This document shows, one piece after another, positions 1-64,000 of a stretch of DNA of 64,000 nt. Within the stretch, counting starts at the first letter, position 1. Every line of letters starts with the position of its first letter. Source of the DNA: Marsupella aquatica. Its lineage: Eukaryota; Plantae; Marchantiophyta. The position numbers and the translations under genes were made by a program. The DNA lies in contig OZ316898.1 of NCBI GenBank assembly GCA_973895155.1, forward strand, positions 18,239,292-18,303,291, read 5' to 3'. The notes under the pieces were generated by a model, which was not told where the DNA came from, did not search any database, and was given only the letters and a program-made list of their open reading frames with translations.

Positions 1-191
1 TTAATAGTTGCCGTTGGGAATACCGGTGATCTGCGACGGCACTTGTCTTATATTACATTTACTTGGTGGGTAGGCCATTTCTCCTGGCACGCTTGTGCCC
101 GTTGCCTTCTGGGCCTGCCCCTCTCCGTTCCGCTGTGTATATTACTTCCCCCATTCGGGAAGTCTAATTAAGTTTTACAGAAACTTCCACA
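1..191 (+). repeat. 5' LTR (partial) of the copia element
   Basis: Ends ...TTCCACA directly before the PBS; 191/191 identical by eye to the 3' LTR. Confidence 0.95.
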
Positions 192-243
192 TGGTATCAG
201 AGCAGAGTAATTCTTAGAGTCCTCGCACAGCAAGGAACTCACC

Positions 244-3200
244 ATGTCTTCTTCCGATGCTACGAAGATTTCATTCTCTGATAGCGATAAGTTAGTGGGT
301 AATTAGAATTACACCATCTGGGCATTTCACGTCGAACAGATCCTCAGAGAGAAGGATCTATGGTACATTGTTGATCCAGCTGCTGTCCAGGCCACGTCTC
401 AGACGTCACCTGGAGGCAGCGGACCACCAAGCACTGGCGGACCCTCTTCCACTGGCGGAGCTTCGTCCACCTCGGGATCAACTGTTGGTGGCACTGGAAC
501 TACTCCATCAAGCGGTGGAGGGACCGTTGGCACTAGTTCTGGCACGACTCCAGGATCTGGCACCACCGGTCCCCTCACTCATGCTGGAGTCACGGCCACT
601 GTTCACCCCGACACACAGAAGCACAAGGAACGGGTAATTATAATACTCACTAAAACTGTCACTGCCTCCATCTTTCCCATTGTCAGTAGGATACGCACTG
701 ACCCTGCCAAGCTGTGGGCCACGCTCAAGAAGAAGTACGAATCTTCTGCCATTCAACGCAAGCTAGACCTCAAGACAGCTCTCATTGAGCTCAAGCTGTC
801 TGAAGGAGCATCGATTGAGGACTACCTCAAAAGGGTGGAACATCACGTGATGGAGCTAGCCTCAATCGGAGAAGAAATTCCCGATAAGGAGCTCATTCAG
901 ATTGTTTTGAGGAATCTCCCTGATAGTTGGTCGTCGTTTATATCTGTGTATGGAGTAATGTACTCGAAGGACACACAAGCTACGTTTGCAGATCTCGAGG
1001 AGTACCTACAAGCAGAGGAATTTCGTCGCAGGATCCGCAATGGAGAACCCAAGGAGCAATCGCTCATTGCAGCAGCATATGATCATCGACGAGATGGCGG
1101 CAGAGGAGGCCGAGGCCGTGGCCGGTTCAATCGGTGGGGCCCTCGACGCGACCCTGGCAGACGAGACCCTGGCAGGCCAGCCCCTGACAGGAGAGGGGAT
1201 GTGTGCAACTACTGCGGGAAGAGAGGACACTGGGAACCAGACTGCTTTGAGAAACTTGCTCACGTTGAGATGAAGTCCATGAGTGGAGCCCAGATGCGGG
1301 AGCTCTCACAGAGCATCAAGGACATAAAGGGTCTTGGTCCTAAGTCCTTCTTTGCTGTCCAGGGCGACATCGGGGACAGTAGCCCTGACAAAGCTGATGG
1401 CGGTGGTGAAGATCTAACGGCTCTTACTGTAGAAGCCATGCTTAGCGAGTTTGAAAAAGGTAGTTCAAACAATCAGACTTGGATTTTGGATAGTGGAGCT
1501 TCAGCCCACATTAGTCACGATAAGACTAGCTTTGCTTCACTTAGCAGCACTCCATCCACCTCAAACGTCCTGACGGCCAATGGCTCTAAAATGCCTGTCT
1601 CAGGATCCGGATGTATTTCTCTTTCAAAGAATAAAACCATCTCTGATGTTCTTTACGTGCCGAGTGTTACCAGAAATCTGATCTCAGTCGGAAAGCTCAC
1701 CGACCAGGGACATAATGTCCTATTCAATTCCACACATTGCTATGTCTTAGATAAGCATTCTCCATTCACTGTTAGACTCAGAGGTACAAGGGATCCATCC
1801 AGTAAGCTGTATAAGCTCCAGGCCCCGTCTATGTCACCGATCAAGCAAGGCTCGGCTCAACTCAACAAGAATTTTATTCTCCACCCAAAGGTAGCGGCTC
1901 AGTGCAACCTTGCTGAACCTCGACTATCTCAACATGATCTTTGGCATCAGCGTTTAGGCCACTCGAGCTCTCAGCGCATTACGTACATGACTCGCAACAA
2001 ACTCATTGTTGGGGCTCCTCTACTCGCGCTCTCCACGCATGTTTGTGACACCTGCGTACATGGGAAGCAAACTCGACAACGAATCCCTAAGGCGGCCACC
2101 TTCAGAGCAACACGGCCTCTGGAGTTAGTTCATTCTGATCTTTGTGGGCCTCTCCCCGTCTCATCTATTTCCGGAGCCAGGTATGTTATCACATTTACTG
2201 ATGACTACTCTCGTTATACGTGGGTCTACTTTCTGAAGTATAAGAGTCAAGCTCTTGATACATTTAAAGTCTTCAAGCAACGAATTGAGACGTCACTTGG
2301 GTGCAAATTATCCTGCCTTCGCAGTGATAGAGGAGGAGAATACACGTCTGAATTATTTTGTTCTTTTTGCGATCTACATGGCATCACTCGCCAGCTCACT
2401 GTAGCTGGAACACCTCATCAAAACGGAGTGGCCGAGAGAAAAAATAGAACTTTGCTTGAAATGGTCCGTAGTCTATCACTTGGGTCTAATGCTCCTGCCA
2501 TTCTCTGGGCGGAAATATTACAAACGGCCAACTACATCAACAATCGATGCAGTACTAGGGCTCTTAATCTGTCTACTCCGTTTGAATGTCTCACTCTGAC
2601 CAAACCAGACGTAAGTCATTTCAGAATTATTGGTAGCACTGCTCATGTCCATATCCCCAAAGAAATGCGCAATAAGCTGGGATCCAAGTCTATAAAGTGC
2701 GTACTCATAGGATATGACGAACAGAGTAAGGCCTATCGCTGCTTCAATCCTTCCACTCGTCAGATACTTGTCTCAAGAGACGTCATTATTGATGAGGCCA
2801 CTCCAGGGGACTTCTCCCGATCAGTCAGTGAGAATAGAGAGAGTCTGTATGACTTGGTCTCATTTGCCGACATTGGTTCAAGCTTGTCCCATGTGGACAC
2901 TACTGTCTCTCACACTACTAACGACTCTGATTCAACTGCTGCTGCTGATTCTACCACGTCAATACAAGATACCCCTTTAGAGGAGGCCTCTCAGGAACTC
3001 GATAATACACCTCCAGAGGAGGTCTCTCAGGAACCTGCTACGACTCCTTCTGACTCTGACATAAGCTATCCACCTGCTCATGAGTCTCGCCCGGTTCGCC
3101 GTGCACGTCAAAGAAGTCTCCAGCGAAGTCTTGAGAGAACTCGGCCCCCATCCGGGAGAATCACTTCTCTTCCCTACAAATATTCAGATTTCCACATTTA

Positions 3201-4947
3201 CTTGTCCACTGAGCATGCTAACGACTGTCTTGCCATGTTAGCTGACTCGGCTAATGACATCCAGCTTAGCGACGCATTGGTTGACCCGCGCTGGGTAGCT
3301 GCCATGCAACTAGAACTCCTTGCTCATGAGAAGAATGGAACCTGGGAGCTAGTTGAGCTTCCCCCGGGCGAGAAAGCACTGTCAGCTAGGTGGGTGCTTC
3401 GAGAAAAGATCGACCATGCTGGCAAAACCAAGTTCAAGGCACGAGTGGTAGCACGTGGAAATGAGCAAGTTGAAGGCCTAGACTATGAAGAGACGTTTGC
3501 CCCGGTAGTCCGATGGTCAACAGTTCGCATCATCGTTGCTCTGGCTGCTATGTTCGGATGGCCACTATTTCACATGGACGTAGTGACAGCATTTCTCAAT
3601 AGCATGCTTAAAGAAACCATCTACATGAGACAGCCCCCGGGATTTCTCAAACAGGGACAACGCGTGCTAGTGTGCAGATTGAGACGCTCGATCTATGGGC
3701 TCAAGCAAAGTCCCAGGGCATGGTATGAAGAAGTTGATTCCTTCTTAAGATCAGTCGGCTGTGTGCAAAGTTCGCTAGATCCCAATCTCTACTTTAAGCA
3801 AGAGGGAGACAAGACAGCCATCGTTCTACTCTTTGTAGACGACTTGCTGATCACCGGTAGCGGCTCAAAACTCATTGCCGAACTCAAACATCAACTACAG
3901 TCCAAGTATGAGATGAAAGACCTTGGCACTGCCAAACACTACCTGGGAGTCGATTTTCACAACTCAGAAAAGGGAATTCTATTGCACCAGCAACCTTATG
4001 CTAATCAACTGGTGCTCGACCTTGGAATGGAGAACTGCCGCCCAGTCTCTACTCCACTCCCTGAGAGCTTGGAGTTATCTTCTGAAACTAGCACTCCAGA
4101 TATAGATGTCACGACCTATTGCAGACTAGTTGGCAAGCTAATCTATCTTACTCACACCAGACCTGATGTCTCCTTTGCCGTAGGCCTAGTAAGCAGGTTT
4201 ATGAGCCAACCTCAACAAGCACACTATGACGCAGCTGTGCACATTGTAAGGTACATCAAAGGCACCACCGACTATGGAGTCTTCTATAAAAAAGGAGGGG
4301 AGCTGGATCTACAAGGGTACACTGACTCCGACTGGGGTAATTCTTGTCCCGACACCCGAAGGTCAACTGGAGGATACATTTACCAGATAGCAGGGGGACC
4401 AGTGACCTGGAGTAGTAAGCGTCAGCCAACAGTATCTCGCTCCACCACTGAAGCCGAATATCGAGCCTTGTCGGACGGAGCCCAAGAGGGAGTCTATCTG
4501 AAACGTCTAGTAGAGGAACTACAGCAGCATGCGATCAGTCCCACAAACCTCAAATGTAAAAATGCAGACATAGCACATGATCTGAGGGAGTCATCCATTC
4601 CCACTCAACAGGATTTACACATACATTGTGATAACATGAGCTCCATCAAGCTTGCGAAGAACCCAGTATTTCATGCGAGGACGAAGCATCTCGAAATACA
4701 CCATCACTTTATCAGGGAGAGAGTACTTGATGGAGAAATCTCTGTTCAACATATCAAGTCTGAAGACCAGGTCGCTGACATACTCACAAAGGTGCTCTCG
4801 AAGGCCAAGTTCGACAAAAATCGAGATTACTTAGGGATGAAATCCTTGACTCAACTTGAGTCAGCGGGATCCTCGTCCTTACGACGGTACTCACATCTTT
4901 TTACAGCACCTATTTTAGATCATTCTCTCCTAGACCTAACAAACTAG
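244..4947 (+). CDS. Copia Gag-Pol polyprotein with one in-frame TAG at 304-306
   Basis: ATG 244 gives MSSSDATKISFSDSDKLVGN*NYTIWAF..LREKDLWYIV (copia gag N-terminus), in the same frame as ORF 835-4947. Motifs: zinc knuckle CNYCGKRGHWEPDC, protease WILDSGAS, LWHQRLGH, integrase VHSDLCGP/RSDRGGEY/NGVAERKNRT, RT LFVDD, RNase H GYTDSDWG. Confidence 0.93.
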
Positions 4948-4951
4948 AATG

Positions 4952-5302
4952 TCAGCGAAATCTACCTACATCGCGATCTATGTACGCCTCCGCTTCCTGC
5001 CTAGTCCTGAAGGATTTGAATTTATTCTCACGAAATCCATTCACTAGGGGCTCTACCTCATCCCAGGGCGTGGATATTCCTGGGCGCCTCCCCCATGCCA
5101 CGGCATAGTATCTCCGCGACATCTCAACTGCGCCAGCATGTAACTGCACTGGTAGCGGCTCAACATCGACATTCACCATTGGTGATCGCTTCAGAAGGTC
5201 ACTTGGTGGCACTTCTGGAAGCTGCCGACCATTCTCTTCTCCATGCTGTTCACTAATCACGCCCCCGATCACACTGTCTCTGGAGCATCGTGCCCTTGGC
5301 AC
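4952..5302 (-). CDS. Antisense ORF inside the copia element encoding an RNase H1 N-terminal hybrid-binding (Cauli_VI/viroplasmin-like) domain
   Basis: YYAVAWGRRPGISTPWDEVEPLVNGFRENKFKSFRTRQEAEAYI matches the consensus YAVxxGRxxGVYxxWxECxxQVxGFxxAxYKxFxTxxEAxxF. It lies between the pol stop and the PPT. The start codon is uncertain. Confidence 0.8.
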   Translation of the reverse strand: MPRARCSRDSVIGGVISEQHGEENGRQLPEVPPSDLLKRSPMVNVDVEPLPVQLHAGAVEMSRRYYAVAWGRRPGISTPWDEVEPLVNGFRENKFKSFRTRQEAEAYIDRDVGRFR

Positions 5303-5586
5303 CTCTTCGATTACCGATTCCGCAGGACCAGTTCTGTCTCGGGTCCTGCATTACGGTTGCCCCTTAACGTATCACATAGAAATCGTGCTACTGCTGATAT
5401 GAACCCCAGCATCGCCAGGAGTAAACACAACGCTGATTCCCGCAAAGAGGCTTCTTCCTGCGCCATTTCTCTTGACGCATCTATGTGGTAGTCTTTTTCG
5501 TAAGAAACATAATGGTGTGCCCCGTGGAGCTACGCTGTCTCTCCCTTGTATCTATCTCTGACCAGCGAAATGCGGTCGAGAGGAGG

Positions 5587-5864
5587 TGTTGGAGATAAGG
5601 ACAAACTGTCCTTATTGGACTCCCTTATTACTCGCTGTTAATTAGATAGTTGCTAACTGTAATTAGGTAGGGATTAATAGTTGCCGTTGGGAATACCGGT
5701 GATCTGCGACGGCACTTGTCTTATATTACATTTACTTGGTGGGTAGGCCATTTCTCCTGGCACGCTTGTGCCCGTTGCCTTCTGGGCCTGCCCCTCTCCG
5801 TTCCGCTGTGTATATTACTTCCCCCATTCGGGAAGTCTAATTAAGTTTTACAGAAACTTCCACA
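5587..5864 (+). repeat. 3' LTR of the copia element (278 bp, TG...CA)
   Basis: Starts TGTTGG after the PPT and ends CCACA; matches the 5' LTR. Confidence 0.95.
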
Positions 5865-5899
5865 ATAACGAGAGAGTTTGATAGATTCATGTGGGGTGT

Positions 5900-6535
5900 A
5901 CTCCGATTGGCTCTGACATACATGCTCGCATACATGAGGTTAGAACCGTTCAGAGTCTATCTCTACAAGACTGATCCAATTCTGAGAATTCTACTCGTGA
6001 GATTATCCTTTCATTAACACGGCCTGAACATGCGTCTGACGTTCAACGTGAGCTACCTTCTCTGCCTCACTCAAGACCACAGCGAGACCTTCGCTTTTCC
6101 CCCTGTCAATACTGCTTCGCTTGTAGACGATCGGAATTCATTGAGCTGTGGATTGCTGATGATTACCATGAGATACCTACACAAGCGATTTCTCTTTGAA
6201 AAAACTAAGACATCGGAATCACCTTCCAAGCCACACCGATCTCAATTGTTCCGGCTCCCCACTGTTGCTCAAACGGCAAGAAGGCTCCGTCTGCTTCTTC
6301 CATTCCATCCGCGGTCAGTAAGTGGATGAACCCAAAGGAAGTAGACGTCGCTTCCATCGGGTCAGCGGGATGACCGATATTAGACTTTCTCGGAAGATAA
6401 CATCCTGATGTTATTTTCCTCAAAAGATCGCTCCCACGCCAAACGGGTCGACCATAAATAATGATAATTTACAAAGTACTGTACTTCAGCAAATATTCTT
6501 TGAAGTTCCCGTGACGAGAGGGTTTTGTAAGCCAC
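5900..6535. repeat. Diverged direct copy of the sequence upstream of gene A (about 14000-14660)
   Basis: Shared blocks: CAGAGTCTATCTCTACAA, CTACTCGTGAGATTA, TCGCTCCCACGCCAAAC, GTGACGAGAGG. Confidence 0.8.
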
Positions 6536-8040
6536 GCTGACAGAGGTGAAAAGGAGTACATTATAGTATCCTCAGGTTCAGTCGATCAAATTTCCTAGAA
6601 TTTTTGTGAACCGAAGTTGAGTGACCTTGTTTTATGTCTTTCCAAATCTAGCTACTAGAGGTTTTTGAAGAACACCTCACGGTAAATTGGTTGATCCTGA
6701 TTGTGTCCTGAGTTTCCCAAGATTGTTGCTCCCTCTGGACCGTTCAGCTGCATCAGCAAAATAACTCTCTGGGTGAGCCTGCCTTTGGCAATCTCCCCGT
6801 AGCTAGCTCTCCGCCAGCTTGTCCTCTCCTCAGTTTGTCCGAGTTTGGCTTTCCTTGGCAGTCTCCTCGAAGCTCTCTGCCAACTTGTCCTCTAGGTCCT
6901 CAATCCTCAAGGGAAGCATGGTTGCATGTACTCGTTTTTCCCTGGGCACTTGGAGACAGGACTTAAGTACAAACAAAGAGAAGCGTTGCAGCAAGGCTAT
7001 GCGTTTCCACCCCCCGCTGGAGATGGGATTTGTTACAAGAAGTTGGCTACAGTCACCCTTATTTTAATGCAAAAAAATGTCAAAAGATACGACAAACTAT
7101 TTCTTGTGCTCGAGGTGATAGATGAGATTTCTTGTGTACGCTGTACTTTCCTTGCAGAATTAGCAGAGGCAGGAAGCTACGATATTCACGGTAAGATCTA
7201 CTATTCAAATCTTTCTGCAGACCTTGAATTCTGGGTGATTTCGGGTGGATAAAGTTGTCAAGCGACATGATACGTGTCTAAACTGGAAAGTCATTAGTCC
7301 CATGTAAAAGGTCATTAAATAAAAACAAATTATTTCTAAAAGGGCAAAATAGTTTCTGTGGAGCAGTTTCTCAGTTGACAGGGGAAATGTCCTCAGGTAA
7401 CATCTGCCAGATCCATGCTCTGGAAGGACCATTGAATCTAAGACATCCACACAGCATTGTGACGTTGCAATTAGTGTCATGTAATTATGACATCTTAGGA
7501 CAGAGCAAGCTAGCATTCAATGTAAGGGTCAACGACAACTGAAAATACGGTACATTACGAACGGAGATCGATGAAATTAAGCAAGAGCTGGATCAGCTTA
7601 TAGACTCGGGCTGATAACGAAGATATTGCATGATCGACAATTGAAAAGTCAAGTTACTTTCGGTACAACAATAGCTAAATTATATGCAATCAAATGCAAT
7701 GCGCAGCCCCCAAAATTGATACTTCCTAACATTCATGAAAACCCTGGTATTTGCACCGTCGGAACCTTTCCATGTTAGCTTGCCACGCAAACTTGGAAAT
7801 GTCAAATATCAAATTTCAATATTCTCCATATAAAATTTCAAAATTTTCCGGCGACAAAAACCTTCATTTTTGTTCTGTTGAAAGCTAGTAGAACAACAAC
7901 GAAGAGTACGCAGTGCAAACCTCCGAGTCCATCTTCAACTGATACACAAGTGTTTTTCAATCCAAGCTTCTGCAATGTTTCAGTAGTACTTCATTTGCTG
8001 GGGAATATTTTCATAAGAGTTTTAATCCTTTTGTTCAGGT

Positions 8041-8165
8041 CAGCGTGTAAAGACTTGTGACTGGAGAGACCAGAAGTGCCCAGATCAGCGTGTAAGGACT
8101 TGTGACTGGAGAGACCAGCAGTGCCCAGGTCAGCGTGAAAAAACTTGACTGGAGAGACCAGAAGA
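8041..8165. repeat. ~45-bp tandem repeat, about 3 copies, at the hydrolase 3' end
   Basis: CAGCGTGTAA.GACTTGTGACTGGAGAGACCAG.AGTGCCCAG repeated. Confidence 0.85.
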
Positions 8166-9426
8166 TAAGCATTTGGATATAAATTGCGTAAGCTTCTCAA
8201 TGACAGGACTGTCGGGACCCTCTGCTTTAGAGACGTCGAAATGATTTGCTGTGGTATCCGTGTAGAAATCATCCATGCCATGTGCAGCCGATGCCGGTGG
8301 AACCACTATGTCTTCGAAGAAATCCTGCGTGGAGGAACCGAGGCCAAGTTACGCTAGTCAGCTCCACAATATTCAAAATTTCGCATGTACTAAGAGGCCT
8401 TTTGAATGACAAAACTAGACAACTATGCACCAGATGACGATGAACTATATACTGTAGTACTAACAATTAGCGTTTGGAAAGCCAGATGGGACATTTGCAA
8501 CAGAAATGTGAGGGCCTCACCCCATAAGCCGTCGTAAGACCCTCACACATCGCGGCTGCCGGTATTTTGAAATCACTTCTGAAGTTGTCGTTGATAATTG
8601 TTGATAATTTAATTTCCTCCAGGAATCTCAGAATCGGACTCGCCCTTGGCAGAAGCTCGCGTCCCAAGTCTGCTAAAGCAGAACCATCATGCGGTGTTCC
8701 GTAGTAGTACAGTCCGCGAATATTGCTGAGGAATTTGTCAATTCTCTCAATCTCCTCTGGAAAGGCATGGAGGCCACGCCTCTCCATCTTCTCTGGCAAG
8801 GCATGGAGGCCGCGTGGCCATATGCCTCGCCGCCTTAATATTCTATCATTAGCAGATAGAACCAATTGCTTGATTATAAGCCCGCCGACACAATGACCTA
8901 CGAGGATCACGGGACAATCCTGGCCGACATTTGCCTTTCCATAGATGACGTCAGCGACAAGATTTTCGCCTAGAGTGTACATATTCAATTCACGTTCATT
9001 CCTTGCAATAGAATTATAACTGACTAATAACATCCGCGCTTGAGAGAAACAATCCATCTTACTGAGCCACTTCTTTGGCCAAATTTCGTTTTGTGAGCCT
9101 CTGACAAGCCAAGTCTTCCAAAATGATTGATCAAAAGCACCCAATTGAAGGCCAGGAAAAAAGACTATATCCAAGGTAGCCTTTCCAGCATCAGGACCGC
9201 ACAGTTTCCAAAGGCTATCATTTATCTGCGACATCGAGTAAACGGATAATATTGTAAATACTAACGTAAGCTCATGTTAGGGAGAAGAGCTTCACTCTGC
9301 TACATCAGGGGGCACTTTCTTTAACTTGAAGCAGCATTTAAAGCGAACACGGGGACAAATACTTTGATCGGCACTGATGTTATAATCGCTAACCTGGGTA
9401 AAGCTGTCCGTTATGTTCGCGGGCAT
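8130..9426 (-). CDS. SERAC1-like alpha/beta-hydrolase (type found at the N-terminus of liverwort Hyd-NLRs), ~310 aa; exons 9426-9394, 9225-8521, 8324-8130
   Basis: Motifs LDIVFFPGL, FWKTW, WPKKWL, PVILVGHCVGGLIIK, YYGTPHDGS. The last exon supplies IVVPPASA..NHFDVSK. GT/AG junctions are phase 0 and in frame. May instead be the C-terminus of gene A. Confidence 0.8.
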
Positions 9427-9947
9427 GATCTCAAGATCTGCAATCACTGAGTCGGAAAATCATGCATCAGTGCGATTCTCCAGTTCTACAAATTGGCAAA
9501 ATCGCAGCTAAAGTTCGATGAGAGCAACTACTCTAGATCCCAAGTTCCCCTCCTCAGTGATCAAATGTACAGTATGTCAACGGACGAGGTAACATCTCTC
9601 GCTTAGAACCCTCTCACTACTGTATGACATGTAGTTCCCTAGACAATTTGGAAGTTCCGGCCATCTCTACTCATCTGGATTAGCCGGGGGACAAGACATG
9701 GAGCTGGTAGCACTCACTCGGTGAATTCACATGACCTATCTGGCTATCTTGTAGGCCTCCAAAGTGAATATCGGTTTGCATCAGGTTGTCAACAATTAGT
9801 AGTGGCGTAGAATTGCTGAAACTATGATCTTCCATGGGCCTAGAACTTGGATTTTGGCTAAGGAATCTTCCAAAAGCATGATCTCAGCTGAATGATGCTT
9901 GAGTTCCAGGGCTAGGACCGCTGCTGACATCTTGGAACAGGATGTCC

Positions 9948-12900
9948 TCAACAGGTGGTGCGCGCAGGAGGGCTAGTAGTGATAGTATCGTCCAACGTGA
10001 TTTCCTCCATAGGTGGTGAAGGTACGTTCACTGCTATAGTTGATATCTTGCATTGGCAATTCGTGGTTGAAGAGCTAGGACTGTCGTTGGTGATGTCATC
10101 CAAACAAGATGTCCTCCCTATGCGGGCGAATGGATGATAACGCACACACAGCCTTCTTAAATGAGATCTAGAATTAGGGTCAGTCGTTTTTCTTTTAATT
10201 TTAAATTCAGGGAAGTAAAGAGGTACTTTTTGTCACTAAGTTTCTGACACATTTACCTCAACCGCCAGACTTGCCTAGCTGAATGAGGTATTGGTAGCCA
10301 GCTAAAATAAAATGACTCATATTTTCATGTAAACTAAAATGCCAGATCAGGGTCTTAACGGATAGCATGTGTAAGTGATCTGAACTGGGAGCATCATTTA
10401 AAAAACATTCCAATCCACAAAATCTTAGTCTTCCTTACCTTGACAAACACTACAATACAGCTTCAAGCTATTGCATGTTTTCTTGATAAACCACAGAGTT
10501 TCAAAACTTGTGGAAGTAAATACAGTACTGTAATTATCTACAAGCCAGTAGGGACATATATGTCCTTGAGATTCTCAAAAAAAGCCCAAAATCAAGCAGA
10601 GAAATAATCAGATTCAACCATTCATACACAAATCCACAACAAATATTTGGTCTACAATCAAACCAGCATCAAACGTTTATATTCGAACACCACATATCAC
10701 AACACAAAAGGTGAAGTTGAATAATTGAGAAAAATACCTGATGGGGGAACACGTTTACGTAAAAGGGCCCACAATATGGAAACGAAAATAGGAACAGCAT
10801 TGGTGAACACGTAGACAAGAATGAAGGTGAGCAGTTCCCTCCAGATGGCCAAGATAATTGAGCTTGCTTCTAAGCCAGCCCTCAAGAAGAGGTCACTCGA
10901 AACATCTTTGGAAAATATGTTATGATGACTTCCATGAGTGCGCTTCCGTACTCCTTGCAAACTTGTCAAGCTTGCAATGATATACAGGATCCATGGGCTT
11001 GGTATCAGGCCCTCCATAACTGTCGAAAATAAAATGGAACTAGGATCAATGACCCATTGAAACACATAAAAATCCTGTGCTCAGAAGAAATTGCAGATCA
11101 ACGATACACTGCAACCTGAGAATGTAGACTTGGCAATGCTATTATGATTGACATAATGAGACATAAGAAAACAGGGATAGAAGAAGATCTAGAGTGATAC
11201 CTGAGAGCCAGTAAGCCTTCCTAACATTCTTGGCTTCACTCTGAAGATTAAAAGTCACCCCTGCATCTACTTCAACAACTTTTGAAGCAGAAATGTAAAC
11301 CTTATCTTGAAACATTGGAGCTGAACATTGAACCAAGTCAGGTTCTTCACACAAGAACACATCTTCCCCATTCTTAGCCTGAACAAAGTAGATGTCATCA
11401 CGTTATCTAAACAAGATGACACATTCAAGTCAACATTTGAGTAGTTTAATGAAATATCCACTCTGTATTATACACAGCAAAGCCATGCAGAAAGTGGCCC
11501 TCTTCTGTTAAATTTGATGTTTATCCTTGCCACGGATGCTATGTTAAAAATCATTTCATGAACTATCCTCTATATAATGAGCTTTGGAGACTTTGTGGAG
11601 CTGCCTTGCAAACACAAAATGTATGACAATTGAGGCGATAACAAATAAATCCTGATGTAAAGACATTGATTGAAATCAAATCACGAACCTTATACTGCTG
11701 TAAGATTTTCAAATTTTCGCACTTATCCATGGTTGCCGCTGTCATTGTGGCTTCTCGAAGATTAACACCTCGAATAGTCCAATGTGTATTCCAACCTGTT
11801 AAAATGACAATGTTTACATTACTCATGTAAGAGCTTACATTCTCAGGTCTGGAGGCTTAGGAATCATTCTGTGTCTATCATTAGTTACGTAGTTATGGAA
11901 ACTGGGCTACAACAGCGGACACATGGCAAGCTATAATAGGTGTGACTTACCACATAGGAAAGCCAGCAAACTACATCGAGATCGATGTATATCCAGAATT
12001 ATTGGTGTCCAATCTTTTTCGAGCTTCCACCATTTTGGGCCAGAATCTGCAAGGAAAATTCTGTGAGAAATATACTACATAATCTTTATTTTCTTTCAAC
12101 AAGTACGGGTAAGATAGGCCACAATGTTTGACCCCAAGGTCGGAACTCTGATGGACTTTTTATCACATTTCCTACTGAGAAAAGATGCTAGCTGATTACA
12201 GATTAGGTACTTGGATGTGGTCCATGTGCATTGCTGTACACAGTCCATCTGAGCATCTTGTCAAACCTGACGGTCCATGGCAGCTTCAGTTTCTTCAAAG
12301 AGATAGAAACCTTGCATCTACTGCATCTACATAAATAACAATGAATTATGTGACATGAAATAGAACAGAAATGCACAACTCATCCACTTTTCTATGTTTG
12401 CCATTTGATTCTAGTATGCTGCCCTAATCTAACTGTATGATCTCAATGTGAACCTACTTTTCAGGGCTTATAGTCTTGAGTGAAGCCTCTAGACTGTGAT
12501 TCTGGGGCGTAACTGAAGTTGAGGGTGCAGGTGGAAATGAAAATGTGAGCAAGGTGAGCCTCAGAAAATGGCGCACAGTGTGAGGAGTGAAAACCAGTTG
12601 AACGTGAATCCCTGAACGAGCTTGAATGCCCTCACATCTATTTACGTTCAAAGAACAAAGAACGAGAGGTCAAGCTAGTCTACCTAACAAAGCACAATTG
12701 AAACCTAGTACAAGTACAAGTGCCTCGACCATGACTCCAGAGGTACAGTCGGAACTGGAAAAGGGCATGATGGCAAAGCTCTGGCATCCACGCTAGTCAT
12801 ATGTAAAACAACATTCTTCACCATGTAGTATTTAAGTTCAAAGCTCTCACTGGCATTCGGGCTAGTCATGTGTAAAACAACATTCATTGACTCACACTGG

Positions 12901-13757
12901 TGCATATTCAAAGGATTAGATTTCTGTTTACCTGTATATTTCAACACTACAGAGGAACCAATTTGTAGTGTACAATCTCTGTCGTAAGCCCGTGCTCGCC
13001 TCATAGATTCAATGATTTGTAACCTCGCATTGTCTAATTCAACAACTCCAGTTTGAGGTCCGATTTCAAGTGTCCTGTATAATATTCTAGAGCCTCTTCT
13101 CTCCTTTTCTGGCTGAAACGCTTCCTTCACATCTATCACAACCTCGCTGGTGTCCATTGTTAACGTCAATTCTTCAGTCGTTCGAACCGGACCTCGGGCC
13201 AGAGAGCTATTGCCTTTGATCCCTTCCCGACTTCCAGGTTGAGCTTGAGAGTTGCTTTGAACAGCTCCACCATTTGAGATTCCCAGTTGAGACTGAGAGC
13301 TCCTTTCGATGACGTCACGAGATACACTTGCAGGAGCTGAATTCTCAACAAGCTGAGGAGCATCGCCAATTTCCCTTTCAAGTCGTCCATTGGCAAGATA
13401 TCCAAACAGATTCCGGAGTTTAGGATCATTGCCCACGACACGACTACTGGGATGATCACTCGTTGGAGACTGGTCCTCTTGATTGCCACCTGCACGACCT
13501 GAATGTCGTGTTACCTCTGGATCTGGACGTCCTGTGTCCTGTGGGAAATAATGCTCTACCTTACGCATGATGAAGGGTACAACTAAAATCAGTGCGACCA
13601 TTATCACGTACGGAATAAATCTCATTACCAGATGGTGTTGATTTTGAACTAGATTCGAGACATCGTTACTTATCAAACTATATAGAATGGATGCACAGGC
13701 AAACCGTAGAACCTGTTCAGTTGACTCTAGAAATATTCTACTGCAGACGACAGGCAT
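9948..13757 (-). CDS. Gene A: membrane protein with the unrecognised shared module; exons 13757-12932, 12046-11951, 11795-11689, 11378-11201, 11019-10738, 10117-9948 (~552 aa; ~810 aa if spliced on to the hydrolase)
   Basis: Exon-by-exon protein homology to gene B with the same internal exon lengths (96, 107, 178 nt) and phases, e.g. GPKWWKL, WTIxGxNL, LCEEPDLV..SAP.F..KVYI.ASK.VEV. The last exon is uncertain and looks frameshifted. Confidence 0.75.
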
Positions 13758-14681
13758 TTTGCCGTATGAATTTTGGAAACATTCACTGTGCAACTTTCGA
13801 ATTCTCCAACTTCCTGATTGACATACGAGGAAAGTTTCCGGCAGTCACATCCTTAAAACAATCAGCTTCCCAATCAAAGGAAAACAATCAGCTTCCCAAT
13901 CGGGGTGTCTGTAATTCAAAATCTTGTCCTCTCTCACTGGGAGCGAGATAGAGGACGAGCTTCAAGATCGCCTACTTCGGGTCGATGAAAGTTGGCTGTT
14001 TAGGGTAAACTCTGACATACATGAAGTGAGAAACATTCAGAGTCTATCTCTACAACACTGATCCACTTCTGGGAACTCTACTCGTGAGATTAACCTTCAA
14101 TGAACACGGCCAAAGCATGATCCGTCCGGCATTGGACATGGGCGACATTCTCTGCCTTCCTCGAAACTGCATCAAGACCTTCCTAGCTTTTCCCCCCAGT
14201 CGATACTACTTATCCTGTAGACGATCGAAATTCATGAAGCCGTGGATCCCTGATGACCATCATGACATAACTACACACGCGATTTCTCTCTCAAAAATTG
14301 AGACATCGGTATCACCTTGCGAGCCACATCCATCTCTCTTTCTTCCGGCTCCCCGCGCCACGGCTCAAACGGAAGAAGCAGAAGGTCCGGGGTTTAATAT
14401 ATATTTCATGCGTGTTTTCCTTTGATTGCCAAGAATTTGTTGATGTCAATCCGATGATCGGTGCGGATCCCAAAGGAACGAAGACGTGCTGTCCATCCGG
14501 TCGGCCTGATGTCCGATGTCAGACTTTTCAAACGAAAGCTTATCGAAGTGGATTTCCTTGAAAGTTCGCTCCCACGCCAAACTGGACCATAACTGATAAT
14601 GTACGAAAGTACTGCAAATTTCCGTTGAAGTTCCGGTGACGAGAGGTCGTGTAAGCCATGGAAATGTGGACTTGAGTAACA

Positions 14682-16263
14682 CGGGGGAACCCAAGGGGAA
14701 GCATCCTAGACACGCAATCACCGTTCCCAATATTTCTCCTCTCCTCGATCCCTCCTGTTTACAATCTGCATGCTGTGTCCACCATCCACCTGCTCACTAT
14801 TAAGTAGCTCATTCTTGACGGATGGATGGTTGCGCTCGATCAAGGTCGGTGGGTACCATAGACTTTTCTATCCAAGTCGAAATGTCTAGGAGTCCGATTC
14901 GTTACGTAAAAGCCGAACGAACAAGGAAGCAGCATCGCTTGGCTTTTGAGCAAGAGCTGGATAATTAACAATAAACTTATTACTCTCTGGAGTCTGCAGT
15001 CTGTAGCTCTTTCCATGAGCGAGCTCGCGACGATGAACGCGGGAAGCTGAGGACGTTGAGATGTCGTAGGACATGTTGCGTATATATACAGCGCTAAAGA
15101 TGCACTCTCTGGGGTGAAGAAAAATGAGTGTGCAACCTCTATCCATGAGCTCGCTAACGGACACGAACGCGGGAAGTTGAGGACGTTTAGATGTCGTAGT
15201 ACAGGTTGCGTATATATATATAGATCGACAGCACTAAGATGTATCTCAGCGATGAGAAAAGTTTATCCACTCTTCGTCCGTTTGGGAAGTACCTACTAGC
15301 TAGCGCCTTCCGAGAAATCGTGAGTGGATTGCTTGCAATTGTCGAGAGATGTGGTTGGGAAAGTCCATCGAAGTCTGTACAACGCGCGGGTCACATTGTT
15401 TTCAGGTTCTTGAAAATTTTCCTCTTGTAGCAGTCATGCAATGTTTGGAGAGAACTATTTTGAGGTTCTTAGAATTTTTTCCATTGCCTGTGAGTCATGA
15501 GTTTGGAGAGCAAATAATTAGGAAATGGCTGCAAATTTCAGCGGGTGTCGTCGTAGCAATGCAGGTAAGAAATCCTCAAATGCTTTCAAGTGTAATGTTG
15601 CAATTGCAGCTTCTGGCCTGCAGCATTGTGCGTAGTTACAATAACAAGGATCCATCATCTAATCTAGACTAGTCACATTTTCAGTTTGATTTACTAGGAT
15701 ATCAAATGACTGTCATGCAGTCAATCTTTTTGTCTTCATGTCAATCTGGGTCTTGCCAGTTTTATTGAGTCAAGTTTCTTCATGGATGTTTTGTTTGCGG
15801 GTCAAAAGAACTTCCTCGTGGACTAGGTTTCTAAGAGGCATTCACGAAGAACATTGGAAAGTCAACGGTGCTTCTGATCGAGAAGTCCACAAAATGTCAA
15901 GAAAACGCCCAAATAGGCGTTCCAGAGTAAGGGCAATGTGTTAATTGGGTGGAAACGCCTCTCGGCGTTTTCTGGATGTCGATGGCGTACAATCTACTAA
16001 GCAACAACCTCTCCAGTGAAATGCAAACTACAAAATCGATCGTCGTGAGACTTTCCCCTTACATGGGAATCGGCTCAACGATCCTCATTTTCTACGGGGT
16101 AAAGTTGAGGGCCGAGTCTTATTTCCCGGAACACTTAGGACGACGTCAAGATCCTAATCATCCAGCTGCTGGTCCTGCAGCCAATCCTGACCGGCTTGCA
16201 ATTGATCTAGTCAAGCTCGTCGACGCAGGAGCAGAGAAAAATGATCACGATCTGATGGGTCTG
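14682..16263 (+). repeat. Segmental duplicate of 48859-50434 (upstream region and 5' end of gene B)
   Basis: Colinear, highly similar sequence from GGGGAACC.AAGGGGAAGCATCCTAGACACGCAA to GATCTGATGGGTCTG. Confidence 0.92.
15894..16263 (+). pseudogene. Truncated, frameshifted copy of gene B exon 1 (B')
   Basis: MSRK start; +1 nt (GGCAATG vs GGCATG) before NWVETPLGVFW; homology stops abruptly after EKNDHDLMGL. Confidence 0.85.
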
Positions 16264-16487
16264 ATTGTCTCGCTGCACAACCGAAACGTCAAACGCGATC
16301 TGATGGTAATTCGCCCAGAAAATAAATGGCAATCCTCGACGTTGTGGAATTACTGGATGGTTTCCCTCAAGTGTTCCAAACCTCCAGCAGCAGGACCCGA
16401 CGGCCTAGTGCTGCGAAATAATGCTGATCGACTGAACAAAACAACATTTTCAGCAGGACAACTTGTGAAAATCCAAATCTGACTGAC

Positions 16488-16599
16488 CTGGATTCCGGAC
16501 GGTGCCTCTGACATTGTAGCCACGCTCTAGCAGGTCCTCGACTATGAAAGAGGCGATGAAGCCACTCGCTCCCGTCACAGCCACCGTCTTCCCCGTCAT
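16488..16599 (-). pseudogene. Orphan first exon of a cinnamoyl-CoA reductase/DFR-like NAD(P)-dependent reductase
   Basis: [37 protein letters not shown] followed by a G|GTCAGT donor; no later exons before the B' junction. Confidence 0.8.
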
Positions 16600-17580
16600 T
16601 ATCTCTCTTGCTCTCTTCCTCTCTCCGTTAGCAGATCACAATTGAGCTTAAATCGTGCGCGAGCAACTGAAAGGGAGACAACGAGCATTACAATAGCACT
16701 CAGGGTTGTGAATTCACTCTCCCAAGGATGCCAACCTCAGCTCGGTGCGATGTTCTTCGAAAACAAACATTCGATTGGTGTCATCGGATTGGTGTGAATC
16801 GAGATCCAAAGTTTGAGAGACTCAAGAGTGGTGAGAGCCCTCTGTATTTTCTCTCTTTATTATATACGTGATTGAAATGAGTCCCGCAGTCAGGCTAAAC
16901 CCGAAGGAGTAGTCTGGGTCTGAGCTTCACTTCAGCTCAATCCAGTCGTTTACTTAGACCACAAGCTGGACGTTGTAGTCTTGGATTCACATTCCACTGT
17001 TTGGCTTGGCTCAGTCCAGCCGTTAATTTATTCGGGAAGGATAGTCTGGATCTAAGCCAACTGCCTCTCAACGGTAGGATCTACCCAGAGCGTCTATAGA
17101 CAGTACTTTAGCCGAGAATTGGCAGACAGCAATTTGAAGCAGCAAGAAATGGACATTCTGAGCAGGATGGGCTTGCTAGCAGAAAGTACATTCTGGGCAA
17201 TGGGTCTGCAAGGAAATGGGTTAAGAATTGTTCGAGCCAAAAAAAAGAATGGGTTTAGCCAGTTGTCAGTCACACGAAGGACCACCAACAAGTTCCCAAA
17301 GCCGTGAGAAATGGGGTTTCGCCACTTGTCGACTAGCACAAAGGAGCAGCTGCCCAGTTACCAAACCCACACACAGACCGGTGGAAGGGGCACCTGCAAG
17401 TTCCAATGGCCCATAGACAGGGGATATCAGGAAGCCCAGATCCACGTTGAGTAGCAAGGGGGCTTGTAACGCTGCAACCGGTAAACAAGTGTCATCCGCT
17501 GCATCCTCCGACTACATTTCCTGTTAATTTTACAACAATAAAGCTGTAAAGATCACGACATTATGGTACGTCGAAACCAT

Positions 17581-17815
17581 TATGTGGATTTCTGTCTTTA
17601 TCCACTAGTTAGGAGGTTCCATAATCTTAACGCGAGAACCCATATTGTCCAGAACTAGTATGTGGATTTCTGTCTTTATCCACTAGTTAGGAGGTTCCAT
17701 AATCTTAACGCGAGAATCCATATTGTCCAGAGCTTTGTCAGTGTCTTTATCCACTAGTTAGGAGGTTCCATAATCTCAACGCGAGAATCCATATTGTCCA
17801 GAACTTTGTCAGTGG
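17581..17815. repeat. ~77-80-bp tandem repeat, 3 copies
   Basis: TGTCTTTATCCACTAGTTAGGAGGTTCCATAATCT.AACGCGAGAA.CCATATTGTCCAGA three times. Confidence 0.92.
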
Positions 17816-20800
17816 GTCCGTGGGTCCATGAAGATATTATCAGTTGGGTCAACGTACATGTTCCACGATCGAAGTGTGTTCCGGAAGGGCTACTGTAGGT
17901 CCAATGCACCAATTAAACTTCTTGAGTTTTCCATTTTTGCACCAGTTGGTGGGATGGACTAAATTTCCGATAGTGAGAACACTTTCGCTATCACAGATAA
18001 TCCATGACACAATTCCAGAGGAGATCTAGCTCATTCATAGCGAGACTCATAGTTGTATAGAATGAATGACTCGACCAGTGAGTGTTTTGTAAAGCAATTC
18101 AATTCTGTTCCAGTAATGTTCCCAGTACTTCCCAGTACCAAGACATCCTCTAGCAATTTCCAAAAGCAAACAGAACAACCACGATGTCTTCATCAGAAGT
18201 CTGGCTCATCACTGGCTGCTCCTCCCTCCGCCTCATGCGTTCCCGCAGAATACGTGGTGAGCTCAACTTCTTACACCCGCGGCATTTTACATAGTGGACA
18301 CGGAAACTGAGAACTCTGCACGAAACAGAGCAGTCGATCACAAGTCTGGACTTGGATCTCCATAGTTTTCAGTACCTCTCCCACTCCTTGTGAGTCCCGT
18401 TGTGACTGCCTCGCTTCCAAAGTGGTCACATCTGCCTCCAAAGTGACCACCAGAGCCTTGAGGACTGCGGCCTCTCGCTCTCCCGCTTTGCATCTTGCCT
18501 CCAAGGCGGAGGTCTCTCGTTCTCCCTCTCTGAGCCTAACCTCCAAAGTGGCCACATCTGATTCGGCCTTCCCCAAATCCTCTTGACAGGCTCCCAAAGT
18601 TGTCTCCGACAAAGCTATACTAGCCTCAAGTATTTTCGTCTTCTCGGTGTGACTCCGGTGTCACACCATTCTAGGTAGTGTTAGAGTGTATCGTACTATC
18701 TAGATCCGTATGTTTGGTATGTGTGCTATATGAGCCGATAGGGTTCCATTAGGTTTGTGTGAGAGGGTAGTTCTCTCTTGTGAGGCATTGAAAGGTTATT
18801 TTTCAATGTTGAGCCTTGGAGAGAGAGGAGCTTGTGTGGTGGCTATGGTGGCTGAGAGCTCTCTCTATGTAGCGTGGATTCCTTGAGTGCAAGGTGCGTT
18901 GGCTCGACATACATGTGTGATCGGATTGGTGCGGGATCGATGGGGTATTGTTTACCGGGATCGTTGTGCGCTGATTTCTATTGAGATTACATTGAAAGAT
19001 CATATGCGAACTCTGCTGTGCGGACTGTGCAAACAGAAGTTCGTATGTGTTGATTGAGTTGGCGAAGGTTTGGGGAAATCGTTGTGTGGATCCGTGGTAG
19101 CTCGGATCGTATTGAATAGATCATTGGCATCTTGGTCGGTTGCTGGTAACGGATCTGAAGTAGGAGATCCGAGTTCTGAAGCTCTGTTGTTGATGGTTTT
19201 CGGACAGAGTTCTCAAGCAGATCGATGGTGCCGTCCGATCATTGTGAAGCCTTTGATAAACTGATTGGGTGATTATTGTGAGCTCTTTGATAAGGATTTG
19301 TGTGTGTAGTGGGCTGCTCTGTAGATCTGAATCTGCATATCGTTTGGTCGATGTTTGTTCCATTTTTGGGAAGAAAAGAAAAGAGCTTTCGACAATTTTT
19401 GGGTTCCTGGTGGTCGACAACTTTTCGTGAAGGAAATTGATAGTTTTTGGGAGCTTTTCATGAAGGAAGTAGTCATTTTTGGGGTCAGGTGTGAGGCGCG
19501 CGAGGTCACCTATCCCGAAAGTGCTCCCAACCGCGAGCGCGAAGTCACCCATCACGAGGGCAGGCAGGCGCGAGGTCGAGGTCACCCATCCCAGGGCTAT
19601 TCCGAGCCGTGAGCGCGAGGGGAGGCACGAGGTCGAGCGCAAGGTCACCCATCCCAAATCTATTCCCAGCCGCAAGCGCTTAATGAACAAGTTCTTATCA
19701 CACCTTGTGTACACACAAGTTTTCACAACTTGGTGTTATAATTGTTGCACCAGGGACTTTTATACACTTTCTAGTTTGCTTAGAGTCTTGTTTCGGGCCA
19801 AATCAGAGGCTCTTTAGAGGTTTTTGATAGTTCTGAGTTCATCTAAATACACAGATTGAACCAAGTCTACATGGTTTCTCATCTATAACATTGGAACATC
19901 ATGAAACCTATTATGAAGGCCTTTCATTGAACATTATGAATATTTGTTTGATCAATGTGTGATCACTCTTGGTGTGGAGAGTTAGTGTTTGACTATTCTT
20001 GTCAATTGGATCCTCTCCACACTTGTTTCCTGTTTATGCGCCATGTTGGTTCGGTGTGGGCGCTTGATTCCATAGGAGTGATCCGGGTTTGCAACCGGAC
20101 ATTCTAGTGTGCTGTGTATTTATCTCCTGGTGATGTTGGAGTAATGCCCAACACACCATGGTGAGTGCTTGTGGTGCTGACACAGACAGATTGCCCTTAG
20201 GGTTAGCATATAGATTAGGTTAGGTTGGTCACCACGGCTTCTTCTGGTGCTGCTGGGTTACCCGATGGACGACGGACTGGTTTCACTCGAAGTGGGGCGC
20301 AGTTTTGGCCAGCGACATTGGTAGCAGTCAGCAGCACAGCTTCAAATAGTGATTCTGACGAGGACTCTATGACCAATTCTCCTCATCATCAGGTGATTGC
20401 ACCTTTGTTGTGGGATATGGAAGAAATGTACGGGGCTACAAAAGGCCCACGGCGATACTCTAGTGCAATTGGCACAATTGATCTGGATGACTTCATCCAG
20501 GAGTTTGATACGTGGTGCAATATGTAGACATTGCGTAACGCCACGTTGTTTACCCTTTTCATGGCATGGAAGGGATTATTTCAGCATTTGGAGGGGCCAC
20601 CCATGGATGACTACCATGAGTTTCGGAAGGCTCATTTGGTTGAGATTGAGGCATGGAGGCAGCATTGGTCTAATTACGTGTCCATCACCTATGGCACTAG
20701 TGCGACTGCCCAACCCATTGCCACAACTAGCTAGAGTGGCATACCATCCACCAGTAGCAATCCAGCAGCATCCACCGCTACTCCTGCCAGTGTGATTGTG

Positions 20801-22779
20801 ACAGGGACTGGAGCTGCACCAGTATTTAACCCTATGGTGAAATTCTTTGAGGTACTGAAGCAGAACTATCAAGGTGTGAGAACTGATAAGTTGAAGGGTC
20901 TCTAGGAGTTTCAGCGCAAGACTGGAGAGTCTACGGGAGGCATACACTCGTATGCGCAGATTGATCATTGTCACCAAGGGAGTGATAGAGGCTCAGGCAG
21001 TCCAGTTTTGATATGCAATTTTGGACAGAGAGTTGTGATGCAAAGTGAGAGATGTCACTCTGCTTAGGGATGCAGATCCCACATTAGCAGTTGTTTTTAC
21101 CCTTTCTGAGCGCATTGAGCTCAATATGGTGAATGAGAAGGTGGTGACTTCTGAATTTGCCAAGGAAGCACCAAAGGCTGCATCTACATCCACACCACAG
21201 CCAATTGCACGAGAATCTACCAGCTAGAGACCTGTGCCCTCTCTATTATGCTGGACAACAGTCAGGATGTTGGACCTGTGGTGGGGATCATGCACAGGGA
21301 TATTGCCCAGATCATAGAGGATCAGGGGGAGCATCAGCGCCTGATCAGCGACAGTGTGATCATTGTGGAGCTCCTGGACACACCAAGGATAGGTGTTTCT
21401 CACTCCATCCTGAGTTACGGAGGAGAGGATCCCGTACACATGATCAGGGAAGAGGAGGAGGAGGAGGTAGAGGTGGTGGACGTGGTCGTGGCATGCCACA
21501 TGCAGGGAGACAGGGAGGTGACGCTGCCCCTGCTGTAACCATAGATTCAAAGGATGCTAAGATTGCTCAATTGGAGCAACAGCTAACTGCCATGGCTAGT
21601 TCCCAGGTGAGACCTACTTCTGATGATGGGGCATCTACATCCTATGGACCTTCCACATCCCATGGTCCTTCCACATCTTATGGAGCTGATGGAGACCTTG
21701 TCACCATGGGATTCATGTGTGGCACTGCACATATTGATGCATCAGCAGCTTTGACACGTGGGGCAGCCAAAGTTCTTGAGCCCCGAGGAGCAGTAGTGGA
21801 GCTAGATCCATAGAGGGGGGATGCACATCGGCAGAAAAGCTTCCTCAGTCTTTTACATTGTCAGAGATAGTTCAGACTGCCTCTATGAACCCGGTTCAGA
21901 CAAACCCTGGCGTGGGTAAGTTGGCAAAATTAGGTAGTGATGCAGCAGGGATGACAGGTACCTTGCTGGGGGCGGCTACTACCATAGTGCGCACCCCATT
22001 ATTTTCAGCGATAGACATGCTGAACTTGGGAGTTGGTCCTACATAAGTGTTCAGATTGGCAGCTACACTTTGTGAGGACACTCCAGTTGTTGCTTCCCAT
22101 GCAGAAGTAGCTTGTAGTGTTGAAGCAGTGAAGACCATGCCACCTACTGCTACTAGTGAGACATGGTATGTAGTAGCAGCGAGGTTGGTGGATTTACCAT
22201 CACGCCCTGCATTTGAGAGGACTAGGTTTAAACCTAGTGTTGTGTCATTGGATAATCGGAGTGGTATCTTCCGATTAGTTGGGCCTTCTGGAGCAGTATA
22301 CTAGCCAGAGAGAGTGTTACTGGATACTGGTGCTCAGCCCTTGATGTTGGGGAAGTCTGCCATACGTGGATTGGGATTGCGTCTAGAGGATTTGGAGGAT
22401 TGTCCCTTTCCCATTCAGACTTCATTGGGGGGACCTACACCTACACAGCATATCACCGGGAGACCACTTGATTTGAGGATTCAGGAAGGTCATATCACAG
22501 ATAGCTCACAGATACAGGCGTGAGCTATTCTGACTAAGGCAGAGTCATCCCACCAACACATCATATGACTCTTCCTTAGTCAAAAGATTACCTGTTGGCA
22601 GTGTTGTGCCACCAGTGTGGGGCACTGCACAGGCCTTGCCACAGGCAGCAGCACGATTGGTACATGATGGATGGTGTCATGCTTTTACACCACAGTCAGG
22701 AGCAGAGCAGTCTCTTGCAGATGGACCTGTGACTCTTTCACCATTGGATACCACTCCTATCGCTTGGCAGTATCCACCA

Positions 22780-23750
22780 TAGGGTATTTGCTTGTTGGAT
22801 CTATTTGGTGGGATTAGCACTGGATTGGCTGTTGTTCTTCAGGCAGGAATTCTGGTGCGTCGCTATTTGTATGTGGAGACAGATGAGACAGCACGGAGGG
22901 TCTCATTGCGGCATGTGGCTATGTTGGTGGATAGATATCCACAGTTGCTGCCAGTGGACGTTGTTCATGGTTATCAGCATGCACTACCTGCTGATATTTC
23001 ATTGTTGGGGGCGGATCATTTGCATCGTGTTGGCCCCATTGATTTGGTGATTGCTGGTTGGCCATGTTAGAGCCAATCTAGAGCTGGCATTGGGTATGGA
23101 CTTCATGATCCACGCTCTGCATTGTTTTGGGAGATGTTACGGGTGCTACATCATCTCCAGCTACATCAGACACAGTCTCCAGCATACATTTTGGAGAATG
23201 TGCCATTGTTAGGTGATGATCGTCATCGGATTGTTGCCAGTGTTCATCAGGTGAGGTCTTGGATTGGACCTGCTGTGTTATTGGATGCTGCACGTGTGGG
23301 TTCTCGTGCACATCATCCACACTTGTGGTGGACCAATCTGATCCCATGTGAGGTACTGAAGCGTGCATTTGACAGCATTCCACGCTCAGCAGCCTTAGTG
23401 GTAGATGATATTTTGGATCCAGGCCGTCGTGCACAGGGTGTGACCCAATCTGACAGACCTCCATTGGCAGTGGTCAATGTAGTTGGGCGCCCACGTTGTG
23501 CATTACCCACTCTTGTGAGCCACTCTGCTTCATATGCATTTAGAGCAGGTGGCCCTGGACTTGTGTGGGACACAGCCCTACAGCAGTTAGTGGAGTCTAC
23601 TGCTGATGAGAGGGAGCGTGCCATGGGATTTTTGACAGGCACCACTGCAGTTGCCTCTATGTCAGAGAGTGCATGCCGCCAGGTCCTTGGTCAAGCACTG
23701 GATTTGAATTGCTTGACTTGGATTATCAGCTTGGGAGTAGCTGAACAGTT
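22780..23750 (+). pseudogene. C5 cytosine DNA methyltransferase domain within the gypsy pol region
   Basis: Motifs in canonical order: I LLDLFGGISTGL, II YVETD, IV IAGWPC* (CAG>TAG at 23068-23070), VI YILENV, VIII-like RAHHPHLWWTN, X RQVLGQALD. Confidence 0.88.
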
Positions 23751-26700
23751 GAGGATGCGCTCTGCTAGTGTTACTAATCGTCCATTGGTGAGCTTGCGGT
23801 CTACTGAGACAATGATGACCACAACTAGGGGCGAGCAGATAGTCCATGGACCTATGGCAGGATTGGCCAAGGCTGGACAGATTGTTGAGCAAGAAGGGAC
23901 TGCTCAATCTACTACTAAATAGCAATCATCGGCTATCTCTTCTACTCTACAAAAAGATATTAGGGATTTGGTGGAGAGTTGGGAACCACAGCTTGGCCCT
24001 AAGTTGATAGGGGAGGAGAGACGTCGCATGCATCGATTCCTGAAAAATTACTGGAATTGTTTTGCATTTAGCATGAAGGATTTGGGGACATTAAAGGGTC
24101 CTGGTATTCAGATTGAATTGGCTAGTGATGCGCCAATCTTTCGTAGGCCATACCGTTACAGTGACATGGAGAGAGCTTTGATTCAGAGCAGAACTCGGGA
24201 TTTGTTGGAGGCTGGATTAGTGGAGATTTTATATGGGGAGTATGCATCTGCCACTGTGATGCCAGCCAAGAAGGATATGCATGGCAATTACACAGATAGG
24301 CGCATGTGTGGTGATTACAAACCTATTAATCGCCAGACAAAATCTGATAGATATGCCATGCCCACACCTGAGAAGATCTTTGATGCTGTGAGGTATGCAA
24401 AGGTTTTTAGTTCATTGGATCTGAGGGCAGGGTACCATCAGCTTCCAATTGGGCATTCTGACAAGTCCAAGACAACATTCTGGGGGATTGATTCTTATGG
24501 CAAAGATCGTTTGTATCAGTGGTTGTTCTTACCATTTGGGTTAAAGAATGCACCAGCTGAGTTCCAGAGAGTCATGGATCGAATCCTTGCAGGTTTGGAT
24601 TTTGTCAGATGTTATATTGATGATATTTTGGTCTATTCTTCTACTGTGGAAGAACATCAGCAACACTTGCAGATTATGTTGGAGAGATTGAGAGCACATG
24701 GGTTGAAGCTCCATCCTAGCAAGTGTAAGTTCTTCCAAGACCAGATTGAGTATTTGGGCCACACTATATACCCAGGGGATTGGGTGTACAGCAGACTAAA
24801 GTGGAGGCCATTATACAGATTCCTTGTCCTACTGATGTGAGTAGAGTTCGTGCATTCTTGGGATTGGCGAGTACTACAGGAGGTATGTTAAGGGATTTAG
24901 CCAGCTTGCCAAACCTTTGACCATACTTACTAAGTTGGATCAGGAATGGATTTGGGGTGATGACCAGGAGCATGCCTTTCAGGAGTTGAAGCAAAGGTTG
25001 GCATCATCCCCTATTTTGAGAAGACCCATTTCAGGCAGACCATTTCAGCTACACACTGATTGGAGTGGAGTAGGACTTGGAGCAGTGCTGACTCAAAAGG
25101 ATGATGAGGGGAATGAGTTTGTTGTGGCTATGCCAGTAGATCAAACAATTCAGTAGAGGCTAAGTATAGCTCTTATGAGGGAGAGTGTTTGGCAGCAATG
25201 TGGGTTGTTGCACACTTTCATTGCTACTTGTTTGGTAACCCCTTCACCTTGATCACTAATCATCAGCCTCTTAAGTGGTTAATGGAGTCTGACAAGCTTA
25301 CAGGGAAGCTTGCACGATGGGCATTGTTGTTACAGGAGTATGATTTCCAGGTGGTGCATAGGCCTGGAAAAGAGAACTTGGATGCAAATGGATTAAGCTA
25401 CAATCCATGTACCAGTCAGTAGGATGAGACTGGAGCCAGATGGCATGATGAGTCAGATAAGGAGATGGTGCCAGGATGACATGCATCTGCCTTTCTTTGT
25501 TGGGTGCCAGCATACAGTGGATCTGTGGACTCTACCTCATTGGATGGAGTGGATGATGAGTCTTCAGATGTGGATGTTGGTGAGGTAACTTCTGGACAGC
25601 AAGATATTCACAATGATGTGAGAGTGTTGGAATATCTACGCAGTGGTTCTATTGTCGGCAGTGTTGATGCCAAGGAACGTGACAAGGTTCTACAAAGAGC
25701 CAAGAGGTTTCGATGGGAGGGAAACCATCTTCTGAGAGTACTACATGATGGTAGGGTGTTGGTGGTACCAAAACCATCACAACGAGTACATTTGGTGCGA
25801 CATGCGCACAAGGAGTTGGGTCACTTTGGTGTGAAGTGCACTTACAGCTTGCTGTAGACACGGTATTGGTGGCATGGTATGCACACTCATGTCCAGCAGT
25901 TGATAGCTTAGAAGTGTGTGGTATGTGATAGAGTTTAAATGATGCTCTCACTCCCCAATTGCACCCGTTGCCGATCATGGGTTTGGGATATCGTTGGAGT
26001 TTGGATTTGTTGGTTCATTACCTCTTACCCAACGTCATAATCGGTAAGTTTTGGTCATGGTGGAACACTTCTCTAAGTGGATTGAGCTAGTGGCGTTGCC
26101 AGATAAAGCCAGTGGAGGAGTTACTGCTACATGTTTGGATCGCGTACTCAATCATTTTGGAGCACCAGCTGAGGTGTTGACTGATCAAGGAATTGAGTTC
26201 CATGGAGAGTTTGAGAGTTTGTGTGAACAAGCTCTGATTGATCATCGTACTACCTCTCGTGATCATCTTGAGGCAGATGGATTAGCTGAGAGAGTTGTGC
26301 AAACTGTGAAGAGAGGATTGCGTAAGTATGGCTTGTAGGTTGGTCATCTGGGAGATTGGGATCTCCAGCTACCTTGGTTAGCTATGGGCTACCATTTCAG
26401 TCGGCAAGCATCACTTGCATCCTTCTCACCTTACTTTTTGCTCTATGGTAGAGAGCCAGATTTGCCAGCAGCTATTCGTCGTGATGCTGCACTAGTTGTG
26501 AACTTGGATGATCCTGATGTTTGGGTCAAGGTGTGTTCAGAGAGAGCATGGGTATTTCAGAGAGTGATGCCCATGACTTTTGACAACCTTGCCATTGCCC
26601 AACATCGTGATACTTTGAGGTATGCCACTATTCGTGGAGGAGGTTATCGTGCAAGCATTCAATGATTTCATCCTGGTGATTATGTTTATTTGCAGCAGAC

Positions 26701-26897
26701 AGCACCCACAACACTTGATGTGACCGTAGGCCGGATAATCTTACGTGTGCGTGAAGTGTTGCCTTCTGGTGTCCTGATGTTGGAGGGATGCGATGGTATG
26801 GTTTGGAAGGATCATGTGCGCAACTGTGCACCATGTCACCTTCCCAACATTGATGGTACAGTAGATCCAAGCTTGACACATGTTCGTGCTGACTTGA

Positions 26898-27035
26898 AAT
26901 GTATGTTGTGTGGATCTGCTCAAGGAGCAACTACTATGTTGATTTGTGATAAGTGTTCTAGAGAATGGCACATGTCATGTTTGACACCACGATTGTAAGT
27001 GATTCCTAGTGGATCATGGTTGTGTCCTCAGTGTC
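26898..27035 (+). pseudogene. PHD finger at the integrase C-terminus
   Basis: CMLC..TMLICDKC..WHMSCLTPRL*VIPSGSWLCPQC is a C4HC3 PHD pattern with one internal stop. Confidence 0.85.
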
Positions 27036-28060
27036 GGTGAAGCCGACTAGTTATTATTTGTGTTCTCTTGGCAGATATGGATTGCAGGTAGGTGATCAAT
27101 GGGGCTCACTTGCACCCGACCTCCTAATCTTCACACCTAACAAGGTGTATATCAACCTTGTAGAACTCATGGCTAGCTAGAGTTAGGGGACCTTACTCCC
27201 AGCTATGGGGGCGATTGTGGGTTTTGGACATGTGTGGACATGAGTTCCACTTGTATTCCATTCTCTGGTGTTTGTGATGTGGCAGTGTGACTATGTTTGG
27301 ATGTATGTGACAAGCGATGTATGTTGTGTAGCGATGTGTATGCGCACGACATCGGAGAGCATCAAGAGCCCCTCGCTCCAAAGTGGCCACATGTGATTCG
27401 GCTTTCCCCAAATCCTCTAGGCAGGTGCCCAATGTAGTCACCAACAAGAGTATTTTAGCCTTGAGCTTTTCCGTCTTCTCGTTGTCTTGAAGAGCATCGA
27501 GAGCCCCCCATATATCATTGAAGATGGTACTTGGTGACAGGTCCTGTGCTGCTCCACTCCTTGATGACACCGGTGGCTGGTTGAAAATGTCATCCGCCTG
27601 ACCTTGCTCCTTGTAGACTCCCCCGAGTTCACTCTTCCTGCGTCGCTCCCTCCCCATTCTCCATCCGCTCTTGGCTGGGTGGAGATGGTCCTCGGTGCCT
27701 CTCCGGCGTCACTCTCTCCCTCTTCCGTGTACCCTGGTACGTGTATCTGAGTAGTTACGCCCCTCTTTTTGAGAGATACTCGGCCCTTCTTTGACTCGAG
27801 TTGCCTAATCCTGCTCCTGTACGTTCCGAATGGCCCCTGCATTAGACCTGGCATTCCCTTTGCCAGTGTGCATTTTTGGTTGCGGCGCTAAAGGAGTGAC
27901 TTTTGCTCCTTTTGGTGATTCCTTGGGTGAATTTGTATCATTGGCTGACAAGCAACCATTTTCTAACTATAATTACTTGGAGACTATTGATGTATTGGTT
28001 ACAGAGCATTCTCCAGTGTCTAGGAAAGGACAGGAGAAGATGAGGTATGCAGACATAATT

Positions 28061-28393
28061 GTGCTATCTAATGATGAAGAGATAGAGTGTGCACAAGTGT
28101 ATGTTGATGCAGGGAAAGGCTCGGGGGTTTCACTTCCACAAAAATGGCATATCACATGCGACAAAGGATAGGGTCATTTTATTGGTTCTAAGGGAAGACT
28201 TAAGAATTTTTGTAGAAAAACAATAGGGTCTTTTAAATTCAATTTTGAGACTTATAAGAACATTAGGGTCTTTTTAATCCAATTTTTAGAATATTCCGAG
28301 AATATTCCAACTTTATAGGGGTTACAAAATAATTTTTTTCCCTGCATCAACATACACTTGTGCACACTCTATCTCTTCATCATTAGATAGCAC
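28061..28393. repeat. Perfect 57-bp inverted repeat (28061-28117 / 28337-28393) with a 219-bp spacer
   Basis: GTGCTATCTAATGATGAAGAGATAGAGTGTGCACAAGTGTATGTTGATGCAGGGAAA and its exact reverse complement. Confidence 0.9.
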
Positions 28394-29740
28394 GTCCGAG
28401 GCCTAAAAACGTCGCAGGCGATGGGGAGGTCCCCATATAGTGAGACCCCTGAGAGGGAAAGGTAGGGCAACTCTGTTGAGGAAGAGTCTTGTCAAGGTCA
28501 AGATTGAGCCAAGATCCCCTTGAAGTCGATGCAATGAAGATGATTGATTGAAACTAAGTACCAAGTAATTAATACATCAATGGAGTATCTATCCTCTTTT
28601 ACTCAATGTTCATGATAGGGTATGTACCCGAGTATGTAGAGGAGAGTGAGAGAATAATACATATATATTCAATGTATAATTTTTGTGACTTGTGGAAAGG
28701 GAATGGGAAGTAAAGAAGAGAGGGGGGCAGGGAATTACTCTGCTTGGAGAACTATGTATACAGTTTGGGGTTCAATTCCCCACCAGAGTCCTTGGATTTA
28801 TTACCTTGATAAATATAAATAGACATCATATTCATAAGAACTGTGTATAATTTTCTGGCTTATTAAAAGTGTGTTCAATTTTTGGATTCATAAGAAGTGT
28901 GTTTAATTGTATACACATTCTTGACATTTGACAATTTTGCTAATTTCAACTATTGCCATAGAATTTTTGCACTTCACAGTCACTAGTTTACAGCTGCTGT
29001 CTTGGAATTTTTTTCCGACATTGCTTATTCTGGGGCAAAATGCAAACTTTAATGTTTTTAGTGGCAAAAAATAAATTAAGATAAACAAGAATTACATTTT
29101 GTACTAGAGGGGTCCGGAAATCACTCTAGAAGACAATTGTTTGAGAAGTGCCTTACTATAAAAGCTGATCAAGAATTTAATTTTCTCAGAAATAAATTGG
29201 AGGAAAGAACACAAACATGCATTCGCCATACAGCAATGTCGGAAAAAAATTCATCTGGTACCGTTTTTGGAGATACCTGCTATTCCCATGATCTCTTGCC
29301 CAAAAGCAACCTTTCTTTGGACACTAATTAATTATTATTGTGGAGGTCAGGGCAGAGGTTCTCACCTGAACCCCTACTCCATGAAAACTTAATTAAAAAA
29401 GGTTCGCAACTGCTGCCGGTTAGGTTTTCCTCACTTTCTGGTCACAAGGTTACAGGGTAGTAACCTAGACCAGACCGCCATTCTCACATTCATAACAAGT
29501 GGCACAATAAGCACTCATCTTGCCAGTACTCATATAACAAGTCATGTAAACACTGATTGTGGGAATGCTCTAAAATTAATAAGATGGCTTGTGTGCATAA
29601 AGGTGGCTGGTAGTCATCTCTCACATATATAATCTACACCATGAGATCTTTTGCAACTTTTGAGTTGACGTCAGATCAAGCAACAAGTATCCTAAAGAAG
29701 GACTAATTAGTCTCATTTTCTTCCCTGCCTTAGCCTATTA

Positions 29741-29995
29741 TAGGGGGTCTCAAACCTCACAATTTGATGGACCTACTTAGTAGTTAAGCTTATGGACAGA
29801 AAACTTTAACGATTAGGGACCACATTCATGATCCATAGGTTTTTTTCATAAAGATTGGTCATATGTCATGACCATAAGTCACTGTACAGGCTAGTGAAAA
29901 ATAAAACAATTTGCATAACCCTGTGAACAAGCTATGGCCATTTGTTTATGACAAAAAAACTATAGTCCATATCTAAGGTGCTTTGAGACACCCTA
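29741..29995. mobile_element. MITE with GGGCGTCTCAA-type TIRs (Tourist/PIF-like)
   Basis: TAGGGGGTCTCAAA ... TTTGAGACACCCTA; same TIR family as 33219-33785. Confidence 0.65.
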
Positions 29996-30070
29996 ATGTA
30001 GAGAACAAAACCATAAGCGGAGATGTTTACAAAGCCATGAAGAAATTGAAACATGCAACAGACTCAGTAA

Positions 30071-30230
30071 AGACTAACCTTGGCAGCACAAGTGAGACAA
30101 TCTCCACTCTCACCCAGAAAGATGTTCAACTTTAGGGTCTACAACATAAGATTCTGTCACTTCTTTGCAGCCGCTTGCTGCATTATCAAATGATTTAACA
30201 TCCTTCAATAATTGACTATGTTTGACCTGA
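30071..30230 (-). pseudogene. Inverted, decayed copy of RPL11 exon 2 with flanking intron
   Basis: Reverse complement reads CTGCAAAGAAG..CAGAATCTTATG...TGAACATCT...GGGTGAGAGTGGAGATTGTCTCACTTGTGCTGCCAAGGTTAGTCT, matching 34937-35052. Confidence 0.8.
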
Positions 30231-30664
30231 CCTTGACCTGAATTGCAACAAGTGAACTAACACCTGGTGGAGTTGTCCTGTTATAGGTTTGATGCTGCAT
30301 GTTCCATGAGGTTTCCACTGATTTATAGATATAAAAAAAAAACATTTCCTGTAAACATAAAAATGCCCCAAATCCTTTGAACAACAATGGAGTAATGAGG
30401 TAGCTCACTACATCCACCTACAAACAAGCATGGCATGGTTCAGTAACTAGTTTTCACAATGGAGTGAGCAACCTCACTGCCCCAAAATGGAACAGATTAG
30501 GGTTGTGGCATGAATCGACAACCCTAAATTAGTCATTTAAAAACATTTTTGTTCAGTGAACCTCTCAGTGCACTTATGAAGACTGCAACAAAGTGCAACT
30601 CACACCAATGTTGAGCTATAATTAAATTTTAGGGAAACAGCTCCTCCTTGCAATTATCCAGGTA

Positions 30665-32260
30665 CTAGGCCAATGCCCGTGCGTTGCACGAAAGACGTCG
30701 AGTGATAAAAATATGCCGAGGTGATAAAAAAGATGTCAAGTGATAAAAAAATGTCAAGTGATAAAAAGATGTTGAGGTGATAAAAAGATGTCGAGGTGAT
30801 AAAAAGATGTTGAAGTGATAAAAAGATGTCGAGTGATAAACGATGTTGAGTGATAAAAAGATGTCGAGTGATAAAAACATGTCGAGGTGATAAAAATATG
30901 TCAAGGTGAGAAAAAATGTAAAGGTGAGAATAATATCTGAAAGTGATCAAAAGATGTAAAGGTGGAGGAAGGGCGTCACTAAGGATAGGATAGTCCTGTG
31001 AAACAGTATTTGGAGAGGGCTCATTTTGTCATTGAACGCCGTTGGAAAAACATTCCCTATATCAATGGACACAATTTTCTCCCGCCAATTTCTGAATTTG
31101 TTCGTCATTTATGTTACATAATAGTGTCAAGCAAAATTTTAGACGATTCTCAGAACATATCATGCATAATTGTTGATAAGGGTATTGTTCTGCAACAAAG
31201 TTCTCAAGTAAAGGTAGTCTTGAGCATAACTGATTTGGTATGGAAGTGCTATCGGACAAAAGTGTTTTAATGGGGTAGAATGTTGAAATGAGAAAAATAT
31301 TTAAAGGGGAGAAAATCTGTGAAGGAGAACAAAAAGATATGAAGGGGAGCTCACATTTTAGGTGATATGACCTAAGAATCATCTCTCCCGATCTCGACTT
31401 CCCGGCTCCCGGCATCACTCCTGATCTCGACTTCCCGGCTCCTGGCATCACTCCCGATCTCGACTTCCCGGCCCTTCACGTCCCGGCCCGGCCATGACCT
31501 CCCGGCCCGAGCTGGGCCTTCCCTACAGTTCCCGGCATCACTCCTGGCACAGCCCGACCCGGCCCGGCCCGGCCTGGTGCGGCATCGAATCATCCCCGGC
31601 CTACCTCCCCGGCAAAATCCCCTCCCCGGCCCTACCTCCCCGGCAAAATCCCCTCCCCGGCCCCACCCCCATACCCGACCCCCCCAGCCTGGCCCGACCC
31701 GGCCCGGCCCGGCCCGGCCCGGCCCCCACCTCCTCCTCCCCACGACATGCTCCTGCATAGGGCCCCGGACCCCTTAATTGCTCTCGAGCCCTCCTGGCTC
31801 GCGCATAGGGCTTCGGGCCCTCCTTGCCCCTTCTCGCTCTTGAATGTCTCCTCCTCGCCCCTTCAGAATAGGGACTCGGGCCGAGTAATCAAGTTCCCCC
31901 AAAGGGAGGGAGCATTTAAAGCTCTCCCCCCTCCCGATGCCTCGCCTCCCCTCCTGGCTCGCGCATAGGGCTTTGGGCCCTCCTCGCCCTGACGCCCCTG
32001 CTCACACTTCCTAGGGCTCGTGAGGCATCAAAGTATGCCGCATGCCTTGTTTCATGGGCCATCATGCTGCGTGTGTCGTCGCTGCAGCAGGACCGGAGTC
32101 GAGTGGAGTGGAGAGGGTAGGGGATCGTGGATCGGACGGATACAACAAATCTGTCACCTATATCTAACGGTCAGTGTCGATTCCCGCCGAAATTGAAATT
32201 TGTAACGGGACGACGGACAAAATTGGCAAAATTGGCAGCATTGCCTAATATAGTGTTAGA
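30665..32260 (-). mobile_element. Non-autonomous Helitron (~1.6 kb) carrying an 18-20-bp minisatellite and GC-rich CCGGC repeats
   Basis: Minus strand 5' A|TCTAACACTATATTAGGC; 3' hairpin CGTGCAACGCACG then CTAG|T; inserted at an AT site without TSD. Confidence 0.78.
30700..30960. repeat. Minisatellite GTGATAAAAAGATGTCGA(G), about 13 copies
   Basis: Directly visible tandem units that decay towards the right. Confidence 0.9.
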
Positions 32261-32844
32261 TTGCACTTGTGCAAGGACCTTACACTCAACTTGAATATGA
32301 TATCCCCATATTCGAATGGTAGCTATACTAATGTAAAGTCTTAGAGTTGTAAGGTACAGCCTTGCAATCATCAGAGGAATTTAATTTGAGTTTACTGACT
32401 CAAAAATATGCTCGACTATTATAAGTTGGGGGTTCCAAACCCTAAAACATCACCCATTATATATGTTCCCTCTTAGAGGTCAAGTTTGGGGATGGATGGA
32501 TTGTTCCATATAATCTGTATTTGAATATAAAATACATCACTCGTAATGGTTTTTTCTAGTCTATCAAAATGATCAAGTACTTATGTAAGTATATCTATAT
32601 TGCATGATCGAGCACCAGTGGAGGTTGAGCAAATTGATGAACCAAGATGTATCTGCCCTGAAACGGTGTCGTGGGTTTATCAATTCAAGATGTCAAAGAG
32701 TAGTGTTTCAGTTTCAACTCCTTGTTTTGCTACCATTTGCCTATCTTATAGCAATAAGATGATGCAAACACATTGAGAAAATGATCATTAAAACAATACG
32801 AGTGCAATGACACCAAGACCAGAGTGACACCAAGACTGCAACAA

Positions 32845-33815
32845 CCGGGTTTGGACTTGCCCGGCAAATAGAGCTTTTTGAGGCCGTCAACTGGCAAGTC
32901 GGCACCAGGACCGTCCCGGTCTCCGTATCCCGGCCTGGCCCGGCCCGACCATGACCTCCCGGCCCGAACCGGCCCGAGCATCCCGGCGTAAATTGCCCGG
33001 CAAAATCCCCCGGTCCCGGCCCCGGCCCGAGTTCCCCCCTCCCCCCGGCCCGTCCGCCCGGTCCCAGCTCCGGCCCCATCCCCCATTCCCGGTCCGGGTG
33101 AGGGGCCGGGTGCAATTCTATGGTTAAGCCGGGGCCGGGAGGGGAAGAGCAGCAGGGTCTGGGAGGAGGCCGGGAAGAGTTCGGGCCGGGCCGGGGAATA
33201 AGTGCGAATATGCGTCATTAGGGGGTCTCAACCCTACACATTCTCGGGCTCCTTCCGGTCACCCGGATAGCTCCGACCTCCGCCCGACAATGAACACCGG
33301 GAACCAAATTCGGGTGCTCCATTAGGGCGTCTCAAACTTAGCGTTGCTGCTTCCAGTCGTGGTCAGAGACAGAATCCCGGGAAAAAAGTGGCGGACACGA
33401 AAATCCTTGTCCGCACACTGCTGAACCGTGACCGAAACTACTAGTTTCGGTCCTCTCTTTTTTCCCGCGACTCGAAGGATTGAGACGCCCTATATTAGGG
33501 CGTCTCAACCCTACACATTCTCGGGCTCCTTCCGGTCACCCGGATACCTCTGACCTCAGCCCGACAATGAACACCGGGAACCAAATTCGGGTACTCACAA
33601 GGCTCTTAACTTTGACTCAAACCAAAACTGCATCAGTCCGTAACAGACATAGTGTACGTCCGGGTGATTGAAAATCCCGGTGAGAAAGTTGCCGTTGCCA
33701 AATCGGTGGGCCGACCACCTGATGCGGGCGACCCGGATCAGGGACATACCGGGTGTCGAAAGAGGAGTATCTTTGAGACGCCCTATTAGAGGCTGTTTAG
33801 TCACTTCAAACCGGG
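32845..33815. mobile_element. hAT-like non-autonomous element containing nested MITEs
   Basis: Ends CCGGGTTTGGA ... TTCAAACCGGG; 8-bp flanks TGCAACAA/TGCAAGAA (7/8 match); the 5' part is homologous to 45241-45671. Confidence 0.72.
33219..33785. mobile_element. Cluster of three TAGGGCGTCTCAA-TIR MITE pieces (33219-33320 truncated, 33323-33492, 33496-33785)
   Basis: Repeated TAGGGCGTCTCAA / TTGAGACGCCCTA termini; 33219-33320 duplicates 33496-33597. Confidence 0.75.
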
Positions 33816-34046
33816 TGCAAGAACAATATGGTCTGAGACTTTTTACGTAGGGACCTTACACTCAGCTTGTAACTCATATTCAGGTGTCTACTTGTATCCC
33901 CAACGCGACTGGCGCCCTCTCTTGAGCCGCCGTTTAGCAACCTCACACCCTAAACTGGCGCGCACTCTTTAGGCCGCCGTAGCAAAGCTTTCGATCGGAG
34001 CTGCTCGTCAGGGATTTTGGGTTCTTGCTCGACGAAGCTTGCGAAA

Positions 34047-35824
<1,778 letters not shown>

Positions 35825-38599
35825 GAGACAATTTCAGTGAAATGAGTTATTCAGTATCCGCCAGTGGTTTTTTGTTGAAGGAAGACCATAGTAAAGCATT
35901 GTTTGAAAGACAGACTAGTCAGGCACAGAGTGATCCGGTTAGTACTCGGAGGGCTGGAGATGTCCGGTCAATCGTTGGCTTCTGTGCTATGAACGTTGCC
36001 GTTGAGTCTTTCTCTATCTGTCCAGGCTTCATTTTTGTAGAATAAGCTTTGAGAATCTCCTAATGGGCGCAAGTTCTTAAGAATTGTACGGACTTTTTCA
36101 AAAGCTTCCAGCTAGACCATAGCAACTGCATTGATTATGGAAATTCTGGTCTCACGAGTGAAGTCATCGGGTCAAGAGCGTCAGCGGGCCTATCGTGTAG
36201 AAGCGGTTCGTGATGTTGTTTACCTGCTTTCAAAATTCTAGTGCAAGGTCTAACGTTGAAGCTCGCATGTACGAGTTATCGAAAAGGTTTGCGAAGCTTA
36301 GTGTTAACGATTCTGGCTCCCTCAAACTGAACGTGGTGGTGAAAGGGTTGGATCATCGCAACTCTAGTGGATAGTGCAGGGGGTGTGTAGGTCACGTGAA
36401 ACTCGAGGTCAACCATGTGGAGCGAATGAACGATTTTGGTTCAAGACATCTCTGGGTAGAGAGTGTTGCATGTAGGCATATGAGAGGAAGGGCTGCAATT
36501 GAATTTGGCTGATGGACATCTATCAGGACGTTGTTTGCTTTTCCCAAGAGATTCCTTGTGTCCTACTCCAAACACTTGCTGTGGATACTGCTGTGAAGCT
36601 TTATGTTTGAGAGGAAAACTAGGCAATTGTTCCCTTTCCACGTGAGAAATTCATTGTTACCTGCTCCAAAACCTCACAGCATTACATTTGTTGAGCTTTC
36701 TGAGTATAGGGCAACTGAATCGGCGGACTGGGGACCATGCGGGAAAATTAACAAGCAGGATTTCGAAGTTACTAGAACAACCATGTACTCATTAGTATCT
36801 CCATTTATCAAAACTTCATGGAGATGGAACGTAAGTAGATTAGCAAATTGTAATGTCTAAATCTAAAACGAAACCAGATTCTACGTCTACCAACTATCTA
36901 TCTGAATTGCAGCGTAATATTTGCCTCTTGGAAACAAGTCATATCATCCATTATCACTGCAACATTCTCGAGATGATCCGTCTGACGTAAATCTCAACTC
37001 AATGTTCTGTACAGCGCTTCATTGAATGTGAATGTCAATAAGTGCTCAAAATACTACCCGCGTCACCATGACGTAAAGTCAAGAAGTGGTTACCAGTTTT
37101 AGAATACTAGCAGCCTAAATATGTCGTCCAGATATCTCCTACAGTTAAGGGAGTGATAATATCAGTGTTCACAGAGTGTTCCTTGTGTGAGATTGAAACT
37201 AACCTTACACGCTCAACAGTTGCTAATAGCTGACCCTGAAGGAGTTCAACCAAAGTACCAATCACGTAGGAACATGCCCATATTAAACGATTCGACACAG
37301 CAAGAAAGACAATAGTCAGGTTAAAAGAAAATGTGAAACAAAAATGACATCCATAAGGAGAAACGAAGCAACTATGCCAACACAAGTGCTGGAAACTTTA
37401 ACTTTTCTATGGCAGGATCATCTCGGATCACCACATGACATCTACGTCCATATACTGAAGCAACCATGGCCAAACTAATGCCTGTGCTGCCAGCACTACC
37501 CTCAGTTACCAGTCCGTGGGCAATGAGGCAAACATAAATCCAACTCTCTTGAAAGTAGTGTTCTTGTCCAGTCAGTCAAATAATCTACAATTGAAACCTC
37601 GGTTTCTACAATACACACAATTCATCGACCCAAATTTTCGTAAAAGTTATCTCAAGATCAGCAAATGATATGCAATCTCTACCGTGTTTTAGTTGAACAG
37701 CTAATAAGAAGGACGGGCCCTTGTCGAATTCAAGAGACATATTCTGGCCAACAAAAACCAATCTCTTCACTTCACGTTTGAGCCTAATACAGAAGAAGAT
37801 TGCACCTTCAAGGTTTTGTTACTCTGAGTGACAGACCTCCTCAATGATTCTCACTGCCACCCGATCCTCCAGGATTCAAGAACTCTGCCTTCCCGAGTAT
37901 CTGTAGCCAAACAGACTTAAGTAACCTCTGGGATAGAGATTTTCAAGATGGCTTAAATTCTACACCACAGGTGCATAACACTCATCACCTAAGGGTTATT
38001 CTTAGATACAGTGCTTACTTAAGAAGCAGAATCTCGCCGCAGCAAGTTATTATATTTGGTCAGAACTGCGTTACAGTAACCCAATTACGTTCCTCTGGAA
38101 CAAAGGAAGAATTAGGCGACTCCGTAAGACATGCAAGGGAGGAACCTTGAAAGCATACTTGATGTTTAGATATGACAGAGTAACCAAATTTGCTCCAACC
38201 GAGAGGTCAAAACTTTAAGGCGGTAATCGCACCAGCAGAGAAAACAACCATCTCAGTAGGAGACGAAGAAGATTTGGGTGCTTGAGAAGAAAACGGCGGA
38301 ATGTGCTTGCTGGGGCTGAAGTTTAGAGTACAGAGTGATACCAGGAGAATCATCGGAGGCAGGTTTTGTTGAGGCGTTGCTCTCGGCCAAGAAGAGCGGA
38401 GCAGAGCAGGGCAGGGGTTGGGTTGCGACTGTGTTACCATTTCGTTTCAGCTGTTGTTATTGTTGCTGGAGATGGCCGTGGTTTCCCCTACGATATTCGG
38501 TGCTGTTGTCGGATCCGTTGCTGCGCGGCCGACGGCTGCAACCCAGGTGTGGATCTCGGATCGGGGGCCATAGTGAGCACTCTTAGAGATGGTACGAAC

Positions 38600-39925
38600 G
38601 GTGCTGTCCCAGTGAAGTGCTGATGATGCACAGTGGGAGGGCCGGCAGCTTCTTCGATCTGGGGCTGTGCGTGGGACAGAGCTGCAAACAGAGTTTGATG
38701 AAGATGAGAATCGTTATGCTTCTAGTACATATGTTGTTGTCCTCTTCCTTTCTGATATTTGATTTGCCATGCAAGGGAAGCAATACGGCAAGTTCAAGTT
38801 CTCAGACAATCTAGAGCTCCCTTGTTGTGGGGATTGTGCTATTATAGACACGAGACCATCATTTCTGGAAGGTACGCGAAGGTACGCGAAGCAAGCTGAG
38901 CGCGTTCTACCCGTCAAAGACCCCACAAAAACAGGGCCGTCATTGCAAGGAAGGGACCAGCTCTTCTGCGAGAAGTACGAGAGAAACACAGTCAGAATAA
39001 GTCCCGGCAGCGATTCTGGGAGCTTGCTGGTTCCAAACTTGGCAATCTTCTTGGTGATGAAAATATTAAAGAACAGGTATTTGAATTTAGAGTTTTGTTT
39101 AAACTTGGACTAGGTGTGTCTGTTAGTCAGAAAGTGGGCTGTGATTGCGCATCCTATGATACTTCGAGAATTTTAGATACCTTGTCTACTTATATTGTTG
39201 AGCCGTTGTATAATTCACCTTACAAGTCATACTGAATGCAATTGTAACAGATTGATGCCGAAATACAAGATGTTGGGGCAGAAAGCGTGGTACACTTCAA
39301 GGAAAATGCTAAGTTTGGAACCCACATGAAAGAGAAGCGAGAAGTAGCAAGTGATTTTTCAAAGTCAAAAACATTGAAAGAGCAACTGCAATATCTCCCC
39401 ATGTTCTCAGTGCGAGATGCACTACTCCAAGTAAACATTCTACCTCTCTCTGGTCATTATGAAGTTGATTTTCACTGTCAATACAAACAGGATAGTTCCT
39501 GGGAGAACCTTGAAAGTGGTGGAGCTTCAATTCGACAATTTAAGTCCGTCCTCAATAAGGCACAGTTCCAACTTTTTCTGTTGATAACCCAGACATTCTG
39601 GATGAGCCTGCCTAGTGTCTGGAGAGTCTGATGACTGGACGGCATATGGAATTACCCAACAGTGTGCAGGACTTAAGGACACAAGTCTCTTTAAGCAGCG
39701 CTCACTGACTTCTAACTGACATTGCATTAGTTCTCCTGGAATCGATATCTTGTCATTATTACCCCTTGAACTGCACAATGTGATGTGAATTATGTTGTAG
39801 GTTACTATCTAATAAGGCCGACTTCTCCTTTCCTGTCCTATGTCTGTGGACACTGCAGATTGTGCGAGAGAATCAGGTTATAATGGTTGTTGGCGAGACT
39901 GGGTCAGGAAGACAACGCAATGAAG
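38600..39925 (+). pseudogene. PRP16: Fragment of a PRP16-type DEAH-box splicing helicase, frameshifted and truncated
   Basis: Pieces in different frames: AQWEGRQLLRSGAVRGTELQTEFD, DTRPSFLEG..KQAERVLPVKDPT, NKSRQRFWELAGSKLGNLLG, KTLKEQLQYLPMFSVRDALLQ|IVRENQVIMVVGETGSG. Breaks at the Walker A motif. Confidence 0.85.
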
Positions 39926-41320
39926 CTGGTGTTTAAATTTTCTAGGTGATAGTTCGCGGAAATTGTTTTGCTGATGGACCGGCGGCGGAGAATTAGGCGA
40001 CTGATCAACTGCCAAGACAGGCGAGGGGGCTGGCTGGCTGGTAAGTAAAAATGCAACAATGAGAATGAGAAAACCAATAATTTGTCGAGCCCTCCCCAGG
40101 GCGGAGCTTTGCCTGCTGAGCCAGGAGGATCGATATCACTGTGCGCATCGTTACGATCTGTGGCATACGAGAGAACCGTAGATTCATCGGAAAAATAGCG
40201 AGAATGGAACTCGATATGGCAGATGTGTTGTTGAATGGTTTCCCCGTTGATTACAAGCTAGTTTCCATCAGATGTACATACGTTTTGTATACTCATTTTC
40301 AATTCCAGTTTCGTCTCTGTCTGTCCTCCATGCTTGCGTGATTGAGTCCGTCCCCCATTTCCGCATCGACGTGGAGATGTTGAGCAGCTTCTTCCTGGTT
40401 GTCAAATAGACTTTGGAGGTTGACGAATGAAACTCAAAATTGTTGCTAAATGTGACCAAGAAAGGGCCATTGTTAATTGTTACATTTCATCGCTGACCTT
40501 AACAGTATTTTTGTCCTATGTATTCGAGACCGCCTCAGAGATGATCAATTCCTTGTGAACGAGAAGATATCTGATTGATACCAGAATATTCTTGTTGAAG
40601 TTTCAGGGACATTCAATACGTCTTGAATGCGAAGATATCTGAGAGCACATTGATTCCTGTCGAACGTCTTCAATTCACGGCGAAATAGCCAGGATGTCGA
40701 TTTCGAGTCACCGTTATGTGAAACTTGGTTGGGGATATATTCTCCTCCTTTTGTGCATCTGGTGCAGCAAGAAAGAACTGTCAATTGTTTGATGCCAGAC
40801 ATTTGACCGGACATTGATGTTAAACACATCACCTGCCGCTTTCGACGATTACAAATTCTGATTTCTTAATGACCCAGGCAATAGATTCGTCTGCGCGTTC
40901 CATTTGAGCTCAAGGACGGAAAATCTACATGATACCGAAAAAATCTCTCAATGAAGCTCTTCGGCTCGATGGATTGACTTCCATCCCTGTCTGCTATGCA
41001 TGATAAGAAACTCTTTCTGAGTTATCAATTTAGGGCCAATAAGTATGTTTCAAGTTCTCTTAATTTTGTGTGCATTCCAAAGAAATTTGGGATGCCGCTC
41101 TTTTAAGCTCATTCGATCGATGGATTGAGTACGGTTCCGTTTTGCGCGTGTTGAACAATTACAGCATATTTTTCTTGTCAATCAACAATTTCGGACTGGA
41201 ATTGTTGAGATACGATACAACTGTTGACATTGTTTTCCCTCGATAATTTCTTCATTTGAGGACAACTTGGAAATCCATTTCAAGCCTGTTCAGTTCTGAG
41301 TCCTCACATCTTCTGTGCAG

Positions 41321-41940
41321 TGCAGCTTAAGGACGGAGGAATTGAAATCGGGCCACCGAGACCACCCCCGATCAGAAAAAGCATCATCGGCAGCAACAAC
41401 AGAGACGTCTACTACGACGACGACGATGATGACGACGACCGCGATGGCGATGGAGTGGCCAACTTGATCCTGCACGTCTACAACGAGTACGCCGAAGAAG
41501 TGGAGATCGAGTACCAGCCTGTGAGCAAACAAGAGGACACAAGGTGGGGCTTCTGGTGTGACGGGCATACTTTGAAGACCGTGATTCCCTACAAATTCTG
41601 GAAAACGCACTGGTACCCGGCGGGCCGTGGCAAGGAGCATGAAAACAGCCATCTCCAATTGCACAAGGCGATTCGGGGGTCGCAAGCAAATCAAGCGATC
41701 TGCAGTGCCAACGAGTACAACAACAACAACGGCGGGCCGAACAGGGAGGAGCTGCTGTTGTCGTCGTCTTCTCCTTCGCAAGCAGCCTCTGCTATCTCTT
41801 CTTTTCACATGGCGGGCATTAATATTTGCCAATGTCATTCCTCCCAAAACAGTAACCACAACAACAACAAGGGCGTCGACAACAAAAGCTACAAGCGACA
41901 GGAGAACTTCAGCAGCAAATACGTTTGTCAATTCATTTGA
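41321..41940 (+). CDS. Possible terminal exon of an unknown protein with poly-Asp/Asn/Ser tracts
   Basis: 206-codon frame after a TGTGCAG acceptor, with GC3-rich codons in the first half; no family recognised. Confidence 0.35.
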
Positions 41941-43507
41941 GATCTTCTTCTTCTTACAAACTTTTTGTGCTGCCCCAGAAAGTCCATCATGCATTGATCA
42001 TTCCTGTTCTTCGGCCCATGCAGTAAGGCCTGCAACCCGTCTAGGTTCCTCCAGTAAATTCAATTTGATTGATGTCGTGCAAAGAGATTGCTCTGCTGTG
42101 GAAGAAGCTGACGATGTTTGTCGTAAATGTGTGATGAAAAGTAGATACTTGTCTGAGAATGTCTGTGTTGTAATGCATTGGGCTGCAAATTGGTCAGTTT
42201 CAACTGTTCGTTGAAAGATTTAGTTATTTTACTAAAATGTTTGCATCTTGCAATTGAGTTCGATTGCTTAACTTTAAATTTTGATAGCAAGTTTTTGGCA
42301 GTCGTTGGATACCCGAGATGTTGGTTGGCTTCAATAACTTAGTTATGGTTTGAGGCTCAAGTGAGGTGTTTTGTGCTCCTCAGGTTTCGGCAGCGCTTCA
42401 GCCAATGTCAATGGGTGGGTTGGTTCACTCTGGTTCGGCTCGAGCAGGTTCAGGTTGAATCTTCAAAACCTCCCCTAGGATGCTCTAGACCTCTCATGCT
42501 TATCTCCTTGGGTTCATTCTTTTGATGACATTCTTCCTGCGAAGGGCGACATTCCAAAGAGAACTCACGAGGGTTTGGTGTTTGATTTGGGGCACTCATT
42601 GCAGCGTTGATAATCCTCTGTGCTTGATTGGGTTTGGTTGAATCCACTTGATACTTCTCTTCATGCTCTGAGTGTGTGGTGAACCCCCGTGAGTTTGGTC
42701 TGTTGAATGTCGTTTTGCCCGTAAAGCGTGAGCTCTCAAAGAACCTACGAGGGTTTACACAGAATTCATGCAACTCCACAGTGGGACGGGGACTTTGATT
42801 CTGTCATTCTTTTGGATGCTTCTTACCCATACCATTGAAACCGTTTTGTATGTGTTTTGAGGGGAATAAATGTAAAAGAGTGAGAATAAATGTCACAAGA
42901 AGCTGTCTACAACTCTCAATCTTTATCTGAAGAACCAAACTGACTCCACTCTAAAGGGTTTAACTGAATTAGGCAACATCGCAAAAGAATATCATGGATT
43001 TAATTGAAATTCTCGGGACACAGTTTTGGGAATAATATGGCTCATACAGATAAAGATGAATAATTAGTAGGTGCGTGCCTGGTCATGTGAGCCTGTGCCA
43101 TGAGTCCCTCCGGCCCAATGGTTGCACCAAGCAACCTGCACCAGGGTGTGTTCATCAGCGGTAGTGCTTTTTTACTTGAGAAACGTAGCCGTTGGGCATT
43201 TACTTCTTTCCTCGACACAGCCTATGTTCTCGAATTCGGTACAGATTATTTAAATCATAATTGGCGTCAGTTCGCCTCTCGAGTTAACTGTGAGGGGCAG
43301 GAATCTCTCTTCTGGAACTCGTCTGGAACTCTAAACAACAGTGCTTCAAGAGCCAAATGTAGCGCCTCAAAGGCACCCTGGCGTCAGGAAACCCAAACTG
43401 ATTAAATGTTGCTCCTCTGTCTTGCTACTCCCCATGGAAAGAAAGGGACCAAAGTTTCATCAGGTCTTGCGTTTTGCTTCTTGACACTGAATGTAATACC
43501 GTTGCAG

Positions 43508-44529
43508 ACACGAGGGTCATAAAGGTGAAATGCCAGAGGCCACCCGGATTGCCAGCAAGCTCAGAAGACTTTGAGTTGGCAATCAAGGTGAGGTGCTCTA
43601 GGCCGGTCTCACCCATCCAAGTCCCAGAGATAGACACCAAAGCTAGATGCTCCAGACCAGAGTCACCTGCGCAAGGCTCAGAAACAGGAACAAAGACTAG
43701 ACACCTTTCGTCCACAGACGCCTCCGAAACAACAACAACGACCAGACACCTTTCCTCCACAGACGCTTCTAAGACAACAACGAAGACAAGGCAGTCCCCA
43801 GAACCGTCTGAGGGGACAACAAAGGCGAGACAACTCTCGTCCCCAGAACCGTCTGAGGGAACAACAAAGGCGAGACAACTCTCGTCCCCAGAAGCCTCTG
43901 AGAAATTGGTGGAATCTAGATGCACCACACCATCTTCAGCCTCAGAAGCCCTCACAAGAGCAAAGGAGGCTATGGCAAGAGTGCAGCAGATGACTGACAT
44001 AGTGACAAAATCCGGACCGAGCTCATCCATAGACTCTTTCGACAGGTTGTCAGAGTCAAGATGTTCTACACCTTGTTTGCCCGCAGAAGCTCTAGCAAGA
44101 GCAAAGGATGCTCTTGCAAGAGTGCACACAAACCGACCTTATAGGCCAGCACCCTCAACGCCTAAATTGAGAGTCCCTTGCAGATATTTTTATGCGAGGG
44201 CTGTCTTTCCTACTACTGCTTCTACTGCTGCCGTAGCTGAACTAACGGCCACCCCTCCTCCAGAAAAAGACATCCCAATTGACACCTCAGTAGTCCTGAG
44301 GAAGAATTTCTCAGGTGACACATCGGACCTCATTGACTCTTTCTCAGGACCAACAAACACTTTGTCGAGAGAAAAGACAGCTCATGGCTTCAGCCAGCAG
44401 AGGGAGTCCATTGCAGTCGGACAGCTCATAGTGAAGGATGCAGAGTTTGAGCCGATCCAATTCTGTAACCACTTTGCATATGAAAATCAAGAAGCCCTGC
44501 GTGGAGAAACCGAAGCTAAGTTATGCTAG
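43508..44529 (+). CDS. Ser/Thr/Pro-rich repetitive exon of an unknown gene, cut at the junction with the hydrolase remnant
   Basis: Long open frame with internal repeats (RCSRPxSP, TRHLSSTDAS, RQLSSPEPSEGTTK, ESRCxTP..EALxRAK). The last ~13 codons read into hydrolase intron sequence. Confidence 0.45.
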
Positions 44530-45240
44530 TCAGCTGCACAACATTCAAAGTTTCGCATGTATTAAGAGGCCTTTTGAATGACCAAACTAGACAACTCTGC
44601 CCCAAGCACCGATGAGTTAAGTACTGTAGTACTAGCAACGGGACTAGCAATTAGCGTTTGGAAAGTCAGATGGGACATTGCAACAGAAATGTGTGGGCCT
44701 CACCCCAACATGATACGCCGTCTTAAGACCCTCACACATTGCAGCAGCTGGTAGTTTGCGTTGTTTTTTGAAGTCGTTGTTGATAATTGACGTTTCTCCA
44801 ATAAGTTTCTCCAGGAGTCCCCAAATCGGACTCACCACTGACGGAACCATTTTTCGGTGTTCCGTCCTACGTAGTACATTCCGTGAATGTTCTTGACAAA
44901 AGTTTCAATTCTCTCAATCTTCTGTGTGTTGGAAATCTGAAACTTGCGCTATCTGAGGATCCTCCCACCATCATGCCAACTGCCTAAACCATTTAGTAGG
45001 GCCGTCGCCTCAGTGTAATTAATTTGCTTACGGTTAGTCATTTAGTATTAGTCCGGCTAATTACTGTTAGCCATTAGTAGCTTGGGACAAAACACACTTA
45101 GGATGCGCTGCCGCTCATTCTGACACTTCTGGTGGATCTTAATCCACGGCTCTTGCTATATGACTCTCCACGGTCTGGGACATCGAGTAAACGGATAATA
45201 TTATTAGTGCTCATGTAAGCACATGTTAGGGAGAAGAGAT

Positions 45241-45671
45241 CCCGGTTTGGATTTGCACGGCAAATGGAGCCTTTGGAACCCGTCAACAGGCAAGTTGTCA
45301 CCCGGACCCTCCCGACCACCCCATGTCAACTGCCCGGCCCTTCCTGGTCCGGCCCGGCCATGACACCCCCAGCCCGAGCCGGCCCTTCCCTGAAGTCCCT
45401 GGCCTGTCCCTCTGGCAAAACTCCCCTGGTCCCGGTCCCCAGCCGCCCTGCCCCAAGTACTCACCTAGGCCTGGCTCCCGGCCCCATCCCCCGGTCTCCC
45501 TTCCCGGTTTCCCCTTCCCTGCCCCGGCCCGGCCCAGCTTCCACCATAGCTGGGGCCGGGCCAGGCTGGGGAATAATAGGGAATATCTGGCAAATAAAGC
45601 CATTTTCGCCCGGCAAATGACAACTTTACGTGCCCGGCAACTGGGCAACTTGCCTGTAACTTCAAACCAGG
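45241..45671. mobile_element. hAT-type MITE, 431 bp
   Basis: Perfect 8-bp TSD GAAGAGAT (45233-45240, 45672-45679); TIR CCCGGTTTGGA / CCTGGTTTGAA; the empty site is visible in the paralogue at ~9283-9291. Confidence 0.9.
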
Positions 45672-45723
45672 GAAGAGATTCACTCAGCTACATCAGGGGT
45701 GCGTTGTCTTACATTCAGTTCTA

Positions 45724-46145
45724 CTAGCCCCGACTACCCATTCTTTGAACGTCAATAGCGGAGAGGACAATAAAAATATTCTCAGAATATGTTTTTTATT
45801 CATATTTTTTGAAGGTTAATGAAATGGAAAAAAAACCCATCATTTTAATAATTATATATAATCTACCATCCCTCTTTGTATGCATATCCTTTTTTCTCTT
45901 TTTATGCACATATGTTGTGGTGGGGCCATAGTGCCCATTTTTTGAATATAAATACTTAAATATTATCATTAAAAACTTACCAATCAACATACATCATAGT
46001 CATGATTTTTTCTCATGCACATGAGTTTTTCCATGCAGATGATAGCCATTCCATGTACATGATGGCCATTGAGTTACTGTCCAGAGACTTCACTCTAGAC
46101 CTAGGCTCTTAAAAGTAGCCCTCAGTTGGTGTTTTTATAGTAAGA
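45724..46145 (-). mobile_element. Small non-autonomous Helitron (422 bp)
   Basis: Absent from the paralogous site (~9336). Minus strand A|TCTTACTATAAAA ... CGTTCAAAGAATGG...GCTAG|T. Confidence 0.7.
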
Positions 46146-48030
46146 TTCAAAGCCAACAGGGGGACAAATACTATAATTGGCACTCACTATGTTATAGTCA
46201 CTAAGAACCTGGATAAAGCTGTCCGTTATGTTGGACGGCATGATCTGAAAACTGCGATCACTGGAAAATCATGCATCAGTGCTGTTCTCCAGTCCTACAA
46301 ATTGACAAATCGCAACTTTAGAATTAGTGAGAGCAACTGCTGTGTGATCAAATATACAGTATGTCAAAGGACGAGGTATCAGCTCTTGCTTCGAACCCTC
46401 TCCCTACTGTATGACATCTACTGTACATAGTTCCCTAGACAATTGGTAAGTTTCGGCCATCTCTACTGTATCTGGACTGCTAGCCCGGTGACATACAAGC
46501 CATGGAACTGGTAGCACTCACTCAGTGACGTCACATGACCTATCCTCTGGTAGGCCTCCGAAGGGAATATCGGTTTGCATCAGGTTGTCAACAATTAGTA
46601 TTGGCCTTTCAGTGCTAGTATTGCTGGAAGTATGATCTTCCATGGGCCTAGAACTTGGTTTTTGGCTAATCTCTTCAAGAGAGACAGAACTGCCTTCCAA
46701 AAGCCTGATCTCAGCTGAGGGCTAGGACCGCTGCTAACATCTTGCAACAGGCCGGATATCCTCAACAGGTGGTGCACGAGGGCTACTCTAGTGCTGGTAG
46801 TGCAGTATTAAACGTTTAATACTGCTGTAGTTGATATGTTGCATCAATTGGCAATTCCTGGTTGAAGAGCTAAAATTTCCTACATTACTTAACATTCTGA
46901 TTTAACCCTAAAGTTAGCTTAATCATTGCTAACCTAAGTCATTATGAAAAAAATGAGAAGCCCACCCCTTTTCTTGAAAGGGATTCACAATAGTTTAGAA
47001 GCTAACCAGTTGAATACTACAAAAATGACATAGAGGATAGAAGTGGGCCAATACTTTGTAACTGACTAAGTGATGAGAAGAAGACACTTTATAAAGAAAT
47101 AAGCATTGAAGCACAAGTAGCAAGTCACCCCAACCAATTCATTCTTGCTGTAAGTGGTTACTAAAAAATTCATCCAAAATCTAAAAAATAATGATTAATT
47201 ATTCTTCTCAACCTGGGAACTCGCCTGGGAATCCTTTTGAGCATGAAACACTACAGAACAAACCACTTTATTGAAACTTTTTTGGGGGGAGGGGGACCTT
47301 CACACTTTTAGGTACCTTAAAGAATACTTGTTTTTTCATTTATCTAAATACAATAGTCTTAAAAGCTTTTTATTACCATTTGGGGGAGATTGCTTAAAGT
47401 TGGAGCAACCCTATGCTATATGGCAGAACCTCGTTACTAAATTTCTTCATGTTTATTTTAGCATAAATTAGAATCCTAATGTGGTCAGATTACAATGAGA
47501 CATTTCCCAAAATATTGACCCCATGGATAATTTTTCAAACCCAGGCTTTTGCCAAAAAGAACTCCTTACTTGTGATTTAAGTTTTTATTCCTTTAAGGTA
47601 AATGTAAGGTTACATTTAACCCTAGTGGTCAATGATTTATATTAACTGCATCTTTCTCTACCTTTGTACTAGAGAGAGAGTGGTGGGTGTAGAGGGGTTT
47701 ACTATGGTTGTCCAGTGTTGAGTGGACAATTCAGTGTTTTAAATGCTTGCGTGTCTTTACGAGCACTGAAATTTTAAGAAAAGAGCCAAAGTCTGCAGTC
47801 AAAAGGCTTAAAAAAAAACAATTGCAATCTCCATCTCTTGGAAAAACATGAATCCACTATTCCATTGATCTGTTTAGTGTGAAACAATTGTCTCGGAAAA
47901 CATTGCTGGGGACACCTAGGCCAAGCTCGGCACACCTCGCTGCACACCCTCTCTATATTACCACTTTTGGGAAGGACGCCCTAAGTAAGTAGTTTGGGCA
48001 TGATTGACCAGTGACTTACCATGGGGTAAA

Positions 48031-48841
48031 CTAGTTGAAACCGGTTGCAGACGGTCAAGAGCCTGACTGCTTACCGGTCACATCCCAGTCCAAATTGTAA
48101 AAGGTGCTATCTGAGTCTTTTTTGCCGTTTGAGCCAGTCCATTTAAGCTTTGGAATTCCATCCGGGTTCAGAGAAAATCCCTTGGTCTGATTTTTCCGAC
48201 ATATGTACTCTTTTACTGTGATAAAGCACTTTCTCATCTCTCCAAGAAGAAAGTCTTTGTTCTTCTCAGGACCTTTCCATTTTTCTCTTGATGGTTGTTT
48301 TATTGGCAATCTGTGATTATTTTTGTAGTTGAGAATGGTAAGTTGAGGATGGCTTTACAAGATGTGAGGCCCAATGGGAGGGCATTCTTGACTTTTATTC
48401 ACCAAGCAAATTGGAGGGTCACTTTGGGGGGGAGGTGTTCACCCCCACAAAACTCTGGTTGCATGTGAGTGGTGGAAGACTCTGGTTGTGTGTGGTGGAA
48501 GCCTTCCAAAGATATGTGTGAGAAAAAACAGGGCATGTTTTATTCATTGGTCAGCTTCAAAGAACATTCAATAGGCCTGTTTAATTGTAGAAAAACTTTT
48601 CTTAAAGTTTTTTAAGGGTTATAAAATTCAAAGTGTGTGGTGTAAGACTTCCAAATATATGTGTGAGAAAAAAACTGTGCATGTTTTATTCATTGGTCAG
48701 CTTGAAAGAACATTCAATAGGCCTGTATAATTGTAGAAAAACTTTTCTGAAACTTTTATAAGGGTTATAAAATTAAAAATGGACGGGTTTAAAGAATGAA
48801 AAGGAGAGGCAAAAAAGAAATCATTTGCTTTATAATATAGG
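48031..48841 (-). mobile_element. Possible Helitron remnant containing a ~143-bp tandem duplication (48505-48780)
   Basis: 3' imperfect hairpin CCGTCTGCAACCGG then CTAG|T; 5' end CCTATATTATAAAGC (TC expected). Confidence 0.4.
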
Positions 48842-50068
48842 TCGAGAGCAACCAGCGTAGGGGGAACCGAAGGGGAAGCATCCTAGACACGCAAGCAGCG
48901 TTCCCAATATTTCTCCCCTCCTGCTTAGACAATCTGCATGCTGTGTCCACCGTCCATCTGTTCATTGTTAGGTAGCTCAGCCTTGACGGATGGATAGTTG
49001 CGCTCGATCAAGGTCGGTGGATACTATAGACTTTTGTACCCAATTGGGAATTTCTAGGAGTCCCACTCGTTTGTAAGAGCCGAACGAAGAAGCTAGGAAG
49101 CAGCATCGCTTGACTTTTGAGCACGAGATATATAATTAACAATTAACTTACTACTTTCTGGGGTGAAGAAAATGAGTCTGAGTGTGCACTCTGCAGCTCT
49201 TTCCATGAGCGAGCTCGCGACGATGAACGCGGGAAGCTGAGGACGTTTAGATGTCGTCGGACATGTTGTGTGTATCTGTACAGCACTAATGCACTCTCTG
49301 CGGTGAAGAAAGATGAGTCTGCAAGCTCAATCCGTGAGCTCGCCAACGGAGACGAACGCGGGAAGTTGAGGACGTTTAGATGTCGTAGTACAGGTTGCGT
49401 ATATGTATAGACAGCACTAAGATGTATCGTAGTAATGAGAAGAGTTTATCCACTCGTCCTCCGATCAGGAATTACCTACTAACGCCTTCCGACAAATCGT
49501 GAGTGGATTGCTTGCAATTGTCGAGAGATGTGGTTGGGAAAGTCCATTGAAGTGTGTACAACGGGGTCACTTTGTTTCCAGGTTCTTGAAATTTTTTCCT
49601 CTTGTAGCAGTCATGCAATGTTTGGAGAGAACTATTTTGAGGTTCCTAGAATTTTTTCCAATGTCTGTGAGTCATGAGTTTGGAGAGCAAATAATTAGGA
49701 AATGGCTGCAAATTTCAGCGGGTGTCGTCATAGCAATACAGGTACGACATCCTCACATGCTTTCATGTGTAATGTTGCAATTGCAGCTTTCTGCAGCATT
49801 GTGCGTATTTACAATAACAAGGATCCATCATCTAATCTAGACTTGTCCCATTTTCAGTTTGATTTACTAGGATATTAAATGACTGTCGTGCAGTCAGTCT
49901 TTTTGTCTTCATGTCATTCTGGGTCTTGCCAGTTTATTGAATCAAGTTTCTTCATGGATGTTTCTTGTTTGCGGGCCAAAAGAGCTTCCTCGTGGACTAG
50001 GTTTTTAAGAGGCATTCAGGAACAACATTGGAAAGTGAACGGGTGCTTCTGATCGGAAAGTCCACAAA

Positions 50069-53000
50069 ATGTCAAGAAAACTGCAGTGGTCCAGAGTAAG
50101 GGCATGTGTTAATTGGGTGGAAACGCCTCTCGGCGTTTTCTGGATGTCGATGGCGTACAATCTACTAGGCAACGACCTCTCCAGTGAAGTGCAAACTCAT
50201 CCAAAATCCATCCTCTTGAGACTTTCCCCTTACATGGGAATCGGCTCCACGATCCTCATTTTCTACGCGGTAAAGTTGACGGTCAAGTCTTATTTCCCGG
50301 AAAACTTAGAACGATGTCCAGATCCTAATCATCCAGCTGCTGGTCCTGCAGCCAATCCTGACCGGCTTGCAATTGATCTAGTCAAGCTCGTCGACGCAGG
50401 AGCAGAGAAAAATGATCACGATCTGATGGGTCTGTTAAACTATGTCATCCGTTGTGCGAGGGAAAAGGATGAAGGGTATAAGGATCTACTTAATTTTATC
50501 GACTCTCAGGATGACGATAAACGTGCAACACTTCCTGGACCTGTAATTGCAAACGGGATTGCAAACGACTCGAGTCGAGCTCAGTCCACATGTTCGCCTC
50601 AGATTGGGTGTCTTGGGAACAGCACGATGCAAGCTCCTGCCCAGCTTGCCAATTCAGCTCTCATAGTGCCCGTTGGAAGATCTGAGCAGGCACAGAATGC
50701 AAGTTTATGTGCTCATCTGGTGTTGTCGTCTGTCTTGCCTTTGGAAAGCAGCAGCTCTGTGGCTCAGACGCTCACAGCTTCATCTGCTCATGTGGTCTTG
50801 ACAATCGACACCAAGGACTTGGTGACAGATGTGAAGGGAGTGTATGTCCCGGAGGACGAGGGAAGCGGCTCGAGATTGTTGTACAGGAGGATTGAGCTCG
50901 GGCCCCAGATTGGCGAGTTAGAAATTGGCAAATTGAGGGTGCAGATGATGGAATCTATGGAGCTGGCCCGCAAGAAAGACGAGAACTGTACATTGCAGTT
51001 CGGATCATTTGCGGTGTTAAGATACACTGGTAAATATCAGCTGAGATGGGTTTCAAATCCTTATTGCTCATCGATGAAACTGAGTTTTTTGGTGGGCTGG
51101 AAAGAATCAATGAAACCTTTCAATTGGCAACATAATGGTTTGATTTGTTGGTTTTGGTATGTAAATTACGAATTCAATTCTGTCTGTCATGTCATGAGGG
51201 GAAAATAGATAAGACAGCTCCTTTTATGATATGATATTTAATAGAGGGTGAGTGGTTTTCGTGCCTTGTACAAAAAGAAACTATAGATACGAACGAGTAA
51301 AGTGGATCACCATGATAATTGCCCCCCCAAAAACCTGGATAATACTCACACAATATATATCACACAATGTAAATTTGTATTGAGTTCCACACTTCTAAAA
51401 CTGATGACACAATTTCTTGAATCTTGTAGACAATGGCCCAAAATGGTGGAAGCTCCCAAAAAATTGCACACCAACAATATGTAACATTCAGAGGTCTCCT
51501 TGGAGCTTACTAGAGTTTCTACCTGGTAAGATATATTATGTGCTACATTGGAGTGTACTGCTACCATTGGTTTCAATACTAGTTGGAGTCACTTACCTAT
51601 GACTAACCCTATGCCTGTGCGTTGCACACTTAGGGTTGTAGCTGGGTTGTCCAAGCACAAGTTTTGTCATTTCAGTTTGGTGGTCATTGCAAAAGACCAT
51701 GTTGTTTTTATTGGATGTCCCCGAAGGGACAAAAGACCATGTTGTTATCATTGCAGATTGAAGTGTAAGTTCATGTTTTGGCTGGGTAGTTGTTGTGGAA
51801 GTGTCCGCTTGTGAGAAAGAATGGGCATCATGAGGAATTGTATGGGGACCTTCCTTTGCTTATGGATGGGTATTCGAGCTAGTTATTTACAAGCAGATGG
51901 GTTGGAATGGCCCCGAGTTTCAAAGACCATCAATCAATTCTTCACATTATTTGTTTATACTTGGGGCAGGGTTTCCCCCCACAGGCTTTCCTCCTTCCAG
52001 ATTTAGAAAAAAATGGTTTCCATGCAGGTAGGAGGGCCAAGTGGACAATTACAGGGTCTAATCTCCAAAGTGCAACATTGAGAGCTACTACATCTGGAAA
52101 GGGTGAAGAGTTAAAAGTCCTAGAATACTTTAAGGTACGTGTATACGTTTTTCTGAATGTTGGGTTTGAAAATGTTTGTATAAGTGTACCTAAGTCCAGA
52201 TGTATTTGATTTTTGTTTTGAAGAGAACTCTCTAGTGTACGCCCATATTTTTTAGAGTAAAGAGCACTGTACTGTACATTGTCTTGCATGTAAGACATTC
52301 CAATTGTGAACTACTAGGAAAAAGGCTCTAATTGTTCCACGCAATTAGATAACCAAAGTTTGCTCTGTATAGACAAGGAGCAACGAGGATGTTTTGTTGT
52401 GTGAAGAACCCGATTTGGTGCGGAATTCAGCTCCAACATTTCCAGAAAAAGTTTACATTTGTGCTTCAAAAGCTGTGGAAGTAGAAATGGGGGCCACCAT
52501 TAAACTGCAAAGCGAGGTCAGAAGTGTTAGAAGAGTATACTGGAATTCAGGTATTCACTACTGATATACCCCGGCCGTAATAACTAACTGAGACCAACTA
52601 GTATTGTTTTGGTTGAATTCCTCTGGCAACGAGGTCAAAACCATTCAAATCTTACATTTTGTGGCTTTTCCCTTTAAGTCTTTTATTTCATGCTTGAGCA
52701 TTTATGCAGTGTAGTCGAAATTAATTTATATGCTTGGTTACTGAACCTATTCTTGCTTTGCTTTGGACAGTTGTGAGAGGTCTCATACCAAGCCTACCAA
52801 CCATGATCACGCTGGCAGTGTTGTACTTGTTGGGAATAATGAGAAGTGCTAGTCATGGGGGACACAATGCCTCCTCTCCCAATGTGGCCTTTGCTTCTCT
52901 TGGCCGTCAATATGTTCACAAGAATATTGCTGGCTTACTATTGGAATGGAGCCCTTTTCTTTCAAGTATTCTGAGGGAGACATATAAGCTTTTCCTAATT

Positions 53001-56000
53001 CACATATTCATCATGATCCTTTCCATCTTCCTTTTCATTATGTGGCGCCTTTCACATATTAACAATATCACAATATTAGGTAAGTTAATTGCTCACTCCT
53101 TGGGGTTTAACACGAAGCCCTGATATGCATTACTAATATAATGAACAACTGTTTTATTAGTCATGGTTAGTACTGTTGTTGAAATATTTGTAAAGAGGGA
53201 AGTTTTCACTGCTATGTGAGGTATGTTCTAGCAAGTGAGTCAATAATGATGTTGTGATCGAAAGTAATTTTCAAAGCTGGTTAGATGGATCTAATAAAAT
53301 TGAAGGGAGACAGTTTCTGATCAAAATCTAAGTAGATGTTACTTAGAAGTTATCTTAAAGTTACTTAAACTTCTTTGATGCAAAAATCAGATCATTCTAC
53401 ATCTCCAGTAGAAGAACATTTGATGGAGACAATACTGATTTATAGTAGTGACGTGTTTACACTTACAAAATTCAGCTATTGGCTGGTTTATGCAATTTTT
53501 GTTTAGTAAACACAAATCATGGAATGCTTGATATCGCAGATTTTGATGTCCCAACCCTTGAGATAGCACCTGGTGTTGAAGGGACAACTAGCAGCTCAAG
53601 CCCTACAGCTACAACAAGGATTGAGGAGGACGAGGTGGAAGATACTACCAACGATCCTGCCAGTCCTTCAAGTGTTGCAGTGGTTGAGGACCCCTTGCTG
53701 AAGACTTTCATGCCCTCTCAGCCAGCAGGTAGGTTTAGTGAAGTTATTTTGCTATTGCACAAGGATGTGTTATTTGAGTCTTATGAGCCCGCTCTTGAAT
53801 AATATGGATGTGTTCTCATGCATAACTATTGTGAAGTTTCTGGAGGTTTAGGGCTTAGTGAGCTGTTCTTAGAGCCCTTTAATTGGGCACACCAAACAGC
53901 CCTGCCATTGAGGAGATTTACCAAGCCAGAGAGGCACCTGTGCATCAGGGGTCTTGAAATGGACTTAGGGTTCCCCACCTGTCCCCAAAACCCTCAGCCG
54001 CAGTCCTCACCAGGAGAAAAGCAAGTACACTCAACAGTTTATTCACTGTTGGGTCTGAGCTAGCCTAAACATTACTTTGAGCTAGCTTGTCCTGAAATGC
54101 TAGCAAGTCCAAGTCATGAGGTAACAATGTGAACAGTGAGATTAGAGTGGGATGTCTTGTGAATTTGATGATTCCTGATTTTAAAAACTTAGAATTAGTT
54201 GATTCATCAATATCTGAAGAATCTGTATATGTATCTGCATAGGATTGTAAGTTGATTTGTCTCCTATAAGTACTCTTCTCAGCATTGATCGGCTTAAAAC
54301 TGTCAACCACCAGCTTATTCCTACATTTCATGCCCATCACTTGCTTGAATTTCAAGACCTGCAGTTGAGAAAAATTAACCATTGAGACTTTGAGGGAACA
54401 ACGACACAAGTGCCTGCCCAACACTTTTTCGTTTGCACCTGGTTTTAGTGATAATCTGGGGAAGAATGTTTCGCACCCTGTGAAGTACCCAATGTTTTCT
54501 GGGCTAAGGGTCGTGCAAGTAAGTGGAGGAGAATTTAATTCCACAGCCCAAAGAATTGGGGCGCATGACAAAAGTAAGTCTTGCAAGAGCGCTTTGAGTT
54601 TCAGATTGCAAACCAAGTAGTTGACCATTACCGAAATGGGATAGCTCGAATTGCTGAAGAGCAGGCCGTGGATGTTGTGCTCGCAGGGGCAGAGCTTGAT
54701 CAAGAGAAATGTCTTGGTCCAGGTCTGGGAGATCTCCCACAACGTTGCATAGAATCCATTCTCCGCCTGACAACACCAAGGGATGTGGCGAGATTGGCCT
54801 GTGTGAATCGGCTTTTCTATGCTGCATCATTCTCTGATTTGGTATGGGAAACAATGCTGCCACCTTCTTATTCTGACACTCTGGACGAGGCTCAAAGTGT
54901 ACTTCCAAGAACTTGTTCAAAGAAGGAGATTTACGACTTTTTGTGCAACCGAGTTATTCTCCAAAATGGCACCTGTGAGTATTGGCTGGACAGGGCAACT
55001 GGAGGAATCTGTCAAATCATTGGGGGCCGAGGATTGAATATTGCTTTGGGAAATGATAGACGATATTGGGATTGGGACCGTAGTCGACGAGGGGCCAGGT
55101 CCATTAAAGTGGCCTATCTCAAAGAAGTCTGGTGGCTTCACATCTCAGGCAGATGGGAGTGCTCCCTCTCGCCTGGAACTTACACTCTGTCCTGGAGAAT
55201 CTTCCATCAATTCACTGAAAATGTTGGGCCTGTGAGACTCTCTTTGGAGGCTACTGGTAATGCAGCAGTTGAAACCGCTTTTGATTTCACACCGGAGGGT
55301 GCAGAGCCCTTGAAGAATCTGCTTGCAGGACAGCAACAATCATTTGTTTGCAGATGGGACCAGGACAACTGGATGGAGCTTGATGTTGGAGAGTTTATTG
55401 TTCAAGACAAAGGTTCGCCAGTCTTGATCATGTTTTCTATGCAGGAGACTACGAAATATAAGAAAGACCTGTATCTCGACGGCGTTATGATTCGTCCCTC
55501 TTATCTCATAGCAAATGAGAGATCTAGATACAGCAGGCATGAGGCCGGTTCATCAACAAGAGGTACCCGAAGAAGTTTTAAGAGAAGGACAATGAGTACT
55601 GTTTTTGAATGGTTGTGTTTCACGAATAGGGTCCAAATGTCCAACTATACACAATTGCTTTTGTCATCTCTCAAAATCGCTTGTTGAGTTTCTCATATTG
55701 GTTGTTGTTCTTGTCTGCAGATACCCTCAAACCCATATTTGGTCGTTCTACTTCTGGCTCTGGCAAACCACATTGGGAAAATGAACAGGTAAGCTGTCTC
55801 CAGCTTTGACTATAAGTTGCCAGTGCACAGAATTGAGAGTCGTGATGTGCATCGCAGCCTCTTAAGGGGTTACAACCAGTAGCATGAAGCTTTGAACGAT
55901 CAACGATTGTGGCGACAGTTCCAAGGGAGATGTTTTGCAGACGTTCTGTTTTTTCTAACCCAATTTTCGATACCGAATTATCATAGTGATGTTATTTGGC

Positions 56001-58813
56001 TCCTCATGAACAAACAGATGGAAGAAATGCAAGAGAACTTCCAGTATTTGCCCAAGCAAATAGTGGGGATTGATCACATCTTGGAGGAAGTCAAAAACAA
56101 GCTTCAGGAGGTGACTAGCTTGGGTCTGGTGGGCATGGGAGGGATTGGGAAGACTACACTTGCCAAGGCCTTATTCAATACCTTGCAGAGTCATTTCGAA
56201 TTTACTTTCTTCCTTGAGAACGTGAGTAACATCAGAGATTGGGTTGCGGATGCCATGCAACAACAGATAATTACGGGGAAGCAGTTTGCAGGGACTGAAG
56301 ATCTGGTGAGATTTTTGAGAGGAAAACGATTGTTACTAGTAATAGATGATGCGGTTTCAGATCTTGATATACTGCTAACATTGATCGATGTTGTTCACCA
56401 AGACAGTAGGTTCATTGTAACGTCCAGAGACCCCGAACTGTTATCTCTTACGAACGTTTTCGATGAAATCTATCATGTTCCATTCCTAAGCCCACAAAAT
56501 TCGGAACTACTGTTCACGACCTACGCTTTTGGGGAAGACGAAACAATTCCTCCTCCAATGCAAACATATGTAGACATGGTTGTGGAGAAGTGCGAAGGCT
56601 TGCCCCTGTCTTTAGAAGTCATAGGCAAGTACCTCCGGCGTCAACCTGAGTCGATTTGGGTTGAAGCTATAAAGGTCCTGGACAGGGAGAAGAACGTGGC
56701 CGGCTTGAATGATAAATTGTGGGCGAAGCTTAGGCTGAGTTATGATGGACTGGACGAAATTGAGCAGAACATGTTTCTCGATGCTGCAACAATATTCTAC
56801 AATGAGGACATAGTGAATGCAAATGCAGCCTGGAGCATCATCATGAATGGATACGAACCCATGCCCTGGCAACATCTGCTGGACTTGTCGTTGGTGAGGG
56901 AATTGAAATTGAAGTATCTCAGCAAATGCAATGTACGAGTTGGCATGCATGAGGTGCTTACGGGGCTCGGGAGGAAGATAGCTTCGACTCTTCCTGCGGA
57001 ACATGGCATCAGGATATGGGATAAAGACGTTGCAATGTCCCTGTTGACAAGAAAGAACTCCAGTGAGGATGATGTGAAGGTGATTATTCTGGCCCTCAAG
57101 TTTGAGAATGGTTTACAAGTACAGTACAGGGTTGTGCATTCAGTTTGCTCGTCAAACGTATTGAGTCTCCCTAATTCATTCATTCCTAGCCTACAGAACG
57201 ATTCATGTGGCAAGGTCCACTCTGACACTGACACTAAAGAGCTAGAAGCGGCACCTCGGTTGTTTGGATTTTCAGGACATTGTTGCTTTGAAACTGGATT
57301 ACGATCACAGAGAGGAGATCATCAGCGGAGACGAGACGGTGAGATGCCTAAACTTAATTTGGAGCGACGTGACTCATTTCCGTCAGTATTGTTAATGTGC
57401 TGTCGTTGAACCCTGACTCGAAGCCAATGCCACACCTTCATCCCAATCACCACCACCTGTGGCTAGATGTACCTCTAAAAATTCATTCGAAACCTCTCCT
57501 CACCATGTAGCTACCTTAGGGACTAATCTGTTGGTGCTATGGATGTGCTTCAGCAGGTCATGGCCAATACACGGCTCAGCGTTGTGGGCAGCACTCTGTA
57601 CAGAATGAGAAAACTGCGGTACTTGTCGTTGCGAAACATAAACATTGATGATGGTGTCACATTGCCGTCCACCCTTCTTTACCTTTCATTGGACGGTGTA
57701 AACTTCAGTGATCTCGTTTTCGATCCAGGGAACTATTACCAGATGGCTGTTCTGAGTCTGGTTAACTGTACTGGACTTAAAAATCTACCTACTATGTTTG
57801 GGGAACTCTGTTCTCTTCAGGTGCTATCTATTTGTAAAAATGCTGATTTGGAGAGCTTGCCTGATTCGTTCGGGAATTTACATGAACTAAACCGTCTGAC
57901 GATTGAAGACTGCATGGCTTTAGGGGAGCTCCCGGAGTCAATTGGCGGTCTGATAGGTTTAAGAAGCTTGAAGCTGAAGGAGTGCCATGCTCACTTGCCA
58001 GATTCATTGTGGTACCTACCGAGGCTCAGCACGTTGGAAATCGTTGACTGCTCTCTTCGTGAGCTCCCAGACACGATTGGCGATTCAATGTTTCGTTTAG
58101 AAACTTTAAGACTGAGAGACTGCAGTGCTCTGTCAGTCTTGCCAGATTCTTTTGGGAGGCTCCGGACGCTTCATAAGTTGGAAATTGTGCACTGCTCTCT
58201 TCGTGAGCTGCCTGATACATTTGGCAGGTTAGTATCTTTAGAAAGTTTAAGTCTTCGTCACTGCACTGCACTGTCCGTCTTGCCGGATTCGTTTGGGGGC
58301 TTAGTGGGGCTTAAGAAGTTGGAAATAGAAAACTGCTCTCTTCATCGGCTACCAGAAACCTTTGGTGCTTTGACAGCTCTAGAGAGTTTGAGCATTCGTG
58401 AATGCAAAGCCCTGTCAGTCTTGCCTATTTCGTTTGGGAGCCTGCCAAAGCTTAGGAGGTTGGAAATTGCGGGATGTCATCATCTTCAACAGCTCCCGGA
58501 TTCTTTCCTGGAACTAAAAACGCTGGAACACCTCAGCCTAAAGCAGACAACTTTGCAAAACATTCCCAACCTGGACAATCTAAAATCACTAAAAACTCTT
58601 GCATTAAGTTGGGTTGCAGAACCAAAACTGTCATGCCCAACATTACCGACTTGTTTAGGGGAAGTGATCACAGCAACGAGCTTTGATCAAAGAGACTTCA
58701 CCTTCAGTGTCTTGGATGGAGAATTCATCTATAGCGGATTGCCTGACGTTGGGAATGGGGCTCCGCAGCAGAGTTGGAATTGCAGTACTGAGCTGAGACG
58801 ACGGAGGAGGTAA
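50069..58813 (+). CDS. Gene B: predicted ~1721-aa NLR with shared TM module + F-box + PP2 lectin + NB-ARC + LRR; exons 50069-51029, 51430-51525, 52028-52134, 52373-52550, 52771-53079, 53540-53728, 54687-55562, 55721-55788, 56018-57079, 57276-57338, 57557-58813
   Basis: Eleven GT/AG exons join without a stop (5166 nt). F-box LGDLPQRCIESILRLTTPRDVARLACVNRLF; PP2 GNDRRYWDW..VAYLKEVWWLHI..WMELDVGEF; P-loop GMGGIGKT, Walker B LLVIDD, SRFIVTSRD, CEGLPL, MHE; about 11 LRRs of the LxxLPxSFGxL type. Individual domains are high confidence; a single transcript is less certain, especially across 53728-54687. Confidence 0.7.
54687..55562 (+). CDS. F-box/PP2 (phloem protein 2-like) exon
   Basis: F-box followed by PP2 lectin motifs as in plant PP2-A/B F-box proteins. 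Confidence 0.9.
56018..58813 (+). CDS. NB-ARC-LRR portion of the NLR
   Basis: Full set of NB-ARC motifs, linker exon DIVALKL, LRR exon with 23-24-aa repeats. Confidence 0.95.
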
Positions 58814-59471
58814 ACGAGATTTTGATGTGCCGCTGTATTCGCTACCCTTGCCCATGGAGAATGGTTTTCCCAGCCTGAAACGGAGGCAACTACTATACTG
58901 GCTTCCCGGGACGTGAGTTTCCCCAGAGAGTGTGGCTAGGCTGGCAGTGAAATTTTCGTCACGAATGGCACTTGACGAGGCATGCCTTCACAAGTTTGGG
59001 TGGCCAAGCGGTCGGGTCCGGAGTGGGAAAGATCCCTTGGAGCTTTTCGAATGGAGGCCACGCACAAGAGAGTTTTGTACTTTGTTGGAATGGTTGCATC
59101 CATGGTGGAGGTTGACTCCAACTGAGTAATCTTGGCGGGTTGTTGTTTCAGGTCCCGACACAGACCCATTAGTTGTTTCTGTGAGTTCTCCACCACTTCG
59201 AGGGAGAGAGGCAACTGCATTTAGATTTATCACCTTGCTATTGTTGTAAGCCTGACCGAGCTTCAAACAAGGAGAATGCGAACCTCGAGACTGTATGATG
59301 CGATTTGATGATCTTGTGGTTATCCGGTGACGATGTTGTGTTTTGTCATGATTGTGGGTGGACAGCCTTCCACAGGAATTTGTTGCTTTTGGAGCTATAA
59401 TTTTACTCTGGATTGCAACTAACTACCGAGAACAGTGCAAGGGCACGTCAGATCGAGCGAATTCTAAGAAG

Positions 59472-59675
59472 ATGTGCATTCCACTAAGTGCGCTTCTTGG
59501 GGGAGGATCGGAGGAAGCACCAACTAGTCACCATCACCGGCACAACCACTCGTATGAAGATGATTGCATTGCAGACTACATCTGCTGTCCCTGTAACTTT
59601 CTCTGCTATATACTTTTAGCCATTGATGAGTATCTCAGTTGCTGGGAGTTGTTGAATCTCAAAGCCCTTCGATAG
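59472..59675 (+). CDS. Putative small His/Cys-rich membrane peptide (CYSTM-like), 67 aa
   Basis: MCIPL..HHHRHNH..CIADYICCPCNFLCYILLAIDEYLSCW; based on composition only. Confidence 0.3.
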   Translation: MCIPLSALLGGGSEEAPTSHHHRHNHSYEDDCIADYICCPCNFLCYILLAIDEYLSCWELLNLKALR

Positions 59676-59691
59676 CCACAAAATTCTTACC

Positions 59692-60021
59692 ATGGTGGCT
59701 CTGCGAGTTCTCTTCCTGACAATCTTGATGGTTCAAGTAGTCGCCCAAGACTGCTGGCTTCCAGATCTGCCCCGTCTCTATATGGACCTCTTTCTCCTCT
59801 CCCCTCCCGACTACTCAGCAGTTTCTCTTCGACGCGCCACGCTCCCGGATTATGCGAGATCGAGCGGCACTGCTGGGAATGCGAATGAAGACGACACGTT
59901 CTCTAGTCTCGTTGCAGAGACTGAAGCTCCGACACCCATTCCGCTGTATGTGAGGAGAAGTTTGGTACAAGCTCTAGCAGGGAATTGCCATTACGGATCG
60001 ACGATCTTTGTGGACATCTAA
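59692..60021 (+). CDS. Putative small secreted protein, 109 aa
   Basis: CCATGG start context; signal-peptide-like MVALRVLFLTILMVQVVAQ; the frame stays open for 39 codons after the TAA. Confidence 0.35.
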   Translation: MVALRVLFLTILMVQVVAQDCWLPDLPRLYMDLFLLSPPDYSAVSLRRATLPDYARSSGTAGNANEDDTFSSLVAETEAPTPIPLYVRRSLVQALAGNCHYGSTIFVDI

Positions 60022-62141
60022 CGACGTCTTGGTCTAACGCCGGAGGTGGAGGTTTCCATCGATCATTCTGCAACTTCGAAGCAAGAACTCGTCACAGGAC
60101 TCAAATGGGCAGGCATACGAGGACCGGAGTCTTTTTTGTAAATACAATTGGTTTGCGAGTTCAAGTTTAAGGTACGTTCCGATTGCACTTTCTACAGGAC
60201 GCCAAGGTAAAACATCGGCCTGCGCACTAGAGCTCACCCAGGCGTCTCTGATTAGGGAAGAATTTGGTTTGTGCTCGGTCTGGCCGGCAGTTTCAGGGTA
60301 GTTGCGAGTTGGTGGTTGCACTCCATCCAGGAGCCGAAAATTGTGATTGAAATCATTTACTCCATCTTGTTCCTAAGCACTGAATGAAGCGAAACAATCT
60401 CCTCTGGTTCCCCCGAACATGAGAATCAAATGGGAGAGTTACGATTGGTGGTTGCACTCATGTAGGAGCTGACGAATTGTGTTCGAGATGATATACTCCA
60501 TCTTGTTCCCGACTGGCTCACACGAACATGTCTCCCGACTGGCTCACACGAACATAAAAACCAAATACAGACGTCTCACTTCCGTTGAGCAAAAGAGGAA
60601 GCTCCAATCTGCATTTTTGTTGGGGGCACTGGTTTTCCCTTCGATTCCTTTGTTGGTACACACAATTCTACATTCACACGCATCAGCAGACAAGTAGCTG
60701 GCATGCTTTTAACTCTGTACCTATGGTGGGTTTGTACTTCATAAATTGAGAATTCCACAACTGGGCCGAAGTTTTCAAGAATTGTTCATTCATGTTTTCA
60801 AGAATTGTAAATACAAACCCCAGAAGCTCCACTCCGCCAGCCATAGCTGAGAGAGGGACCGTTGGTTGGTATCGGAATGTACGATATTCGCGTTCTCACG
60901 GAAGATATGTTTTGAAGGAAATTGGTGGGTGGTCCTCGAGTATTGTTTTCAAGGTCCGTAGTTGCTACTGGTTTTCTTCTTTGCAGGCTTCGCGTTATTT
61001 GGGGTTGAGTATTCCCCCTTGTGGAGTAGGGTGACCAATAGATGGAATTGCTTCTAGTAAACAGTTTCCACATAAATATCACGAATTCCTTTCTAGTATG
61101 ATCTATGCTATCTATCAAACGAAAGTGAAGGACCCTTCAGGGGACTGAACTAGCCTTGAATGTAAGATGCTCATTTCCCTTGTTTAATATATAGCTGATT
61201 CATGACAGCTTGTGACTATGGTTTGTTTAGAATATAGGCCTGTCCATTATGAAAGTTATACCCATACTCATGAAGAATATGGAAGTTCCAGTGCACCCAA
61301 CATTCATTCAATGAAAACGTTGGGTCGATCATCAAAACCTCATTGATGCTTCTGCATGCCAGTAAAAATTGAAATTTGTTTCCATTGTCCGGAACTCCTT
61401 GATTGTGCATTTGCATTGGGCCATGGCGCGAATTTCCTGTCATGGTACTGGAGTGATTGAGGTCCAATTTAAGCTAATGTCTCTGTCTAAGAGGTGAGTT
61501 TTCTCTGGAGTGACTTGTCTGTCGGATGGTGATTGCCGAAAGGAGAACGCCTCCAAAGATTACCGTCCAGAGAGAGTAAAGGTGACAGTTGAGACCAGCC
61601 AGTTTAATATGTCGCTAGAAGACATTCTCTGCTGTAGGTGTTTCCAGCTCAATTGAAAGTCTCTGGAGATGCATGACGTAACCCAAATGTCTTCAGATTG
61701 AAGGCAAGCTCTCTTTCCAAACGGGAGAAAGGAAAGAGAAAAGATAGACTACAGACTCATCCAATTTATTTGTGAAGAGTTAATTATCCATCCCTCTCTA
61801 TGTCTGGCCAAATAAGTATTGCTTCACCCGTTTGTCACTGGTGCTTCATTTGCCTTTCGAATGATGCATGTACCGATCCGTCCGGGGAAGTAGAGGATAG
61901 CTCTGTCCAGGTTACTGGAACAACCGTAAGGTCTGTAGTTTTCTCTAAACTCCGTGGGCAGAGCGGATAATTGTTGAACTGGCCGACTTGGATATATGGT
62001 GACGATCTGGAACATCCGTTCCGCCCAGGGATTTTGAGTCGACGAATCCAAGTTGGACAGTCTTTTCAGATTCTCAGATCGACATAGAAGCTTACATCTA
62101 TGCATTGTTGACAGCTTGCATGACGATCGTCATAATGTGCC

Positions 62142-64000
62142 CTATCCGGCCAATTCAGCAATACGGTTTGCCCAGGGATTCACGCCAAGGTGCTCCAAGG
62201 GTCGGTCAGTTTCATTTCTGAGGCGAATGACCTCCGGAGAAGAGAGAGACTGGTGTTGGAATCCCATGAACGCCAACACCTGGTTGTCGGCGAAGTTCAA
62301 AGCTCTGTCGATGCCCTTCATGCAGGTCTTGGCCCCTGGAGTGTCGTCATCGGAGTGATGGCAAGGACCGCAGCCGGTGAAGTGTGTGATCCATGGCCAG
62401 CGGTGGTTCCCCAGCCCCGGATGATATTTCTCCATGAGTTCTTCAAAAGTGTCCACAATCGGAACCCACCATCCGCTGATCATGTATTCGGGCGAGTCCA
62501 CGAGCTTTACCTTCGCCTTGACAGCCTTATCGGTGATCATCAGATACGCAAGAGCGGACTGGTCATCGGCCGACCACTCGTTCCTGCCTTTGAGAACTCC
62601 TGACAAAACTTGGCCGTATGCATCTCTAGCTGGGCCCCGAGGTCCCATGGGGGACCACTTGTCAATCAGATCGAGGGTCCATTGACAGTTCCGGATCATG
62701 AAGACGCCAGCATTGTAAGAGGTCCAATGTTTTTCCTCGTAAAAGTAATCGTTGATACCCCACATGATCATGTTGTAGCCATCATAGGTCTTCCAAGGGG
62801 CTTCGAAGATCATGTCTGTGAAAATCGCATCGCTGTCGAGCCAGAAGAACCATTCGATCTCTGGATGAGCAAGCATGAGCGTCCGGATCGTTGGGAGCTT
62901 GACCCAGAAGCTGTCAAACAAAGGATCCAGCCAAACGAGATTGTAGTAGATCTCGTAGTCGTGCATCCGGGCGTAGTCCATCTTGAGCTTAAGAGATTTG
63001 ATGTGAAAACTGTCTCCCTGAGAACCATGGCATGGTCCCGGCTGGGATCCTGTCACGATGAGAACCCGTGGCTTTCCTTCTGGTGTTGTTCTCATTTTGG
63101 GGTTCGCACTCAACCAGCGTTCACGCTGCACATCCCAATCTTTTATGGTTGGACCGAGTAAGTAGGGCTCAGGGAAGACGAAAGGTTCGTCCTTCTTCTC
63201 CTCCTCCGCAGCGTTTTTTTGCACTTCAGCTGAATTCTCGTTCTGCCTCTGCTGCTGCTCCTTCTCAGTCTTTGCTTCCTCCGTCTCCTCGATTTTTCCG
63301 TCATTGGACACCTGTGGCTCCTCTTGAGATTCCCGTTTCTCTTTTAATATCTTTTGCTCATTCAACTCCTGCGCAGCGATCTTCAACTTCTCTACGTCCT
63401 CATGCTCATTCTCGTGGTCCCTTTCCTTGTGTCCCTGTAAGTGCAAACTTTGTTATTGATCAGATAAGAGGTGTCAAGAATTAAATTTCTCCCAAAAATA
63501 TTAGCAATCATCTTATCCTAGTGCAGGTTCAAGCAATGGGCGGGACGTTGCAAAAATAACTGAATCGGACTCTACGGATCAATTACATAGACGGATCGAA
63601 GATTAGTAGAGGTTGTTTGAAATTCGAGCCCCGTTTCGTAGTTTCTCGAGAAAGCAGACTTTTGACTCGTTACTGTCGTGTCCTCAGAAGTCACTACAGT
63701 AATTAAGGATCATTCTAGAGCTGAGATGTACGCACGTATTTTTTTTTTCGGACATTCCATTCATACAGATGGATGATCCCATCCTTAATTACAAATTCCT
63801 TACCTGCATGAGATTACGGGAAGCGAATTGCTCATGGTTGAGTAGTTGTCGATACCCGGCTATGGATCCTTCAAGTTTCGTCGTGTCTGGAGTCATCCTT
63901 CTCCCGTTATAATAATGCGTAGTCGCTGCATCGGTGGGAACCGCGTTGAGCTGGCTGAGGACTGTGCAGACCAGCAATCCGATCTGCAAGATGTTGTGGC
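62142..64000 (-). CDS. GT34-family glycosyltransferase (xyloglucan xylosyltransferase/galactomannan galactosyltransferase-like); exons >64000-63804 and 63434-62142, start outside the window
   Basis: PYLLGPTIKDWD, RVLIVTGSQPGPC, KMDYARMH, HPEIEWFFWLDSDAIFTDM (DxD), DDQSAL, WPWITHFTGC, RALNFADNQVL. Confidence 0.95.

Follow-up and report, generated by a model that had tools for sequence, protein, structure and literature searches.

A putative lineage-specific F-box/PP2-NLR chimeric locus in the liverwort Marsupella aquatica

Introduction

Hydrolase-NLRs are a poorly understood class of receptors, found mainly in non-flowering plants. In the liverwort Marsupella aquatica, an NB-ARC-LRR and an F-box/PP2 cassette lie side by side in a window (the whole stretch of DNA that was analyzed) of 64,000 nucleotides. 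This raises the question of whether the two are parts of one gene, and what each of them derives from. We propose that the two form a chimeric NLR locus specific to this lineage, in which the F-box/PP2 cassette stands in front of the NB-ARC and would be joined to it by splicing. We assign this F-box/PP2-NLR fusion a probability of about 0.5.

Results

Domain order and exon model

The first-pass annotation had read the region as one giant NLR, and the F-box, PP2, NB-ARC, and LRR domains that it named were real, on the same strand and in the order given there (Pfam). On the + strand, F-box and PP2 (54581-55684), NB-ARC (56018-57406), and LRR (57539-58810) are co-linear. The ORF 54581-55684 matched F-box-like (PF12937, E 8e-6) and PP2 (PF14299, E 2.5e-23), the ORF 55892-57406 matched NB-ARC (PF00931, E 1e-28), and the ORF 57539-58810 matched LRR families (E 1e-33; LRR_14, E 1.5e-33). 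All three frames are open. In addition, the P-loop, Walker B, GLPL, and MHD-type motifs of a plant NLR are readable in the translation (GMGGIGKTT, LLLVIDD, GLPL as GLPLSL, and MHE), and C-terminal leucine-rich repeats follow in the same gene, with homologues aligning across NB-ARC and LRR. The features are as follows.

50069-51083, +: module exon 1; hydrophobic N-terminal helix, low-complexity stretch, and first conserved part of "domain X" (50741-51082); phase-1 GT donor
51430-51525, +: module exon 2 (domain X); AG acceptor and G/GTAAG donor conserved in both copies
52028-52134, +: module exon 3 (domain X); splice sites conserved with the paralogue
52373-52550, +: module exon 4 (domain X); TCAG/GTAT donor conserved with the paralogue
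52771-53079, +: module exon 5; two hydrophobic helices, perfect AG/GTAAGT phase-1 donor at the end
53507-53728, +: linker exon; acidic, Ser/Thr-rich, phase 1 at both ends
54687-55562, +: intronless exon with F-box (~54728-54856) and PP2/Nictaba lectin (~55007-55498) (Pfam)
55721-55788, +: 68-nt micro-exon that bridges from phase 1 to phase 0
56018-57214, +: NB-ARC exon (Pfam); 3' end uncertain, in-frame homology reaching 57088-57217
57554-58813, +: LRR exon and stop codon (Pfam LRR_14 and others); acceptor at 57554 or 57557, homologues aligning over 57542-58726
8467-13793, -: paralogous block A; five-exon module (13793-10738), then a hydrolase exon (tblastn, tblastx)

Exons 1-8 were rebuilt from the sequence with GT/AG sites. 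Their phases (1,1,0,1,1,1,1,0) were exactly those of the first-pass model of 11 exons in phase, and it is the total of 1721 codons in that model that is doubtful. Attaining this total requires a choice of 3' exons in which the NB-ARC exon stops near 56932-56953, and such ends would delete the MHD region, where homologues align in frame to 57088-57217. The homology-guided 3' end gives ~1775 codons, with the intron between the NB-ARC and LRR parts placed only approximately. Four public runs contain this region, and all are DNA-like: the introns are covered, and no intron-skipping joints were seen in these runs.

A hydrolase-NLR backbone without hydrolase

Judged by sequence comparison, the NB-ARC-LRR is a descendant of the hydrolase-NLR (Hyd-NLR/HNL) clade whose hydrolase-coding exons were lost. 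The NB-ARC groups with hydrolase-NLRs, which are its nearest relatives (45-52% identity in the best full-length matches), and these matches have either DUF676-type heads or ~200 N-terminal residues that align with block A's hydrolase exon. Homology of the NB-ARC begins at the first codons of the 56018 exon. Furthermore, a phase-0 intron stands directly before this exon, and its acceptor (56017/56018) is identical in position and phase to that of an intron in Calypogeia fissa hydrolase-NLR genes (P0010, P0012); the borders are AAG/GTAAAC ... CAG/AAT GAA GAA in Calypogeia fissa and cag/ATG GAA GAA at the Marsupella aquatica locus. No hydrolase relic was found in 48000-59000, either by tblastn or with a profile from 12 hydrolase heads. 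The sole hydrolase exon (9234-8467) is on the other strand. Neither the derivation of the NB-ARC from hydrolase-NLRs nor the intronless state of the F-box/PP2 had been noticed at first pass.

In block A, the hydrolase exon (from 9260 or 9234 to 8467) encodes a hydrolase-NLR-type alpha/beta-hydrolase with the nucleophile elbow GHCVG. Comparison of its N-terminus with hydrolase-NLRs showed that it has its own ATG where canonical hydrolase-NLRs start. There is also a possible phase-1 acceptor (9261/9260) with a CTAAC branch site, and neither NB-ARC nor LRR was found after the hydrolase exon. The distance from module to hydrolase-NLR head resembles that from module to cassette in the present locus (block B). 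Blocks A and B might be imagined as a split, membrane-organized hydrolase-NLR system, in which B would be a membrane-tethered sensor (module-linker-F-box/PP2-NB-ARC-LRR) without executioner, A the same module fused to a hydrolase without NB-ARC-LRR, and the shared module would join both at the membrane. We consider this system quite unlikely.

Origin and state of the F-box/PP2 cassette

The F-box and PP2 are encoded by one uninterrupted ORF (open frame 54578-55684, stop codon 55685-55687), and within the open frame no ATG occurs from the preceding stop (54575-54577) to the F-box. The cassette aligns with the Nictaba structure 8AD2 over its full length (residues 5-165), and it is 48-53% identical to stand-alone liverwort F-box/PP2 proteins. 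Its order, F-box then PP2 (Nictaba), is that of F-box-Nictaba/PP2-B proteins; their own start codon and conserved three-exon structure are both missing. Canonical bryophyte F-box/PP2 genes are interrupted by two introns, one near ORF residue 131 and the other at about residues 170-177, which are kept in the Calypogeia and moss-like loci (L016, L017, L007-L013), and the cassette is continuous across both positions. Since it has neither introns nor start codon, unlike these genes, the cassette would most simply be a 5'-truncated processed copy. The loss of the parent family's introns is the one feature that speaks for a retrocopy, and no A-run or poly(A) remnant is visible in 55563-55720.

The 369-codon frame is open in DNA of 44% GC, and all family-invariant residues are kept. 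After the PP2, there is a non-conserved C-terminal tail of 62 aa, compared with ~10 aa in the Calypogeia proteins. We take Trp15 and Trp22 of Nictaba to be the sugar-binding pair. The Trp22 equivalent is kept. At the position of Trp15, the window encodes Leu (TTG, 55046-55048), so that the pair is incomplete in this copy, and contigs of the other runs read TGG. In addition, between-copy differences were non-synonymous in 10/11 cases in the PP2 patch 55037-55111 versus 3/7 in the NB-ARC, an excess that a decaying relic would show as well.

The splice route into the NB-ARC

As first annotated, the 68-nt exon turns the phase-1 donor at 55562 into the phase-0 acceptor at 56018, and rebuilding by GT/AG sites confirmed this. 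It has a pyrimidine-rich CAG acceptor and a CAG/GTAAGC donor, and an equally strong, in-phase, open exon was obtained in 4/2000 dinucleotide shuffles of the 455-nt gap. The donor 55562 is the best in the PP2 tail and has the required phase, with only 5/8 consensus positions matched. The gap does not contain AATAAA, and the distance from the PP2 stop codon to the NB-ARC ATG is only ~330 nt. The NB-ARC exon itself opens with this ATG, and annotated NB-ARC-first relatives exist (P0019, P0042, P0053).

PP2 was absent from the 150 closest NB-ARC representatives and from 502 NB-ARC matches of 255-810 aa, and NB-ARC was not found near any of the 17 other F-box/PP2 loci. Across ~650 NB-ARC relatives and 17 PP2 loci, the number with the F-box/PP2-NB-ARC layout was 0. 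The join claimed at first pass thus gains from the conserved ancestral acceptor, the non-random micro-exon, the best in-phase donor, and the lack of an F-box ATG; however, it loses from being unique among relatives.

The membrane module and the linker exon

Module exon 1 was 43% identical over 114 aa to the minus-strand paralogue (13220-12879), and gave no match in Pfam, homology searches, or the Atlas. Exons 2, 3, and 4 were 64%, 47%, and 63% identical to the paralogue, at 12053-11946, 11796-11662, and 11375-11196, respectively. The ancestral 5' end of exon 5 (52715-52770) is broken. Since a 1-nt deletion and, at 52722, an in-frame TAA come after the ancestral acceptor, exon 5 needs a substitute acceptor (52770/52771). 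Its perfect phase-1 donor (53079/53080) lies 13 codons before a stop, and in the paralogue, too, a phase-1 donor occupies this position (10738/10737). The sequence that follows exon 5 is AT-rich (GC 0.33), with both AATAAT and AATAAA.

The linker exon holds the sole upstream in-frame ATG (53524), and it could instead be the first coding exon. An equally strong exon was found in 1/1000 shuffles, and no counterpart was found in the minus-strand paralogue. A variant contig present in all four runs has an additional T (+1) after 53533, which frameshifts the linker exon. Furthermore, the module was found neither in the 150 closest NB-ARC representatives nor in the 6 kb that precede each of two hydrolase-NLR genes of Calypogeia. 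The join of the module to the rest, as first annotated, appears weakly supported: the perfect donor of exon 5 speaks for it, but the AT-rich AATAAA stretch, the lesion in exon 5, and the frameshifted linker variant speak against it.

Discussion

How far upstream the gene reaches, and whether there is a fusion at all, can be weighed together. A full 11-exon gene, in which module, linker, F-box/PP2, NB-ARC, and LRR would form a membrane-tethered giant NLR, is a sub-case of the fusion, and we regard it as unlikely. It agrees with the phases of exons 1-8, with the phase-1 donors of exon 5 and of its paralogue, with the next strong acceptor (53507) being in phase, and with the non-random linker exon. 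In block A, moreover, the module precedes the hydrolase-NLR head at a similar distance, with the possible in-phase acceptor and branch site, and in Calypogeia hydrolase-NLR genes, too, the hydrolase exon is preceded by a further 5' exon. However, the interval after exon 5 resembles a 3' end, the ancestral acceptor region of exon 5 is broken, the linker exon is frameshifted in the variant copy, the paralogous hydrolase exon starts with its own ATG, and the module was not found in the NB-ARC relatives searched or upstream of the two Calypogeia genes.

It is also rather doubtful that there is no fusion, with a 5'-truncated NB-ARC-LRR ("NL") gene or pseudogene starting at ATG 56018 and the F-box/PP2 ORF as a dead or decaying start-less processed copy alongside. 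The ATG as first codon, the NB-ARC-first relatives, the start-less F-box ORF, the nearly all-non-synonymous PP2 differences with the key Trp replaced in the window copy, and the layout found nowhere else among the relatives searched all suit such a gene. But it does not account for a long frame still open with every family-invariant residue in place, it leaves the strong in-phase micro-exon unexplained, a first exon would not need the intact ancestral acceptor, and the PP2 stop codon is very close to the ATG. Two or three functional tandem genes (a membrane-module gene, an F-box/PP2 gene from the linker start to the stop codon 55685-55687, and an NL gene) are very improbable. F-box/PP2 proteins are usually stand-alone, the read-through ORF ends at 55687, and the linker exon offers an ATG together with a donor whose phase fits 54687; nevertheless, the long non-conserved tail after the PP2, the 330-nt gap without AATAAA or room for a promoter, and the shuffle statistics of the micro-exon argue against separate genes.

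Under the preferred F-box/PP2-NLR fusion, an NB-ARC-LRR of the hydrolase-NLR clade would have kept its phase-0 intron and lost its hydrolase exons, and the intronless, start-less F-box/Nictaba-type (PP2) cassette would have taken the place of the hydrolase. Splicing would then run from donor 55562 through the 68-nt exon 55721-55788 to the ancestral acceptor 56018, and the product would be an F-box/PP2-NB-ARC-LRR protein. Translation would start upstream, most likely at ATG 53524 in the linker exon, otherwise in the five-exon module. The F-box/lectin may act as an integrated bait (a sensor NLR-ID), and a helper would be needed for output. We consider a bait most likely, rather than an SCF-recruiting output domain, because the hydrolase head in the signaling position was lost and a nearly all-non-synonymous patch lies at the sugar-binding face.

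If the fusion is true, a head swap from hydrolase to complete F-box/lectin cassette would show that NLR N-termini can be exchanged by retroposition and reuse of an ancestral intron, and it would test whether an NB-ARC-LRR of the hydrolase-NLR clade works without hydrolase. If the F-box/lectin is a bait, F-box-Nictaba lectins would be indicated as pathogen targets in bryophytes. Apart from this, the membrane module, which lies beside hydrolase-NLR parts in both old paralogues, offers a lead on how these receptors associate with membranes.

Comparison with known systems

Jingwei-type chimeric genes arose when a host gene captured a retrocopy. The present locus is similar in that a multi-exon gene seems to have left a 5'-truncated copy without introns in the 5' region of another gene, to which the copy is apparently spliced, and it differs in that no poly(A) remnant was seen.

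The first-pass annotation knew of no characterized NLR with such a layout. The layout is indeed unique among the relatives searched, but Sarris et al. 2016 (PMC4759884) list F-box and PP2, each on its own, as integrated domains of angiosperm NLRs. Like these NLR-IDs, the locus has a non-canonical host-protein domain adjoining a complete NB-ARC-LRR in phase, and stand-alone homologues exist (Calypogeia F-box/PP2 proteins of 270-283 aa, with unrelated flanking genes). A single polypeptide is predicted from the in-phase path with non-random splice signals, the four runs being DNA-like. In contrast to NLR-IDs, F-box and PP2 here form one complete PP2-B-type cassette, in a liverwort and on a hydrolase-NLR backbone; the cassette replaces a signaling head rather than being added to one, and the fusion is putative at the RNA level.

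Among lectins, the F-box-Nictaba/PP2-B type (e.g., the AtPP2-B family; PMC12355970) shares F-box followed by Nictaba-type PP2, with the whole of 8AD2 aligned, whereas the present cassette has no start codon or introns of its own, a long non-conserved tail into a splice donor, and Leu at the Trp15 equivalent. TIR-PP2 chimerolectins such as Arabidopsis PP2-A5 (PMC12355970) likewise combine a PP2 lectin with an immune-signaling module in one protein, but there the TIR is N-terminal and the PP2 C-terminal, without NB-ARC-LRR. Finally, the locus resembles hydrolase-NLRs (Xue et al. 2012, PMC3352924; Chia et al. 2024, PMC11218826) in its NB-ARC and LRR, which are 46-52% identical to those of Calypogeia fissa and others, in the MHE motif, in the phase-0 intron that directly precedes the NB-ARC exon, and in the hydrolase-NLR-type hydrolase exon of the paralogous block in the same 64-kb window. 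It differs from them in having no alpha/beta-hydrolase; at the N-terminal position, there is the F-box/PP2 cassette.

Gene model of the locus

The interval 50069-58813 holds four long plus-strand open reading frames (ORFs). The domains recognized there, together with the paralogous block elsewhere in the window, are as follows:

54581-55684, plus strand: ORF with F-box-like and PP2 domains (Pfam)
55892-57406, plus strand: NB-ARC domain (Pfam)
57539-58810, plus strand: LRR of several families (Pfam)
13793-8467, minus strand: block A, with a membrane-module paralogue and, after it, an alpha/beta-hydrolase exon of the hydrolase-NLR type

The 379-aa ORF at 50069 had no Pfam match, nor had two shorter pieces (52734 and 53479), and the Rfam scan of the window gave no match. 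We rebuilt the exons from GT and AG sites, with splicing predicted from the sequence, and homology searches were run on single exons, exon by exon. The first-pass annotation had joined 11 exons in phase into 1721 codons. Its phase series was reproduced across eight rebuilt exons (1,1,0,1,1,1,1,0), and its junctions 53728|54687, 55562|55721, and 55788|56018 are real splice-like sites. However, the count of 1721 codons is not robust, because it is reached only by 3′ exon combinations that end the NB-ARC exon at 56932-56953, whereas homologues align in the NB-ARC frame through the MHD region up to 57088-57217. With the 3′ end placed by homology, the count is about 1775 codons. In addition, a motif of hydrolase-NLRs, "DDVK.I.ALK", is present in two copies, in different frames and separated by about 200 nt, at 57068-57112 (SEDDVKVIILALKFE) and 57267-57314 (DFQDIVALKLDY). 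Such a repeat points to a small local duplication, which may blur the NB-ARC/LRR intron.

Membrane module and block A

Exons 1-5 (50069-53079) have a minus-strand paralogue at 13793-10738, found by both tblastn and tblastx. The identity between the two is 28-64% per exon, splice sites are kept at every junction, and the module carries hydrophobic helices at both ends, with its domain X distributed over exons 1-4. Judged from these alignments, the membrane module is a real, old, and spliced unit. No relatives elsewhere were found by Pfam on every exon, by homology search, or in the ESM Atlas. In block A, the hydrolase exon (9234-8467) lies about 1.5 kb past the module and contains GHCVG, a nucleophile elbow with Cys; no NB-ARC-LRR follows it. 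A Ty1/copia element is located just beyond block A. On the plus strand at 15300-16482, in head-to-head orientation to block A, there is a recent, partial copy of module exon 1, which covers its 5′ flank and initial ~110 codons at 86% amino-acid identity and diverges beyond about residue 123. The linker exon (53507-53728) was also compared with an S/T/D-rich open frame of block A (10232-9951), and homology was rejected as not significant, since 12% of shuffles equaled the score of this pair.

Descent of the NB-ARC-LRR part

In a full HMMER scan, the best full-length matches of the NB-ARC exon were 45-52% identical, with their NB-ARC beginning at about residue 280-330. Their N-termini are alpha/beta-hydrolases of the DUF676 type, and therefore the NB-ARC of the window belongs to the hydrolase-NLR class of liverworts (PMC3352924, PMC11218826). 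The named relatives are from Calypogeia fissa and Riccia, and one NB-ARC fragment (P0008) is 84% identical to the window NB-ARC. Exons were mapped for two Calypogeia hydrolase-NLR genes, in which the hydrolase is spread over two exons, followed by a phase-0 intron and then the NB-ARC exon. The borders of this intron are AAG|GTAAAC and CAG|AAT GAA GAA ATT CCA GAG AAT TTC, and the window reads cag|ATG GAA GAA ATG CAA GAG AAC TTC at 56017|56018. Position and phase are the same, and thus the acceptor of the window NB-ARC was inherited. The ancestral gene had coding exons 5′ of this acceptor, and its hydrolase exons are gone from the locus; neither tblastn nor a profile of 12 hydrolase heads found any at 48000-59000. 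At 55916-55960, in frame with the NB-ARC, a candidate remnant of the final hydrolase helix was rejected because the hydrolase profile gave it no score and the helix sits in a separate exon in Calypogeia. By class, the locus is a plant NLR and a descendant of the hydrolase-NLR clade, but it does not have the defining hydrolase. Several hydrolase-NLR relatives (P0011, P0016, and P0028) begin with MGxxxS or MGC, which resembles an N-myristoylation/palmitoylation signal; such starts hint that membrane attachment may be common in this clade.

Origin of the F-box/PP2 part

The F-box/PP2 part is closest to F-box/PP2 proteins that stand alone, are 270-333 aa long, and share 48-53% identity with it; two come from Calypogeia, where their genes are flanked by unrelated genes. 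The genes of the stand-alone relatives and seven moss-like metagenome loci contain two introns whose positions are conserved (at about ORF residues 131 and 170-177), and the window copy is continuous across both. The stretch from the upstream stop (54575-54577) to the F-box contains no ATG, 54605-54607 is ATT directly after ttcag, and homology to the relatives starts only at GLGDLP. The alignment of the PP2 domain spans the whole Nictaba structure 8AD2. An intronless and 5′-truncated copy is the expected product of retroposition, and the F-box/PP2 part may thus be a retrocopy; no poly(A) remnant was found at the copy. The Marchantia F-box/PP2 gene Mp1g08180 has a value of 3.89 in the apparent log2 fold-change column of a differential-expression table in supplementary file 5 of PMC11218826.

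Variation among sequencing runs

No RNA run was found among the public runs that contain the stretch; the four that do (two organisms, two studies) cover exons and introns alike. The joints in these runs are indels inside the 958-nt intron only. In runs X3 and X4 (organism B), 197 nt of 54084-54282 within this intron are replaced by 11 other letters, an indel polymorphism. The run contigs show another copy or allele of the locus that is closely similar. Over 53300-53612, one variant contig, present in all four runs, departs from the window sequence at ~8% of positions, with indels (-2 at 53492-53496 and +1 after 53533, the latter inside the linker exon), and rejoins it at 53612. Furthermore, the sequence types differ at 11 of 75 nt in a PP2 patch (55037-55111) that lies in the first strands of the lectin domain, and 10 of the 11 listed differences are non-synonymous. 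Codon 55046-55048, aligned to Trp15 of Nictaba, is TTG (Leu) in the window and TGG (Trp) in other runs. In the NB-ARC, three of seven listed differences change the amino acid. In this small sample (11 and 7 differences), the PP2 variation would fit a bait surface that evolves fast or a relic in decay.

Possible joining of the parts

We estimate a probability of about 0.5 that the F-box/PP2 part is spliced to the NB-ARC-LRR. In favor of this fusion, 55562 is the best donor in the ORF tail and has the phase needed by the 68-nt micro-exon (55721-55788), which lies between a CAG acceptor rich in pyrimidines and the donor CAG|GTAAGC. Among 2000 dinucleotide shuffles of the 455-nt gap, only 4 contained an open exon that matched it in strength and length class. 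The gap is also free of AATAAA, and the F-box/PP2 frame runs open through 369 codons. Against it, the first codon of the NB-ARC exon is ATG, annotated relatives beginning at the NB-ARC exist, and the layout was not seen in relatives. It was found in none of 150 NB-ARC representatives, 502 NB-ARC matches of 255-810 aa, 5 F-box/PP2 proteins, or 11 metagenome F-box/PP2 loci, nor on the contigs of P0001, P0004, and P0005 or near 17 other F-box/PP2 loci; these searches were filtered by length and word, and their absences fall short of proof. A direct splice from 55562 to 55941 was also considered; it would likewise be in phase, but homology gives it no support.

That all 11 exons encode one protein from the membrane module to the LRR, as the first-pass annotation proposed, seems unlikely. 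Exon 5 does end in a phase-1 donor in both blocks, perfect in the main locus (AG|GTAAGT at 53079|53080), and acceptor 53507, the next strong one, keeps the phase and starts a non-random exon of 222 nt. However, in the main locus the ancestral 5′ end of exon 5 is gone (1-nt deletion, with TAA at 52722) and the exon would need a substitute acceptor, and AT-rich sequence with AATAAA lies 3′ of this exon. In addition, with an ATG at 53524 the linker exon might itself be a first exon, and the variant contig of all runs carries the +1 insertion within it. The block A hydrolase also has its own ATG, at the canonical hydrolase-NLR start.

Other elements in the window

Four further ORF regions were judged by eye, the first two from translation: a 1370-aa open polyprotein ORF of the Ty1/copia type (835-4947, plus strand), gag/reverse-transcriptase ORFs of a second LTR-type element (21157-24840, plus strand), an ORF fragment resembling ribosomal protein uL5 (RPL11; 35272-35805, plus strand), and a 434-aa ORF resembling a GT34-type xylosyl/galactosyltransferase (62142-63446, minus strand).

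Comparison with known systems

NLRs with integrated domains (NLR-IDs), some of them on hydrolase-NLRs, have been reported from non-flowering plants in a study whose main text leaves F-box and PP2 unmentioned (PMC11218826). The integrated domains listed for angiosperm NLRs include both F-box and PP2, as separate entries (PMC4759884). The locus described here is real and unusual, a chimeric NLR locus in which F-box/PP2 may be joined to the NLR, which would make it an NLR-ID. Among lectin chimeras, F-box-Nictaba and TIR-PP2 are already known (PMC12355970).
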